Below are positions 1 to 64,000 of a stretch of 64,000 nucleotides of DNA, one piece after another. Numbering within the stretch: position 1 is the stretch's first letter; every line of letters starts with the position of its first letter. The stretch is from Chara braunii (Eukaryota > Plantae > Charophyceae). Under the pieces are notes generated by a model that was given only the letters and a program-made list of their open reading frames with translations, had not been told where the DNA came from and searched no databases. Location of the stretch: assembly GCA_003427395.1 (NCBI GenBank), contig BFEA01000046.1:3182484-3246483 (forward strand). Direction: 5' to 3'. Both the position numbers and the translations under genes were made by a program.

Positions 1-1683
1 AAGGCAATATGAAATTGGTGTAGTATTCTGAACTGATTGAACCGCCTGAATGCGGTTCAGACAACCTCATGTATGGACACAAAGGCAATCTGAAACTGTT
101 GAAGTAATCTGAAGTGGCTAAACCACCTGAAAGTTGTTCAAACAACCTTAGGTATGGACATAAAGGCAATCTGAAATTGGTGTAGTAACCTGAAGTGACT
201 AAACCGCCTGAAGGCGGTTCAAACAACCTTATATATGGACACAAAAGCAATCTGAAACTGCTATAGTAACCTGAAGTGACTTAACTGCCTAAATGCAATT
301 TAGACAACCTCATGTACGGACCCAAAGGCAATCTGGACCTGTTGTAGTAACCTTAAGTGACTGAACCGCCTGAAGGTAGTTCGGACAACCTCATGTATGG
401 ACACAAAAGGCAATCTGAAATTTGTGTACTAACCTGAAGTGATTGAACCGCCTGAACGCCGTTCAGACAACCTCAGGTATGGACACAAAGACAATCTGAA
501 ATTGGTGTCGTAACCTGAAGTGATTGAACCTCCTGAAAGCGGTTCAGACAACCTTATGTATGGACACAAAGGCAATCTGAAATTGGTGTAGTAACCTGAA
601 GTGACTGAACCGTCTGAAGGCGGTTCAGACAACCTTTTGTATGGAAATAAAAGCAATATGAAACTGTTGTAGTAACCTGAAGTGACTGAACCGCCTGAAT
701 GTGGTTCAGACAACCTTATGTACGGACCCAAAGGCAATTTGAAACTGTTGTAGTAACCTGAAGTGACTGAACCGCCTGAAGGTAGTTAGACAACCTCATG
801 TATGGACACAAAGGCAATCTGAAATTGGTGTAGTAACCTGAAGTGATTGAACCGCCTGAAGGTCGTTCAGACAACCTCATGTATGAACACAAAGGCAATC
901 TGAAATTGGTGTAGTAACCTGAAGTGACTGAACCGCCTGAATGCGGTTGAGACAACCTCTTGTATGGACACAAAGGCAATCTGAAATTGGTGTAGTAACC
1001 TGAAGTGACTGAACCGCCTGAAGGCCGTTCAGACAACCTCATGTACGGACACAAAGGGAATGTAAAGGCAATTTGAAATTAGTTTACTAACCTGAAGTGA
1101 TTGAACCGTCTGAAGGCCGTTGAGACAACCTCATGTATGGACACAAAAGCAATCTAAAGGTAATCTGAAATTTGTGTTGTAACTTGAAGTGATTGAACCG
1201 CCTGAATTCGGTTCAGATAACCTCATGTATGGACACAAAGGCAATCTGAAATTGTTGTAGTAGCCTGAAGTGACTGAACCGCCTCAAGGTAGTTCAGACA
1301 ACCTCATGTATAGACACAAAGCCAATCTGAAATTTGTGTACTTACCTGAAGTGATTGAACCGCATGAAGGTCGTTCAAACAACCTCATGTACGGACACAA
1401 AGGCAATCTGAAATTAGTGTACCAACGTGAAGTGATTGAACCGCCTGAAGGCCGTTCAGACAACCTCATGTATGGACACAAAGGCAATCTAAAGGCAATT
1501 TGAAATTGGTGTAGTAACCTGAACTGATTGAACCGTCTGAATGCGGTTTAGACAACCTCATGTATGGATACAAAGGCAATCTGAAATTAGTGTACTAACC
1601 TGAAGTGATTGAACCGCCTGAAGGCCGTTCACACAGACACAAAGGCAATCTAAGGGCAATCTGAAATTGGTGTAGTAACCTGA
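1..1683. repeat. 81-bp minisatellite, about 20 copies, runs off the window start
   Basis: The unit AAGGCAATCTGAAATTGGTGTAGTAACCTGAAGTGACTGAACCGCCTGAAGGCGGTTCAGACAACCTCATGTATGGACACA recurs at 1, 82, 163 and onward. Some copies carry an 11-bp internal duplication. Confidence 0.97.
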
Positions 1684-2689
1684 GTTGGCTGAAACTGATG
1701 TAGTAACCTCATGTGCCTTCACAAAGGCAAGATTATGGAGTTTGCTGAGACTCCATAGAAGGGAATAGGGACCTGGAAATATATGCATACGTTAATCATC
1801 TCTCGACCTTAGGGGCTCAAATTTGAAGCAAGGACTACTTGGGAGGAACACGGAATATTGTTTGCCTTGGATGTCAACCAGATCCAAGGCTGAAAAGGCA
1901 CCGAGGTATGGAGAAACACCTCCGCCTACCGAAAATGGGGCAGAAACTGAAAAAATCGAAAAAAAGGTCCTTTAGGTTTTTTTCTCTCAAGTAAGGCTGC
2001 CCCTTGGGCATTGGGACTCAAAGGGGCAGCATTTTGGAAATGGAAAAAAGGTTGAAGGAGGCCAAGAGGCAATCCGAGTTGGTACCAACCACTCGGACAA
2101 CATGTACTTGGCCAAAATAAGGCCCGGGTACCTCCGGAAGGGTTTAGTGGTGAAATTTTGCCTTGGGAGTACCTCGGTTTACCCCAAGGCACAAGGGGAG
2201 GACTATGGGCTGGCCGGAGTACTGCTTTCAGCCTACATGAGTTGAGGATTCAGTCCACCACACTCACATTTGCATGAGGAGTGCCCATGCTGCCCAATTG
2301 GGCTTATAGGCGCACCTTTCTCACTTGGAGAGAGGAGAGGGGAACCCATGTCAGTCTGGGAGTTTGGAGGAGACTGTGAGCTTGGGGAAGAAGCCCTAGA
2401 GGTTAGTGGTAGTGAGGCTGGCCTAGGGAGGTGATCCGCCATAGCCCCCAGGCTGTGAGGAAGAGAGAGAGGCTAGAGAGAGTCCCATTAGCCCTCCTAA
2501 AGGGGAGGACTCCATAGCCATAGTGGAGGGAGTTTGCCATAACTTGGGAGAGGTTGAGAGAGGAGGAAGAGACGAGTTAGGGAAGAAGAGAACCATAGCC
2601 AAGGTGATTCTTGGGCAAGGAAGGGAGAGATTTCATCAAGGTTGGTGCTCCATCCCAAGACATTAAAGAGTTGAGTGAAAAAGAGGAGA

Positions 2690-2905
2690 TTATTTTTTTT
2701 TTTTTCTTCTTTTTCTTCTTCTTCTTCTTCTTCTTTTTCTTCTTTTTTCTCTTCTTCTTCTTCTTTTTCTTCTTCTTCTTCTTCTTTTTTTTCTTCTTCC
2801 TTCCTTATCTTCTTTCTCCCCCCCCTCTCCTTCATCTTATTTTCCTTCTTCTCCTTCATCTTTCTCCCTTTCCCCTCCCCACTCTCTTCTTCTCTCTCTC
2901 TCTCA
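2690..2905. repeat. Poly-T/(TTC)n/(CT)n low-complexity tract
   Basis: Directly visible. It explains the poly-F/S/E/K ORFs here. Confidence 0.95.
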
Positions 2906-2978
2906 ATGGGAACTTTCCTAAGCTTAGAGTAAATGGTAAGAAGCCTTCTCACTAGTAATGATCTCTCCATGGGCTCAT

Positions 2979-3810
2979 TCTTCACTACCATGTGAACCGC
3001 CACTCCTCCTCTTGTGTTTTCATGCATTTGAGTGAGCTACACTCACTTTTTCCTCACTTTCTCTCGACTTCTTCACTTAGGTGCAAATCACAACTTTTGT
3101 CCTTGCTTATTCTCGTGTTTTGATGATGATTAATTCTTGTTTTGTCCATTTCTTCACTACCATGTGAACCGTCACTCCTCCCCTTGTGTTTTCATGCATT
3201 TGAGTGAGCTACACTCACTCTTTCCTCACTTTCTCTCGACTTCTTCACTTAGGTGCAAATCACAACTTTTGTCCTTGCTTACTCAAGTGTATAGATGCTG
3301 ATTAGCTCTTGTTTTGTCCATTTTTTCACTCCTAGGTGAAACGTTACTTCTCCCCTTATGATTTCATTCATTTGAATGAGTTCTACTCACTTTTTTCTCA
3401 CTTTCTCTCCACTTCTTCACTTAGGTGCAAATCACAACTTTTGTCCTTGCTTATTCTAGTGTATAGATGATGATTAACTCTTATTTTGTCATTTTCTTCA
3501 CTTTCATATGAACCGCCACTCCTCCCCTTCAAATTTCATGCATTTGGGTGAGTTACACTCACTCTTCTCTCACTTTTTCTCCTCTTCTTCCCTTAGGAGC
3601 AAATCGCAATTCTTGTCTTTGATCAATCTGGTGTTTTGGTAATGATTATCTCTTGGGTTGTCCTTTTCGTACTTCCATGTGAATCGCCACTTCTCCCCAT
3701 GTGATTTCATGCATTTGAGTGAGTTAGACTCACTATTTTCTCATTTCCTCTTCTCTTTTTCACTTAGGAACAAATCGCAACTCGCGTCCACGCCTGCGGT
3801 AGTGTTTTTG
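2979..3810. repeat. About 172-bp tandem repeat, 5 copies
   Basis: TTCTTCACTACCATGTGAACCG-like starts at about 2979, 3151, 3322, 3494 and 3666. Copies contain the inverted repeat GAGTGAG-CTACA-CTCACT. Confidence 0.9.
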
Positions 3811-3854
3811 ATGGTTCCTTTCACCTACTTTGCTCAGTTTTCCCACACGATGAC

Positions 3855-4120
3855 ATTCTGTTTCATGCTTGGTTGTAGTCATAAGCTTCAAGCATGTGTT
3901 TGAGCAGGTCTCACTCACACGCATGACTCAACATTCACATGATAATATTCCATTGCATTCTTGGTTGTAGTCATGAGCATCAAGCATGTGTTGGAGCAAG
4001 TCTCACTCACCATGCATCGCTCATCTCTCATATGATGCCATTTTGTTTCATTCTTGGTTGCATCCATGAGCCTTGGGCATATGTTTGAGCAAGTCTCACT
4101 GACATGTATGGCTTATCCTT
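3855..4120. repeat. About 92-bp tandem repeat, 3 copies
   Basis: CTTGGTTG...CATGTGTTTGAGCAAGTCTCACT recurs three times. Confidence 0.8.
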
Positions 4121-4134
4121 CATTAGGTAGTCTT

Positions 4135-6006
4135 CCGATTCTCACTTGACCGTTTAAACTTATCACGTGTTTCTGCTTTCACTACTCATACTCTCATCTT
4201 GTCAAGTTCATGCTCTTGGTAGTATTCCGGTTCTCACTTGGTTGTTCAACTTTTCATGTGCTTGTGCTTTCATCTTGTGAAGTCCGTGCTCTTAGTAGTG
4301 TTCTGGTTCTCACTTGGCTGTTCAACTTCTCATGTGCTTGTGCTTTCATTTTGTCAAGTTCGTGCTCTTAGTAGTGTTCCGGTTCTCACTTGAATGTTCA
4401 ACTTCTCTTGTGCTTGGACTTTTACTACTCGCGCTCTCATAATATCAAGTTCATGCTTTTGGTAGTGTTCCGGTTCACACTTGGTTGTTCAACATCTCAT
4501 GTGCTTGTGCTTTTACTCTCATCTTGTCAAGTTCAGACTGTTGGTAGTGTTCCAGTTCTCACTTGGCTGTTCAACTTCTCATGGACTTGCGCTTTCACTA
4601 CTCGTACTCTCATCTTGTCAAGTTCATGTTCTTGGTAGTTTTTCAGTTCTCACTTAGTTGTTCAACTTCTCATGTGCTTGTGCTTTCACTACTCATACTC
4701 TCATCTTGTCAAGTTCATGCTCTTGGTAGTGTTCTGGCTCTCACTTGGCCGTTCAACTTATCATGTGCTTGTGCTTTTACTACTCACACTCTCATCTTGT
4801 CAAGTTCATGCTTTTGGTAGTGTTCCGGTTCTCACTTGGCTGTTCAAACTCCTCATGTGCTTGTGCTTTCATCTTGTCAAGTTCATGCTCTTAGTAGTGT
4901 TCCGATTCTCACTTGGCTGTTCAACTTCTCATGTGCTTATACTTCCACTACTTATACTCTCATCTTGGCAAGCTCATACTCTTTGTAGTGTTCCGGTTCT
5001 CGCTTGGCTGATCAACTTCTCAGATGCTTATTCTTTCATCTTGTAAAGTTCATGCTCTTAGTAGTGTTCCGGTTCTTACTTCGTTTTTCAATTTCTCATG
5101 TGCTTGTGCTTTCATTACTCATACTCTCATCTTGTTAAGTTCATGCTCTTAGTAGTGTTCCGGTTGCCACGTGGCCGTTCAAACTTCTCACGTGCTTGTG
5201 CTTTCACTACTCATACTTTCATCTTGTCACATTTGTGCTCTTGGCAGTATTCCGGTTCGCACTTGGCTGTTCAACTTCTCATGTGTTTGTGCTTTCATCT
5301 TGTCAAGTTTATGCTCTTAGTAGTGTTCCGGTTCTCACTTGGTTGTTCGACTTCTTATGTGCTTGTGCTTTCATCCTTTCAAGTTCGTGCTCTTAGTAGT
5401 GTTCTGATTCTCATTTGGCTGTTCAACTTCTCATGTGCTTGGACTTTTATTACTCACGCTCTCATATTGTCAGGTTCATGCTCTTGGCAGTGTTCTGGTT
5501 CTCACTTGGTTGTTCAACTTCTCATGTACTTGTGCTTTTACTACTCACAAACTCATCTTATCAGTGTTTCGGTTCTCACTTGGCTGTTCAACTTCTCATG
5601 TGTTTGTGCTTTCACTACTTACACTCTCATCTTGTCGAGTTCTTACTAGTGTTCTGGTTCTCACTTGGCTGTTCAACTTCTCATGTGCTTATAGTTCCAC
5701 TACTCATATTCTCATCTTGTCAAGCTCAAACTCTTGGTAGTGTTCCGGTTCTCACTTGGTTGTTCAACTTCTCATGTGCTTGTGCTTTCATCTTGTTAAG
5801 TTTGTGCTCTTAGTAGGGTTCCGGTTCTCACTTGGCTGATCAACTTCTCATGTGCTTGTGCTTTCATATTGTCAAGTTCATGCTCGTAAGTAGTGTTCCG
5901 GGTCTCACTTGGCTGTTCAACTTCTTATGTGCTTGTGCTTCCATTACTCATACTCTCATCTTGCCAAGTTCATGCTCTTAGTTGTATTCCGGTTCTCACT
6001 TGGCTG
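4135..6006. repeat. Minisatellite with two unit lengths (76 and 91 bp)
   Basis: CCGGTTCTCACTTGGCTGTTCAACTTCTCATGTGCTTGTGCTTTC(ACTACTCATACTCTC)ATCTTGTCAAGTTCATGCTCTTAGTAGTGTT starts at 4227, 4303, 4379, 4470 and onward. The 15-bp block is present or absent. Confidence 0.96.
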
Positions 6007-6079
6007 CTACTACTGTGGGATGGGTGACCAGCGTTTGGCTGCCATTAAGGAAGGATGATTTGATTAGGACTAGTTGCCC

Positions 6080-6093
6080 TTCTCTCTGTCCTC

Positions 6094-6126
<33 letters not shown>
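6080..6126. repeat. (CT)n microsatellite
   Basis: Directly visible. Confidence 0.95.
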
Positions 6127-6128
<2 letters not shown>

Positions 6129-6149
6129 CCACTTGGCAAGTAACTAACT

Positions 6150-7220
6150 TGTTACATTGTTAGGGAACGAACAATGAAAAAAACTTGTCCTCACTTGACG
6201 TAGAAACTGGGCAAGGGGAAGGTTGTTGGTTCCTTGTGCGGCCAAGTAGGAAAAAGGAAAGACACGTGAGCAATTGGGAGGGGTCAAGTCTGGAAAAAAA
6301 GACTAGATCAAGTTGGTAATTGAGGCAAGGTCAGTTTGACTCAACCATTTCCCCGACTGCATGACTATGAGAAAGGAATGGACCGATTGAGCAAAAAAGA
6401 CAGAACAATGAGAAACAAAAAAAAACAAAAGATAGGCATACGGGAAGGGCTATGTGTTGACCCCAATGGGGGATTGTATCGGTCTTTGCTCTTGTGTGGG
6501 ATTGCGCAGGTAAGTAAAGTCTTAGGATATCTTGAGCGGAACCAGACCGGGAGAAATCAAGCGACAAAGGAAAAAGGGAAGAGGGGGCAAAGGGGCTACG
6601 AGCCCTTAGTGTAAAACCAAACCATGAGGGAGACCTTTGTGCTTGAGACTTGGAATGCGAACAAAAGAAAGGGATGAGACTTGTTGCTGATCGGACTGTG
6701 AAGTAGCCTGCGTATGTATATGAAGGCCCCGAAAGGACTAAGGGGCCTACTCCAATGACGATGGATGAAATGTATGAGACACGAGGAGAGTGTAGAGGCA
6801 AGGGGAAAGACGGCGTTCCCGCACCCCGATGACGCCGTAGGATTGTTGTGCTTAGGAAAATGGTGTGTGGCCTAAGGATGATGCGCCTGCGCACAAGAGA
6901 GGAATAAATCCCAAAGAACCCCTGGACTGCCTGCGTATTGGAAGGAGCATTTGCTTGAGAACATAACCAAGAATGGAAAAAAAATCAGTGTTTGCGGAAT
7001 GACCAGCGAGACTACCACCCGGCATGAGGGCTGAGCTACATCCCCTATGTCAAAGCTCTCTCGCGCGATGGCCCACCCCCATCCATCTCAAAGCACTAGC
7101 TGGGGGTGACCCTGGGACGAAAGGCCCGCGCCCTGAGCGTGAGCATGGGCGGGCTGAGCCAAATGGGACCCGCAGTGGGGTCGACCATGACTCGAAAGTC
7201 TACCGGGGTTTGGCCCTACA
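6150..7220 (+). mobile_element. LTR of Ty3/gypsy family C (1.07 kb)
   Basis: Runs TGTTACATTGTTAGGGAACGAAC...GGCCCTACA (TG..CA ends). Both ends are homologous to the reverse complement of 59317-60465, and homology stops at these termini. Confidence 0.88.
6507..6515 (+). promoter_or_regulatory. Putative 5' splice donor in LTR C
   Basis: CAG|GTAAGT. The homologous site in the minus-strand LTR (60115-60123) is CAG|GTGAGT. Confidence 0.55.
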
Positions 7221-8960
7221 AAATCGGTGGAGGCGACGAGCATGGGGTTAGACTGACCCTTGCGATTTCGAAGGGGGTGCCCGACAAATTGACGTGTACA
7301 TAACTTAAGATAAGAGAATGAGGAATTGTGTTTGCTCTACCCCTTGAGAGAATCAAATTTGAGAGTGGCTGGGCGCATGGCATGGCCAGGCCTGGAGGAA
7401 AAACATGCATGCTACACACTTGATCAGCTTACTCCTTTGTTGAATGGCTCTAGCCCCCCTCCTTTGGTGTTGATGTTCGCCAGTCCGAAGAAGCCTCGGG
7501 CGAGTCACAGGTCAACCCTTCTTTTCGTATAAAAGAAGGGCTCCAGTTACCTGGCAGGCGGTTGGCACTTCGGCTTCGGCCGGAGTTCGATGAAAATCCT
7601 GCGGCGGAGTGATCCGGCCGATTGGGTGCCCTTCTCACCTCTTCTTTTGAGCCCAGCGGGCTCATGTACTCTGCACTTGAAATGCTTGAAGGAACCTACA
7701 TGAACACAATGGGTCATCAAGAAGGAACAATCCTATCCTATGAAAGGACAAACAAATGATGATAAAGGGAATAAAGGTAGTTGCTAGACTCCAAAGAAAA
7801 CTAGCTCCCTCTTAAAGACGCTCACGAAAAGGAACCAGCCACTATGTATGGAAGTAAGGGGAGTGACACTCATTGTCCTGAGAGAAAACTGTGAGTTATG
7901 GATAGGAAGCGCTGGGAGCACCAAGGGAAAGGCACTTGTACTATGTGTGTCCCACTTGGGACTTGTGACTTACATGAAGGAAATTGAGCATCCTGCCTTT
8001 CGGAAGGAAAGGATGGGTCTGCACCGGCTGATGCGGGATGGTGAAACGTCGTTCTTTTGTAGTACCGTCGGGTCTCATATACAGAGGTCGAATCACCGAG
8101 CTGTCGGACAGGAGTTGGTCTTGCCGGTTGATTAGTAGCACTCTCTCCCGGGCGGTTTGAGCATGGCTCGACACCTTGCCCAGGCGGGATGCGAAACGTC
8201 TCCTCAGGCAGGGCTTAGCTTGTCGGTTGGCGGAGGGGGACCACTGTATGTGAGGCAAGGAGGGAGCCCCGGAGACGACTAGTAGCTTCTCGTAGTATGG
8301 TTTGGGAAAGGCTGATTCTTATCAGACCGATGAAAGTGAATGCCCGAACGACTGACTTTTTGCACCTAGCAGGGTGCGCGGGGTGATTCCCGGTACCAAC
8401 GGGGTATGCAAGAGCGGCAAGACGGGATGGGGTATTTTGGGCGAATGGAGAGGGGTAACACCCTGTGCCAGAGTCTGGGTACTGTGCTCGCGATGGTTGA
8501 GTTGCGCTTGAGGTATGGGATAAAACCCTGCCGAAAGTACCAGCGGAGAGACCATATTGGGGTAGGCTGGTGAGGACATGACCGACCCGTATGTGAGATT
8601 GTCTGATTTTTTTTTTGTATATTGCCCCTCTGTAAAGGTCGACTGGGTTTGAATTGTTGAGCGGGGTTTGACTCTAGTCTATTCTCACCTCCCTTTCTAA
8701 GTCTACACGAGTTAGAGATGATTGAAAGGAAGGAGGATAGAGGTTAGTCGGAATGAAACCAAGAGAAAGAATGTTGGGTAGTGAATGGTCGACCGAGGGT
8801 ACTATGGGAGGGTGGTACTTAGGAATGGGGAGGTAAACTAGGGAGACCTTGATGAGGGGTTTGAAATAATTCTCATCCAGGATATAGATTGACCTGACAA
8901 AAAGGGCGGGGCCGTTCAGTGCTCTCTTATGGAAACAGGTGTCGGGTGCTGGAAAACAAG

Positions 8961-9764
8961 ATGGTGCGGTGGTTGTCATCCCCAATCTATACAAGCAGTC
9001 TGGAAATGCCGGTAGATGTAAAGGATGGGGTATCGGTCGTCTTCCCGGAAGAAGGAACGTGGACAGATGTAGAGCCATCCTATCAAACTGTAATGTTGGA
9101 CGAGGAGGACGCGTTCCTCTGAATAGAAACGATATGGACTAAGGTCAGCTTGACGAGGTTGTCACCAAGCTTGATGGATCTGGAATTCCGAGGGACGGTG
9201 GAAGCCCGAGGGTGGGTCTACTTGTCGCAAGATGGGGAAAACGCTACGGGCATAGACTTGGTACTAGGGACCGTGCCGGACGAATTGTTTAGGAAGGCAG
9301 AAAAAGAGGTTGTATGAGCTGCATATCAACGAGCAGAAATGAAAATGGAAAGGGTAGATGTGCGAGTGGAACTCGAGGAAAGAGGAAGCGTGAGGCGACC
9401 TGTCAGGACAATGAGATGTGTGTTGCCTCCCTTTCTAGTGAACATGATCTTCGGAACTCGGAGCAGGCTAGTACATATATGCCAATCCATGACGAACCTC
9501 GGGCTATACCAATGCGCCAGGCAAGACTTCTTCTAGTTGTTGGTAGAAATGAAGCCGTTTGAAGGGAATTGGGCGGAGGAACTGATCGAGATGCTGAACT
9601 ATCTTAGCATAGACAATGTCTTTGTCCCTAGCCCTGTGCATTGGGGGATAGTCTACAGAAACGTGGCGGTAAGGGAGACATTCCTGGAAGGGGTGAAGGA
9701 ATTGTTATACGACGAAGAAGATGACGTCAATGACGATGATGAGAGAGATGCGATAAAGGATTGA
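8961..9764 (+). pseudogene. Accessory ORF 1, unknown ~250-aa family, 3 in-frame stops
   Basis: ORFs 8919, 9339 and 9537 share one frame. Motifs DAFLxIETIW, VEARGWVYL, VRVEL, VLPPFLVNMIFG and PFEGNWAEELI align with 63016-63801. Confidence 0.8.
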
Positions 9765-9827
9765 GATTTTTGAGGTAAGGGACTTGTTTAGGGAAAACTG
9801 AGTGGCCTGGCTAGGGAACAATTGTTG

Positions 9828-10562
9828 ATGGACTGTTCTTTTAAAGGATGGGAACCAAGGCGACTCAGAGGGGGGGTAGAAATGCCTATATCAGCGGAAA
9901 ATGAATGGAGAGGAACCACGTGCGAATGTGTTGGGTTTGAAGTTGTCCCGGGGCTATCGTACGTTTGGATACAACAAATCTGGAATTCGACAAGGGAAGA
10001 GGAAGGCTGGGACGAGATAGCGGAGGGCAAAGTGGAATCAGTCGGAATAGTCGTTCTTTCCGAGAAAGGATGACACTTGTTTTGCACCATGGTGGCAGCG
10101 GGACATGATCCGATGTGGCTTCTGGGGGCAATGGAGGCACGAACCAGGAAGGAGGGCGAGAGGTTCGCCAACGAGTGATGGGATGAAGTCAGTAGTAGGG
10201 TTGTGATGGGAGGATGGAAGGAGCTCAAACCTCCCAGCCTGCGAACAACAGTCTGGGTGCCGGAGTTTGTGGCCGAGTGGTTTGGGGGTTTCGACCACAT
10301 TCTAGAAGTGGCCGATCCCATGAGAGGGACGCACATAGGGTGTGCCTGGCGGACTGAGGAATTCTACAAGACCTCGTTGAAATACGAGCCCTTCTACGGT
10401 GATAAACCCTGGGAAATTCTCACCGTCCTGAGAATAGGTAAGTATGACCACCTAGAGGTAGACATGGCAGCCTGGGACGCCATAGTTAGTCGGGAGGCGG
10501 CCGCCGCTTCATCCTACGTAGATGATGTTTTCAAACTGTTTGAAGTACCGTGGTTCGATTAA
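9828..10562 (+). pseudogene. Accessory ORF 2, same family, 2 in-frame TGA
   Basis: ORFs 9822 and 10203 share one frame. Motifs VESVGIVVLSEKG*H, SRVVMGGWKELKPP, VPEFVAEWFGG and PFYGDKPWEIL match the family. Confidence 0.8.
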
Positions 10563-10849
10563 AGGACCGGGAAATCGGACGCCGTGGGGAAATCAAAGTG
10601 TGTGGGGGGGGGGTGCCTGTAAACTAAGGGGTAACATAAGATAGGGGCATGCGCATTAGTTTAGCAGGGTATGCAAGAAGATTGAAACAAGGAGAGGCGT
10701 CCGACCGTTGTCGGCGCAAGTGTGGGGCGCAAGGCAGAAAAAAGAAGAAAAAGGACATGAACGGGAAGGGAAACAGTAGGAGGATGAGCAGTTGCTGAAG
10801 AAGGGGTTGTAATCCTCTTTGTTTGGGCTATGCAGGAAATCACCAAACA

Positions 10850-11643
10850 ATGAAGGCGACAAGACGTGTTCGGACGGCACGCCAGCCCCGGTACCCCTGC
10901 CCGCCATAGAATAACGGCAGAGGGTGGGAAGTGTCCCTTTCGTCAAGTTTCAAATTCTGGGGAATTGACATGGAGTGGCGGACTGTAACCTTGGGGAGGA
11001 ACGACGCCTTCATAATGGTGGAATGTTTGTGGACCGGGATGAGATTTAACCGAGGGCCTGAGGACGACCTGTACTCCAACTTGGAAGTAACAGGGACTTT
11101 GTATCTACCGGAAATTGGTTGACACTCGCTGGGAGTAGGAATAGCACAAGGTCGCGATCTAGCCCCGGTCTTTTGGCGGGCCTCCTGGGTACTGACACAG
11201 ATAGGTCAATCGGTCAGGGATAGGAGGAACGTGGGCTTACGAACCCGAGTGGAAGTAGGGAGCTGGCATGAGTTTAGCGCACCAGCAACCCCGCTAAGAT
11301 GTCGGGTCCCCCGATTCATGATAAACCTCATCTTCGGGAGTCTCGCGAGGGCACAGGATCTGGCGGACTTTGCAATGGTCTGGGTAGATTACTTCCCGCC
11401 TCAAACCATCGGGATGTTCTTTGACGTCTTTGTGGAGCACGTGCCGTTTTGGGGGAATCGGGCCCAGGAGCTGCTGGGGGTCATCAATATTTTAATATTT
11501 GGGTTGCCGTAGTTAGCCTGCGCGGAATACGAGCACATAATTCGGAGGGAGATCGAGGTGGGAGAGAGATATCTAGCAGGGGTGGCTCAACTATTCGAGG
11601 AGCCTACCAAACCGGAAGGGCCACAGGGACGAGAGCGGGACTA
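10850..11643 (+). pseudogene. Accessory ORF 3, same family, direct homologue of 63016-63801
   Basis: ORFs 10931 and 11231 share one frame. The protein is highly similar along its length to the minus-strand intact copy (EWRTVTLGR, MVECLW, GLRTRVE, CRVPRFM, PFWGN). Confidence 0.9.
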
Positions 11644-12086
11644 GCACCAGGGAGCGAGCCGGTATGACAAATAAAATATACTCCATTACGTATAAGAGCT
11701 CATCGATGAGAATAGGGAAGGACCGTCAGACCCGGATATTCAAAAACCCGCGGCGGAATAGGGAAGGGATAAATCCACGATAATTGTCATAACCAGAAAA
11801 GTTGAACGGAGTGCTCAACCGAAACTCCTGAGGGCCCGACACAACAAACTGGGGCGCTCTAAACGAGTTGTCACAAGGGGAACTAATTTCTGCTCCTTAG
11901 CTCGATAGGGCAGCAGGGCCAACCCCGGGTTTCTTCCTTTTCTGGAAAAGAAATCAGAGGACGAAAATGGGGAGGGGGCTACCATCTATATAAGATAAAA
12001 CAAAAGGGACTAGAGTCTATGGAACCTAAATGCCTCGAGTTGCCTATGTCCTGGAGAATCCTCTGGTTTATGTAGATCTAGCCAAA

Positions 12087-15000
12087 ATGGCAATGGAAGA
12101 TGAGATATACAATCATAGGAGCGAGGGAGGATCAGGCTTAGAAGGCAGCACTGTACAAAGCGAGGACGGTCAGAAGGACAGAGAATCGATAAATCCGGAT
12201 GGTACCAAGGGGCACAGGAAGGAATCTCCTCCGGGCAAAGCTCGGGAAAGGCCGGGGGAAGCAAGCAAGGGACCCAGAAGACTAGGGAGGGTAGAAATAA
12301 GGACAGGGCAAGACCCCATAATTCAGATAGAGTTGTATCGAAGAAGGTGAGGATCATGGATGCAAGGCGCAAACTAGCAAAAATAGAAAAGAGGACCGCA
12401 ACGTACAAGGCAAGATTGATCGAGGAAATGATGACTGGGAACGAGGAAAACCTTCCGCAGGAAGAACTGCGGGACGAACGGAAGGTCAGCCGAGGCGGCA
12501 TTGGGCAAGAGGATAAGGGCGGTGACCACGGGGGAACGCCTAGCAAGAGAAGGAAGGAGAGAGAGAACTCCCCTGGAATGGAAGCGGAGAAGGCTACAAA
12601 CCCGCCAACCATAGACAACAGGGCTAGCCGCCTGCCGGCCGCACCAACGGTAATGCGATGGTGCAAGGGGCTTTGGAGCCTTAGGAAAAGGATATTGGGG
12701 TGGTTTGACCCGGAGGGGACTGCAAAAACTAGAGAAGGACAGAGGGTCGGCAAGGAGGGGCAGAAAACCAGTACGGCATGAGAGACCAGCAATTCCGAGG
12801 GTAGCCCCAGGAAGATAGTGTCGTCCCTCGCGCGAGCACTAAACAAAAACCAATGCTACCTTGCAGACGCTAAGAAGAAGTTGACGTTTGACGGGGCAAA
12901 CATTACGCAGTTCCTAATAGATTACGAGAACTTCGCCGCATTGCTAAAATGGAGTGCAGAGAGATGGATCACCTAGGGCAGCATGTGTCATTAAGTTTAG
13001 GGCGAGACATAATGGCCATCGTGGCCGCAAACCGATCTTCGAAGGAGACCCGGGATGTGATGATGAGGAAGTACCTTGCGGTTGAAAAGATGGCAACGGA
13101 AGCCGAACTAGCGGTGGTGCAAAGAAATAACTTCGCAACGTACAATGACTTCCGGAGTGAATTTACCCTAGTAGCACAAAGATTCCTTGGGTAACAGACC
13201 GGATAATAAGCAAGTACTTCCTCACGCAGTTTTTCGAGTTCGATTAAGATAAGATTCTGTCGGCTTACCAACAGACGAGCAAATTTGTAAACACCAGGGA
13301 TGTTGATTTCAGTACGGTAACGGATCTGGCCGAGAAAACGGTAGTGACCACGACACTGGCCTTGCTTAAGGAGAGGGAGATCATAGATCTGACCGACAAG
13401 ACGGACGACAAGGTAAAAAGGGGGATCGAAAGCCTACATGAACGCATGCACGGAGTTGACAATAAAATAGAAAGGGTGGAGAACTCGCTGATGGTTATGC
13501 AGACCCAAGTAGCCCGAACCCCCCTTCCTCCCCAAGAAGCCGTAGTTCCGGCAGGAGTGGCCAACCGAGGGTTCGGCAGGAGAGATCCCGCTAATGGGCA
13601 CTGCAGATATTGCACCGCGGTTGGACATTTTGTGCAAGCTTGCTTGAGGATCAACCACAACATTATAAAAAGGAGATGTATCAGGTTATTAAAGGGGGAA
13701 ATATTCGGACCTCAGGGAGAACGAGTGAACGGGAACTCACCGGAAGGGATGCGGCGCGCCGTTATCATCCTCAATGGGTTTGAGATAGCCGCGGTAGAGG
13801 CTGAACCGGTGACCGATATCGTCTGGGACCAACTCCGAGGCCGCGGGTCACAGGTCAACTTCATCCTAAAAAGCAACGGACGCGACAACGTGAACGCGAC
13901 CACTCGACTAGGGACGACCGGAAGAAGAATTATCCGTGATACTGTAATGGAAGAAGTTGTTGGGGGCTCCCCGACCCAAGCAGAGCCCGAGACCGGAGAA
14001 CCAGAGAAAGTTTACGGGAAACCTAGGGAAGAGGAACCTACAGACAAGGTCGCCGCTGCGAAGAAAAAGTTCAGTTATCAAATATTGATCCTAACCATGC
14101 CCGAGATCAACGACACCCTTAGCAAACTGCTCGGAACCATGGTGTCAGTATCGTTTCAGACCATGTTCCAAGCCAGCCCCAGACTGCTCAAAGCGCTTAG
14201 ACAACGGTTGACTGGCCGATGAGTAGAGATAGATGAAAATCTGGAATCATAGGAAGAGGAAAGAGAGGAGGAAGCTCCGTAAGAAGTCGCTAATCTTCAA
14301 AGGAGTCCTGAAGATTTGGAGGATCTAGGGAAGGCCTTTGCGGACATCCGTCTGAGCTTGCCAGACCGTCAAGGCGGGGAAGTTATGAGGGCTCTACCAG
14401 GGACAAAGCTTAGTTTCCATGCGCTGCCTGTAGGAAAGTTAAAAGTGCAGATCGAAACGCATCACACAGACGCTCTAGTAAACGGAGGTGCGAAAATCAC
14501 ACTCATAAGGAGAAATTTCGCAATAATTACCGGTTGTGTGGTTAACAAGGAAGTAATAGGGAGCATCCGAGGGGCCGGTGGCGAGATCCCGTTTTCAGGA
14601 TACGTTACCAAATGTGCAATCAAGGCAGGCATCCGGGAGTCGATTTGGTCATTTCAGCGGATGACTGTGTTAGACGAGATGGACCATGACATAATCATCG
14701 GAAGACTGTGGTGCGCCAGTGTAGAAATAATAGGGATGCATCTCCATTGCGACACATACATGATAGACCTAGAAGAGCCAATAACTGGTCATGGGGAGCT
14801 CCTCCGACCCATCAGGACCAGAGGGGACCCGCCTAAAGGAAAGTTGGCAACGTGGTCGCCGTCGTTCGAAGATAGTGCTCGAAAAGGGGCTTTTGCACGG
14901 ATGGAAAACATGAGGGAAAGGGTAGAGATTATGATCGAGGAAGCATTCAACACGAAAGAATGGATCAAGATGGGCCTGCCGCAGAAGAAGAGGAGACAGG

Positions 15001-15338
15001 AGGACAAAATCTTAGGCGTAATGGTGTTGGAAAGAGAATTAGAAGTTGAACTTGGGGTCAGTCTTCCCAAGCGGAAAGAGATGCGGATAGAGGAACCGGA
15101 AGTCGCGCTCGAGATCTCCGATTTATTACAGTTCATCAAAACCATCAATTATCACAAAGTAGGGGTGGATCCGACGGCGCTGGCCAAATTTGAAGGGGAA
15201 GTACAGAAGGGATATTGTTTGAATGGGAACATAATCAGTATCCAACCACGGGTCGCGGAGGCAACAAGGGTAATTCCGACTGTTTATTTTTTAGGAGAAA
15301 GATCCCGGAAGGAAGTGCTCGAAAGTACAAGCCAGTAG
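12087..15338 (+). pseudogene. gag: gag-protease of family C (frameshifts and stops)
   Basis: Capsid-like LTFDGANITQFLIDYE, zinc knuckle CRYCTAVGHFVQAC (CX2CX4HX4C), degenerate aspartic protease ALVNGGAK and DIIIGRLW flap/C-terminal motif. ORFs 13344 and 14316 are in the same frame. Confidence 0.9.
15287..15293 (+). promoter_or_regulatory. Candidate -1 ribosomal frameshift heptamer T TTT TTA
   Basis: In phase with the protease ORF. The downstream RT-leader ORF (15215) is in the -1 frame. The same arrangement occurs at 58893. Confidence 0.65.
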
Positions 15339-17103
15339 GGAAGAAAGCTAAGCCAGTCTCGGTCCTACTAGAGACGTCTAAGGAAGAAGCCATGGAAAGG
15401 GAGGAAGAGGTTCTTCGAGTAATCCGAGAGAGGCGAGCGACGGAAGGACATCGGATACCAGATGAAGTGGCTGACACGATGAATAAAGGAATAGAGGAAT
15501 TCTTAACAGAAGAAGAAACCCTTCTGATCAAAAGGACGTGTCAGGAGTTTCATATGGCATTCGCCTTTAGCGATCATCAAAAGGGACGGTTGGACGCGAA
15601 GCTTATCCCTCCGGTCAGAATCCACACGGTAGAACATGAGTGCTGGAATGATAAAGGTAGCATGAGAAGTGACAAGCCTTCTTCGAGCAAAAATGAATTC
15701 CTTCGTCGCGGAGCCTGCCGCGTCCCCAAACGCAAATAGGTGGTTCGTCTTTCGAAAGCCCAACAAGACGCTAAGGTGGATTCAAGACCTTCAAAAGTTG
15801 AATGCACTGACCCTCCGGGATGCCGGCTCGTTACCGCAGGCCGACTTATTAGCAGAGTCCCACGCCGGCCGCAACATTTACTCCCTGATAGATTTGTATT
15901 CAGGGTACGACCAGCTCCCATTGGATGCTCGGGACAGACCATACACCGCAATGCACATCCCCGCAGACCAGTTGCAGATGGAGGTGACCCCTATGGGCTT
16001 CACGAACGCAGTAGCCGAAACGCAAAGGAGGATGTTCGTCGTAGCCGGAGACATGTTTCTAGAGAAGTGTGAACCTTACATCGACGACAATCCGATCAAA
16101 GACGCACAGGAGAAGGACGAGACGGGAGTCCACCTATGAATTCAAAAATTTGTGTGGGATCATCTACAAGACATCAAGGATTGGATAGAGGATTTCTACC
16201 TGTGCGTCTTTGGAAAGGTGTAGCAAATTGGATAGAGGATTTCTACCTGTGCGTCTTTGGAAAGGTGTAGCAAATTGGATAGAGGATTTCTACCTGAGGC
16301 ATCCCTTCATCAAGAGGTTTATAACAGTCAATGGAACGAAATTTGTAAACCAAGAAGTGATGGGAATGCTTAAAAGGCTCTGCGTACCTATCAAACTCAT
16401 CGAGCCGTATCAACCGGAGGGCAATACACCTGTGGAAAGGGGGCACCGGACCTTAAATAACACAATTGCGAAGCTCGCGGCGGACAATATGGGGAGTTGA
16501 CCTATGTATCTTAAGCAGATTATCTTCTTAGAGAACATGACACCTAAGAGGACAACGGGATGTATCCCAACAGAACTTTGGTACGGAAGAGAGATCGATT
16601 TTCGTGTGGAGACCTTGATACCTACCTGGAACAGGTTAGATGATGATCCGCGTATGACCACGGAAGAATTAATTGAGGCACGATGTCAACAAATCCTTCG
16701 AAACGAGGAGGTCATGGAAGACATTGCCAACAGGGTACTAGACAACAGGATAAGGGACAAAGCAAGGTGGGACCAGGTTAAGAATATCCGAAAGGAGCCA
16801 CTTCAGGGGGGAGAGACGATATTGGTAAGAAACTCAACACTAGAAAGAACTTAGTCTGGGCAACTGGGGAAGAGGTTCAGAGACTCATATCGGATCGCTA
16901 AGCGGGTGAGACTGAACACCTTCGAATTGGAAGATTTTGATGGAACTGGTTTGAAGGGACCCTTCCCAGGGCAACAATTGGTCAGGTTTTTAAGTCGGGA
17001 GCCAGTGGAACAATGGCTTCAGGAGGCCGAGGATAAGGGAACTGAGGAGTCTGCAAACGAAGAAACTGACGACAGTCTTGCCCACACTATATCTTGTCTT
17101 TGA
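15293..17103 (+). pseudogene. pol: pol: reverse transcriptase and integrase core; RT C-terminus, RNase H and IN zinc finger deleted
   Basis: RT motifs IQDLQKLN, SLIDLYSGYDQ, TPMGFTNA and YIDD. Integrase core motifs ITVNGTKF, YQPEGNTPVERGHRTL and TTGCIPTELWYG. Confidence 0.93.
16181..16296. repeat. 47-bp duplication (2.5 copies) at the RT/integrase deletion junction
   Basis: TTGGATAGAGGATTTCTACCTG starts at 16181, 16228 and 16275. Confidence 0.9.
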
Positions 17104-17144
17104 CCACGTCTGTTAAACTTTTTTTTTTTTTTTTTAGGAGGGCA

Positions 17145-18379
17145 ATGACTTGGGCTGATTGAAAAAGGGAGGACGATGCCCTGGGGCTTTTTGTGCCGAT
17201 GGTTTTTATGTGGCAATGGGAAAGGCTGCTGGGAGCACTGTACCATAGTTTTTTTTAGGGAAAAATAATGGGATCATTACAAATGCCGCATCCGTATGAA
17301 GAGGCAATGCGTAATAATGGCTTTGTGCAAGGAATACTGGGAGCACTCTGGGAGAGAAAAGGGCATTTTCCTACCAAACTGGAGGGGGGGGACGTGTGTA
17401 TGAGCGGCTCGGTGGGTGTTGTTTTGTTATACAGGATCAAGAAAGAAGCCTTAGAAAAGCAAAAATGAAATTCGGCAATAAAAATGACATCGGGGCGATC
17501 AAAAAGACCTACCGAGGGGGAGGAGCGGGACCAAGCCTAGAGCGAAGGACTGCCAAGAGGAAGTTGTACGGAAGGTACCTGTCCAAACATGTAGTAGGTC
17601 GGAGGGCGAGAAAAAAAGTGTGTAGAGGGCCCTCGCCTTTCAGAAAGGGAGAAAGGATAAACATCTCATCGGGGAGTGAGAGCGAGGAAAAGAAAACGAA
17701 TATGGGAGAGAGGGCTCGAACCTCTGTCGAGGAGAGGGCCGAGGGATGCGAGCAACATGAGCTCTAGCACGGGGAGAATGAAGGGAGGCAGGACATGAGC
17801 AACGGGTGCGAAGAAGGGGAAGAGGGAAGGGAGCGTCTGCATGAAGAGCGGAGCGGCCACAACAGTTGTGAGGGGAGATACACGGACTTTGGGGAAGGAT
17901 ATGGGAGAAGGACGAAGATTCCTTATAATCTAGATCCAAAGAAATTCACGGGTGAGTTCAGCCCCGTACGAGTCGAAGATAGTGAGGACGAGAAAGAAGA
18001 AGTCCAAGAGGTCATAGAGATTAGCAGTGGCGATGAGAGGAATGAAATCTCAAGGCCCAGAGAAGAGAGGCGACCCTCGGTGAACCAGCCACACGAAGGA
18101 TCCTTCAGATGGGAAGAGGAGTTTGGGCCGACGCCTAGTCATTGGTTTGAACAATGGCTCAGTGTAATCAAGTACGACTGGATTATCAAGGTTTCGGAAT
18201 TCATGGAGGACGAAGTGGCAACCACGCCTTTAGACTTTTACAGTGAGAAGGAGTTGCGAGATATTGCGAAGAGAAAGAGAGAAATCATGGCCTCAGGCCT
18301 AGAAGTTAAAAAGTCAACAGAAGGACGGGATCGACAAAGGACCGAGCAAGAAGAGGCACATGACAACAAGAAGGACTAA
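17145..18379 (+). pseudogene. Degenerate ORF(s) downstream of integrase, unknown function
   Basis: Sense ORF fragments 17268, 17396 and 17795 are protein-like (FRWEEEFGPTPSHWFEQW...). They follow a poly-T/AG acceptor at 17136-17137 and an ATG at 17145. Confidence 0.5.
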
Positions 18380-19074
18380 ATGTTATCGGAATTAAACATA
18401 AATTGTGCTTTTCTTTTGCACATTTGGACTGCCAAAGTTTGGATAGTATGAGTGAGCTTGCTAAAGAATGAGTGATATAAGGACTAACTAGAATTGTGTC
18501 ACGATGAGTTAGAAGATAGCGTTTGAGGCTACTTCCTTGATAAGCTACCTTTGAAAGAATGTGTGCAAAACAATGACACGGGGTATGGGGGTGAGAATGG
18601 TTGAGATGGGTGTATTGTGAGCTTTGGATGAAATAAAGATTGCGCTTTTGAGAAGAAACCGTGAGTTCGGATTGACAAGCAAAGCAAGGCATTGAGTGTG
18701 AGTCGAGTACTAGAGAGGTTAGGGAACCTATGGGTAAAGAGGTGTGAAGAACACCCCTTCCCTAGGAGCCTAATCCAACTAAGTTTTGAATGAACTTGAA
18801 AGTTGAGAGGTCAGAAAGAGTGAAAACAGAGGGGGTGTCCCCGTCCTCCGCTATGGTTGAATGGTCGGGTGGGCTAGTACTACTTGAGGACACAAAGCCT
18901 CAACTCGAGTGCTTGATGCTAAGTCGGGTGTATGCATGAACGACGAATGGTATTGAGAAAGGATAAGGGATATCGCACACATAAAATTGTAAAGAGATGA
19001 CCACCTTCTAACCCCAAGACAAAGATGAGATCCTTGTCCTCAAGGCCTATCCCCTTGGGCGCTAACATTGAGAT

Positions 19075-19260
19075 GGATAAGGACGACCCTCAAGAGGCCG
19101 TTCAACTGGAACGGATAAGGACGGCTTTGACAAGGCCGTTCGACTGGAATGGATAAGGATGGCCCTGCCAAGACCGTTCAACTGGAATGGACAAGAACGC
19201 CCTTAACCAGACCGTTCAATTGAGAATGAAAAGAATGACTCTAACCAGGTTGTTTGGAAT
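19075..19260. repeat. 38-bp tandem repeat, 4-5 copies, in the 3' UTR of element C
   Basis: GGATAAGGACGACCCTCAAGAGGCCGTTCAACTGGAAC and variants. Confidence 0.85.
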
Positions 19261-20368
19261 AGCTCCTGACAAGGGTCATTCTTTGGAATTGTTACTAGCG
19301 TCGCCTTGCTGCCCTTGCATGGCTGCTTGAGAAATGATGGGTTGGACGAATCAGAAATTTGCATTGAAGTATTGCTTGAGGGTTGGAAATTGTATTGCAT
19401 ATCAGGGGGGCCTAGGCGGATTGGAAAGGACATGAAAATTGCATTGGAAGAATTTTACTTTTTTCTAGTCTGAGGCCTCGGCAGGAGGGGGATGCCGGCC
19501 CCAGGACCTCTACCCTTCAAGGGAAAAATCTCAGTGCGACCTGCTGCTCATAAGGAAGGATAAGGGTTAAAGAACCAAGGCATCTTTCTCTTGGATTGGT
19601 GTTCGCCGTCCGGAACTAACTCCGACAACGAGCTCTAGTCGGGGAGTTCGAACTGTGCCTCATGCTGAGAACCTAAACGTCAAGGGCGTGGAGCCAAACG
19701 GGTGTGGAACCATTCTTTTCCTAAGTCTCATTTGCTCTCCTTAACCACACGCCATACTGTAGAGGGGCGGCGTGACCGTTTGAGATGGACAAAGGTTGCT
19801 CGCGTTAAGTTGAGCGGCACTGTCCAAAGGGAGGTGTCGGGCGGGGTACCGGTGGAGTCCGCACCCACCACAGGGCGAGTGACACCGCCCTACCGGATCA
19901 TTACAACCGTTCCGAGACTAACAACGAAGTCTTCGTAATTGCACTCGCAGACTGATAGAGAGCCCGAACTCTCTTAAAAGGAAGAGGCCGGATCCAAGAA
20001 AACACCACTTGGGAGGAACGATTGGCGAGGGGGCCACTTGTGGTATGATGGGGTCCTATGAGGCGTGGACTGGACCGCCTAACAGATGTGAGGAGGCACC
20101 TGAATGAGGATGCCCATTTCCAAAGAAGTGGTTGTCGGACCAGAGTAGAGGATGAGGTGAGTTATCAGTGGGGGAGGACTGATCACCCTTCCTTTTTGGG
20201 GCTGATGGGCCTACATTTGTCTACTTAGTTGGCAGGGCAAGGTCTGCGTACCTCCAAGGGAGAATCAGTCGTGCGATGGGGACATCGCATTTTGAGTGGG
20301 GGGAAGGCATATCATCTACCGATGAAAAAACGCAAAAGGATAAGGTTACTATCAGTTCGAGAAAGGCA

Positions 20369-20880
20369 TCATGTGTAATTGAATTTGCGTGGGCTTGATA
20401 AAGGTCTGGCAAGATGTCCAGAAGAGAAAATGCATGTGTAATTGACTTTGCGTGGGCTTGAGAAAGGCCTGGCAAGATGTTCAGAAGAGAGAAGGCATGT
20501 GTAATTGATTTTGTGTGGGCTTGAGAAAGACATGGCAATATGTCCAGAAGAGAAAAACATGTGTAATTGACTTTCTGTGGGCTTGAGAAAGATCTGACAA
20601 GATGTCCGGAAGAGAAAGGCATGTGTAATTGACTTTGCGTGGGCTTGAGAGAGGCCTAGCAAGATGTCCAGCAGAGAAAGGCGTGTGTAATTGACTTTGT
20701 GCAAGCTTCAGAAAGGTCTGGCAAAATGTCCAGAAGAGAAAAGCATGTGTAATTGACTTTGCAGGGACTTGAGAAAGGCCTGGCAAGATGACCAGAAGAG
20801 AAAGGAATGTGTAATTGACTTTGTTGGGCTTGGGAAAGGTCTGGCAAGGTGTTAAGAAGAGAGATGCATATGAAATGGAT
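20369..20880. repeat. About 62-bp tandem repeat, 8 copies
   Basis: CATGTGTAATTGACTTTGCGTGGGCTTGAGAAAGGCCTGGCAAGATGTCCAGAAGAGAAAGG. Confidence 0.93.
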
Positions 20881-21211
20881 TGGGAAACATACATGTAAAA
20901 TTTATTGAGCTTGGGCGCAAGAAAGGTCTGATGAAGGAGACATGCATGTGAAATAGGCAAGACTAGAGAAAAGTCTGATAAAATAACTTGGAAGAAATGC
21001 ATGTAAATCTGATTGAGTATGAGATTGAGGAAAGGATGGCGGAAGGCACGGATTGCACGAGCCGAAGAACCAATTAAAAGAGGCACTGAGGGTGACAGAG
21101 ACCGGAAAAAAGATTTGGTCGACATGGGATGGAGGGAAGAACGTTTGAAGGCATTTGGGATAACTAGGCTCAAAGGAGGAGTATGGACTGCGGAACGAAA
21201 GAAGAAAAAAC

Positions 21212-21545
21212 TTGATGCACTTCGGGTGATGAATGAGATGAAAAGCTTAATGTACTTCGGGTGATGAATGATACGAAAAGCTTGATGCACTTCGGGTGAT
21301 GAATGAGACAAAAAACTTGATGCACTTCGGTTGATGAATGAGACGAAAAACTTGATGCACTTCGAGTNNNNNNNNNNNNNNNNNNNNNNNNNNNNNNNNN
21401 NNGATGCACTTCGAGTGATGAATGAGACGAAAAACTAGATGCACTTTGGTGATCAATGAGACGAAAAGCTTGATGCACTTCGGGTGATGAATGAGACGAA
21501 AAGCTTGATGCACTTCGGGTGATGAATGAGACAAAAAAGCCGAAA
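21212..21545. repeat. 35-bp tandem repeat with an internal N gap
   Basis: TTGATGCACTTCGGGTGATGAATGAGACGAAAAGC at about 35-bp spacing from 21212. Confidence 0.93.
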
Positions 21546-22339
21546 AAGGGTTTGATGTTCTAAGAGTGATGAATGAGAAGAGAGAAGCCTGAAGGAGGTC
21601 CTTGACCCTCCACACACCCCTCCCCGCCCAAGGAGCGGAGACTAGAAGAAACCCCGAAAAAGGAACAAGAAAAGATAAAGAAGACCCCGACAAATTAACT
21701 ACCCATCACACCACACCCCTTCTCCTCCGTTTTTCCCTCCAGACCCTCCTACAGATAAAAGATTGGTGCGCGATGAGGACATCACGAATAAGTGGGGGGA
21801 ATGTGTCGGGACCGGTGGGTTCCAAATAACATCCCGCCACTCGAGAGCCTGTATATAGCCAAATTGTGCACAATAGAGAAATCCGGAGTAAGGAGCTAAG
21901 AGAGAGAAAAGACAAAGGACTAGGCCGCAAGGGGGAGTGATGCCCTGGGTTAAGAATCGCAGGGGGAAAGAACCGGCGACGACAAGCAAGTAAGCGTGAG
22001 GACATGGGTGCATAGAACATAGCATGAGGCCATGAGGGTCGTTGAAATTCAGCAAGACTAAGGCCAAGGGGCCATTAACCCCGGAAACACTACACGACAG
22101 CGACAAAAGAATGATGGAGCCGAGAGGTAGACAACTTCGGTGGCCGTGGGACGCTAGAGCCCAACATGGGGGCCGCTTACGACAATTAACGGGAGTCTCA
22201 GATTGGAGGCCCACGACCGGAGAAAGTAACGCACACAAGGCCCAAGAGAAAGTAAGGAAAAGGGGGTCACCATAGGGCGGTAGACGCCCAAAGAACGTGA
22301 GACACCTTGAGGAAAGATACCAGGGACCACGTGAGACTA

Positions 22340-23157
22340 AGTAAAAATAATGATAGCCGGGACAAAATATGTCGGGGACCACCGGTGGGACTAAGTGTCG
22401 GGGACCACCGGTGGGACTAAGTGTCGGGGACCACCGGCGGAACTCAGTGTCAGGGACCACCGACAGGACTAAGTATCGGGGACCACCGACGGGACTAAGT
22501 GTCGGGGACAACCGGCGGGACTAAGTGTTGAGGACCACTGATGGGACAAAGTGGTGGGGACCACGGACGGGCCAAGTGGCAGGGATATGAGAAGGTCCCA
22601 AGAGGAACGACGGAGCAGCATAAGGAGAAAACAATTAAGACAAGATGCGTTGTCGAGATCGAGATCTTGATGATAAAAAATATTAGCATCGCTAGTGCAA
22701 GCACTAGCGGTAGCAAACGGAAAGGCCAAAAGGAAAAGAAAAAGTAAGGAAACATGAACTGGAAGGCATGGAAGCAATCCGAAAAATCTCGGATCGGCCT
22801 CAATCAAGAAAATGGAGTCAAAAGAGACTCCATGTGAAAAATTGGCCTCCGGGAGAAAATTGGAGTAGGAAGGGCTACTGTGGGAGAGAAATAAAGGAAA
22901 AAGAAGCTCCCATGGGCATGAGGGAGCCATTATTGTAGTCCGAGATGTAGTGGACTGGGAGGGCGAAAACTAAGAGGAAGAGCCTAGAAAAGGGCCTTAA
23001 CGGCCACTTGACACTTAACATGCTAGAAAAATAAAGAAAAGAAAAGAAAAATGTGGGAGAATAAGACAAAAAGAGTAAGAGTGAGTGAGTGAGTTGGCCG
23101 TCAGTAGGGACTTCCACAAGTAGGGACTGGCGGGTCCCTATGGTCCAANAAANAANN

Positions 23158-23205
<48 letters not shown>

Positions 23206-24573
23206 CCTTAACGATAAAAAACGGTCACTTGGGGAGATGCATCCGTGACCAGACACATTCTGGAATATGGCGGTTGCAAAGGACCTGGATGTTCTCTTGA
23301 TCTTGCAGAGAATATCAAGAAAACTTAAGGCCCCATTCAACCGAAATACAATGGATTACATGTGGGAGGAGAAACACACGTTTTAGGTGCATCCGGAGCT
23401 AAAATTGAGCTCGGATGCACTTGGAAGTTGGTAGTTTCTTTTTCTTTCAGTTGAGGGCTAGTTGTGGGGCATTGATCCCTATTGCAGCCCGAGTTACAAC
23501 GGACTGCATGGGGAAGGGAAAACACATGGTTTAGGTGCATCCGGAACCAATATTGAACCCGGATGCACTTGAGAATTGATCGTTTCATTTTCTTTCAAAA
23601 TGAGGCAAGTTGTGGGGCTGTGGGACTAGGAAAAGGGTCATAATTGCAGTCCGAGAAATATCGGACTGTATAAGGATGCCTAGGCTAAACGAAAATAGGT
23701 CACGACAAGCCCAAAATGCTAGAAAAAAGTGATTTCGGCATGGGGCAAATAAAGATGGTAGACGACAACCGTAAGATGAGATCCCACGGCCAAGAATAAT
23801 CGGCACACGTGGAGCACCTAAGGAAGGGATATTAGAACCACCAAGGGCAAGGAGCTCCCAAAATAAAAATGATACATCATCCGGGACGTTGTCAGGGACT
23901 AAGTAGGGTCAAATAATAATAGTCAAAAAACGGGACAAACGCCGGCGGGACTACCGGCGAGACAAAAAAAATGGAACTAGGACGAGGAAAGTGGCGGGGA
24001 TTTGAGTTGTCCCAAGGTAACCACGAGCCAACATAAGGAATGAACATGCAAGTAAACGGCACCGTCGAGATTAAGATCTAAACGATGAAAAATATTAGCA
24101 CCACCAGTGCAAGTACTTGTGGGATCAAATGAGAGAGTCATGCGAAAAAAATAAATCAAATTAATGGTGTTGGGAGGGCAGCCCAGCAGTCCGGGATATC
24201 TCGGACTAGCTAGGGATAAGAAAATAAAGCCCAAAGAGGCCCAACGCAGAAAAAAGGTTGCCTAAAGAAAATCGGAGCAAAGGAGGCTCAAAGTTGGGAC
24301 TAACGGAGGCAAAATGGAGCCCCCTAGGAGCATGGGGCTGCCATTATTGTAATTCGAGATATAACAACCAACTGCTGGGTTTGAATCTGGCCATGGATGA
24401 GAATCCATGGCCTAGAAAAAGACTCAACAACTATTTGTCACTTGTCACATCAAAAATAAAAGAAAAGAAAAGAAAAAGAGAGAGAAAATGGAGGGAGAAT
24501 GAGACAAAGGGGGAGAAAAGGGTGGAGGAGAATTTGTCGGCCTATTGGGACCTGCACAGTAGGCTATGTGACA
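22340..24573. mobile_element. Two diverged copies of an LTR-like repeat (about 22340-23130 and 23900-24573)
   Basis: Shared blocks GTCGAGAT..AAAAATATTAGCA..AGTGCAAG, GCCATTATTGTA.T.CGAGAT and GGGAC.T.CACA. The second copy ends ...TGTGACA. Confidence 0.55.
22370..22575. repeat. 26-bp tandem repeat, about 8 copies
   Basis: GGACTAAGTGTCGGGGACCACCGGTG. CTAAG-like anchors at 22391, 22417, 22469, 22495 and 22521. Confidence 0.92.
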
Positions 24574-25025
24574 CCTGCGGTCTAGGCCGCGAGCATTTCG
24601 GCCGCTGCGGTCGAGATTCTCGGTTGCGGTCACGGCCGATGAGGCCCAGTCCGCGGTCTTGTTTTTCAATATTTTTATTTCCCCTAAAAATACGTAAAAA
24701 AAAAACAAAACATTTGGGGATGTAGGGCTTGAAAAACACTACACTCCTATATTTTGTTTTTTGAAATCCAACTTTATATAAGATTTTTAAAAAATCAAAA
24801 CCTAAAATCGATTTAAACAAAATAAAAATATATATATATAAAGAAAAGACTGAATTTTTTTTTGTCATTTTTCATCATGAGATATATGGTCACTGAGTAC
24901 ACTTGTATTTTTTTTAGAATTGGATTTTTGTTTTTGGCAGGGAAATGAGGTTTTTTAAAAAAATGCAGATGCAAAAAAAAAAAAAAAAAAAAAAAAAAGG
25001 TTTGATTGATTGATTGATTGATTGA

Positions 25026-25555
25026 NNNNNNNNNNNNNNNNNNNNNNNNNNNNNNNNNNNNNNNNNNNNNNNNNNNNNNNNNNNNNNNNNNNNNNNNNNN
25101 NNNNNNNNNNNNNNNNNNNNNNNNNNNNNNNNNNNNNNNNNNNNNNNNNNNNNNNNNNNNNNNNNNNNNNNNNNNNNNNNNNNNNNNNNNNNNNNNNNNN
25201 NNNNNNNNNNNNNNNNNNNNNNNNNNNNNNNNNNNNNNNNNNNNNNNNNNNNNNNNNNNNNNNNNNNNNNNNNNNNNNNNNNNNNNNNNNNNNNNNNNNN
25301 NNNNNNNNNNNNNNNNNNNNNNNNNNNNNNNNNNNNNNNNNNNNNNNNNNNNNNNNNNNNNNNNNNNNNNNNNNNNNNNNNNNNNNNNNNNNNNNNNNNN
25401 NNNNNNNNNNNNNNNNNNNNNNNNNNNNNNNNNNNNNNNNNNNNNNNNNNNNNNNNNNNNNNNNNNNNNNNNNNNNNNNNNNNNNNNNNNNNNNNNNNNN
25501 NNNNNNNNNNNNNNNNNNNNNNNNNNNNNNNNNNNNNNNNNNNNNNNNNNNNNNN
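25026..25555. other. Assembly gap flanked by poly-A, (ATTG)n and (TG)n
   Basis: N run. Confidence 0.99.
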
Positions 25556-25570
25556 TGTGTGTGTGTGTGT

Positions 25571-25606
<36 letters not shown>

Positions 25607-28600
25607 ATGAGGGAGCGTGTGCGAGGGAGCTGCGTTGCGCAGTGTCAGCGCGAATACCCTTACAAGGGTATCCGCCCTGGTTTTTGCAGATGACAGGCAA
25701 AATGGGTTGGTCAAAATAAGCCGTGCGAGGTACGACCACGTCCGGGACCCGCCTTGGCTAAGTTAGGAGGTATGTGGGTGCACAGTCTTAAGGCGCGCGT
25801 GTGATTTTTCTGATTGAGAAGGCGGCCGGTCTAGTCGACCGACCTGGACCGTATTACGGACCTGATTAAGGAAGGGAAGTTCGTTTTTGGTTGGCACACG
25901 CGACCGACGGTAGGACTGGCGCGCCGGTAGGCGCGCGGAATGGCCATGGCGCGGGTTGGTAGGTCGCCGCAGGCACTTAGGGGCCGTGGGTGCAAATGTG
26001 GGCTGTAGGAATGGCCAGGGCATTTTCGTGGCCCTGAATATGGCGCGGCACTACTTTACATAGGAGGTTGCGCCTGTTGGTCTCAAGCAAGGGCATAACC
26101 CTATAGGTTACGGTGTTGGATTATTGCTACGGAGGTTCAGGGATCGAGGCCGGCGGGAGTTGGAGTAGCAGCGGCGGAGCGTCGTGGAGGAAACTGAGGG
26201 GGTTGAGGGCCCGACGGGGACCGGTAGGGCACCAGTGGTCCTCGGCCTTTGTTTAGGATTTATATATATATATATATATGTTATTCTATTTTATATTATT
26301 TTTGTTTTATTTATTTATTTTTATTATTATCCACAGGTCCCACGCCGTTTAGGGGCGCCGTATCGCGGCGGCTGTTAGGGACCGAGAGCCTGGCCCAGTG
26401 GTACACCCATGAGCTGATTGGGAGGCAATCCCTCGTTCGGCCCGGACGGTGGGCCTCCGTGGATGAAGCCGAGTGTTTTGGGCTGCCCGGAGCCGCTCAG
26501 GTTCCGGGGGGCTGCACGACAGCTCCGCTGAGTCCTTCGGGACATCCGTAAAAAAAAAATTGGAAAGATACGGGGAAGATTTGCATGGCCCCGGCGCAAG
26601 GATGAAGTGTATAATCCGTCGCAAGGTCCGACAGTCGGCTGCTTTTATCATAATCGAGCGTTGTCGGACCGCGCGGTGTCGGGAAGGGCCGGGTTGATGT
26701 CAACGCAGTCCGCCTACTGCCGGGAACGAGAGGAGCAAAGCGACGGACGGTGGAAGGGGTGGAGCAGGCGAGCGATGAAAGGCAGGGTAGAGGAAAAGGG
26801 GGCGGAGTGAACCTGGCCGGGTTCGGTGCCGGGGTGCATTCGGAACGAGCACGGGAGATGGCGGATTGGTGGGTGGGTGTAGCCGGAAAGGCATATCTCG
26901 CCCGATCCTGATCGGAATCGAGCGAGGGAGGAGGCAAACCTGGGGTTCTTACCCCGGGCGAATCCATTGGTAGGGGTAGATTAGGGAGAAACATGGAGTA
27001 GGAGGAGTTAGTAGGAAGTTGGGCCGCGTGAGGCTATGGCAGAAGGGTAAGTGGCGGGGGTAAGAGGTCGCTTACCTCACCCGGTGTCGGTCGGAATCGG
27101 ATGGGAGAGAGTGCTATATGGGGGGTTTTCGGTCAGGCGACCCCGATGGTGAAGCTAGTTTTGGAGAAAAGAGAGTAGGAGGGCCGGCACGAGAGAGAAG
27201 TCGGTGCTATGCATGGCGGGGTAGATTGCAGGTGGAGACTGAATGAACCTTCCCGTATCCTAGCGGGAGATTCATTCTCGTATTTAGCGAGCCGGGTGGA
27301 TGAGCGCGTTGGGGCTTCATAAAGAGAGGTAGGGCGGAGCGTTACAGTCCGGTCAGCCACTACAGTGTGGGCGCTGTTGGGTCGAGAGAAAGGGTAGAGG
27401 AACAGGCGGAGCGACGGGCGAACGAGGAAATACAGCAAAGAACCCGGACGGGAATCGTACCGGGTGCATTCGAAAGGGGGCAAAGGGGAGAATCGAGATA
27501 ATACTCAATTCTTGATAGAATCAAGTGGGGTAGACATCGGAATCGGGTTTTTAGGGACGGGCGAACCCAAAGGTAAAGTCGGATTTAGCAGAGGGTTAGT
27601 AAGCTAGTCGGGGCGAAGAGAAGCTATTGCGTGGAGCTATGGCGGAGCGGAAAGATGAGGGGAGCGAAAGGCTTTTATCTCGCTCGATCCTCGATGGAGT
27701 CGAGCGAGACAAGATGTGATTTAGGGGTGTTGGGGCTTTGAGAGAGTTGTGGCAACGTTAAACTTAGGAGTTAGTGGACAAATGCGGAGTTACAAGAGAG
27801 GGATTGTGAGTTGGAAGCTAGCCTAAGTGCGCATGCCGGCTACCTCGGTCAATTCGAAGGGGGGACTTACCTGCACAGTTTAAGCCAACCCGCCGATGTG
27901 TTGGACTCAAACCCTCGTAAGAGTAGCCTCAACTTTTTGGAACTGGCTTCTTTCCTGCCCGCTTCGGGCAGGACCGAGAACTGGTGCCTACTTCCAGATT
28001 TTCGACAAACTGTTACCTGCCTGTTTCGAACTGTTGGCGGCTGAGCCAGTGGAAGGCGAGTTGAAGATTCTGAGGCCTGCATCACCGGCAAGCTCACTGC
28101 TCGCCCCACCTTGCTGAAGACCAGCCCACGGGTCGAGGTGTTGCTCAGCCCGACAGTCGAAGGGGGAGCATGGGGAGTAAGTTACGGGCTCACACCATCG
28201 ACTGTTGATGGGGCGGCGCCCGTCTGACCGGGAAGGGCGATGGGAGGTGAGCCACCTGTTGCGGACTAAGACGGTGGCAGGCCGCTACAGAGTGGGGGTT
28301 TGGTTGTTAGCCGGGACACCGACTATCCCACCAAGTGCAGTGACTGGTGGAGAGTTGCAAGTTAGTAAAGCTCGCCTGTCTCGGCCTTGGCGGGTTGAGT
28401 GCTGCAGTCGGGGAAGTTGCCAGGAGATTGGGTCTGGCAGCTTGACTTTAAGTCGTAACCAAGTTGCTGCAGATTGGTGCATTGTGGGAAGGGCATTGTT
28501 GGGGTCGTAAGACGACAATCTTAGAGGATTGGTGTGGGGGGGGCTGACAGGTTGGACTGCACAAACTGGTGCTATTGTTGCGTAGTGTGACGAGCTGCTG

Positions 28601-29401
28601 CTGTGCCATTGACAACGCCACGTATTGCTGCTGACTATTGCTGGCCGCGCGAGCTGCGGATGCGCCTATTGACTGGGCACAATTTGGTTGCTGCTGGTTA
28701 TTGCATATCGCTGCGGCAAGTTGTTGTCTGCTACAGCCTGCTGTGCAGCAGCCATTGGAACTGGAGGAATCACTGAGTCTGGGAAAAAAAGGGTGTCGCT
28801 ATGAACTAGAGGGTCGTCACCGGAGAGTTGGTCCAGCAGGGTGACTTCAGGTTTGACTTCGGGTTGACTGAAGGCTACGTGTTTGGCCATCATTGCGTGA
28901 CCCTAAGGTGAGACAAGATAACAAGGCCCTCTCCTGTGAGTCTGAGTGCACCTCTCTTGGATTTGAGAGTCTTAAAGCGTCTCCTTCTGCCCTTCTTGTT
29001 CTAAGTTTGGTTCTGAGAGGAAGGCGGCAGGCGGGATTGCAACCCATAATCCGCGCCAAGGCCTCTGTGGGAGGTTCGCCCCACCGATTGCGGGAGCTCT
29101 GCCGGAACTTAGGAGGAGTTCTGGAGGCGGGGAACTTAGAGGTAATCATTGCTTCCCTTCTATATACCCAGATTATAACCCTTAACTGTATCTCTTTCTA
29201 TGACTTGGCTGAGTGTACTGCATGTGTACCTGAATTTGAGTTTGACTTTCAGGACATAAATCAGACTAAGTAAAGGAATGCATGTGCAATCTCAGTTTCA
29301 GTTTTGTTGACTGCCTGAAGGCAGATTGTGAACAAAGGGGAACTACATCTGGGGAAGGGGGGGAGAAACACAATTTGCTTGAGATTGAAAGGGTCTTATA
29401 G

Positions 29402-30287
29402 AGTCAGGCATGTTCCATAAGATTGGATGGCCTGACTGTTGTGTTTTATTCTGGTTTTCTGTAAAGGGTCAAGCTTTGTTTCTAAGATGAATGGCTTGGC
29501 CGTCGCGTTTATTTAATTTCGTCAGGCTTTGTTCCTAAGATGAATGGCCTGACTACTTATTTTGTGGGGATTTAGGTTGTGCATACTTGAGCGCCAGACA
29601 TTGTTCCATAAGATTGGATGGTCTGGTCGCTGTTTATTTTTTTTGTGGTTTCTAATGCTTTGTTTTTTTTTGTGTTAAAAGAGGGGGTTGAACTTTGTTT
29701 CTAAAATGAATGGCTGAACTCCTTTGTTTGTTTATTCTGAGGGAGTAACCTTCGCTGAGGTCAAAGCATGTTTCATAAGATTGGATGGCTTAGAGCTCAT
29801 GTTGCACACAGATGGATCAAAGAGAAACAAACCTGGCGGAGGACCAGATATGTTCCATAAGATTGGATGGTCTGGCCCAATGCCTCGCATATGTTAGAAC
29901 CCAAAAGGTTATAATTTGGCTATATTTTATTATTATTTTATCTATGAACGGGCTAGTCAGACAAGGGTTCCATAAGATTGGATGGTCTGACTATAGCTTA
30001 TCGTAATTTTGAAGAGAGTACAACTAAGAATATAACTGAAGGTAACTTTGGGCAGGCTGAGCTTTGTTTCTAAGATGAATGGCTCAGTCCTACGTCCAAC
30101 TTTTGAATATTAAGTTCATAGAATTGTATATAACTTGAATATTAAACAGTTCAGGGCGACTAAGTTTTGTTTCTAAGATGAATGGTTTAGTCATATGCCC
30201 AAAAGAAGAGAGAAGTAGTTGTGCAACCTGTTCGTGTATGCTCAATGGCTGGTTCAGGCATGTTCCATAAGATTGGATGACCTGACT
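29402..30287 (+). ncRNA. Array of 11 covarying stem-loops with TAAGAT loop (putative cis-acting RNA elements)
   Basis: Examples: AGTCAGGC-ATGTTCCATAAGATTGGATG-GCCTGACT; GGTCAAGC-TTTGTTTCTAAGATGAATG-GCTTGGCC; GGCTGAGC-...-GCTCAGTC. G-T pairs favour plus-strand RNA. Confidence 0.75.
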
Positions 30288-30570
30288 TTAGGTCTTATGT
30301 AAGCAGGGTATAAAGGGTTAAGGAATTGAAAGATTATGAACCATTGTCTGCTAAGTTGACTTGGGGATGGCGAGTACTTACCTTTGTGGTTTGATATTGC
30401 ATGTGGCTGAATGAGGCTACTACTTGGTCTGGGTTTCAGTTGACAGGTAGTTGCTTTAGAGGCTCGCCGCGTGCTAGAGCAATAAGAGTAAGTTTATTTG
30501 ACTTGGATCTATTCTCGCATTTTCTCGGATCCTTTGTTATATTTGGCTTTATATGAATCTTGGTAAGCTA

Positions 30571-30870
30571 CTTTCTCTATGGGAAGCGCTGCCGAAATTT
30601 CTACAAATCTAAGGAGTTAGTCGACTTTTGACTTTTCAAGTTCAATTTGTCTAAAGTTCATATATGACTTAGTAAAAGTCTGGAAAACCTTCTTTTCTAA
30701 AGGGAGTGTTGCCAAAATTTTTGCTAATTCAGGGAGTTAAACAAAATTGGAATTTGAAAAGTCAAAGACTATTTCTGTTTTCATATTCGGGATGATATAA
30801 ATTCTGGAAAGACACTTTTCCTATTGGAAGCGCTGCCAAAATTTTCTTAGTTTAAAGGGGTTAAATTATA
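30571..30870 (+). repeat. About 122-bp tandem repeat in LTR A, 3 copies
   Basis: TTTCTNNNGGGAGTGCTGCCNAAATTT...GGAGTTAG at about 30571, 30693 and 30816. Confidence 0.8.
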
Positions 30871-33140
30871 TTTTGACAGGTGGCGATTCTGATGATCCAC
30901 TCTATATGGGGGAGATTATGCCAGAGTCTACTTTTGCTTTGGGCACTGCCTAGCAGTAAATTCAGGCTTAGTCAAGTTAGGATGATTTAGGTGAGGTCGT
31001 GATGTGGGGTTTATTCTCCATGGATTTATAGGCTTAGCCTGGGGATTGGTCTGTCGTGTGTTAGAGGTCCTCTGGACCGTTTGATTCAGGATTGGACCGG
31101 TTTAGGCATAAATCTTACAAGGATCATCTTCTGTTATCACTGATAATAGGTCGGTTGTCGATTCGTCAGTCTACGACTTAATTCCAACCCACTCCCCCGG
31201 ACTCAACCTAAAAGGTTTTAGCCCTGGTGATCTTTGTTGTTTTGTTAAGCTTTCACCCAGACTTTTATTGAATGGCCATTTAACAAAGGCGCTGAGTATT
31301 TAATTATGGTAGGCTGGACAAGAGATTGAGACTTGCTTGGCTAAAGCGAGGGGTATGAGTGTTGAGGATGGTTGGGGTGGACTCCGTGTAGCGCGTGGAC
31401 TGTTGTTTGACACTTTGATGTGATTGCAGGTATGTGCTGTGGCTTAGATTCTGGATTTGATTGCTGCGACCACATATATACATATGGTTGTGAGAAACCC
31501 CACTGAGACTGTGAGAAGTGATTGTCACATACTTATCCCCCTTTATACATGTATACGAGTGTGCACCCATGTTGAGTGTTCGCGTGGCCTAAGGAGCCCC
31601 GTACTAAAGGCGTACTCAGAGGATAGGACTGGGTGACGCAAGGGAGACCCTTCCTTTCATTTTGCTTCTTGAGGGTTTCTTAGCCGGACGTTGGTCCTGG
31701 GCCAGGGTTCAAGGTCCTTATCCAGTATATCCCAAGCCCTAAACTCTACAGGGAAGGGACCTCCCCCCGCGCAGAGCCTATTTACTCTGTCCGTCGAGAC
31801 ACCCAACCCTGAGGGCGGAAGTGTCGCGAGGGCCGAACGACATGCCCTTCAGTCGCTCAATATCGTGACGGGTAACCACCCCCCACGATACATTCCTTCA
31901 GCCATTCAATATCGCGGGGCCGGAGACGCGATTACCACGTATGACCAGCATCGTTGGTTGGTATAGGATTTGGCCTGCAACCGCGCGACTTTATATTGAA
32001 GCCTTGCGCGACGTTTCGCCATCGCAGCTTCTAGGGGTTATGGGATCAAGGGACTCGCACGTATGCGTGAACGCTCGGGATTATTATAGGCCGTCGGCGC
32101 CGACTGAAAAGGGGTACCCCAGGGTCATGATCCCCTTGGGATAGGGGGGCATTTGGCCTACTCTTGCTTTTTAGGATTTTCATAGTTGGACGTTGTAGTT
32201 CGTGGCAGCCGTCAAAGTCAAACCCCTTGACTTCCGACCAGGCCTGGAGCAGGACTCATCCCCAAGGTCGCAAGAAACGACTGCCACCACTGGTATGGAC
32301 CTGTGTACCACCCGCTCTGCACAGAGTGCAGAAGAGGGTGTGTGGTCTTCAACCGCGCATGGCGGTTGTCCAGCGTCGAGAGATTAACCCTCAAGGCATG
32401 TGTCAGCCGACACTTGAGTGCCGAATGCGACCCTCGAGATTAACAAGGACCGCATGGGTCTGGGTACTACATACTACGCCATCACTGTGACCGCTTTGCG
32501 TACGCTTGCATTGCGAATCGATATGAGTAGGCCCTGCGTCCGCGCGATTTTATACTAAGTCTCGCGCGCGACGCCTATCCGATTTCCGCATCGGAAGGTT
32601 ATGGGTTGGTTACTGAAGGGACTAGTAGTGTTATCGTGTTGTTCGAGGTGCGTGCGCGTGTGTTTTTTTTTTTTTGTGTTCGTAGTGTGGCGTATGCATG
32701 GTGAGTGGGATGCGTCCTACTCGACCGACGACGGGCCGCGCTTGGGACTTCAGCCCCCCAAGATGACGGTTCGCGTGCGGGTCCGACAAAGGCCTATTAC
32801 CGCACGTACCCCCTATGCTACAACGAACAAGAAACTCCCTCAGCTGGTCCACCTCTGCGATTGCAACTGATTAGCTTTCATACTGTGGACTGGTAGCTCG
32901 GCGGGGATACGCCCACCGAAGGGAGGTGACAGCTCCTGTAAGGTGGAGGTAAGTCATGCCTCGCGTAGGCCCTATCCTGTCGTAGGGGCTCGCTGGAGGT
33001 ATGGCTGGCGCACTCGGCCGGAGCGGCTTGCGGAAGCTCCATGTATATTGCGACGAAGGATTTAAACCAAACTCCTGCATGACGCGGCCGAGAGGGTCCC
33101 GCGCTGCCTTGTGCGGTGCCGGACCGATGCGCCCGACAGG

Positions 33141-33158
33141 TGGCGCCGTTGCCAGGGA
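33141..33158 (+). promoter_or_regulatory. Primer-binding site, tRNA-Asp type
   Basis: TGGCGCCGTTGCCAGGGA lies 2 nt after the LTR. It is one mismatch from the Athila-type tRNA-Asp PBS TGGCGCCGTTGCCGGGGA. Confidence 0.9.
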
Positions 33159-33505
33159 TAACGGAACCCTACCGTTGTCGCTGGTGGAACGACACCCGGG
33201 TATGGGAATGAGAGGGAATTAGGCATGATTGGGTAAATGATGAGTGAGCGGCGTGGTACTTTGCGTGGTTATGCATATGTAAAACTTGATTACTAATGGA
33301 TCCAGCTGGTAGCTGGGCTGGTTGCGTGATTAAAAAGATTGTATAAAAAGTCTCTTGAAGGGAGTAGGGTTTTGTTAGAATAAGCGTGGTAGTAGGAGCA
33401 GTGCCTGTGAGGATGAGGGAATGTAGGGAGGAAGTGGGGAGCCTGATAGAAATATGTATGTCGGGTGACTGAGTGAAGCTTCTCATTTCTTCTCTTAACA
33501 GGAAG

Positions 33506-35127
33506 ATGTCAGGAGGTGGGGGCGTCGTCCCAAGGAAGACCCTGACGCTCGACGACCTCATCAAGGCCCTGGACAAGTGTAAGAGGGCGCCGAGCAATGT
33601 CCCGAAAGTCGATACATTTCATTTCAAAGGAGAGCAGGTGTCTGATTGGCTGGACTTGACTGAGCAGGCGCTGGTGGGATTGTCGGATAAGATAAAGTTC
33701 CAACGAATCTTGAAGTACGTCCTTCATAGTCACCATCGGGAGGTGAGCAAGGTTGTGGACACCGCCAATGGCAGCTGGGCATGGTTCAGGAACCTGATAT
33801 TAAGGAAGTACAGGCTAGGGGACGGCCTGCTGACCATGGCTGACCTGGAAGCCATGAAGAAGGATGAGTTTTCCACGATTGGGGTGTTCGTACAGGAGTT
33901 TAAGAAGCGGGCAAGGAAGGTGAACGGGATGTCGGAAGAGGCGCAATGTGCCATCTTCCTGGGGCTGCTCATTGGTACGGAGGCCTCGGAACTGACAAGC
34001 CACGGAGGGGGAAGTGAGAAGCTCACCTGGGCCACTATCGATAAAGGGGTGGAAAAAGGTAGTTTGGACCAGGTAGAGCAGCACCAGATGCGGCTGCAGA
34101 GACGCAAAAGGAAGGAGAGGGACGCCACCACATCCGGGACCCCGGGGGTAAAGAAGATCGTTACGGACGTGCTGGCGGCGTTGGGGTATGATAATGAGGC
34201 GGAGGTGCAGAAAAGAGGGGTGACCGTGGCCTAAGGCCGGATATTAGGGGCAGCAGATGAGGAGGCTGGAGTCCTAACTAAGGCCCAGAGGAAGCAGCGC
34301 AATTTGCTAATGGGAGGTCAGGGATCAGGGAAGGGGCAGGCCCCTCAGGCAATTGCTGCACCGTCACTGGCCGCCACGACGGCACCAGTGGCAGCGGGGC
34401 CATCACAGATGGGGCCGCCACCAGCTTGTGGCCATTGGATGCCACATTGTCAGATAGCACTCTGGCCCAGTTGTAACCACTGCACCTCGTGTGGAGGAAG
34501 CCAAGCCCACGCTAGGCAGATGGTCCCATATTCGGGCCCACCAGCAAGGCCCACCAAGCTATCCTGCGGTCCAGGGACAGTTTGTGGCCTAACCGCCACC
34601 CTCACAGCAGGCATCGCGGGCTACCATGGCCGGGGGAGGGAACCAGGGGCAGGGTGGACAAGGTAATGGGGGCCGAGGCCAAGGAGGTCGAGGAGGCGGT
34701 GGCCGAGGCCAAGGAAGGAACGATGGAGGTCGCGGGGGTGGATGGAGTGGCCAAGGGGGACAAGACCAAGGTGGCCAAGGCGGCCAGGAAGGAGGCCAAG
34801 GGTATGGAAAACCCCGCTTTGATTGTCGGAATGCCACCTGCTGGCATTGTGGCTATCAAGGCCACACCATCCGATTTTGCCAAGTGCGGCGGGATGACGA
34901 ACTCTCCGGGTTGATCTCCACCAACATGGATGGAGATATATACGATAAGTATGGGAAGTATATTGAGTTGAAGACACCCGGCGGAGTTAGGCAGGAGGCC
35001 CAAAGGCGAGCGGCGGCAGGGCCAACACCCCCCGCCATGTTCAGGATGTGGCAGGAGAGAGAGGAACCGACCATAAGAGTTGAGGAGATCGTGGAGGATG
35101 AGGACGTAACTCAACAACTAAAGGCGG
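33506..35127 (+). pseudogene. gag: gag of element A, 5' part, interrupted by element B
   Basis: Capsid-like FHFKGEQVSDWL...FVQEFKKRA, RGG/G-rich tract and zinc knuckle CWHCGYQGHTIRFC. The ATG follows the acceptor TTCTCTTAACAG. Confidence 0.9.
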
Positions 35128-38100
35128 TGTCGGCACGAATACCCTTACAAGGGTATCCGCCCTGGTTTTTGCAAATGACAGAAAATAGTTTGGTTTAAAG
35201 TTTAAGTATACTGCGCTAGGCGTGGCTGGGTTTGTAATTTACGTTGACCGGTTGGTGGACTAGAGTAAAGAGTGCGTGGGCGCGCTGTTTTGAGGCGCGC
35301 GTGATTTTGTTTCTATCGTTGATTATAAAGCTGGCGCAGACGCCGGTTGGTTCGTTTCTATTCTATCTTTATTTTTACTTTTATTTTTGTTCAGTTTTGA
35401 TTAGACTGGGGTTAAGGATATTTCCTCTTGGTCGGCATGTTTGATTGAGTTACGCGTGCGCGCGGAGGGCGACCTCGACGACAGCGACAGTGTGACGGCG
35501 GTAGGTCTTGGCACGTGGAGTAGCGCGAGTGGCAGCCGTGGTACAGCTTGGTAGGTCGGCGCAGACGTCAGACGGCCACGCGCACGGTTGTAGGGAAAGG
35601 TGAGGCTCAGGCCAATTTCCCTGGCCCTGAGCGCAGCGCCGCACCGCCTTATATGGCGCTCTGCGGATGTGGATCTCAGGCTTGGGCTTAGTCCCATAGG
35701 TTATGTCATTGGGTTGATGCTACGAAGGTGAGGGGATCGAGGCTAGCAGGCGTCGGCGCACTAATTGCAGCGGAGCGTCGCGGAAGGGACCGGTGGGGTT
35801 GAGGGCCGCCAGGGTTATCCCCCTTGGTTTTGTTTACGGCCGCGGCGGCGGGCCCAATCCGTGAGACCGACGAGGCGCCAGCAGCCCCGTTGTTCCCCGA
35901 TATTTATTTGTTTATTTTTATTTTTATCATACTTCCCCTTCTTTTTGTTTTTATTTATCGCGTCCCGTCTGGGGACGCGAGACGGCAATGGGGTCGCGTG
36001 AGATGTGTGAAATTCGTGGGATTGCCTGAAGTGCAATTGGGCGCTGCACTAACCATGCCGGGCGAGAATGGGAGTGACAATGGACGCAGTCTGTGGCGGG
36101 TGCATGCGCTGAGGCATTGGGCGCTGCACTAACCATGCCGGGCGAGCGCTGAGATGGCGCAGCTACGGTGCTAAGCAGGCAAGGCGAGGCAGAGCCAGCA
36201 GCGGGCGACGAGTCAACGGACAGGGAGCGACGGGCGTTGAAGGAGGTAAGGAAAAACCCAGAAATGAACCTGGGCGCATCTTGCGCCAGGTGCGTGCGAA
36301 GTAGAGATGGCGGAGGGGGCCATGTCGGGAAGCGGGGAAGTAGCTATCCCACTCGTTTCTCGATGAAACTGAGTGGGAGAAAGTGTTAGTCTAACGGGTT
36401 TTTGTAGGGCGAATTTAGTCATGGTGTCAGAACTAGTAGAGGTTTAGTAAGTATAGAGTTAGCAGGGAAAAGCACTGCGCGGAGTCATGGCGGGAGGAAA
36501 GCTGGGGGGATAAAAAGATGTCTATCTCCCTCGTTTCTGACTTTTTTTAAACGAGGGAAGGTTGGATTCTGATGTTTTTTGGTAGGGCGAATGCGTTGGT
36601 GTTATTAGATTTGAAGTTAGTTGTGTAGAATGAGAGTAAGTAGAAAAGAGTGTGTGCGGGAGATGGCGGGAGAAGCGATGGAAGGAGGCAAGATGCGGGA
36701 ATCAGTCAATTCCTCATGGAATCGGTCGAGGGGGGGTTATGGAATGGGGGTTTTAGGGGTCGGTGACCTCAGATATGAACCTAGATTAGCGTGAAAGTTA
36801 GCGAGTTAGGAGGTTAGTTGAGAAACTGGTGCGCGAGGCTATGGGGAGAAGTGAGGGAGAAAACGGACGGCTCGCCCGTTACTCGATGGAAACGGGCGGG
36901 GAAGCGGGCAGATCAGAGGTTTTTGCGTGGGGCGAACACGATGGAGAGGTCAGAATTGCGGGGCAGCTAGTGTTTAGGGAGCTAGGAAGGAGGGAGTTGC
37001 GCGCGGAGGGGAGGAAAACAGCGTTGTAAAGGCGAATGAATCTAGTTGCGCTGTTGCGAAAGATTCACTCAGTCCCGGGTCACCGGGTTTCCCTGAAGCC
37101 GGGATAGTGGGGTTGGGGGCTTACCTGTTGTCCGGGTGTGACTGTGGACCGGAGGACACTCCGCCTCCCCTCCTTCGAAGGCAACCGCTTGCTGCGACTG
37201 TTGTGGTCCCGACACTCGATACAGTAGCCGGATCTCCTGTCCCCACGCGCAGGCCTGAGAAGCAGTGTATGCTCCCATGTTCTGGCCGAAGATTCCTTTC
37301 TCGCCCCCGTCATCAGAGTAGCCTGAGGCCACCTGCAGGGTAGGAGGTACCACCGAGATCGAGCACCTGAAGGTGACCGGCTCGACCTTGACGGGAGAGG
37401 ACAAACAGACAAGGAGGGGCATGCGAGCTGCAGGCTTACCTGTCGGCTGGTGCAGTGCCTGGCTCGTCAAGCAAGGCTCCTGTAAGCCAACCATGGGGGC
37501 TTAGCTGTTAAACGGTGTGCTCGCACACCGAGTGTCGACAGGTAGAGGTGAGGGCGGATGAGAGCTGAGCTGCGGTCGCCGAGCTGCTGGGCTGCCGGAG
37601 TGCGGCTCGCTGAGCTGCTATTGGTGAGCCACCGACTCACAGGGGCGTTGACAACATGTCTGTGCAGGCTGCTGTTCGCCGTTTCCTGCCGCTGAATACC
37701 ACCATTGCGACTGTTGTTGTGTCTGCGGGATGATCCTACGTAATTGGCCTACAACCGCTAGTACTGTGCTTTGTGGCGTGCACCACGATCGCTAAGTCCT
37801 TCCTGCACGTGCTTATGGTACATACGGCTTAGGTGCGGCTTAGGTGGGGCTTGCTGCACTCCCACTGCGCTCCGCTGCACAGGTCGATGTACGGGTTTTA
37901 TAAAGAGGAGGTACGGCACACAAAGTGTGTGCTGCTTGAGTATCGCCGATTAGAGTTGCGTGGCTGCAGTTTCATTAGGGGAAGTGACAGTGAGGCATGG
38001 GAGGAGTGAACGGGCTGAAGGAGGGATTATTATGGCAGCTTGGAGCTTCGTCGAGGCGTTGGTTGTCGGTCGTTTGGCTCAGGATTGGCCTAGCGAGTAC

Positions 38101-38631
38101 TACTTGGCTGCCATTGCGAGGCCGTCAGGCGCACAAGGTTTCAAGGCCCTCTCCTGGGAGTCTGAGAGCACATTTCCTGGATCTGAGAGTCTTAAATTTG
38201 CTTTCTCCTGCCCTTCTGACTTTAAGTCAAGTCTGTTGGTCCTCAGAGGAAGGCGGCAGGCGGGATTGCAACCCGTAACCGGCGCCAAGATCTTTGTGAG
38301 AGATTCGCCCCACCGATTGCGGGAGCCCTGCCGGAACTCAGGAGGAGTTCTGGAGGCAGGGAACTGACAGGTAATCATTGCTTCCCTCTATAAACCCAGG
38401 TATAACCCCTATATGCATCTCCCAATGCATCGCTGGCTGAATATATGGAGTGCAGCCTTACTTTGACTTTTGTTTGACCTTCAAGATCTAATTCAATTTA
38501 AGTAAAGGGATGTGTGTGCGATCTCAGTTTCAGTTTTGTTGATTGTGTGAAGGCAGATTATCAAAGAGAACTGCATCTGGGAAAGGCAGGATGGAGGGCT
38601 GAATTGCATGAGATTTGAATGGGTCGTTAAG

Positions 38632-39575
38632 GCTGGGAGGTCCCCATAAGTTTGGGGAAGCCCAGCGCTTTGTTCATTTTGCGGTTTGCATAGAGCAATC
38701 ACGCCGCTCTATAAGTTTACGTAGCCTGAATGCTTTGGAGGCTGGGACGTCCCCATAAGTTTGGGGAGACCCGGTGTTGTGAATTGCATGGAGGGTCAGA
38801 ACGCTCTATAAGTTTAGGTGACCTGACTGCTCTGACTTGCGAGGGTTTGACTGCGTTTGAATTTAAGGGGCTCAGAGCATTCAGTAAGTTTTGGTGCTTT
38901 GAGCTGCATTAGCTTCTTTTGGGTTTTCTCAGTCTCTTTGGGTTCTGAACGAGGGGGCTGAGTTGCTCTATAAGTTTAGGTGGCCCAGTCTCTTCCTGCA
39001 TTTGTCTTAAGGGAATGAACCTGACAAAGGGCAGACCATTTTGTAAGTTAAGGGGGCTTGACCCAATGCCACACACAGGAAAGCTCAGAGAGAAAGGAAT
39101 CAAGTGAAGAGGCAGACCCTTCTGTAAGTTCAGGGGGGTTGACTCAAAGCCTCGCAAATGCTGGAACCCAATGGTTATAATTTGGCTATACTGTATTACT
39201 ATTTTATCTATGAACAGGCTAGTCAGACAGAGGTTCCATAAGATTGGATGGTCTGACTGTAGCTTATCATAATTTGAAGAGAGTACAATTAAAAATATAA
39301 TTGCAGGTAACGTGGGCCGGCTGAGCATTGTTTCTAAGATGAATGGCTCAGTCCTATGCCCACCCTGAAGATTAAGTTCAGAGAGGTATAATTTGGCTAC
39401 CTAAACAGTTCAGGGCGACTAGAATAGTCTAGTCATATGCGCAAGGAAGATAAAAGTAGTTGTGCCCTCTGTTTGTGTATACTTAGCTAAATCAGGACGC
39501 TCTATAAGTTTAGGTATTCTGAATCTAGGCCTGGCTAAGTTGGGCGCGCTCTGTAAGTTCAGGTGGTCTGACCTA
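38632..39575 (+). ncRNA. Array of 12 covarying stem-loops (10 TAAGTT, 2 TAAGAT loops)
   Basis: Inner stems CCCA/TGGG, CTA/TAG, CTG/CAG, TCCA/TGGA and TTC/GAA surround TAAG(T/A)T. Outer stems include GCTGGG/CCCAGC, GGTCAG/CTGACT and GCTCAGAGCA/TGCTTTGAGC. Confidence 0.75.
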
Positions 39576-39885
39576 TGCCTTATGTAAGTTGGGTATAAAG
39601 GGTTAAATCATTGAAAGATCATGAACTATTGTTTGCTCAGGTTGACTTGGGGATGGTGAGAGTACTTACCTTTGTGGTTTGGCCTGCATGTTACTAAGTG
39701 AGGTNACTACTTGNTTTGAGTTTCAGTTGGTAGGTAGTCGCTTNANTCGCTCGCNACGTGCTAANACCNTAAGAGTTAGTTTCAATTCCTGCATNTTTTT
39801 AGCNAAGTTTTTTTTACTTAGGTCAATTCTTGCATTTTCTGNGATNATTTATAATACTTGGCTTTGTANAAACCTTGGCAAGTCA

Positions 39886-40430
39886 CTTTCTCTACGGGAA
39901 GCGCTGCCGAAATTTTTACAAATCCAAGGAGTTAGCCAACTTTTGACTTGTCAAAGTTCAACTTATCTATTCTTTATATCTGACTTAGTAAAAATTTAGA
40001 AAGTCGCATTATCTAAAGGGAGCGCTGCCCAAATTTCTGCTAATTCAGGGAGTTAGACAAAATTGGACCTTGAGAAGTCAAAGTTACTTTCGAATTCTGG
40101 ACTTAGCCTTGTATAAATTTTGGACTTACATTTTTCTAAAGGGAGTGCTGCCGAAATTTCTGCAAAACTAAGGAGTTAGTTAAAACTTGCCTAAATTGAA
40201 CTCAAGTTGTCTTTTGAGTTTATATCTGTCTGAGTATAAATCAGAAAAATCTTATTTTCTAAAGGGAGTGCTGCCCAAATTTTTGCTAATTCAAGGAGTT
40301 AGACAAAATTTGACTATCCAGAATTAAAGATTATTTCTGCTTTCATATTTGCATTTATATAAATTCTGAAAAGATACTTTTCCTACGGGAAATACTGCCC
40401 AAATTTTCTTAGTTTAGAGGAGATAGATTA
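39886..40430 (+). repeat. About 122-bp tandem repeat in LTR B, 5 copies
   Basis: GGGAGTGCTGCC-like core at about 122-bp spacing. Confidence 0.85.
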
Positions 40431-41552
40431 TATTTTGACAGGTGGCGGTTCTTGCGATCCACCCTGAATAGGGAAGATTCTGCCATTAGTCTACCTTTGC
40501 TTTGGGCACTAGTTTAAAGGTAGGTTTAGGCTTAGTTAATTGGGATGCATGAGTAAATTCGTGATATGGGGATTATTCTCCATGGACTTATAGGTTTAGC
40601 CTGGGGCATTGACCTGGCATGTGTTACAGGTCCTCTTGATCATTGACTCAAGTTCAGGACTAGATTCAGGTTGATCCATTGAGGATCGTCTTCTGTTATC
40701 ACTCATAACAGGTCGGTTGTCGATTCGTCGGTTTACGATTCAACTCCAATACACCCCTGCCATTGAACCTAAAGGTTTTAGCCTTGTGATTGAACTGTTT
40801 TGTTGTGTTTTCACCCGGACTTTATTGAATGGTCATCCAACAAAAGTAGTGAGTATTTATTTAAGAGTTGCACGAGTGAGGCTTGTATGGCTAAAGCGAG
40901 GGGTATGAGTGCAAGGAATGGTTNAAGTTGACCCCGTGTAGTGCTTGGACTCTTGGACTTTATTTAAGTCTCGCACGCGACGCCTATTTGATGTCCGCAT
41001 TGGAAAGTTATGGGTTGGCTATCGAGGGGCTAGGAGCGTTGTTGCGTTGTTTGTGTTGTGTCGCTTCGTATGTGCGTGTGTTTTATTTTTTTGTTCGTAA
41101 AGTGGTGTGCGCGTGGTATGTGGGATGCGTCCTAGACGACCGACGTCGGACGGCGCTTGGGACTTCAGCCCCCCAAGATGTCGGTTCGCGTGCGAGCTCG
41201 ATAGGCGTATTACCGCACGTACCCCCTATGCTACAGCGAACGAGAAACACCCTCGGCTGGTCCACCTCTGCGATTGCAACTGATTAGCTGTCGTACTGTG
41301 GACTGGTAGATCGGCGGGGATACGCCCATCGAAGGGAGGTGACAACTCCCGTAAGGTGGAGGTAAGTTGTGCCTCGCGTTGGCCCTATCCTTTTGTAGGG
41401 GCTCGCGAGAGGTATGGCTGGCGCACTCGGCCGGAGCGGCCTAAGGAAGCTCCTCTTGTGTGTTCGTGACGAGGTTGGTCCTACTCCTGCGTGACGCGGC
41501 CTAGAGGGTCCCGCACTGCCCCGTGCGGTGCCGGACCGATACGCTCGACACG

Positions 41553-41570
41553 CGGCGCCGTTGCTGGGGA
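41553..41570 (+). promoter_or_regulatory. Primer-binding site, tRNA-Asp type (degenerate)
   Basis: CGGCGCCGTTGCTGGGGA lies 2 nt after the LTR. Confidence 0.85.
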
Positions 41571-43835
41571 TGACGGCTGCTTACCGTTGTCCCTGGTGGA
41601 ACGACATCCGCGTATGCGATTGTGAGAACTAGGCAAAAAGGAAAGGCGTTCTTTGGACGTACATGATCGATTGCTTGATAGACTGGCCATCGTTTGGGAA
41701 TGTTTTAAGGTTGTGGCCTAAGTGTTGGAAGCTGACTATAAGCGTATGCGTGCTTTGCTTGAGGAAGGAAATGTTGAGTTGAACGTCTACGTACTTGGAC
41801 GCGTGTAGCAGCTGTTTCGGGGAGCACTTTGCTATCCTGAATATTTTTAGGTGATTGGGCGATACGTGGCACATATGATGCGGCCTAGGTTGAGTTGAGG
41901 CAGCGACAACATTGTTGGGTATGTCTGCTATTGAGGCAAGCTTTATTAATGACCGCCAAAGCCACGAGGCTAGTTAACTTGTTAGGCGAATATTGAACTA
42001 AGCCTGCTTTGGGAAGTAGAGGTGTTAAGTTGAGGCGTCCTCCCCTGGTCGATAGAGCCTTGCTTTGGAAGAAACTTTTGGAATGTAAGCGACGTGAATG
42101 AGAGGATGGCTGGTGAGAGCGGAATTAGAGGGATTTAATTGCCGAAGTCGTCCCATGGGCGCAGATTAAGTTGTAGTATGAGGGGTGCGGCTGTGAGTAC
42201 CGAGCCTAGACCCCTAATGGTATCAGTTCGCTGTAAAGTGAGTCATCCAGGGGATTGTCTAGGCGTAATTATCGGTAGAGTTTGAGAGGTAGGGGTTATT
42301 TGTTTAGTGGTGTGACTGATCGGAAGAGAGGCCTATGTTTAAGGTATTTGTGATATATGTGTATTTGTTTTTGTGGTGGTCTTATCGGGTTATCTGGGTA
42401 TGTGTGCTTTCATCCTATTTTGTTCTGGTGTTTGATCAACGGNGTATATATGGAATTGTCTTTCAAGAGGACACAGGCCTTGCATGAAACCCACATCTGG
42501 NACGGGNCCAGAGGTNAATGGGGTGGCTCATTTCTGAGGAAGGTGGTTCTTCCTGAAGAGGGTCAGTCAGCGTGTATGATGTGTCCTCAGTGGAAGTATG
42601 TTCTTGAGTTGTTACCTCCTTGTTCGGACTTAAGGAAGCAGATTATCAGTCTNAAGGACGATAGTGAGACCCACGCTGGAATTATGTTCCTGGTCCATTA
42701 GTGGGGTGTTGTTACCTATCCTATAATANGAGAGTAACTACATTATCAGTTGAGAGAAGAGGAAGGGGCTTGCTACCTCGCCAAGGNTNTGATGGCCAGG
42801 TGGAACAGCTACTGCTTAGTGAGAGCGGTTNTGGAGTAGCGATCTGGGTTCGTCTNGGATTAAGCAGGGCCATCATAGTTGTAAGGGCGCGGACTCGCTA
42901 TCCGTTGCCCTGACAGGTATGAATGGGGTTGACCGTCTGACCATGATTAGGTTTAATGAGGTNCAAGCGCTGAAATCAGAGAGGGTTGCGGTGAGGCTTG
43001 ATCTTTGGAGCGGGGCTCAGGAGTCAAGATGTTATCTCAAGAAGATTACACCGCCCATNTGCACTATATGCTTTGCTTGAGAGATGAAGGGGGTAACAAC
43101 TGTATCATGCTAATTACTCATTGTTAGTCTTATTCTCTCTTGTATAAACTAAGATACGTTCTGAGAGTTAACTTGTTATATGACTGGCAGTTGGGTTGGT
43201 TTCATGTTGTTATGTATAAGGCATATCGTGCTCTCCAGTTACAACCCCTGCAAATAAGTTGTGCCTACTATGTCATGATCGTGATTGTGAGTATATCCTG
43301 GTTACCGAGGGTTGTACTGCATTTGAGTTCATGGTTGGAGTACCTGCTTATATGACGTGTATATTGTGTCGTTCCTGGGTGGTAAAAGTGGTATTTGACT
43401 AANGTCTGAGCTATGACTCGAGGGTTTTATTGATGGGTATTTGGTGTTTTGTTTCAGATGAATATCTGTGCAGAAGACTCTCTTCGGTATAATCGTTTGG
43501 TTCGACTAGACTCCTCTACGAGTGTATGTGATGGGTATCGGGACAATCTTAGCAGGGTTATCCGTTACTCGGGTAATGTACCACTTCGTATGAATAGTTA
43601 CCATTAGGGGATTGGTATCTGTGAAAGGGTTACTACCATGGTATATTACCATTGACATATTCCTAAGTTGGGCGGTCGCAAATGCTGGAAATAAATTATT
43701 TTAGGGAAAGATGGTCTGAGAATAAGGTTTAGAGATACGGTGGTAGAGTATGATTGCTAAAATGATAACGGAAGGCGCATGCTGGACTTTTTTCTGTATT
43801 GGGCAGGACCGAGACCGGAGTAGAGAAAACTCAGG

Positions 43836-44510
43836 ATGCCTTATGCGAAGGAAGATCCTAGTGTGATGNTGCCTGTCAAGAGGGAAGATGGGCTCGAGAT
43901 TTCCTTGTCGAGGAAAGTTAGGGAGGGAGAGTATATCTCTTCCTGGTGGGGCGCACNNATAGGCAAGGGTATTTTTGCCTGGATCGAGTNNNGCTTTGAT
44001 GATGGTCGGGACTGTGCGATCGTAAGGGTGACCTTGTATGCGTCTCCCTCGTTTTGGGCCCTACATGGGATNGAGTTGGCGCTTNGGCANGGGAGCCTGT
44101 TGGCGGGACCTTTGAGGGTAGTTGAGCAAGNTGCAGCAAANTGGACGAATGNCAGGGCCAAGGAGGGAAAGGGGCAGGTGGAGGCCCGTATAGAGGTTAA
44201 GCACGNTGAAGAGTTTNTGCTTCCCTCAACCCCATTGTGAGTTGTCNTGNNAGAGTTCTTGATAGAGGTATGTTTTGGGGGACAGGCGAAGGTGGAAGCC
44301 GCTGCAGAGGCTGCCGTGAAGGTGCGAGAATGGGGGTATGCAAGATATACGTGCGAGTTGATAAATGGGTTGTACCTTGACCGAAGGTTCTTACCCCATA
44401 GCCAAAAACTTAGGAACCTGGCCAGTGTAGTGGATGCTTATGCAAGTTCGCACGAACCGAATGAGGGAAATGTAGACTNGGAGNAAATTCNGGCAGCAGT
44501 GGGNCGATAG
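43836..44510 (+). pseudogene. Accessory-family ORF in the internal region of element B
   Basis: ORFs 43836 and 44259 share one frame. DGLEISL, FAWIE, VRVTLY..FWALHGxELAL, ARIEVKHxEEFxLP and EFLIEVCFGG align in order with 63016-63801. Confidence 0.7.
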
Positions 44511-47500
44511 GNGATGCCTCTTTCTCTACCCATTACTTTTATGAAGGTAAAGTGTCAGGGTAACTAGGGGTTGAGGCCTGATTGCANGAGTAGAATGGGT
44601 GGAGCATGNTTTAAGTGTGAGAGNGAGTTTNGTGTGTGTATAAGTTGTGAGGGAAAAATTTTGTTGAGCACATGATTTTGGAATATAGTCTGGAGTGTCA
44701 TNGAGAGGTCACATGAGAGTGTGATCTTATTTAGAGACTTCGATTTACTTCTTGATTGAGGTACATGCCAACTTTTTGTACATACATATCTTAGGGATAT
44801 ATCCGTTTATATACTTGTATATATGAGANAGAAACACGTATAGTAGTTTGATCCGTTTACATACGTAAGCTTTTTGTTGTTGAGGCCCAGTATGTTTCGT
44901 TTCCACCTCTGGATATTTTTGGTATNTCTTGAGTTTGTTTGACTTTCCTNTGAGTCGAGGGATACGGTTATTTTATGATTAAGACCGTTTCANTTTGACC
45001 CNGNCCAGAGAGATGATNAAATTTGCATGATATCGGGGTCGATTTAAGTTGAGATTTGNTNAACTATATATATAACTCAANACTACNTTTTGCTATGATT
45101 CTTTGGGTAGNTTATCCTACCTCAGGGTGTACATTGAGTGGAGATTTNTGAGACTATCCCTTGTATATGACGGTCACTATCACGCTCANATGTGTGGTTT
45201 TATCCTGATAGATGATGATTTTGTGTGAGAGATNTGTGGGGAANNCCTCATATACTTTGCATTTTGTAGATATGAATGAATGTGAACTGTCTACTCTTCG
45301 GTATACTCGTGCGATCTGNCCTTNGGCGGGTGATAGGGCAGAGTATAAGGAGAGGGAGCGNAGTCTGTTTGTGAATGATCGTAAAGGTCCTAAGGGATTT
45401 GAAGGTCTTTGAGACCCGAATGCTTTAGCATGNNAAATGTTGATTGCTTAAGCTGTGACGAGGANCCATAAGATGGTCTCTCAGTGATGGTTGNTCNATG
45501 ATGGGGCCCCCTTGATTTNGGAAAAGGNGGATGTTGTNTGTTGTGATGAGAACCNCTCGGNNTTTTGGAGGAGGGGATGTTTTGTTCTACGATGAGAGCC
45601 CCTGGATTTTTGGCAAAGAGGATGGTTTTATTGTTGGAAGACTCACCTTCAAAGGTGGGCAAACTAATTTATNGCATGGTAAGNTGTNTGATGAGTGATA
45701 AANTCTGACGAAAAGGGTCACTTTCGTTTGGAATGTTCGAGAAGGTCGCAATGAGTGCAGGGCGAGAGATGTCTCAGGATGGGTGGCTGCTGGTTCTGAT
45801 CAAGTCAAGGGTCACGGCCTGGTGGACCTAGCGGTGATTTTGTTTGTGAGCGTGCGAAGGATGTCATGCCTGTTGTGGGAGGGTTGGTAAATGCCTTCAG
45901 ACCCCTAAGCAGTCGCGCAGTGGGCCCGTGACCTTGTTTTGCAACGCTCCATCTAACCACTTGTGCTAGTTCTGGGACATACTGAGGAATACCAAGCTAA
46001 ACAATAAAGGTTAGCACCTCTAGGGCATAACCCCAGGGGATGACCGCGAGCCAGCACAACCTGGCTGCGGACTGCGAAGTAAGAGTTTAAGGGGAGTTGC
46101 CCGCCCCAGTGAAATTACTCCGTGGGATAGTGAAGGTTGAGATTCTTGAGAAACCCTGATTGAGTGTTTATCAGGAGAATATCTATCGTTGCGTAACCAA
46201 CGAGGGTATGACCGCTAAAATAACAATGCGGTGGGCCGTAGTCCTGGTCTGATCAGCCAGGCTATGGTTGACCAAGATGGAGACCTAGCCTTTCTGTACT
46301 AGACTGCAGAAAGAGTTGAGTGNGTATTAAGTATACATATATACGTATGTGTATTTGATTGCGAGANATTTTCCGAGAAGGAANGCGAGAGTGCCTTCGA
46401 AGGTCTCGANTAAGGNNTGCGTCCCTAGTTTTAGCCAGGACTAGGGANACCCAACGAGAAGCCGAAGGTTGTCTAGGACNGGNGAGAGGACGATTGNGAA
46501 GGTNTTTGGAACTTTGCTGTCAGCGTCTTAATGCCTGGGCAGTAAGAGNCCCNGGTTAGAAACCTGGCGGCATATAGTTNNGGAGGCATGGTTTGATGGA
46601 GGCCTCTACCCTGTGTTTGTTGGTTAATCGGATTGGCTCCTGTTTCATCAGCATTTGGAGTGTGGACGAAATTATAGCTTTCTGATTTGGCGAAGCAACG
46701 GGGACGTCGCTTAATATGGTCTGGTAAGCTGTCGGCGCGAATACCCTTACAAGGGTATCCGCCCTGGTTTTTGCAAATGACAGAAAATAGTTTGGTTTAA
46801 AGTTTAAGTATACCGCGCTAGGCGCGGCTGCGTCTGTAATTTACGTTGACTTGTTGGTTGAATAGAGTAAAGAGTGCGTGGGCGCGCAGTTTTGAGGCGC
46901 GCGTGATTTCGTTTCTATCGTTGATTATAAAGTCAGCGCGGATGCCGGTCGGTTCGTTTCTATTCTATCTTTATTTTTAATTTTATTTTTGTTCAGTTTC
47001 GATTAGACTGGGGTTAAGGATATTTCCCCTTGGTCGGCATGTTTGATTGAGTTACGAGTGCGCGCGGAGGGTGACCTTGACGACGGCGACGATGGCGACA
47101 GTGTGACGGCGGTAGGTCTTGGCACGTGGAGTAGCGCGAGTGGCAGCCGTGGTACAACTTGATAGGTCGGCGCAGGCGTCGGCCGGCCGCGCGCACGGTT
47201 GTAGGCAAAGATGAGGCTCAGGCCAATTTCCCTGGTCCTGAGCGCAGCGCCGCACCGCCTTATATGGCGTTCCGCGGATGTGGATCTCAGGCTTGGGCTT
47301 AGTCCCATAGGTTACGACATTGGGTTGACGCTACGAAGGTGCGAGGATCGAGGCCAGCAGGCGTCGGCGCACTAATTGCAGCGGAGCGTCGTGGAAGGGA
47401 CCGGTGGGGTTGAAGGCTGCCAGGGCTATCCCTCTCGGTTTTGTTTACGGGCGCAGCGGCGGGTCCAATCTGCGGGACTGACGAGGCGCCAGCAGCCCCG

Positions 47501-50500
47501 TTGTTCCCCGATATTTATTTGTTTATTTTTATTTTTATCATACTTCCCCTTCTTTTTCTTTTTATTTATCACGGACGGGACGCGAGACGGCGGTGGGGTC
47601 GCGTGAGATGTGTGAAATTCGTGGGATTGCCTGAAGTGCAATTACAAAGTGTTTGTGTGGCCGCGCTGCGGTGCTGAGGGCGTGGCAGGCCCCAAGAGCT
47701 TAGCTCAGAGGGGCACACCCATGAAGTGTTAAAATACAGACCTGTATTCGGGATTGCCCCGGGCCCATTTCGCAGGGTCGGGGGGTACTGAGAAGGCCGG
47801 GCGGCCTTTGGTAGTGCCAGGGGGCATTGCCCCGGTCCAGTCCCTCGGGACATCCGTTAAAATTGGAACGATACAGGGGAGATTGGCACGGCCCCTGCAC
47901 AGGGACGACACATATAAACGGACGGAGTCCGACGGCCGCAGGATTGTTGCTCGGAAGTCAGTAGCCCGTCGAACTACGCAACCTTGGAAGGGCCGGGTGA
48001 CGTCAACAGGTGGGCGGAGAGGATGAACCCGGCTGACGAACCATGCCGGGTGCGAACGAAGGAGAGTGGGGAGAATGAGAGTGACAGTGGAAGCGGGTCT
48101 GTGGCGGGTACATGCGCCGAGGCATTGGGCGCTGCACTAACCATGCCGGGCAAGCGCTGAGACGGCGTAGCTACGGTGCTAAGCAGGCAAGGCGAGGCAG
48201 AGCCAGCAGCGGGCGACGAGGCAACGGGCAGGGAGCGACGGACGTTGAAGGAGGAAGGAAAAACCCAGAAATGAACCTGGACGCATCTTGCGCCAGGTGC
48301 GTGCGAAGTACAGATGGCGGAGGGGGCCATGTCGGGAAGGGGGGAAGTAGCTATCCCACTCGTTTCTCGATGAAACTGAGTGGGAGAAAGTGTTAGTCTA
48401 ACGGGTCTTAGTAGGGCGAATCTAGTCATGGCATCAGAACTAGTAGAGGGTTAGTAAGTATAGAGTTGGCAGGGAAAAGCACTGCGCGGAGTCATGGCGG
48501 GAGGAAAGCTGGGGGGATAAAGAGATGTTTATCTCCCTCGTTTCTGACTTGATTCAGACGAGGGAAGGTTGGATTCCGATGTTTTTTGGTAGGGCGAATG
48601 CGTTGGTGTTATGAGATTCAATGTTAGTTGTGTATAATGAGAGTTAGTAGAAAAGAGTGTGCGTGGGAGATGGCGGGAGAAGCGACGGAAGAAGGAGGCA
48701 AGATGCGGGAATCAGTCGATTCCTCATGGAATCGCTTGAGGGGGGGTTATGGAATGGGGGTTTTAGGGGTCGGCGACCTCGGATATGAACCTAGATTAGC
48801 GTGAAAGTTAGTGAGTTAGGAGGTTAGTAGAGAAGCTGGTGCGCCAGGCTATGGGGAGAAGTGAGGGAGAAAACGGAGGGCTTGCCCGTTACTCGATGGA
48901 AACGGGCAGGGAAGGGGGTAGATCAGAGGTTTTTGCGTGGGGTGAACGCGATGGACAGGTCAGAATGGCGAAGGAGCTAGTGTTTAGGGAGCTAGGAAGG
49001 AGGGAGTTGTGCGCGGAGGGGAGAAAAATAGCGTTGTAAAGGCGAATGAATCTAGTCGCGTTGTTGCGAAAGATTCACTCAATCCCTGGTTACCGGGTTT
49101 CCTTGAAGCCGGGATAGTGGGGTTGGGGGTTTACCTGTTGTCCGGGTGTGACTGTGGACCGGAGGACACTCCGCCGCCCCTCCTTCGAAGGCAACCGCCT
49201 GCTGCCACTGTTGTGGTCCCGACACTCGATACAGTAGCCGGATCTCCTGTCTCCACGCGCTGGCCTGAGAAGCAGTGTACGCTCCCATTTTCTGGCCGAA
49301 GATTCCTTTCTCGCCCCGTTGATCAGAGTAGCGTGAGGCCACCTGCAGGGTAGGAGGTACCACTGAGATCGTGCACCTGAAGGTGACCGGCTCGACCTTG
49401 ACGGGAGAGGACAAACAAACAAGCAAGGGCGGGCGAGCTGCAGGTTTACATGCTGGCTGGTGCAGTGCCTGGCTCTTCAAGCAAGGCTGATGTAAGCCAA
49501 CCATGGGGGCTTACCTGTTAAACGGTGTGCTCGCACACCGAGTGTCGGCAGGTAGAGGTGGGGGCGGATGAGAGCCGAGTTGCGGTCGCCGAGCTGCTGG
49601 GCTGCCGGACATGCTGCTCGCTGAGCTGCTGTTGGTGAGCCACCGACTCACAGGGGCGTTGACAACATGATTGTGCAAGCTGCCGTTCGCCGTTTCCTGC
49701 CGCTGAAGACAACCGTTGCGACTGTTGCTGTGTCTGCGGGTTGATCCTACGTAATTGGCCTGCAACCTCTAGTACAGTGCTGTGTGGCGTGCACGGGATC
49801 CCTAAGTCCTTCCTGCACGTGCTTATGGTACATACGGCTTAGGTGCGGCTTAGGTGGGGCTTGCTGCACTCCCACTGCGCTCCGCTGCACAGGTTGTTGT
49901 ACGGGTTTTGATAAAGAGGAGGTACGACACACAAAGTGTGTGTTGCTTGAGTATCGCCGATTAAAGTTTCGTGGCTGCAGTTTCATTAGGGGAAGCGACG
50001 GTGAGGCATGGGAGGAGTGAACGGGCTGAAGGAGGAATTATTACGGCTGCTTGGAGCTTCGTCGAGGCGTTGGTTATCGACCGTTTGGCTCAGGATTGGC
50101 CTAGCAAGTACTACTAGGCTGCCATTGCGGGGCCCTCAGGCGCACAAGGTTTCAAGGCCCTCTCCTGCGAGTCTGAGAGCACCTTTCCTGGATCAGAGAG
50201 TCTTAAATGTGCTTTCTCCAGCCCTTCTTACTCTAAGTCCGGTCTGTTGGTCCTGAGAGGAAGGCGGCAGGCGGGATTGCAACCCGTAACCCGCGCCAAG
50301 ACCTCTGTGGGAGGTTCGTCCCGCTGATTGCGGGAGTCCTGCCGGAACTTAGGAGGAGTTCTCGAGGCAAGGAACTGACAGGTAGTCATTGCTTCCCTCT
50401 ATAAGCCCAGGTATAACCCCTATCTACACCTCCCAATGCATCGCTGGCTGAATATATGGAGTGCAGCCTTACTTTGACTTTTGTTTGACCTTCAGGATCA

Positions 50501-50642
50501 AATTCAGATTAAGTAACGGGATGTGTGAGCGATCTCAGTTCCACTTTTGTTGATTGTGTGAAGGCAGATTGTGAAAGAGAACTGCATATGGGAAAGGCAG
50601 GATGGAGGGCTGAATTGCATGAGATTTGACTGGGTTGTTAAG

Positions 50643-51590
50643 GCTGGGAGGTCCCCATAAGTTTGGGGAAGCCAAGCGCTTTGTTAATTTTGGGGTTTGC
50701 ATGGAGCAATCAGGCCGCTCTATAAGTTTTGGTAGCCTGAATACTTTGGAGGCTGGGACGTCCCCATAAGTTTGGGGAGACCCGGTATTGTGAATTGCAT
50801 GGAGGGTCAGAACGCTCTAGAAGTTTAGGTGACCTGACTGCTTTGACTTGCGAGGGTTTGACTGCGTTTGAATTTAAGGGGCTCAGAGCATTCAGTAAGT
50901 TTTGGTGCTTTGAGCTGCCTTGGCTTCTTTTGGGTTTTCTCAGTCTCTTTGGGTTCTGAACGAGGGGGCTGAGTTGCTCTATAAGTTTAGGTGGCCTTGT
51001 CTCTTCCTGCATTTGTTTTAAGGGAATGAACCTGACAAAGGGCAGACCCTTCTGTAAGTTCAGGGGGCTTGACCCAATGCCACACACAGGAAGGCTAAGA
51101 GAGAAAGGAATCAGGTGGAGAGGCAGACCCTTCTGTAAGTTCAGGGGGGTTGACTCAAAGCCTCGCACATGCTGGAACCCAATGGTTATAATTTGGCTAT
51201 ACTGTATTACTATTTTATCTATGAATAGGCTAGTTAGGCACGGGTTTCATAAGATTGGATGGTCTGACTATAACTTATCATAATTTGAAGAGAGTACAAT
51301 TAAGAATATAATTGCAGGTAACATGGGCCGGCTAGCATTGTTTCTAAGATGAATGGCTCAGTCCTACGCCCACCCTGAAGATTAAGTTCAGAGAGGTATA
51401 ATTTGGCTACCTAAACAGTTCAGGGCGACTAGAATAGTCTAGTCATATGCGCGAGGAAGATAAAAGTAGTTGTGCCCTATGTTTGTGTATACTTAGCTAA
51501 ATCAGGACGCTATATAAGTTTAGGTATTCTGAATCTAGGCCTGGCTAAGTTGGGCGCGCTCTGTAAGTTCAGGTGGTCTGACCTATGCCT
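50643..51590 (+). ncRNA. TAAG(T/A)T stem-loop array, third copy
   Basis: Colinear with 38632-39575. Confidence 0.75.
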
Positions 51591-53832
51591 TATGTAAGTT
51601 GGGTATANGCGCCAGCAGCCCCGTTGTTCCCCGATATTTATTTGTTTATTTTTATTTTTATCATACTTCCCCTTCTTTTTGTTTTTATTTATCGCGTCCC
51701 GTCAGGGGACGTGTGACGGCGGTGGGGTCGCGTGAGATGTGTGAAATTCGTGGGATTGCCTGAAGTGCAATTACAAATTGTTTGTGTGGCCGCGCCGCGG
51801 TACCGAGGGCGTGGCAGGCCCCAAGAGCTTAGCTCAGAGGGGCATACCCATGAAGTGTTAAAATACAGACCTGTATTCGGGATTGCCCCGGGCCCATTTC
51901 GCAGGGGCGGGGGGTACTGAGAAGGCCGGACGGCCTTTGGTAGTGCCAGGGGGCATTGCCCCGGTCGAGTCCCTCGGGACATCCGTTAAAATTGTAACAA
52001 TACAGGGGAGATTGGCACGGCCCCTGCACAGGGACGGCACATATAAACGGACGGAGTCCGACGGCCGCAGGATTGTTGCTCGGCAGTCAATACCCCGTCG
52101 GACTGCGCAACCTCGGAAGGGCCGGGTGACGTCAACAGGTGGGCGGAGAGGATGAAGCCGGCCGACGAACCACGCTGGCTGAGAACGAAGGAGAGTGGGG
52201 AGAATGGGAGTGACAGTGGACGCGGGTCTGTGGCGGGTGCATGCGCCGAGGCATTGGGCGCTGCACTAACCATGCCGGGCGAGTGCTGAGACGGCGCAGC
52301 TACGGTGCTAAGCAGGCAAGGCGAGGCAGAGCCAGCAGCGGGCGATGAGGCAACGGGCAGGGAGCAACGGGCGTTGAAGGAGGGAAGGAAAAACCTAGAA
52401 ATGAACCTGGACGTATTTTGCGCCAGGTGTGTGCGAAGTAGAGATGGCGGAGGGGACCATGTCGGGAAGGGGGGAAGTAGCTATCCCACTCGTTTCTCGA
52501 TGAAACTGAGTGGGAGAAAGTGTTAGTCTAACGGGTTTTAGTAGGGCGAATTCAGTCATGGCGTCAGAACTGAAGATGCCTGGCTCGACCTTGACGGGAG
52601 AGGACAAACCGACAAGGAGGGGCGGGCGAGCTGCAGGTTTACCTGCTGGCTGGTGCAGTGCCTGGCTCTTCAAGCAAGGCTCCTGTAAGCCAACCACGGA
52701 GGCTTACCTGTTAAACGGTGTGCTCGCACACCGAGTGTCGGCAGGTAGAGGTGGGGGCGGATGAGAGCTGAGTTCTGGTCGTCGAGCTGCTGGGCTGCCG
52801 GACTGCGGCTCGCTGAGCTACTGTTGGTGAGCCACCGACTCACAGAGGCATTGACAACATGACTGTGCAAGCTGCTGTTTGCCGTTTCCTGCCGCTGAAG
52901 ACCACCGTTGTGACTGTTGCTGTGTCTGCGGATTGATCCTACGTAATTGGTCTGCAACCTCTAGTACTGTGCTTTGTGGCGTGCACGCGATCCCTAAGTC
53001 CTTCCTGCACGTGCTTATGGTACATACGGCTTAGGTGCGGCTTAGGTGGGGCTTGTTGCACTCTCACTGCGCTCCGCTGCACAGGTCGCTGTACGGGTTT
53101 TATAAAGAGGAGGTACGACACACACAGTGTGTGTTGCTTGAGTATCGCTGATTAGAGCTTCGTGGCTGCAGTTTCATTAGGGGAGGCGATGGTGAGGCAT
53201 GGGAGGAGTGAACGGGCTGAAGGAGGGATTATTACGGCAGCTTGGAGCTTCGTCGAGGCGTTGGTGATCGGCCGTTTGGCTCAGGATTGGCCTAGCGAGT
53301 ACTACTTGGCTACCATTGCGGGGCCCTCAGGCGCACAAGGTTTCAAGGCCCTCTCATGCGAGTCTGAGAGCACCTTTCCTGGATCAGAGAGTCTTAAATT
53401 TGCTTTCTCCTGCCCTTCTTACTCTATGTCCGGTCTGTTGGTCCTGAGAGGAAGGCGGCAGGCGGGATTGCAACCCGTAACCCGCGCCTAGACCTTTGTG
53501 GGAGGTTCGCCCCACTGATTGCGGGAGTCCTGCCGGAACTCAGGAGGAGTTCTGAAGGCAGGGAACGGACAGGTTATCATTGCTTCCCTCTATAAACCCA
53601 GGTATAACCCCTATCTACATCTCCCAATGCATCGCTGGCTGAATATATGGAGTGCAGCCTTACTTTGACTTTTGTTTGACCTTCAGGATCTAATTCAGAT
53701 TAAGTAAAGGGATGTGTGTGCGATCTCAGTTTCAGTTTTGTTGATTGTGTGAAGGCAGATTGTGAAAGAAAACTGCATATGGGAAAGGCAGGATGGAGGG
53801 CTGAATTGCATGAGATTTGACTGGGTTGTTAA

Positions 53833-54790
53833 GGCTGGGAGGTCCCCATAAGTTTGGGGAAGCCCAGCGCTTTGTTCATTTTGGGGTTTGGATAGAGCAA
53901 TCCGGCGGCCGCTCTATAAGTTTATGTAGCCTGAATGCTTTGGAGGCTGGGACGTCCCCATAAGTTTGGGGAGACCCGGTGTTGTGAATTGCATGGAGGG
54001 TCAGAACTCTCTAGAAGTTTAGGTGACCTGACTGCTCTGACTTGCGAGGGTTTGACTGTGTTTGAATTTAAGGGGCTCAGAGCATTCAATAAGTTTTGGT
54101 GCTTTGAGCTGCCCTGGCTTCTTTTGGGTTTTCTCAGTCTCTTTGGGTTCTGAACGAGGGGGCTGAGTTGCTCTATAAGTTTAGGTGGCCCAGTCTCTTC
54201 CTGCATTTGTGTTAAGGGAATAAACCTGACAAAGGGCAAGCCATTTTGTAAGTTCAGCGGGCTTGACCCAATGCCACACACAGGAAGGCTAAGAGAGAAA
54301 GGAATCAGGTGGAGAGGCAGACCCTTCTGTAAGTTCAGGGGGTTTGACTCAAAGCCTCGCACATGCTGGAGAGGCAGACCCTTCTGTAATTTGGCTATAC
54401 TGTATTACTATTTTATCTATGAACAGGTTAGTCAAGCACGGTTTCCATAAGATTGGATGGTCTGACTATAGCTTATCATAATTTGAAGAGAGTATAATTA
54501 AGAATATAATTGCAGGTAACCTAGGCCGACTGAGCATTGTTTCTAAGATGAATGGCTCAGTCTTACGTCCACCCTGAAGATTAAGTTCAGAGAGGTATAT
54601 ATAATTTGGCTTTCTAAACAGTTCAGGGCGACTAGAATAGTCTAGTCATTTGCGCAAGGAAGATGAAAGTAGTTGTGCCCTCTGTTTGTGTATACTTGGC
54701 TAAGTCAGGACGCTCTTTAAGTTTAGGTATTCTAACTCTAGGCCTGGCTAAGTTGGGCGCGCTCTGTAAGTTCAGGTGGTTTGACCTATG
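53833..54790 (+). ncRNA. TAAG(T/A)T stem-loop array, fourth copy
   Basis: Colinear with 38632-39575. Confidence 0.75.
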
Positions 54791-55098
54791 CCTTATGTAA
54801 GCTGGGTATAAAGGGTTAAATCATTGAAAGATCATGAACTATTGTTTGCTCAGGTTGACTTGGGGATGGTGAGAGTACTTTCCTTTGTGGTTTGGCCTGC
54901 ATGTTACGAAGTGAGGTTACTACTTGGTTTGAGTTTCAGTTGGTAGGTAGTCGCTTCAATCGCTCGCGACGTGCTAAAACCATAAGAGTTAGTTTCAATT
55001 CCTGCATTTTTTTAGCTAAGTTTTTTTTACTTAGGTCAATTCTTGCATTTTCTGGGATCATTTATAATACTTGGCTTTGTATAAACCTTGGCAAGTCA

Positions 55099-55640
55099 CT
55101 TTCTCTACGGGAAGCGCTACCGAAATTTTTACAAATCCAAGGAGTTCGCCAACTTTTGACCTGTCAAAGTTCAACTTATCTATTCTTTATATCTGACTTA
55201 GTAAAAATTTAGAAATTCTCATTTTCTAAAGGGAGTGCTGTCCAAATTTCTATAATTCAAGGAGTTAGACGAAATTGGACCTTGAGAAGTCAAAGTTACT
55301 TTCGAATTCTGGACTTAACCTTGTATAAATTTTGGAATAACACTTTTCTAAAGGGAGTGCTGCCGAAATTTCTGCAGAACTAAGGAGTTAGTTAAATCTT
55401 GCCTAAGTTGAACTCAAGTTGTCTTTTGAGTTTATATCTGTTTGAGTATAAATCAGAAAAATCTCGTTTTCTAAAGGGAGTGCTGCCCAAATTTTTGCTA
55501 ATTCAGGGAGTTAGACAAAATTTGACTTTCCAGAATTAAAGATTATTTCTGCTTTCATATTTGGACTGATATAAATTCTGAAAAGACATTTTTCATACGG
55601 GAAATACTGCCCAAATTTTTTTAGTTTAGAGGAGATAGAT
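55099..55640 (+). repeat. About 122-bp tandem repeat, 5 copies
   Basis: Colinear with 39886-40430. Confidence 0.85.
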
Positions 55641-57378
55641 TATATTTTGACAGGTGGCGGTTCTTGCGATCCACCCTAAATAGGGGAGATTCTGCTATTA
55701 GTCTACCTTTGCTTTGGGCACTGGTTTAGAGGTAGGTTTAGGCTTAGTTAATTCGGATGCTTTAGTAAGATCGTGATATGGGGATTATTCTGCATGGACT
55801 TATAGACTTAGCCTGGGGCATTGACCTGTCATGTGTTACAGGTCCTCTTGATCGTTGACTCAAGTTCAGGACTAGATTCAGCTTGATCCCTTGAGGATCG
55901 TCTTCTGTTATCACTCATAACATGTCGGTTGTCGATTCGTCGGTTTACGATTCAACTCCAATACACCCTGCCATTCAACCTAAAGACTTTAGCCTTGTGA
56001 TTGAACTGTTTTGTTGTGTTTTCACCCGGACTTAATTGAATGATCATCCTACAAAGTACTGAGTATTTATTTAAGAGTTGCACGAGTGAGGCTTGTATGG
56101 CTAAAGCGAGGGGTATGAGTGTAAGCAATGGTTGAAGTTGACCCTGTGTAGTGCGTGGACTTCTGGATGAATCTTTGATATGATTGTAGGTACGGTTGTG
56201 GTTCGGCTACTAGATGTGACTGCCTGCGATTACATACATATATGGCTGAGAGGAGTCCTACTGTGACTGTGAGAAGTGATCGTCCTATATAAATAAGCCT
56301 TATATATATATATTTATATGTGCCTTGGGTATATGCGCGGCTTACTGAGATCGTGCGCACGGGTTAACCAGGCTATGACTTGAGAGAAAAGGGAGATTCT
56401 CTTTTATCCTTTGCTTTTTAGAGATTTTTATAGTCGGACGTTGGTCTAGGGCCGAGATTTAAGGTCCTTGTCCAGGACATCCCAAGCCCTAGGCTCTGCA
56501 AGGAAGGAATCTGCCCCCGTGCAGAGCCTATTTGCCTTGCCTACTGAGACGCTCAAACCAAGGTCGGAGGTCTCGTGGCGGCTGCACGACTATTTCTTCA
56601 GGTGTGCAATATCGTGAAGGATTATACCCCCACGACACTTCGAGTCTGACACTTGAGTGTCATAAGCGGCACTCGGATCCACGAGGGACCGCTTGATTAT
56701 GGACACTACATAGTACGCCATCATAACGACTGCTTGCTTACGCTTGCATTGCGAGTCGATATGAGTTAGCCCTTTGCCGCGCGGTTTCATACTAAGTCTC
56801 GCGCGCGACGCCTATCCGATTTCCGCATTGGAAAGTTATGGGTTGGCTATCGAGGGGCTAAGAGCGTTGTCGCGTTGTTTGTGTTGTGTCGTTTCGTGTG
56901 TGCGTGTGTTTTAATTTTGTGTTCGTAAAGTGGTGTGCGCGTGGTGTGTGGGATGCGTCCTAGTCGACCGACGTCGGGCCGCGCTTGGGACTTCAGCCCC
57001 CCAAGATGTCAGTTCGCGTGCGGGCCCGATAGGCGTATTACCGCGCGTACCCCCTATGCTACAGCGAACGAGAAACGCCCTCGACTAGTCCACCTCTGCG
57101 ATTGCAACTGATTAGCTTTCGTACTATGGACTGGCAGCTCGGGGGGGATACGCCCACCGAAGGGAGGTGACAGCTCCGGTAAGGTGGAGGTAAGTTGTGC
57201 CTCGCGTAGGCCCTATCCTTTCGTACGGGCTCGCGAGAGGTATGGCTGGGGCACTCGGCCGAAGCGGCCTAAGGAAGCTCCACTTGTGTGTTCGTGACGA
57301 GGTTGGTCCTACTCCTGCGTGACTCGGCCGAGAAGGTCCCGCGCTGCTCCATGCGGTGCCGGACCGATGCGCTCGACA

Positions 57379-59316
57379 GCGGGGCCTATATAGGAGGAGC
57401 CAATAGTTGTTGAGTCGGATGACGAGGGGCAGGAAGGCGAGAGGGAGTCGACCATCACCATCTTGGGGAAGATGGAGGATCTGCTGGGGAAGGTGGGTAG
57501 ATATCAGCAGAAGCTGCAGGAATTGTGCGATGAAACCCGAAAGTGGGAGGCCAACCTTTCCGGAGTCTTCCTCTATGACTCTGGACCCGAACCTTCGTCA
57601 GGGCAGCAGGGGTATCCAAGAGTTGCGACTGTGGGGGCGGGCCCTAAGTCATGTATGACCTACAAACCCCCCACATCGCATGGAAGAGTGCTACAGGCGG
57701 CGCGGACCCGGAGCAAGAATAAGGCTGGAGCCGGTCAAGAGCCCAGCAAGGCGCCCAGCTAGGCACCCCATCGAAAGGAGCCTGAGCCAGGACGCAAGAA
57801 GGAGGTGGTGGAGGTTCCGGAGGAGGAGGAAGAGGATGATGACGAGGAGGATGAGAGGTTCCGACAAGAGGAGGACCGGCGGGCGGAACTAAGGGTTAGG
57901 AAGAGAGGGGCCCAGGAGGAAGCCGAGCCAAGCCTGCCTGACGGCGTACCTAAGAAGAAGAAGTACGCAGTCCGTTCGGAGGAGGGCCTCGATGTGGAGC
58001 GAATGGTGGACAGGCTCCTGGAAGGTCATAATGACCTGATGAACCTAAAGGACATTTTAGCCTCTCCACCAAGGCTCCGTGACGGGCTGAAAGGGCGGCT
58101 CTCGCGAAGGCTAGTGCCAAATGTCCACCTGAGTACGATCCTGCCAAGGGAGGTAGAATGGACCGAGGCAGGGACAATGATGGATTGGAAGTGTGTGGCG
58201 TGCGGACAGGTGAATTTGGTGGTGAAAAACCAGAAATGTACCGGGATGGTGGATATGGGCGCGGAGATGAACATCATCCGGAAAAAAGAAGCGGTGATAT
58301 TGGGAATGGAGATCGACCGTTCGGACCATGGCATGTTGCATGGCGCCAACTGCAAGGCGGCCTTTTGTGGTACGACGTCAAATGTGATTATCGAAATTGG
58401 GAAGGTACGGGCGAGGACCTGCTTCTTCGTCATGCCAGATGTTGACCACTCCATCCTCCTGGGGAGATCGTTCCTGTGCCGCACGGAGACCTTGATCTTT
58501 AATATGCATGATGAAACAATGATTCTGCTTCTGTGTGATCAGGCTTGTGGGAATTATGAGGTCATTACTTGCCGGAACACGGGGCCCGAGAGTGGAAGGA
58601 ACAAGCCCAACCTTGGCTCGCTTACCTTTGAAGAGTCTGAAAACGAGCGGAGGAGGCCCTGGGAGGTGCCCGAGGAGGAAGGAGGGACTGTAGTGCTGAC
58701 ATTAAGCCTTACTGATGTCAATAAGGCTATGGAAATGGTCGCGGCGCACGACATGGCGGATCAAGAAGCCATCAGGGCACTGAGGGAACAGGTTTTTGAG
58801 AGCCCTCAGGTGGGAGAGGTGGAGCTGGTCTATCGGCTTCCAGGTGGAAAGGGAGGCCCGACAATGGCACAAGCATGAACGGTAGGCCGGCCTTTTTTAG
58901 GGGACGGCTTCAACAGGGCTCCCAAAGACGGTACAAAACGGTAGATAAAAACTGCCGCCCAGTTTCCGTGCTCGTTACTTAGGATGAGGAGGCTTATTAG
59001 GAGCGGGAATGAGGGTTGATACGGCATATGCGGGAGCAGGCAACCAGCGGTCTGTGCCGTATCAACGATGAGAACGAGGAGAAACTGATAATCGTGGAGC
59101 CCGACTTCCTTTCGCCCCAAGAGAGAGCTCTGCTGGTGGGGTTGATGAAGAAAAGGCACCGCGCGTATGCATTCAACGACGATCAGCGTGGGAGGCTGGA
59201 TGTGGACCAGATTCTGATGATCCGGATCCATACGGTTCCACACGAGCCATGGAATCTAAGGGGCGCATGGTACACAACCCAGACGAGGAGAAGATGGTGG
59301 TGGATTATCTGGACGG
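57379..59316 (+). pseudogene. pol: Element A gag C-terminus, aspartic protease and start of the RT ORF; truncated at an LTR
   Basis: Protease motifs GMVDMGAEMNII and SILLGRSFL. RGRLDVDQILMIRIHTVPHEPWN matches the pre-RT segment of element C (KGRLDAKLIPPVRIHTVEHECWN). Confidence 0.9.
58893..58899 (+). promoter_or_regulatory. Candidate -1 ribosomal frameshift heptamer T TTT TTA (followed by GGG)
   Basis: In phase with the protease ORF 57805. The downstream ORF 59016 is in the -1 frame. Confidence 0.65.
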
Positions 59317-60465
59317 TGTAGGGGTCGTACCCTGAAGGACTTTCGAGCCTCGGTCGACCCCACTACGGGTCCCATTTGGCTCGACCCGCCCACGCTCACG
59401 CTCAGGGCACGGGTCGCTTGTCCCAGGGGCACCCCCACCTAGTGCTTTGAGATGGATGGGGATGGGTCTTTTACGAGAGGGTTTTACATTGGGGGATGTA
59501 GCTCCACTCTCGCGTCAAGATGGTAGCTCTTTGGCCACTCGTGGCGTTTTTTTGATTCGATTAAGTCAGGCCAGGCAATTGCTCCTTCCAATACGCAAGC
59601 AGTCCAAGAAGTTTATTAAAGTTTGGTCTTCTTATCATGCACAGGCCAAGCATCATTCATTGGGCCACGCACCTTTTCACTAAATCTAGTGGCTCAAGAC
59701 AGCCCCTACGGCATCCTTGGGGTAGGGTGGCATCGCCCGGACCCCTAGCCGCTATATTTGTTTTGCTTGAACCACCAACATTGCATTCACCTATCCACGA
59801 CTGCCCTTAGTTCTTCCGGGCTTGCATTGCATTCAAGAGAGCCATTGCATTCAATCATCACACAAGCCCCATCCCAGCGGCTACCACTCATTCAAGCATC
59901 CGACCACCGACCCCATCCTGCATTCATAGTTTAAGCGGGGTCTAAGTCCTTCCCTCGTTGTNCCCCATCCCAGCGGCTACCACTCATTCAAGCATCCGAC
60001 CACCGACCCCATCCTGCATTCATAGTTTAAGCGGGGTCTAAGTCCTTCCCTCGTTGTTTTCCCTATTCCCGCCCGCATCCGGAGGACGCAGTCCCGCTCA
60101 GACNACCCTAGGCTACTCACCTGCGCAAGACCACACAAAGCAAAAGCCNGGTACAATCCCCATTGGGGTCAACACATCGCCCCTCCCACAATCCTAAGTT
60201 CCTTTTGCCTTTNATGATCCTTTGGTTATCTTTCCCTTCACTCAAGCAAGCGATGCCTTCACCTTGGTCATGCAATTGGGGAAGATGGTTGAGTCAAACT
60301 GACCTCGTCCAAAATCAGCGCTCCTTTTTGCTTCCGCAAATGCTCTCAATAGTTCTGTATCCTTCCCTTCTTGGTGGCACAAGGGACCGGCTGCCCTTAC
60401 CTTGCCCTCGCTTTCCACCAAGTGAGGACTAAGTTCCTTCCCGTTCGTTCCCTAACAATGTAACA
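59317..60465 (-). mobile_element. LTR of family C on the minus strand; no TSD
   Basis: The reverse complement begins TGTTACATTGTTAGGGAACGAAC and ends CCCCTACA, homologous to 6150-7220. Confidence 0.88.
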
Positions 60466-60554
60466 GGTGATGGTGGAGGTAAGTCACATGCCATGGGGGG
60501 GGGGAAGGGGTGACGGAAGGGTAAAGGGTTAAAGAGTTTAGAAGGAATGGAGGA

Positions 60555-60675
60555 AGGCGGAGGGAGAGGGAGAGGGAAAAAGAGAGAGAGAGAGAGAGAG
60601 GGAGGGAGAGGGAGGGAGAGAGAAAGAGAGAGCGAGAGAGAGAGAGAGAGAGGGAGAGAGAGAGAGAGAGAGAGC
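60555..60675. repeat. (GA)n/(GGGAGA)n microsatellite
   Basis: Directly visible. Confidence 0.95.
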
Positions 60676-60782
60676 AAAAAGCTTCACATCCTAATCGACC
60701 TTGCTCATTGACTTACCTTAACCAATTCTGTTCGGAGTTCCGTGCACCCCCTTGCGGCCCCTTAAGGCTCTCGATTGGACGG

Positions 60783-61318
60783 GGGAGGTGATAAGCGAGG
60801 GAGGGTTGGGATGTCCGGCTATGGTGGATGGGTGTAGGCGATGGAGGTTGAAGAAGGGTTGGGGTGTCCGGCTATGGTGGATGGGTGTAGGTGATGGAGG
60901 TTGAAGAAGGGTTGGGGTGTCCGGCTATGGCGGATGGGTGTCGGTGATGGAGGTTGGAGAAGGGTCGAGGCATCCGGCTATAGTGGTTGGGTGTAGGTGA
61001 CGGAGGTTGAAGAAGGGTTGGGGCGTCCGGCTACGGTGGATGGGTGTAGGTGATAGAGGTTGAAGAGGGGTTGGGGTGTCCGGCTATGGTGGACGGGTGT
61101 AGGTGATAGAGGTTGAAGAAGGGTTGGGGCGTCCGGCTAGGGTGGATGGGAGTAGGTGATGGAGGTTGAAGAAGGGTTGGGGTGTCCGGCTATGGCGGAT
61201 GGGTGTAGGTAATGGAGGTTGAAGAAGGGTTGGGGTGTTCGGCTATGGTGGATGGGTGTAGGTGATGGAGGTTGAAGAAGGGTTGGGGTATCCGGCTATG
61301 GTGGATGGGTGTAGGTGC
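60783..61318. repeat. 53-bp G-rich tandem repeat, about 10 copies
   Basis: GGGTTGGGGTGTCCGGCTATGGTGGATGGGTGTAGGTGATGGAGGTTGAAGAA. Confidence 0.96.
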
Positions 61319-62560
61319 TGTTACGGTGCTGAAGTCCACGTCTCTCGTGTATTCGAACTTACTAGTCTGCTGGTATGCTGACAAAATCTTATCTTTATCG
61401 AACTCGAAAAACTGACTGAGGAAGTATTTACTCATTATAGGGTCCGTTACCCCAGGAATTCACAGAGCCACTAACGTGAATGCCCTTAGGAAATCATTGT
61501 AAGTCGCATAGTTTTTCCTCTGGACTGCGGCTAATTCGGCCTCTGTTGCCATTTTCTCTACCTTCAGGTATTTCCTCATCATCTCATTCCTGGTTTCTTT
61601 CCAAGATCCACTGGAGGCGACGATGGTCATAATGTCCCTGCCCAAGCTTAGTGACACGTGCTGCCCCAGGTGCTCCATCTTTTCCTCTTCCGTCCATTTT
61701 AGTAGGGCTGCTAGGTTCTCATAGTCTATTAGAAACTCCGTAATGTTGGCCCCATCAAATGTGAGTTTCTTCTTTGCATCTGCGAGATACCCCTGGTTCT
61801 TGTTTAGTGTCCTGTTGAGGGTGGCGACTACCCTCTTGAGACCATCTTCGGAGGCACCCGCTTCCCCGGCTGCACTGGTCCCTTTCCCTTCCTTGCTTTC
61901 CCTCTGCTTCTCCCTGGTTTTGGGCATTCCTTCTGGGTCAAACCATCCTAGCACTCTTTCCCTAAGGTTCCAGAGTCCGTCACACGCCCCTATTACTTTC
62001 GGCGTGGCGGGCAGTCTGCTAGTGCCGTTGTCGATGGCGGGCGGTGTCATAGCGTTTTCCGTTCCTTTTGCCGGGGGGTCGTCCTTGTCCTTCCCCTTCT
62101 TGTTAGGCGTCCCCCTGTAGCTATTATCCTTTCCTTCATATCTGGCCTCGTCCTGAGTGGTCCTTTGCCCCTCTCGTGACCCTGTGCCCTAGGGGTCCTC
62201 CTCATCCCCGACCATCATCTGCTCGATGAGCCTTGCCTTAAATTCTGCAGTCCGCTTTTCTATCTCTGCCAGTTTGCGACGGGTATCTAAGACTTTCGTC
62301 TTTTTAGGGGTGGTTCCTGATGAATTCCGAGGGCTTGTTTTCACGTCGTTTCCCCCTTCCCTGTTTTCCTTAGGTCCCCGTTTGCTACCCCCAGCTTTCC
62401 CAAAACTTTCACCTGTTGAAATGTCTTTTCTATCTTCTCGGGTTCCTTCCGGTTTGGCTGACTCTCGATCCTTCACTGATCCCTCGTTTCGTTCCTCACC
62501 CCCATTTGTACCCTGGCTCCCCCTGCTCTGCTGATCATTGAATTCTTCTTCTGTCGCCAT
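61319..62560 (-). pseudogene. gag: Truncated family-C gag
   Basis: ORFs starting at 62560, 62050 and 61435 share one frame. YLADAKKKLTFDGANITEFLIDYE matches 12850-12940. It ends before the zinc knuckle. Confidence 0.9.
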
Positions 62561-63015
62561 TCCCTTTACCTAGCCTACACATGGAGAATTTTTTTTTTGC
62601 GAAAAATGGCCGGATGTTCACAACTGTCATAGTCCCGGCTCTAAAAACCCATCGATTCCCATGTTTTTTGCGTCTTATATTAATTGGTCCGACTCTCCTG
62701 ACTTTTCTTTCCCAGGGCGTCCCTCAGGTTTTTCTCCCGCCGGGCCTTGCCGCCGCCGCTCGACATTTCTTTACTGCCGCGCTTAGGTTCTTAGGGCGGT
62801 GCCTGAGCCCAGTGGCTTCCTTATCAGGTATGACCCTTTTGGATTATTGGCATCCAGGTGCCTNAGAACTTTTGGAGCAGGTGGTCTTCCTAGTTCCTTC
62901 CCTGCCGCATCATTGGGTCGCCCGGGGCTCCAACCACTGCCCCTCTTTTGCTGACGGCCACCTACTTATCTTAGTACCCATCCTTTGTTTCCCTACTTCT
63001 TCCTGACGCGTTTTC

Positions 63016-63801
63016 TCATGCTGGTCCCTCAGGCCTGCACTGCTCATCCGGTTCCTCGAACAGGTCAGCCAACCCAGCAAGGTAATTTTCCCCCATCTCT
63101 ATTTCCCTGATAATTATTGGCTCATATTCTTCAAACGACAGGTGGGGCAATCCGAATATCAAGATCTCGAGTAATTCGAGTAGTTCCCAAGCCTGGTTTC
63201 CCCAGAACGGCCCATGTCTGACTGACATGTTATAGAACATGCCCGTTGTTCGCGGGTGGAAGAGGTGGATCCAGACCAGGGGCGAGTCCACCAAATCCCT
63301 TGCCCTCTTGAGACTGCCGAATACCAGGTCTACCATGAAGCGAGGTACTCGACAAATCAGCCCGGTCATTGGGGCCTTAAACTCTCGCCAACCTCCTATC
63401 TCCACCCGAGTCCTTAAACCCACATTCCTTCTTCCTCGCACTTCCTGGCCTACCCGATTTAGTACTCTAGTAGCCCTCTGGAAGATTGGCAACAACCCAT
63501 GCCCTAGTGCCAACTCCGTCCCTAACATGTGCCACCCGAGCTCTGGCAGGTATACGGTCCCCGTCACCCTAAGATCGGTGTAAAGATCGTCCCCCGGTCC
63601 CCTGTTAATTCTCATACCATCCCACAAGCATTCCACCATCATGAACGCCTGACCTCTTCCCAGGGTCACGACTCTCCACTCGGTATCCAATCCTTGAATC
63701 ATGTAGCTTGCTGGGAGCGACACCTCCCATCCATCTCCGTTTTCCGAGGGTGGCAGCGGGTGCATGGGTCGTCGCGGCATCCGGGCGCATCTCATCGCCA
63801 T
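63016..63801 (-). CDS. Intact retrotransposon accessory protein of unknown function (261 aa from the ATG at 63801)
   Basis: Uninterrupted ORF upstream of gag, homologous to 10850-11643. It follows the acceptor TTTAATACTGTGCAG. Confidence 0.8.
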   Translation of the reverse strand: MAMRCARMPRRPMHPLPPSENGDGWEVSLPASYMIQGLDTEWRVVTLGRGQAFMMVECLWDGMRINRGPGDDLYTDLRVTGTVYLPELGWHMLGTELALGHGLLPIFQRATRVLNRVGQEVRGRRNVGLRTRVEIGGWREFKAPMTGLICRVPRFMVDLVFGSLKRARDLVDSPLVWIHLFHPRTTGMFYNMSVRHGPFWGNQAWELLELLEILIFGLPHLSFEEYEPIIIREIEMGENYLAGLADLFEEPDEQCRPEGPA

Positions 63802-64000
63802 TTCCGACTTAGAAGTCCCCTGCACAGTATTAAACAGCACGCGAGTTTACTTATTCCACTTGGTCTTCAATTTTCCACCCGAACAACTCCCCGATCCTTA
63901 GTCTGGTGCTTTTTTTCCCCTTCTATTTCTTTCCCCTCTCTTCGACCCTATTACCGACCTGTTCCCTCCTCCATCTGCTCATACGATCGGTACAGATCAT

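What the first reader, a model, noticed from the sequence alone, without database searches (positions are those of the whole stretch)
29402..30287. Array of 11 stem-loops with variable covarying stems and a near-invariant UAAGAU loop inside a giant LTR
Seen: these are not simple tandem repeats, because the spacers are unrelated and outer stems vary from copy to copy yet stay complementary. Examples are AGTCAGGC/GCCTGACT (29402), GGTCAAGC/GCTTGGCC (29467), CCAGAC/GTCTGG (29593), AGTCAGAC/GTCTGACT (29955), GGCTGAGC/GCTCAGTC (30055) and GACTAAG/TTTAGTC (30158). An internal loop (UGU.../UG) leads to an inner stem that also covaries (TCCA/TGGA or TTC/GAA) around TAAGAT; one degenerate copy has TAAAAT. 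Mismatches are mostly G-T on the plus strand, which points to plus-strand RNA. Inference: this is a selected multivalent binding platform (MS2-like or RRE-like) for a sequence- and structure-specific protein. I know of no described plant LTR motif like it.
Basis: partly seen in the sequence, partly recalled or inferred. Interest (0 to 1): 0.92.

Follow-up and report, generated by a model that had tools for sequence, protein, structure and literature searches.

The report
Covarying RNA hairpin array in LTR
A giant retrotransposon repeat from the stonewort alga Chara braunii carries 11 small RNA-type hairpins just upstream of its promoter; their stems keep pairing while their sequences change, which points to an undescribed binding platform for a still unknown protein.

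Summary
Eleven hairpins of about 40-60 nt lie at 29401-30290, all on the + strand, inside a 7.5-kb LTR (25643-33138) of a Ty3/gypsy element of Chara braunii or a close relative. Three nested LTR copies carry about 10 more each. The same array (6-11 hairpins, same order) occurs in 8 other family members.

Both stems covary. In 74 hairpins, 87.6% of cells pair against 77.3% when shuffled (0/500). Changes at paired positions between orthologous hairpins are correlated (odds ratio 7.7), and 26 of 32 double changes keep the pair. G-U outnumbers A-C 61 to 23. Nothing in Rfam matches.

- The UAAGAU loop is invariant only in this lineage. Other subfamilies have UAAGUU, UACUGU, CAUGGY or CAAGCC.
- The array ends about 20 nt before a TATA box conserved in every array-bearing LTR whose array-proximal end was readable. 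That places it in U3, which is the 3' UTR of the genomic RNA.

Best reading (inferred): a multivalent RNA platform for a protein, most likely the element's own Gag zinc knuckle, because subfamilies sharing one host have different loops. Transcription, binding and function are untested. A DNA-level promoter role cannot be excluded.

The parts
25643..33138 (+). LTR 'A' (7,496 bp) of a Ty3/gypsy element. It starts TGTCAG and ends CCCGACA, and it holds the array.
   Evidence: LTR starts aligned and LTR ends; sequence read.
28881..29140 (+). Strongly conserved block upstream of the array (many invariant columns across 7 LTRs). Function unknown.
29401..29440 (+). Hairpin H1. Type A core: inner stem UCCA/UGGA, loop UAAGAU. 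Outer stem AGUCAGGC/GCCUGACU.
29466..29504 (+). Hairpin H2. Type B core: inner stem UUC/GAA, loop UAAGAU. Outer stem GGUCAAGC/GCUUGGCC.
29519..29557 (+). Hairpin H3, type B. Outer stem GUCAGGC/GCCUGAC.
29591..29631 (+). Hairpin H4, type A. Outer stem GCCAGAC/GUCUGGU.
29685..29723 (+). Hairpin H5, type B and degenerate. Loop UAAAAU, weak outer stem.
29759..29798 (+). Hairpin H6, type A, with a weak outer stem.
29841..29880 (+). Hairpin H7, type A. Outer stem CCAGAU/GUCUGG.
29954..29995 (+). Hairpin H8, type A. Outer stem UAGUCAGAC/GUCUGACUA, plus an outer extension.
30054..30092 (+). Hairpin H9, type B. Outer stem GGCUGAGC/GCUCAGUC, plus a GGGC...GUCC extension.
30157..30195 (+). Hairpin H10, type B. 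Outer stem GACUAAG/UUUAGUC, plus a GGGC...GCCC extension.
30251..30290 (+). Hairpin H11, type A. This is the last one before the TATA box.
30306..30317 (+). Conserved TATA box GGGTATAAAGGG, preceded by YTATGTAAG. It marks the putative U3/R border.
   Evidence: Found next to the array in 8 of the 9 array-bearing LTRs examined (L019 has no exact match) and in two of the three nested B copies; copy B2 is truncated before this point. Its role as a promoter is inferred.
33141..33164 (+). Primer-binding site TGGCGCCGTTGCCAGGGATAACGG, 2 nt after the LTR end.
   Evidence: The match to the tRNA-Asp 3' end is from memory and was not tested.
34839..34880 (+). The single CCHC zinc knuckle of Gag (CWHCGYQGHTIRFC), the candidate RNA-binding partner.
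   Evidence: The gag region was identified.
38632..39572 (+). Orthologous array in nested LTR copy B1. About 10 hairpins, mostly with loop UAAGUU and very different inner stems. H8 and H9 keep UAAGAU; the core of H10 is deleted.
50643..51582 (+). Orthologous array in LTR copy B2.
53834..54785 (+). Orthologous array in LTR copy B3 (tandem duplicate inside the 3' LTR of element B).

Best explanation
The array is a set of structured hairpins selected on the sense strand of a Ty3/gypsy retrotransposon of Chara braunii.

Each unit has four parts:
- an 8-9 bp outer stem of free sequence, often extended by a third helix;
- an asymmetric internal loop (AUUGU on the 5' side, UG on the 3' side in most subfamilies);
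- a 3-6 bp inner stem;
- a hexaloop of pattern Y-A-N-N-N-Y.

The array occupies the last 0.9 kb of U3 and ends about 20 nt before the TATA box. It would therefore be absent from the 5' end of the genomic RNA and present once, in the 3' UTR copied from the 3' LTR.

I propose that it acts there as a multivalent platform presenting 6-12 copies of one loop to a protein. The most likely partner is the element's own Gag, through its single CCHC zinc knuckle, which would mark full-length RNA for packaging into the particle.

Shown: the hairpins exist, their pairing is maintained through compensatory change, they are strand-specific, the array is conserved in position and order across diverged subfamilies, and the loop differs by lineage.

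Inferred: transcription from the TATA box, the placement in U3, protein binding, the identity of the partner, and the packaging role.
For: 1. Structure under selection.
- 74 hairpins from 10 sources: 87.6% of cells paired against 77.3% shuffled (0/500). Covariation score 0.521 against 0.309. Slid controls 21-55%.
- The B-type-only ungapped alignment gives the same result.
- RNAalifold recovers both helices, and 7 of 9 pairs show compensatory changes.
- Between orthologous hairpins of locus pairs chosen as roughly independent, changes on the two sides of a pair are correlated: odds ratio 7.7, p = 1e-10, against 2-2.9 for shifted partners. Of 32 double changes, 26 keep the pair.
- The hairpin columns are no more conserved in sequence than the spacers (64.5% against 66.5%), so it is the pairing that is being kept.

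2. The inner stem covaries as well. Forms seen around the same loop are UUC/GAA, UCCA/UGGA, UCCCCA/UGGGGA, UCUA/UAGG, UCAG/UUGG and UCUG/CAGG.

3. Strand.
- All 74 covariance-model hits in the main family search are on +, as are 39 of 44 loop-plus-stem sites in the window.
- G-U to A-C is 61:23 against 1.4:1 expected from composition, p = 0.005.

4. Conservation. Arrays of 6-11 units lie in the same order directly upstream of the same TATA motif in L001, L003-L007, L019 and L022.

5. A non-autonomous deletion derivative (element B, internal region only 5 kb, flanked by a target-site duplication) still carries intact arrays.

6. Loops differ between subfamilies that share one host genome. This fits an element-encoded partner better than a single host factor.

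7. Gag carries one CCHC knuckle. Its second residue is W in the UAAGAU elements and Q or R in the others. This is a lead only.

8. Precedent: Ty3 uses U3 sequence in the 3' UTR as a cis-acting RNA element, as one half of its bipartite primer-binding site (PMC5371799).
Against: - There is no transcript evidence of any kind. The TATA box and the U3 assignment are inferred from conservation only, and they imply an unusually long R-U5 of 2.8 kb.
- Packaging signals of retroviruses and of Ty1 lie in the 5' leader or gag, not in U3.
- Whole-array folding z-scores do not separate the strands: -2.5 for + and -3.9 for -. Any palindrome folds on both strands, and the lower absolute energy of + reflects its G+U richness.
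- The rows in the alignments are related by descent, so the shuffle statistics overstate significance.
- Within some arrays (L004, L005, L007) two loop classes coexist, which blurs a simple one-loop, one-protein picture.
- The link between zinc knuckle and loop rests on three lineages and is confounded by phylogeny. Two further loci were unusable because of assembly gaps.
- Short-tract gene conversion between the identical cores could homogenise the loops without selection.
Confidence: 0.4

Rival explanations
1. The same RNA hairpin array binds a host protein rather than Gag. It would then promote nuclear export, stability or translation of the unspliced genomic RNA, working like a constitutive transport element or like the IRE array of the transferrin receptor mRNA.
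For: All the structural evidence applies equally. The 3' UTR position matches that of the CTE, RSV DR, RxRE and RcRE elements (own knowledge). The scaffold CAUUGUUUC...GAAUGG is invariant across most subfamilies, so it could be the common determinant for a host factor.
Against: Subfamilies living in one genome have different hexaloops. In the B LTRs the internal loop and inner stem also differ, and only the UAAGUU loop is constant. The only sequence feature shared by all copies is the loop pattern Y-A-N-N-N-Y, which is little for one sequence-specific host protein to recognise.
Confidence: 0.2
2. The units are double-stranded DNA promoter or enhancer modules of U3, that is, repeated transcription-factor sites stacked upstream of the TATA box. 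In this reading the palindromic flanks are historical or serve dimeric binding.
For: The array spans roughly -20 to -950 relative to a TATA box conserved in nearly all copies, which is exactly where LTR enhancer repeats lie. The core CATTGTTTC/GAATGG is conserved as sequence in most subfamilies. The number of units varies between 6 and 11, as enhancer repeats do.
Against: Duplex-DNA recognition gives no reason for the two arms to covary while their sequence drifts, nor for the inner stem to be replaced by unrelated complementary pairs. The excess of G-T over A-C is strand-specific. No arm motif is constant. An RNA element that has to be in U3 and near the 3' end would also end up next to the TATA box, so the position does not discriminate.
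Confidence: 0.15
3. The hairpins and their U/G-rich 3' flanks regulate 3'-end formation or termination. They would act as upstream elements for the poly(A) site in R, active only in the 3' LTR where U3 is transcribed, or as barriers to read-through into the LTR promoter.
For: H1-H5 are each followed by a YGYUGUGUUUAUUU-like tract that resembles plant far-upstream polyadenylation elements (own knowledge). Upstream enhancers placed in U3 are the retroviral way of using only the 3' poly(A) site (own knowledge).
Against: Most units lie 300-900 nt upstream of the TATA box, too far for known upstream elements. H7-H11, nearest the TATA box, lack the U-rich tails. This role does not explain lineage-specific loops.
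Confidence: 0.08
4. There is no function. The complementarity is kept by mutation mechanics, namely quasi-palindrome template switching during replication or reverse transcription that copies a change from one arm into the other, together with gene conversion between units.
For: Template-switch events can create compensatory double changes in one step (own knowledge). The loops appear to be converted in blocks: H1-H3 of L005 all read CATGGT where L004 has TACTGT or CACTGT.
Against: Template switching yields perfect Watson-Crick pairs. It does not explain 12% G-U with a strand bias. The three copies of element B, which diverged 4-6% after insertion, show only single changes and no double ones, though the sample is small. 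Array order and unit positions are retained across about 25% sequence divergence and many spacer indels.
Confidence: 0.07
5. The hairpins are precursors of small RNAs (miRNA-like or siRNA), or they are tiny inverted-repeat mobile insertions.
For: They are hairpins inside a transposon, which is a common source of small RNAs.
Against: The stems are 8-9 bp plus 3-6 bp, interrupted by an internal loop, which is too short for a 21-nt duplex. There are no target-site duplications, and the units sit at orthologous positions in all subfamilies, so they are not independent insertions.
Confidence: 0.03

Closest known systems
Retroviral and retrotransposon packaging signals (HIV-1 psi stem-loops, the MMTV single-stranded purine loop, the Ty1 5' packaging domain) bound by Gag/NC zinc knuckles
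   Same: Cis-acting stem-loops on the genomic RNA present an exposed loop to a CCHC-knuckle Gag. This family's Gag has one such knuckle. Non-autonomous derivatives keep the element.
   Different: Known signals lie in the 5' leader or gag and consist of one to four different stem-loops. This one lies in U3 (the 3' UTR) and is a 6-12-fold iteration of a single module. Binding is untested.
Dispersed packaging signals of RNA phages and HBV (MS2 TR-like stem-loops; HBV pgRNA sites with an RGAG loop; PMC8677749)
   Same: Many stem-loops with variable stems present a short common loop motif, giving multivalent and cooperative recognition by a capsid protein.
   Different: Those sites are scattered through the genome, including coding sequence, and are highly degenerate. 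Here the sites are clustered in 0.9 kb, well defined and positionally conserved. The MS2 operator features (bulged A, ANYA tetraloop) are absent.
Export elements in or near the 3' LTR (MPMV CTE, HTLV RxRE, HERV-K RcRE, HIV RRE)
   Same: Structured RNA at the 3' end of an unspliced retroelement RNA, multimeric protein binding, and a position in or beside U3.
   Different: Those are single large branched or long-hairpin structures with specific internal loops. No sequence or structural similarity was seen and no Rfam hit was found. No accessory Rev/Rex-like ORF was detected.
Iron-responsive elements in the transferrin receptor 3' UTR
   Same: An array (five units) of hairpins with a conserved hexaloop, an upper stem, an interruption, and a lower stem of free, covarying sequence, in a 3' UTR.
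   Different: The IRE loop is CAGUGN with a bulged C. The loops here are UAAGAU and others, with an asymmetric internal loop. The IRP system is not known in this lineage. The resemblance is an analogy only.
Xist A-repeat
   Same: Seven to nine short hairpin-forming cores separated by U-rich linkers act as a multivalent protein platform.
   Different: The sequence is unrelated, the A-repeat core is GC-rich and nearly identical between units, and it belongs to a mammalian lncRNA.
Ty3 bipartite primer-binding site (3' half in U3; PMC5371799)
   Same: It shows that U3, read as the 3' UTR, carries RNA-level cis function in Ty3/gypsy elements.
   Different: That element is a short tRNA-complementary stretch and not a hairpin array. 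No complementarity was found here between the loops and the leader.
U3 enhancer repeats of LTR elements (Tnt1 BII boxes, HTLV 21-bp repeats) and the 12 Su(Hw) sites of gypsy
   Same: Iterated modules in the non-coding part of an LTR element. The U3 examples lie directly upstream of the TATA box.
   Different: Those are double-stranded DNA sites conserved as sequence, with no requirement for intramolecular complementarity or a strand-specific wobble bias.

Membership tests
Any Rfam 15 family | Score at or above the family's gathering threshold. | tested here: not met
   the only hits in the window are three U6 copies elsewhere in the LTRs; the only match in 29300-30400 is SNORD109A at E = 8 (15 bits against a threshold of 35), which is noise.
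Iron-responsive element | CAGUGN hexaloop on a 5-bp upper stem with a bulged C. | tested here: not met
   The loops are UAAGAU, UAAGUU, UACUGU, CAUGGY and CAAGCC. The interruption is an asymmetric internal loop of about 5 nt and 2 nt. The Rfam IRE models gave no hit.
MS2/PP7-type coat-protein operator | A single hairpin with a bulged purine and a 4-nt (MS2) or 6-nt (PP7) loop of defined sequence. | tested here: not met
   No bulged A and no ANYA tetraloop. The host is a eukaryotic retroelement.
Rev/Rex-type response element (RRE, RxRE, RcRE) | One large branched structure, plus an element-encoded accessory export protein. | tested here: not met
   The array consists of independent 40-60-nt hairpins. 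The ORFs downstream of integrase in L003 match no recognisable family. An unrecognisable accessory protein cannot be excluded.
MPMV-type constitutive transport element | A hairpin of about 160 nt with two identical internal loops in 180-degree symmetry. | tested here: not met
   Each unit has one asymmetric internal loop and no internal two-fold symmetry.
Retroelement packaging signal (psi) | Located in the 5' leader or gag of the genomic RNA. | tested here: not met
   The array is 2.8 kb upstream of the LTR end and upstream of the conserved TATA box, so it lies in putative U3.
Retroelement packaging signal (psi) | The element encodes a Gag with a CCHC nucleocapsid knuckle. | tested here: met
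   One C-x2-C-x4-H-x4-C motif in the gag of the window element (nt 34839) and of L001, L003, L004, L005 and L007.
Retroelement packaging signal (psi) | Required in cis for encapsidation and bound specifically by Gag. | not testable with these tools
   Needs binding and packaging assays.
U3 enhancer or promoter repeat (DNA level) | An iterated motif directly upstream of the core promoter. | tested here: met
   The last hairpin ends about 20 nt before the conserved GGGTATAARGG.
U3 enhancer or promoter repeat (DNA level) | Recognition as a duplex sequence motif, so that conservation is of sequence and not of intramolecular complementarity. | tested here: inconclusive
   The core is conserved as sequence in most subfamilies. 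However, the arms and inner stems covary, which this model does not predict.
miRNA-like precursor | A continuous stem long enough for a duplex of about 21 nt. | tested here: not met
   The stems are 8-9 bp plus 3-6 bp, split by an internal loop.
MITE or foldback insertion | Terminal inverted repeats flanked by a target-site duplication, with independent insertion sites. | tested here: not met
   The units occupy orthologous positions in the same order in all subfamilies, and no flanking duplications are seen.
Ty3/gypsy (Metaviridae) LTR retrotransposon (the host element) | Gene order gag-PR-RT-RNaseH-INT, LTRs with TG...CA ends, a tRNA primer-binding site and a target-site duplication. | tested here: met
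   Pfam domain order in L003. PR and RT in the window. TGTC...GACA termini and TGGCGCC... 2 nt after the LTR. GCGG duplication flanking nested element B.

The most novel reading that the evidence does not exclude
The hexaloop is a specificity code that co-evolves with the element's own Gag zinc knuckle. Each subfamily would present 6-12 copies of its private loop (UAAGAU, UAAGUU, UACUGU/CAUGGY or CAAGCC) on sequence-diversified stems. Its Gag would then package only its own RNA, and competing subfamilies and non-autonomous parasites in the same genome would be kept apart. This would be a natural, evolving counterpart of engineered non-repetitive MS2 arrays, in which the stems are diversified to survive recombination during reverse transcription.
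Probability: 0.2. Interest if true: 0.85.

Novelty: new variant of a known kind. Interest (0 to 1): 0.68.

Why it matters
Very little is known about how LTR retrotransposons outside yeast choose the RNA they package or export, and nothing is known for streptophyte algae.

This array offers a compact module with a large natural mutagenesis series: more than 100 hairpins, many stem variants and at least five loop classes, all in one genome.

- If the partner is Gag, this is a tractable system for studying how RNA-protein recognition diverges between competing transposon lineages, and a source of orthogonal RNA tags.
- If the partner is a host factor, it points to an export or stability pathway in a lineage close to land plants.
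- Even as a structure alone, it is a candidate new RNA family with unusually clear covariation.

Tried and rejected
- **Rfam**, at gathering and permissive thresholds: no family.
- **Viral contig scan** for a two-unit pattern: nothing.
- **Metagenome scan**: 21 loci, of which only two (BFBZ01 contigs L019 and L022) are real. They are Chara-type copies of the L004/L005 subfamily. The rest did not match the model, apart from two marginal hits in L026. L025 is a microbial contig from a human-gut metagenome. It gave no hit, was not examined further, and nothing handled was taken to be human DNA.
- **Whole-array folding** to decide the strand: z-scores of -2.5 (+) and -3.9 (-) do not discriminate.
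- **Loop complementarity** to the leader, primer-binding site or gag region (kissing or cyclisation idea): complementary hexamers are not enriched.
- **Other hairpin-loop families** in the window or in the related locus L002, which lacks an array: none. A TCCATA 'loop' on the minus strand is just the 81-bp satellite.
- **Extending the zinc-knuckle/loop correlation**: two look-ups found no record, and the two loci that were fetched have assembly gaps where the array should be.
- **MAFFT alignment of both core types together** misplaced the A-type insertions. I used the ungapped B-type alignment and covariance-model alignments instead.
- **Literature searches** found no description of this element.
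Full report
**What is there**

The region 29401-30290 contains eleven hairpins, all on the + strand. There are two core types:
- Type A has inner stem UCCA/UGGA around UAAGAU.
- Type B has inner stem UUC/GAA around the same loop.

Both sit on an asymmetric internal loop and an 8-9 bp outer stem whose sequence differs from unit to unit. One copy (H5, loop at 29702) is degenerate, with UAAAAU.

- A 20-nt pattern finds 9 matches where 0.21 are expected, none on the minus strand.
- A census of TAAGNT hexaloops closed by at least 3 bp gives 39 on + and 5 on -. With an added outer stem of at least 5 bp it gives 31 against 1.
- Many units extend into a third helix, for example GGGC...GCCC around H9 and H10. 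The units are therefore about 55-60 nt long, and part of each 'spacer' is paired.

**Where it is**

A gag-protease ORF of the window (57805-58878) matches only Chara braunii proteins, at 55-87% identity. The source is therefore this charophyte alga or a close relative, not a land plant.

The element is Ty3/gypsy:
- gag, protease, RT, RNase H and integrase occur in that order;
- the LTRs start TGTC(A/G)G and end CGACA;
- a tRNA-type primer-binding site, TGGCGCCGTTGCC..., lies two bases after the LTR.

The LTR holding the array runs from 25643 to 33138, which is 7.5 kb. Its gag region (33.5-35.1 kb) is interrupted at 35125/35128 by a nested, internally deleted relative, element B:
- 5' LTR 35128-41635;
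- internal region of 5 kb;
- 3' LTR from 46730 to about 57377, with a 4.1-kb internal tandem duplication;
- flanking GCGG duplication.

The gag-protease sequence resumes at 57379. Each of the three B LTR copies has its own array of about ten hairpins.

**The array is an old, conserved feature of the family**

I fetched Chara braunii loci through their gag-protease proteins. Arrays of 6-11 hairpins lie 3-5.5 kb upstream of gag in six of the first seven loci, L001 and L003-L007. Two short contigs from a pattern scan (L019, L022) carry the array as well.

The units align position by position, H1 to H11, across subfamilies that are only about 75-80% identical and that differ by many indels in the spacers.

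Directly after the last hairpin, the array-bearing LTRs have YTATGTAAG-NN-GGGTATAARGG. I take this as the TATA box. The array then occupies the last 0.9 kb of U3. It would be transcribed only from the 3' LTR, as part of the 3' UTR of the genomic RNA. This step is inferred, because no transcript data could be consulted. It also implies an R-U5 of 2.8 kb.

**Is the structure selected?**

- On 37 ungapped B-type units, 86.9% of cells pair against 78.6% after shuffling (0/500). Slid controls give 22-51%. All nine outer pairs show changes on both sides; for example, one pair is GC in 18 units and AU in 17.
- A covariance model built from these units finds 74 units in the window and nine loci, all on the + strand. 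On that alignment 87.6% pair against 77.3% shuffled (0/500), and the covariation score is 0.521 against 0.309.
- RNAalifold predicts the same two helices on its own, with 7 of 9 pairs showing compensatory change.
- The rows are related by descent, so I also compared orthologous hairpins between locus pairs chosen as roughly independent. Changes on the two sides of a pair are correlated (odds ratio 7.7, p = 1e-10, against 2-2.9 for shifted partners), and 26 of 32 double changes keep the pair.
- The hairpin columns are no better conserved in sequence than the spacers, 64.5% against 66.5%. What is kept is the pairing.
- The inner stem also covaries. In the B LTRs the same UAAGUU loop sits on UCCCCA/UGGGGA, UCUA/UAGG, UCAG/UUGG or UCUG/CAGG.
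- Copies of element B that diverged after insertion show only single changes.

**Which strand?**

In 63 outer stems there are 394 Watson-Crick pairs, 61 G-U, 23 A-C and 26 other. Pairing arms from different hairpins gives a G-U to A-C ratio of 1.4, so the observed excess has p = 0.005. Spacer polymorphisms show no C/T excess.

Folding the whole array does not help. Both strands beat their shuffles, with z = -2.5 for + and -3.9 for -. The case for the plus strand is therefore moderate. It rests on the wobble bias, on the uniform orientation of the units, and on the + strand being the sense strand of the element.

**The loop**

The loop is not invariant across the family:

| LTR or locus | Hexaloop |
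|---|---|
| Window LTR A, L001, L003 | UAAGAU (L001: UAAGAC at H9-H11) |
| L006 and the B LTRs | UAAGUU |
| L007 | UAAGYU at H1, H2, H7; CAAGCC-like at H8-H11 |
| L004, L005, L019, L022 | UACUGU and CAUGGY |

In most subfamilies the flanks CAUUGUUUC and GAAUGG are identical while three to five of the six loop bases differ. In the B LTRs the reverse holds: the loop is constant and the flanks vary. Only the pattern Y-A-N-N-N-Y is common to all.

The loops therefore change in concert along an array. L005 has CAUGGU at H1, H2 and H4, where L004 has UACUGU or CACUGU. This needs either short-tract conversion between the identical cores or parallel selection.

All subfamilies share one host, so one sequence-specific host protein reading the loop is hard to reconcile with this pattern. 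An element-encoded partner fits better.

Gag has a single CCHC knuckle. Its second residue is W in the UAAGAU elements and Q or R in the others. That is three lineages, it is confounded by descent, and I could not extend it.

**Mechanism**

My best explanation (confidence 0.4) is a multivalent RNA platform in the 3' UTR that presents many copies of a lineage-specific loop to Gag and so marks full-length RNA for packaging.

The diversified stems and spacers would also protect the array from deletion by template switching during reverse transcription; this point is an inference.

Ty3 shows that U3 can carry RNA-level cis function (PMC5371799).

The rivals are:
- a host export or stability factor (0.2);
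- a DNA-level U3 enhancer (0.15), which explains the position and the conserved core but not the covariation or the wobble bias;
- control of 3'-end formation (0.08);
- maintenance by mutation mechanics alone (0.07);
- small-RNA precursors or tiny insertions (0.03).

**Comparison with what is known**

There is no Rfam match, and four literature searches found no description.

The array works like an IRE array, dispersed capsid packaging signals or the Xist A-repeat. It is not a member of any of them, and it does not meet the defining features of MS2, RRE, CTE or 5' psi elements.

I class it as a new variant of a known kind: a structured cis-element of a retroelement RNA.

**Limits and compliance**

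Only about a dozen of probably hundreds of genomic copies were sampled, and there are no expression data.

No sequence was taken for human. 

Noticed in passing
window 26529-26637, 47840-47939, 51969-52068 (+): Three full-length U6 snRNA matches (47-57 bits, above the Rfam threshold) lie inside the LTRs, about 0.9-1.1 kb from each LTR start. This looks like a captured U6 gene or pseudogene carried by the LTR, reminiscent of the 5S rRNA genes in Cassandra TRIM LTRs.
   Followed up: no
window 35128-57377: Nested, internally deleted relative (element B), flanked by a GCGG duplication inside the gag of the outer element. Its 3' LTR contains a 4.1-kb internal tandem duplication (47486-51607 repeated from 51609), so that LTR is about 10.6 kb long and carries two hairpin arrays.
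   Followed up: partly
window 39405-39440: In LTR copy B1 the H10 unit has lost its core. The two outer arms (GACTAG / CTAGTC) remain, joined by a few bases, and the GGGC...GCGC extension is still visible.
   Followed up: no
window 29440-29760 (3' flanks of H1-H5): Each of the first five hairpins is followed by a conserved U/G-rich tract (YGYTGTGTTTATTT-like). H7-H11 lack it. It could be part of the ancestral repeat unit or a separate signal.
   Followed up: partly
window 28881-29140 and 30195-30250: Two blocks are more conserved than the hairpins themselves. One is a 260-bp block upstream of the array (GAGAGGAAGGCGGCAGGCGGGATTGCAACCC... among others). The other is AAAGAAGAGAGAAGTAGTTGTGCAACCTGTTCGTGTAT between H10 and H11. 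Both are probably promoter-proximal elements.
   Followed up: no
window 1-1700, 2800-3780, 4100-6000, 20360-20880, 60700-61420: Tandem arrays with periods of 81 bp, 172 bp, about 76/91 bp, 63 bp and 53 bp. The last two lie inside retroelement internal regions.
   Followed up: no
window 24000-25642: Low-GC stretch (0.33), a (TG)n run and an assembly gap (a run of N ending near 25555) directly before the LTR start.
   Followed up: no
window 34839; L001 11375; L003 11352; L004 9449; L005 11198; L007 9898: The second residue of the single Gag zinc knuckle tracks the loop class: W with UAAGAU, Q or R with UACUGU/CAUGGY/CAAGCC. There are too few lineages to test this.
   Followed up: partly
L030 18507-19129 (-): A further seven-unit array in reverse orientation, belonging to another copy of the family downstream of the fetched gene.
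   Followed up: no
L019, L022 (BFBZ01010473.1, BFBZ01010522.1): Two 1.7-kb contigs filed in the metagenome collection are 87-88% identical to the Chara LTRs L004 and L005. They look like Chara-derived sequence filed among metagenome contigs.
   Followed up: partly
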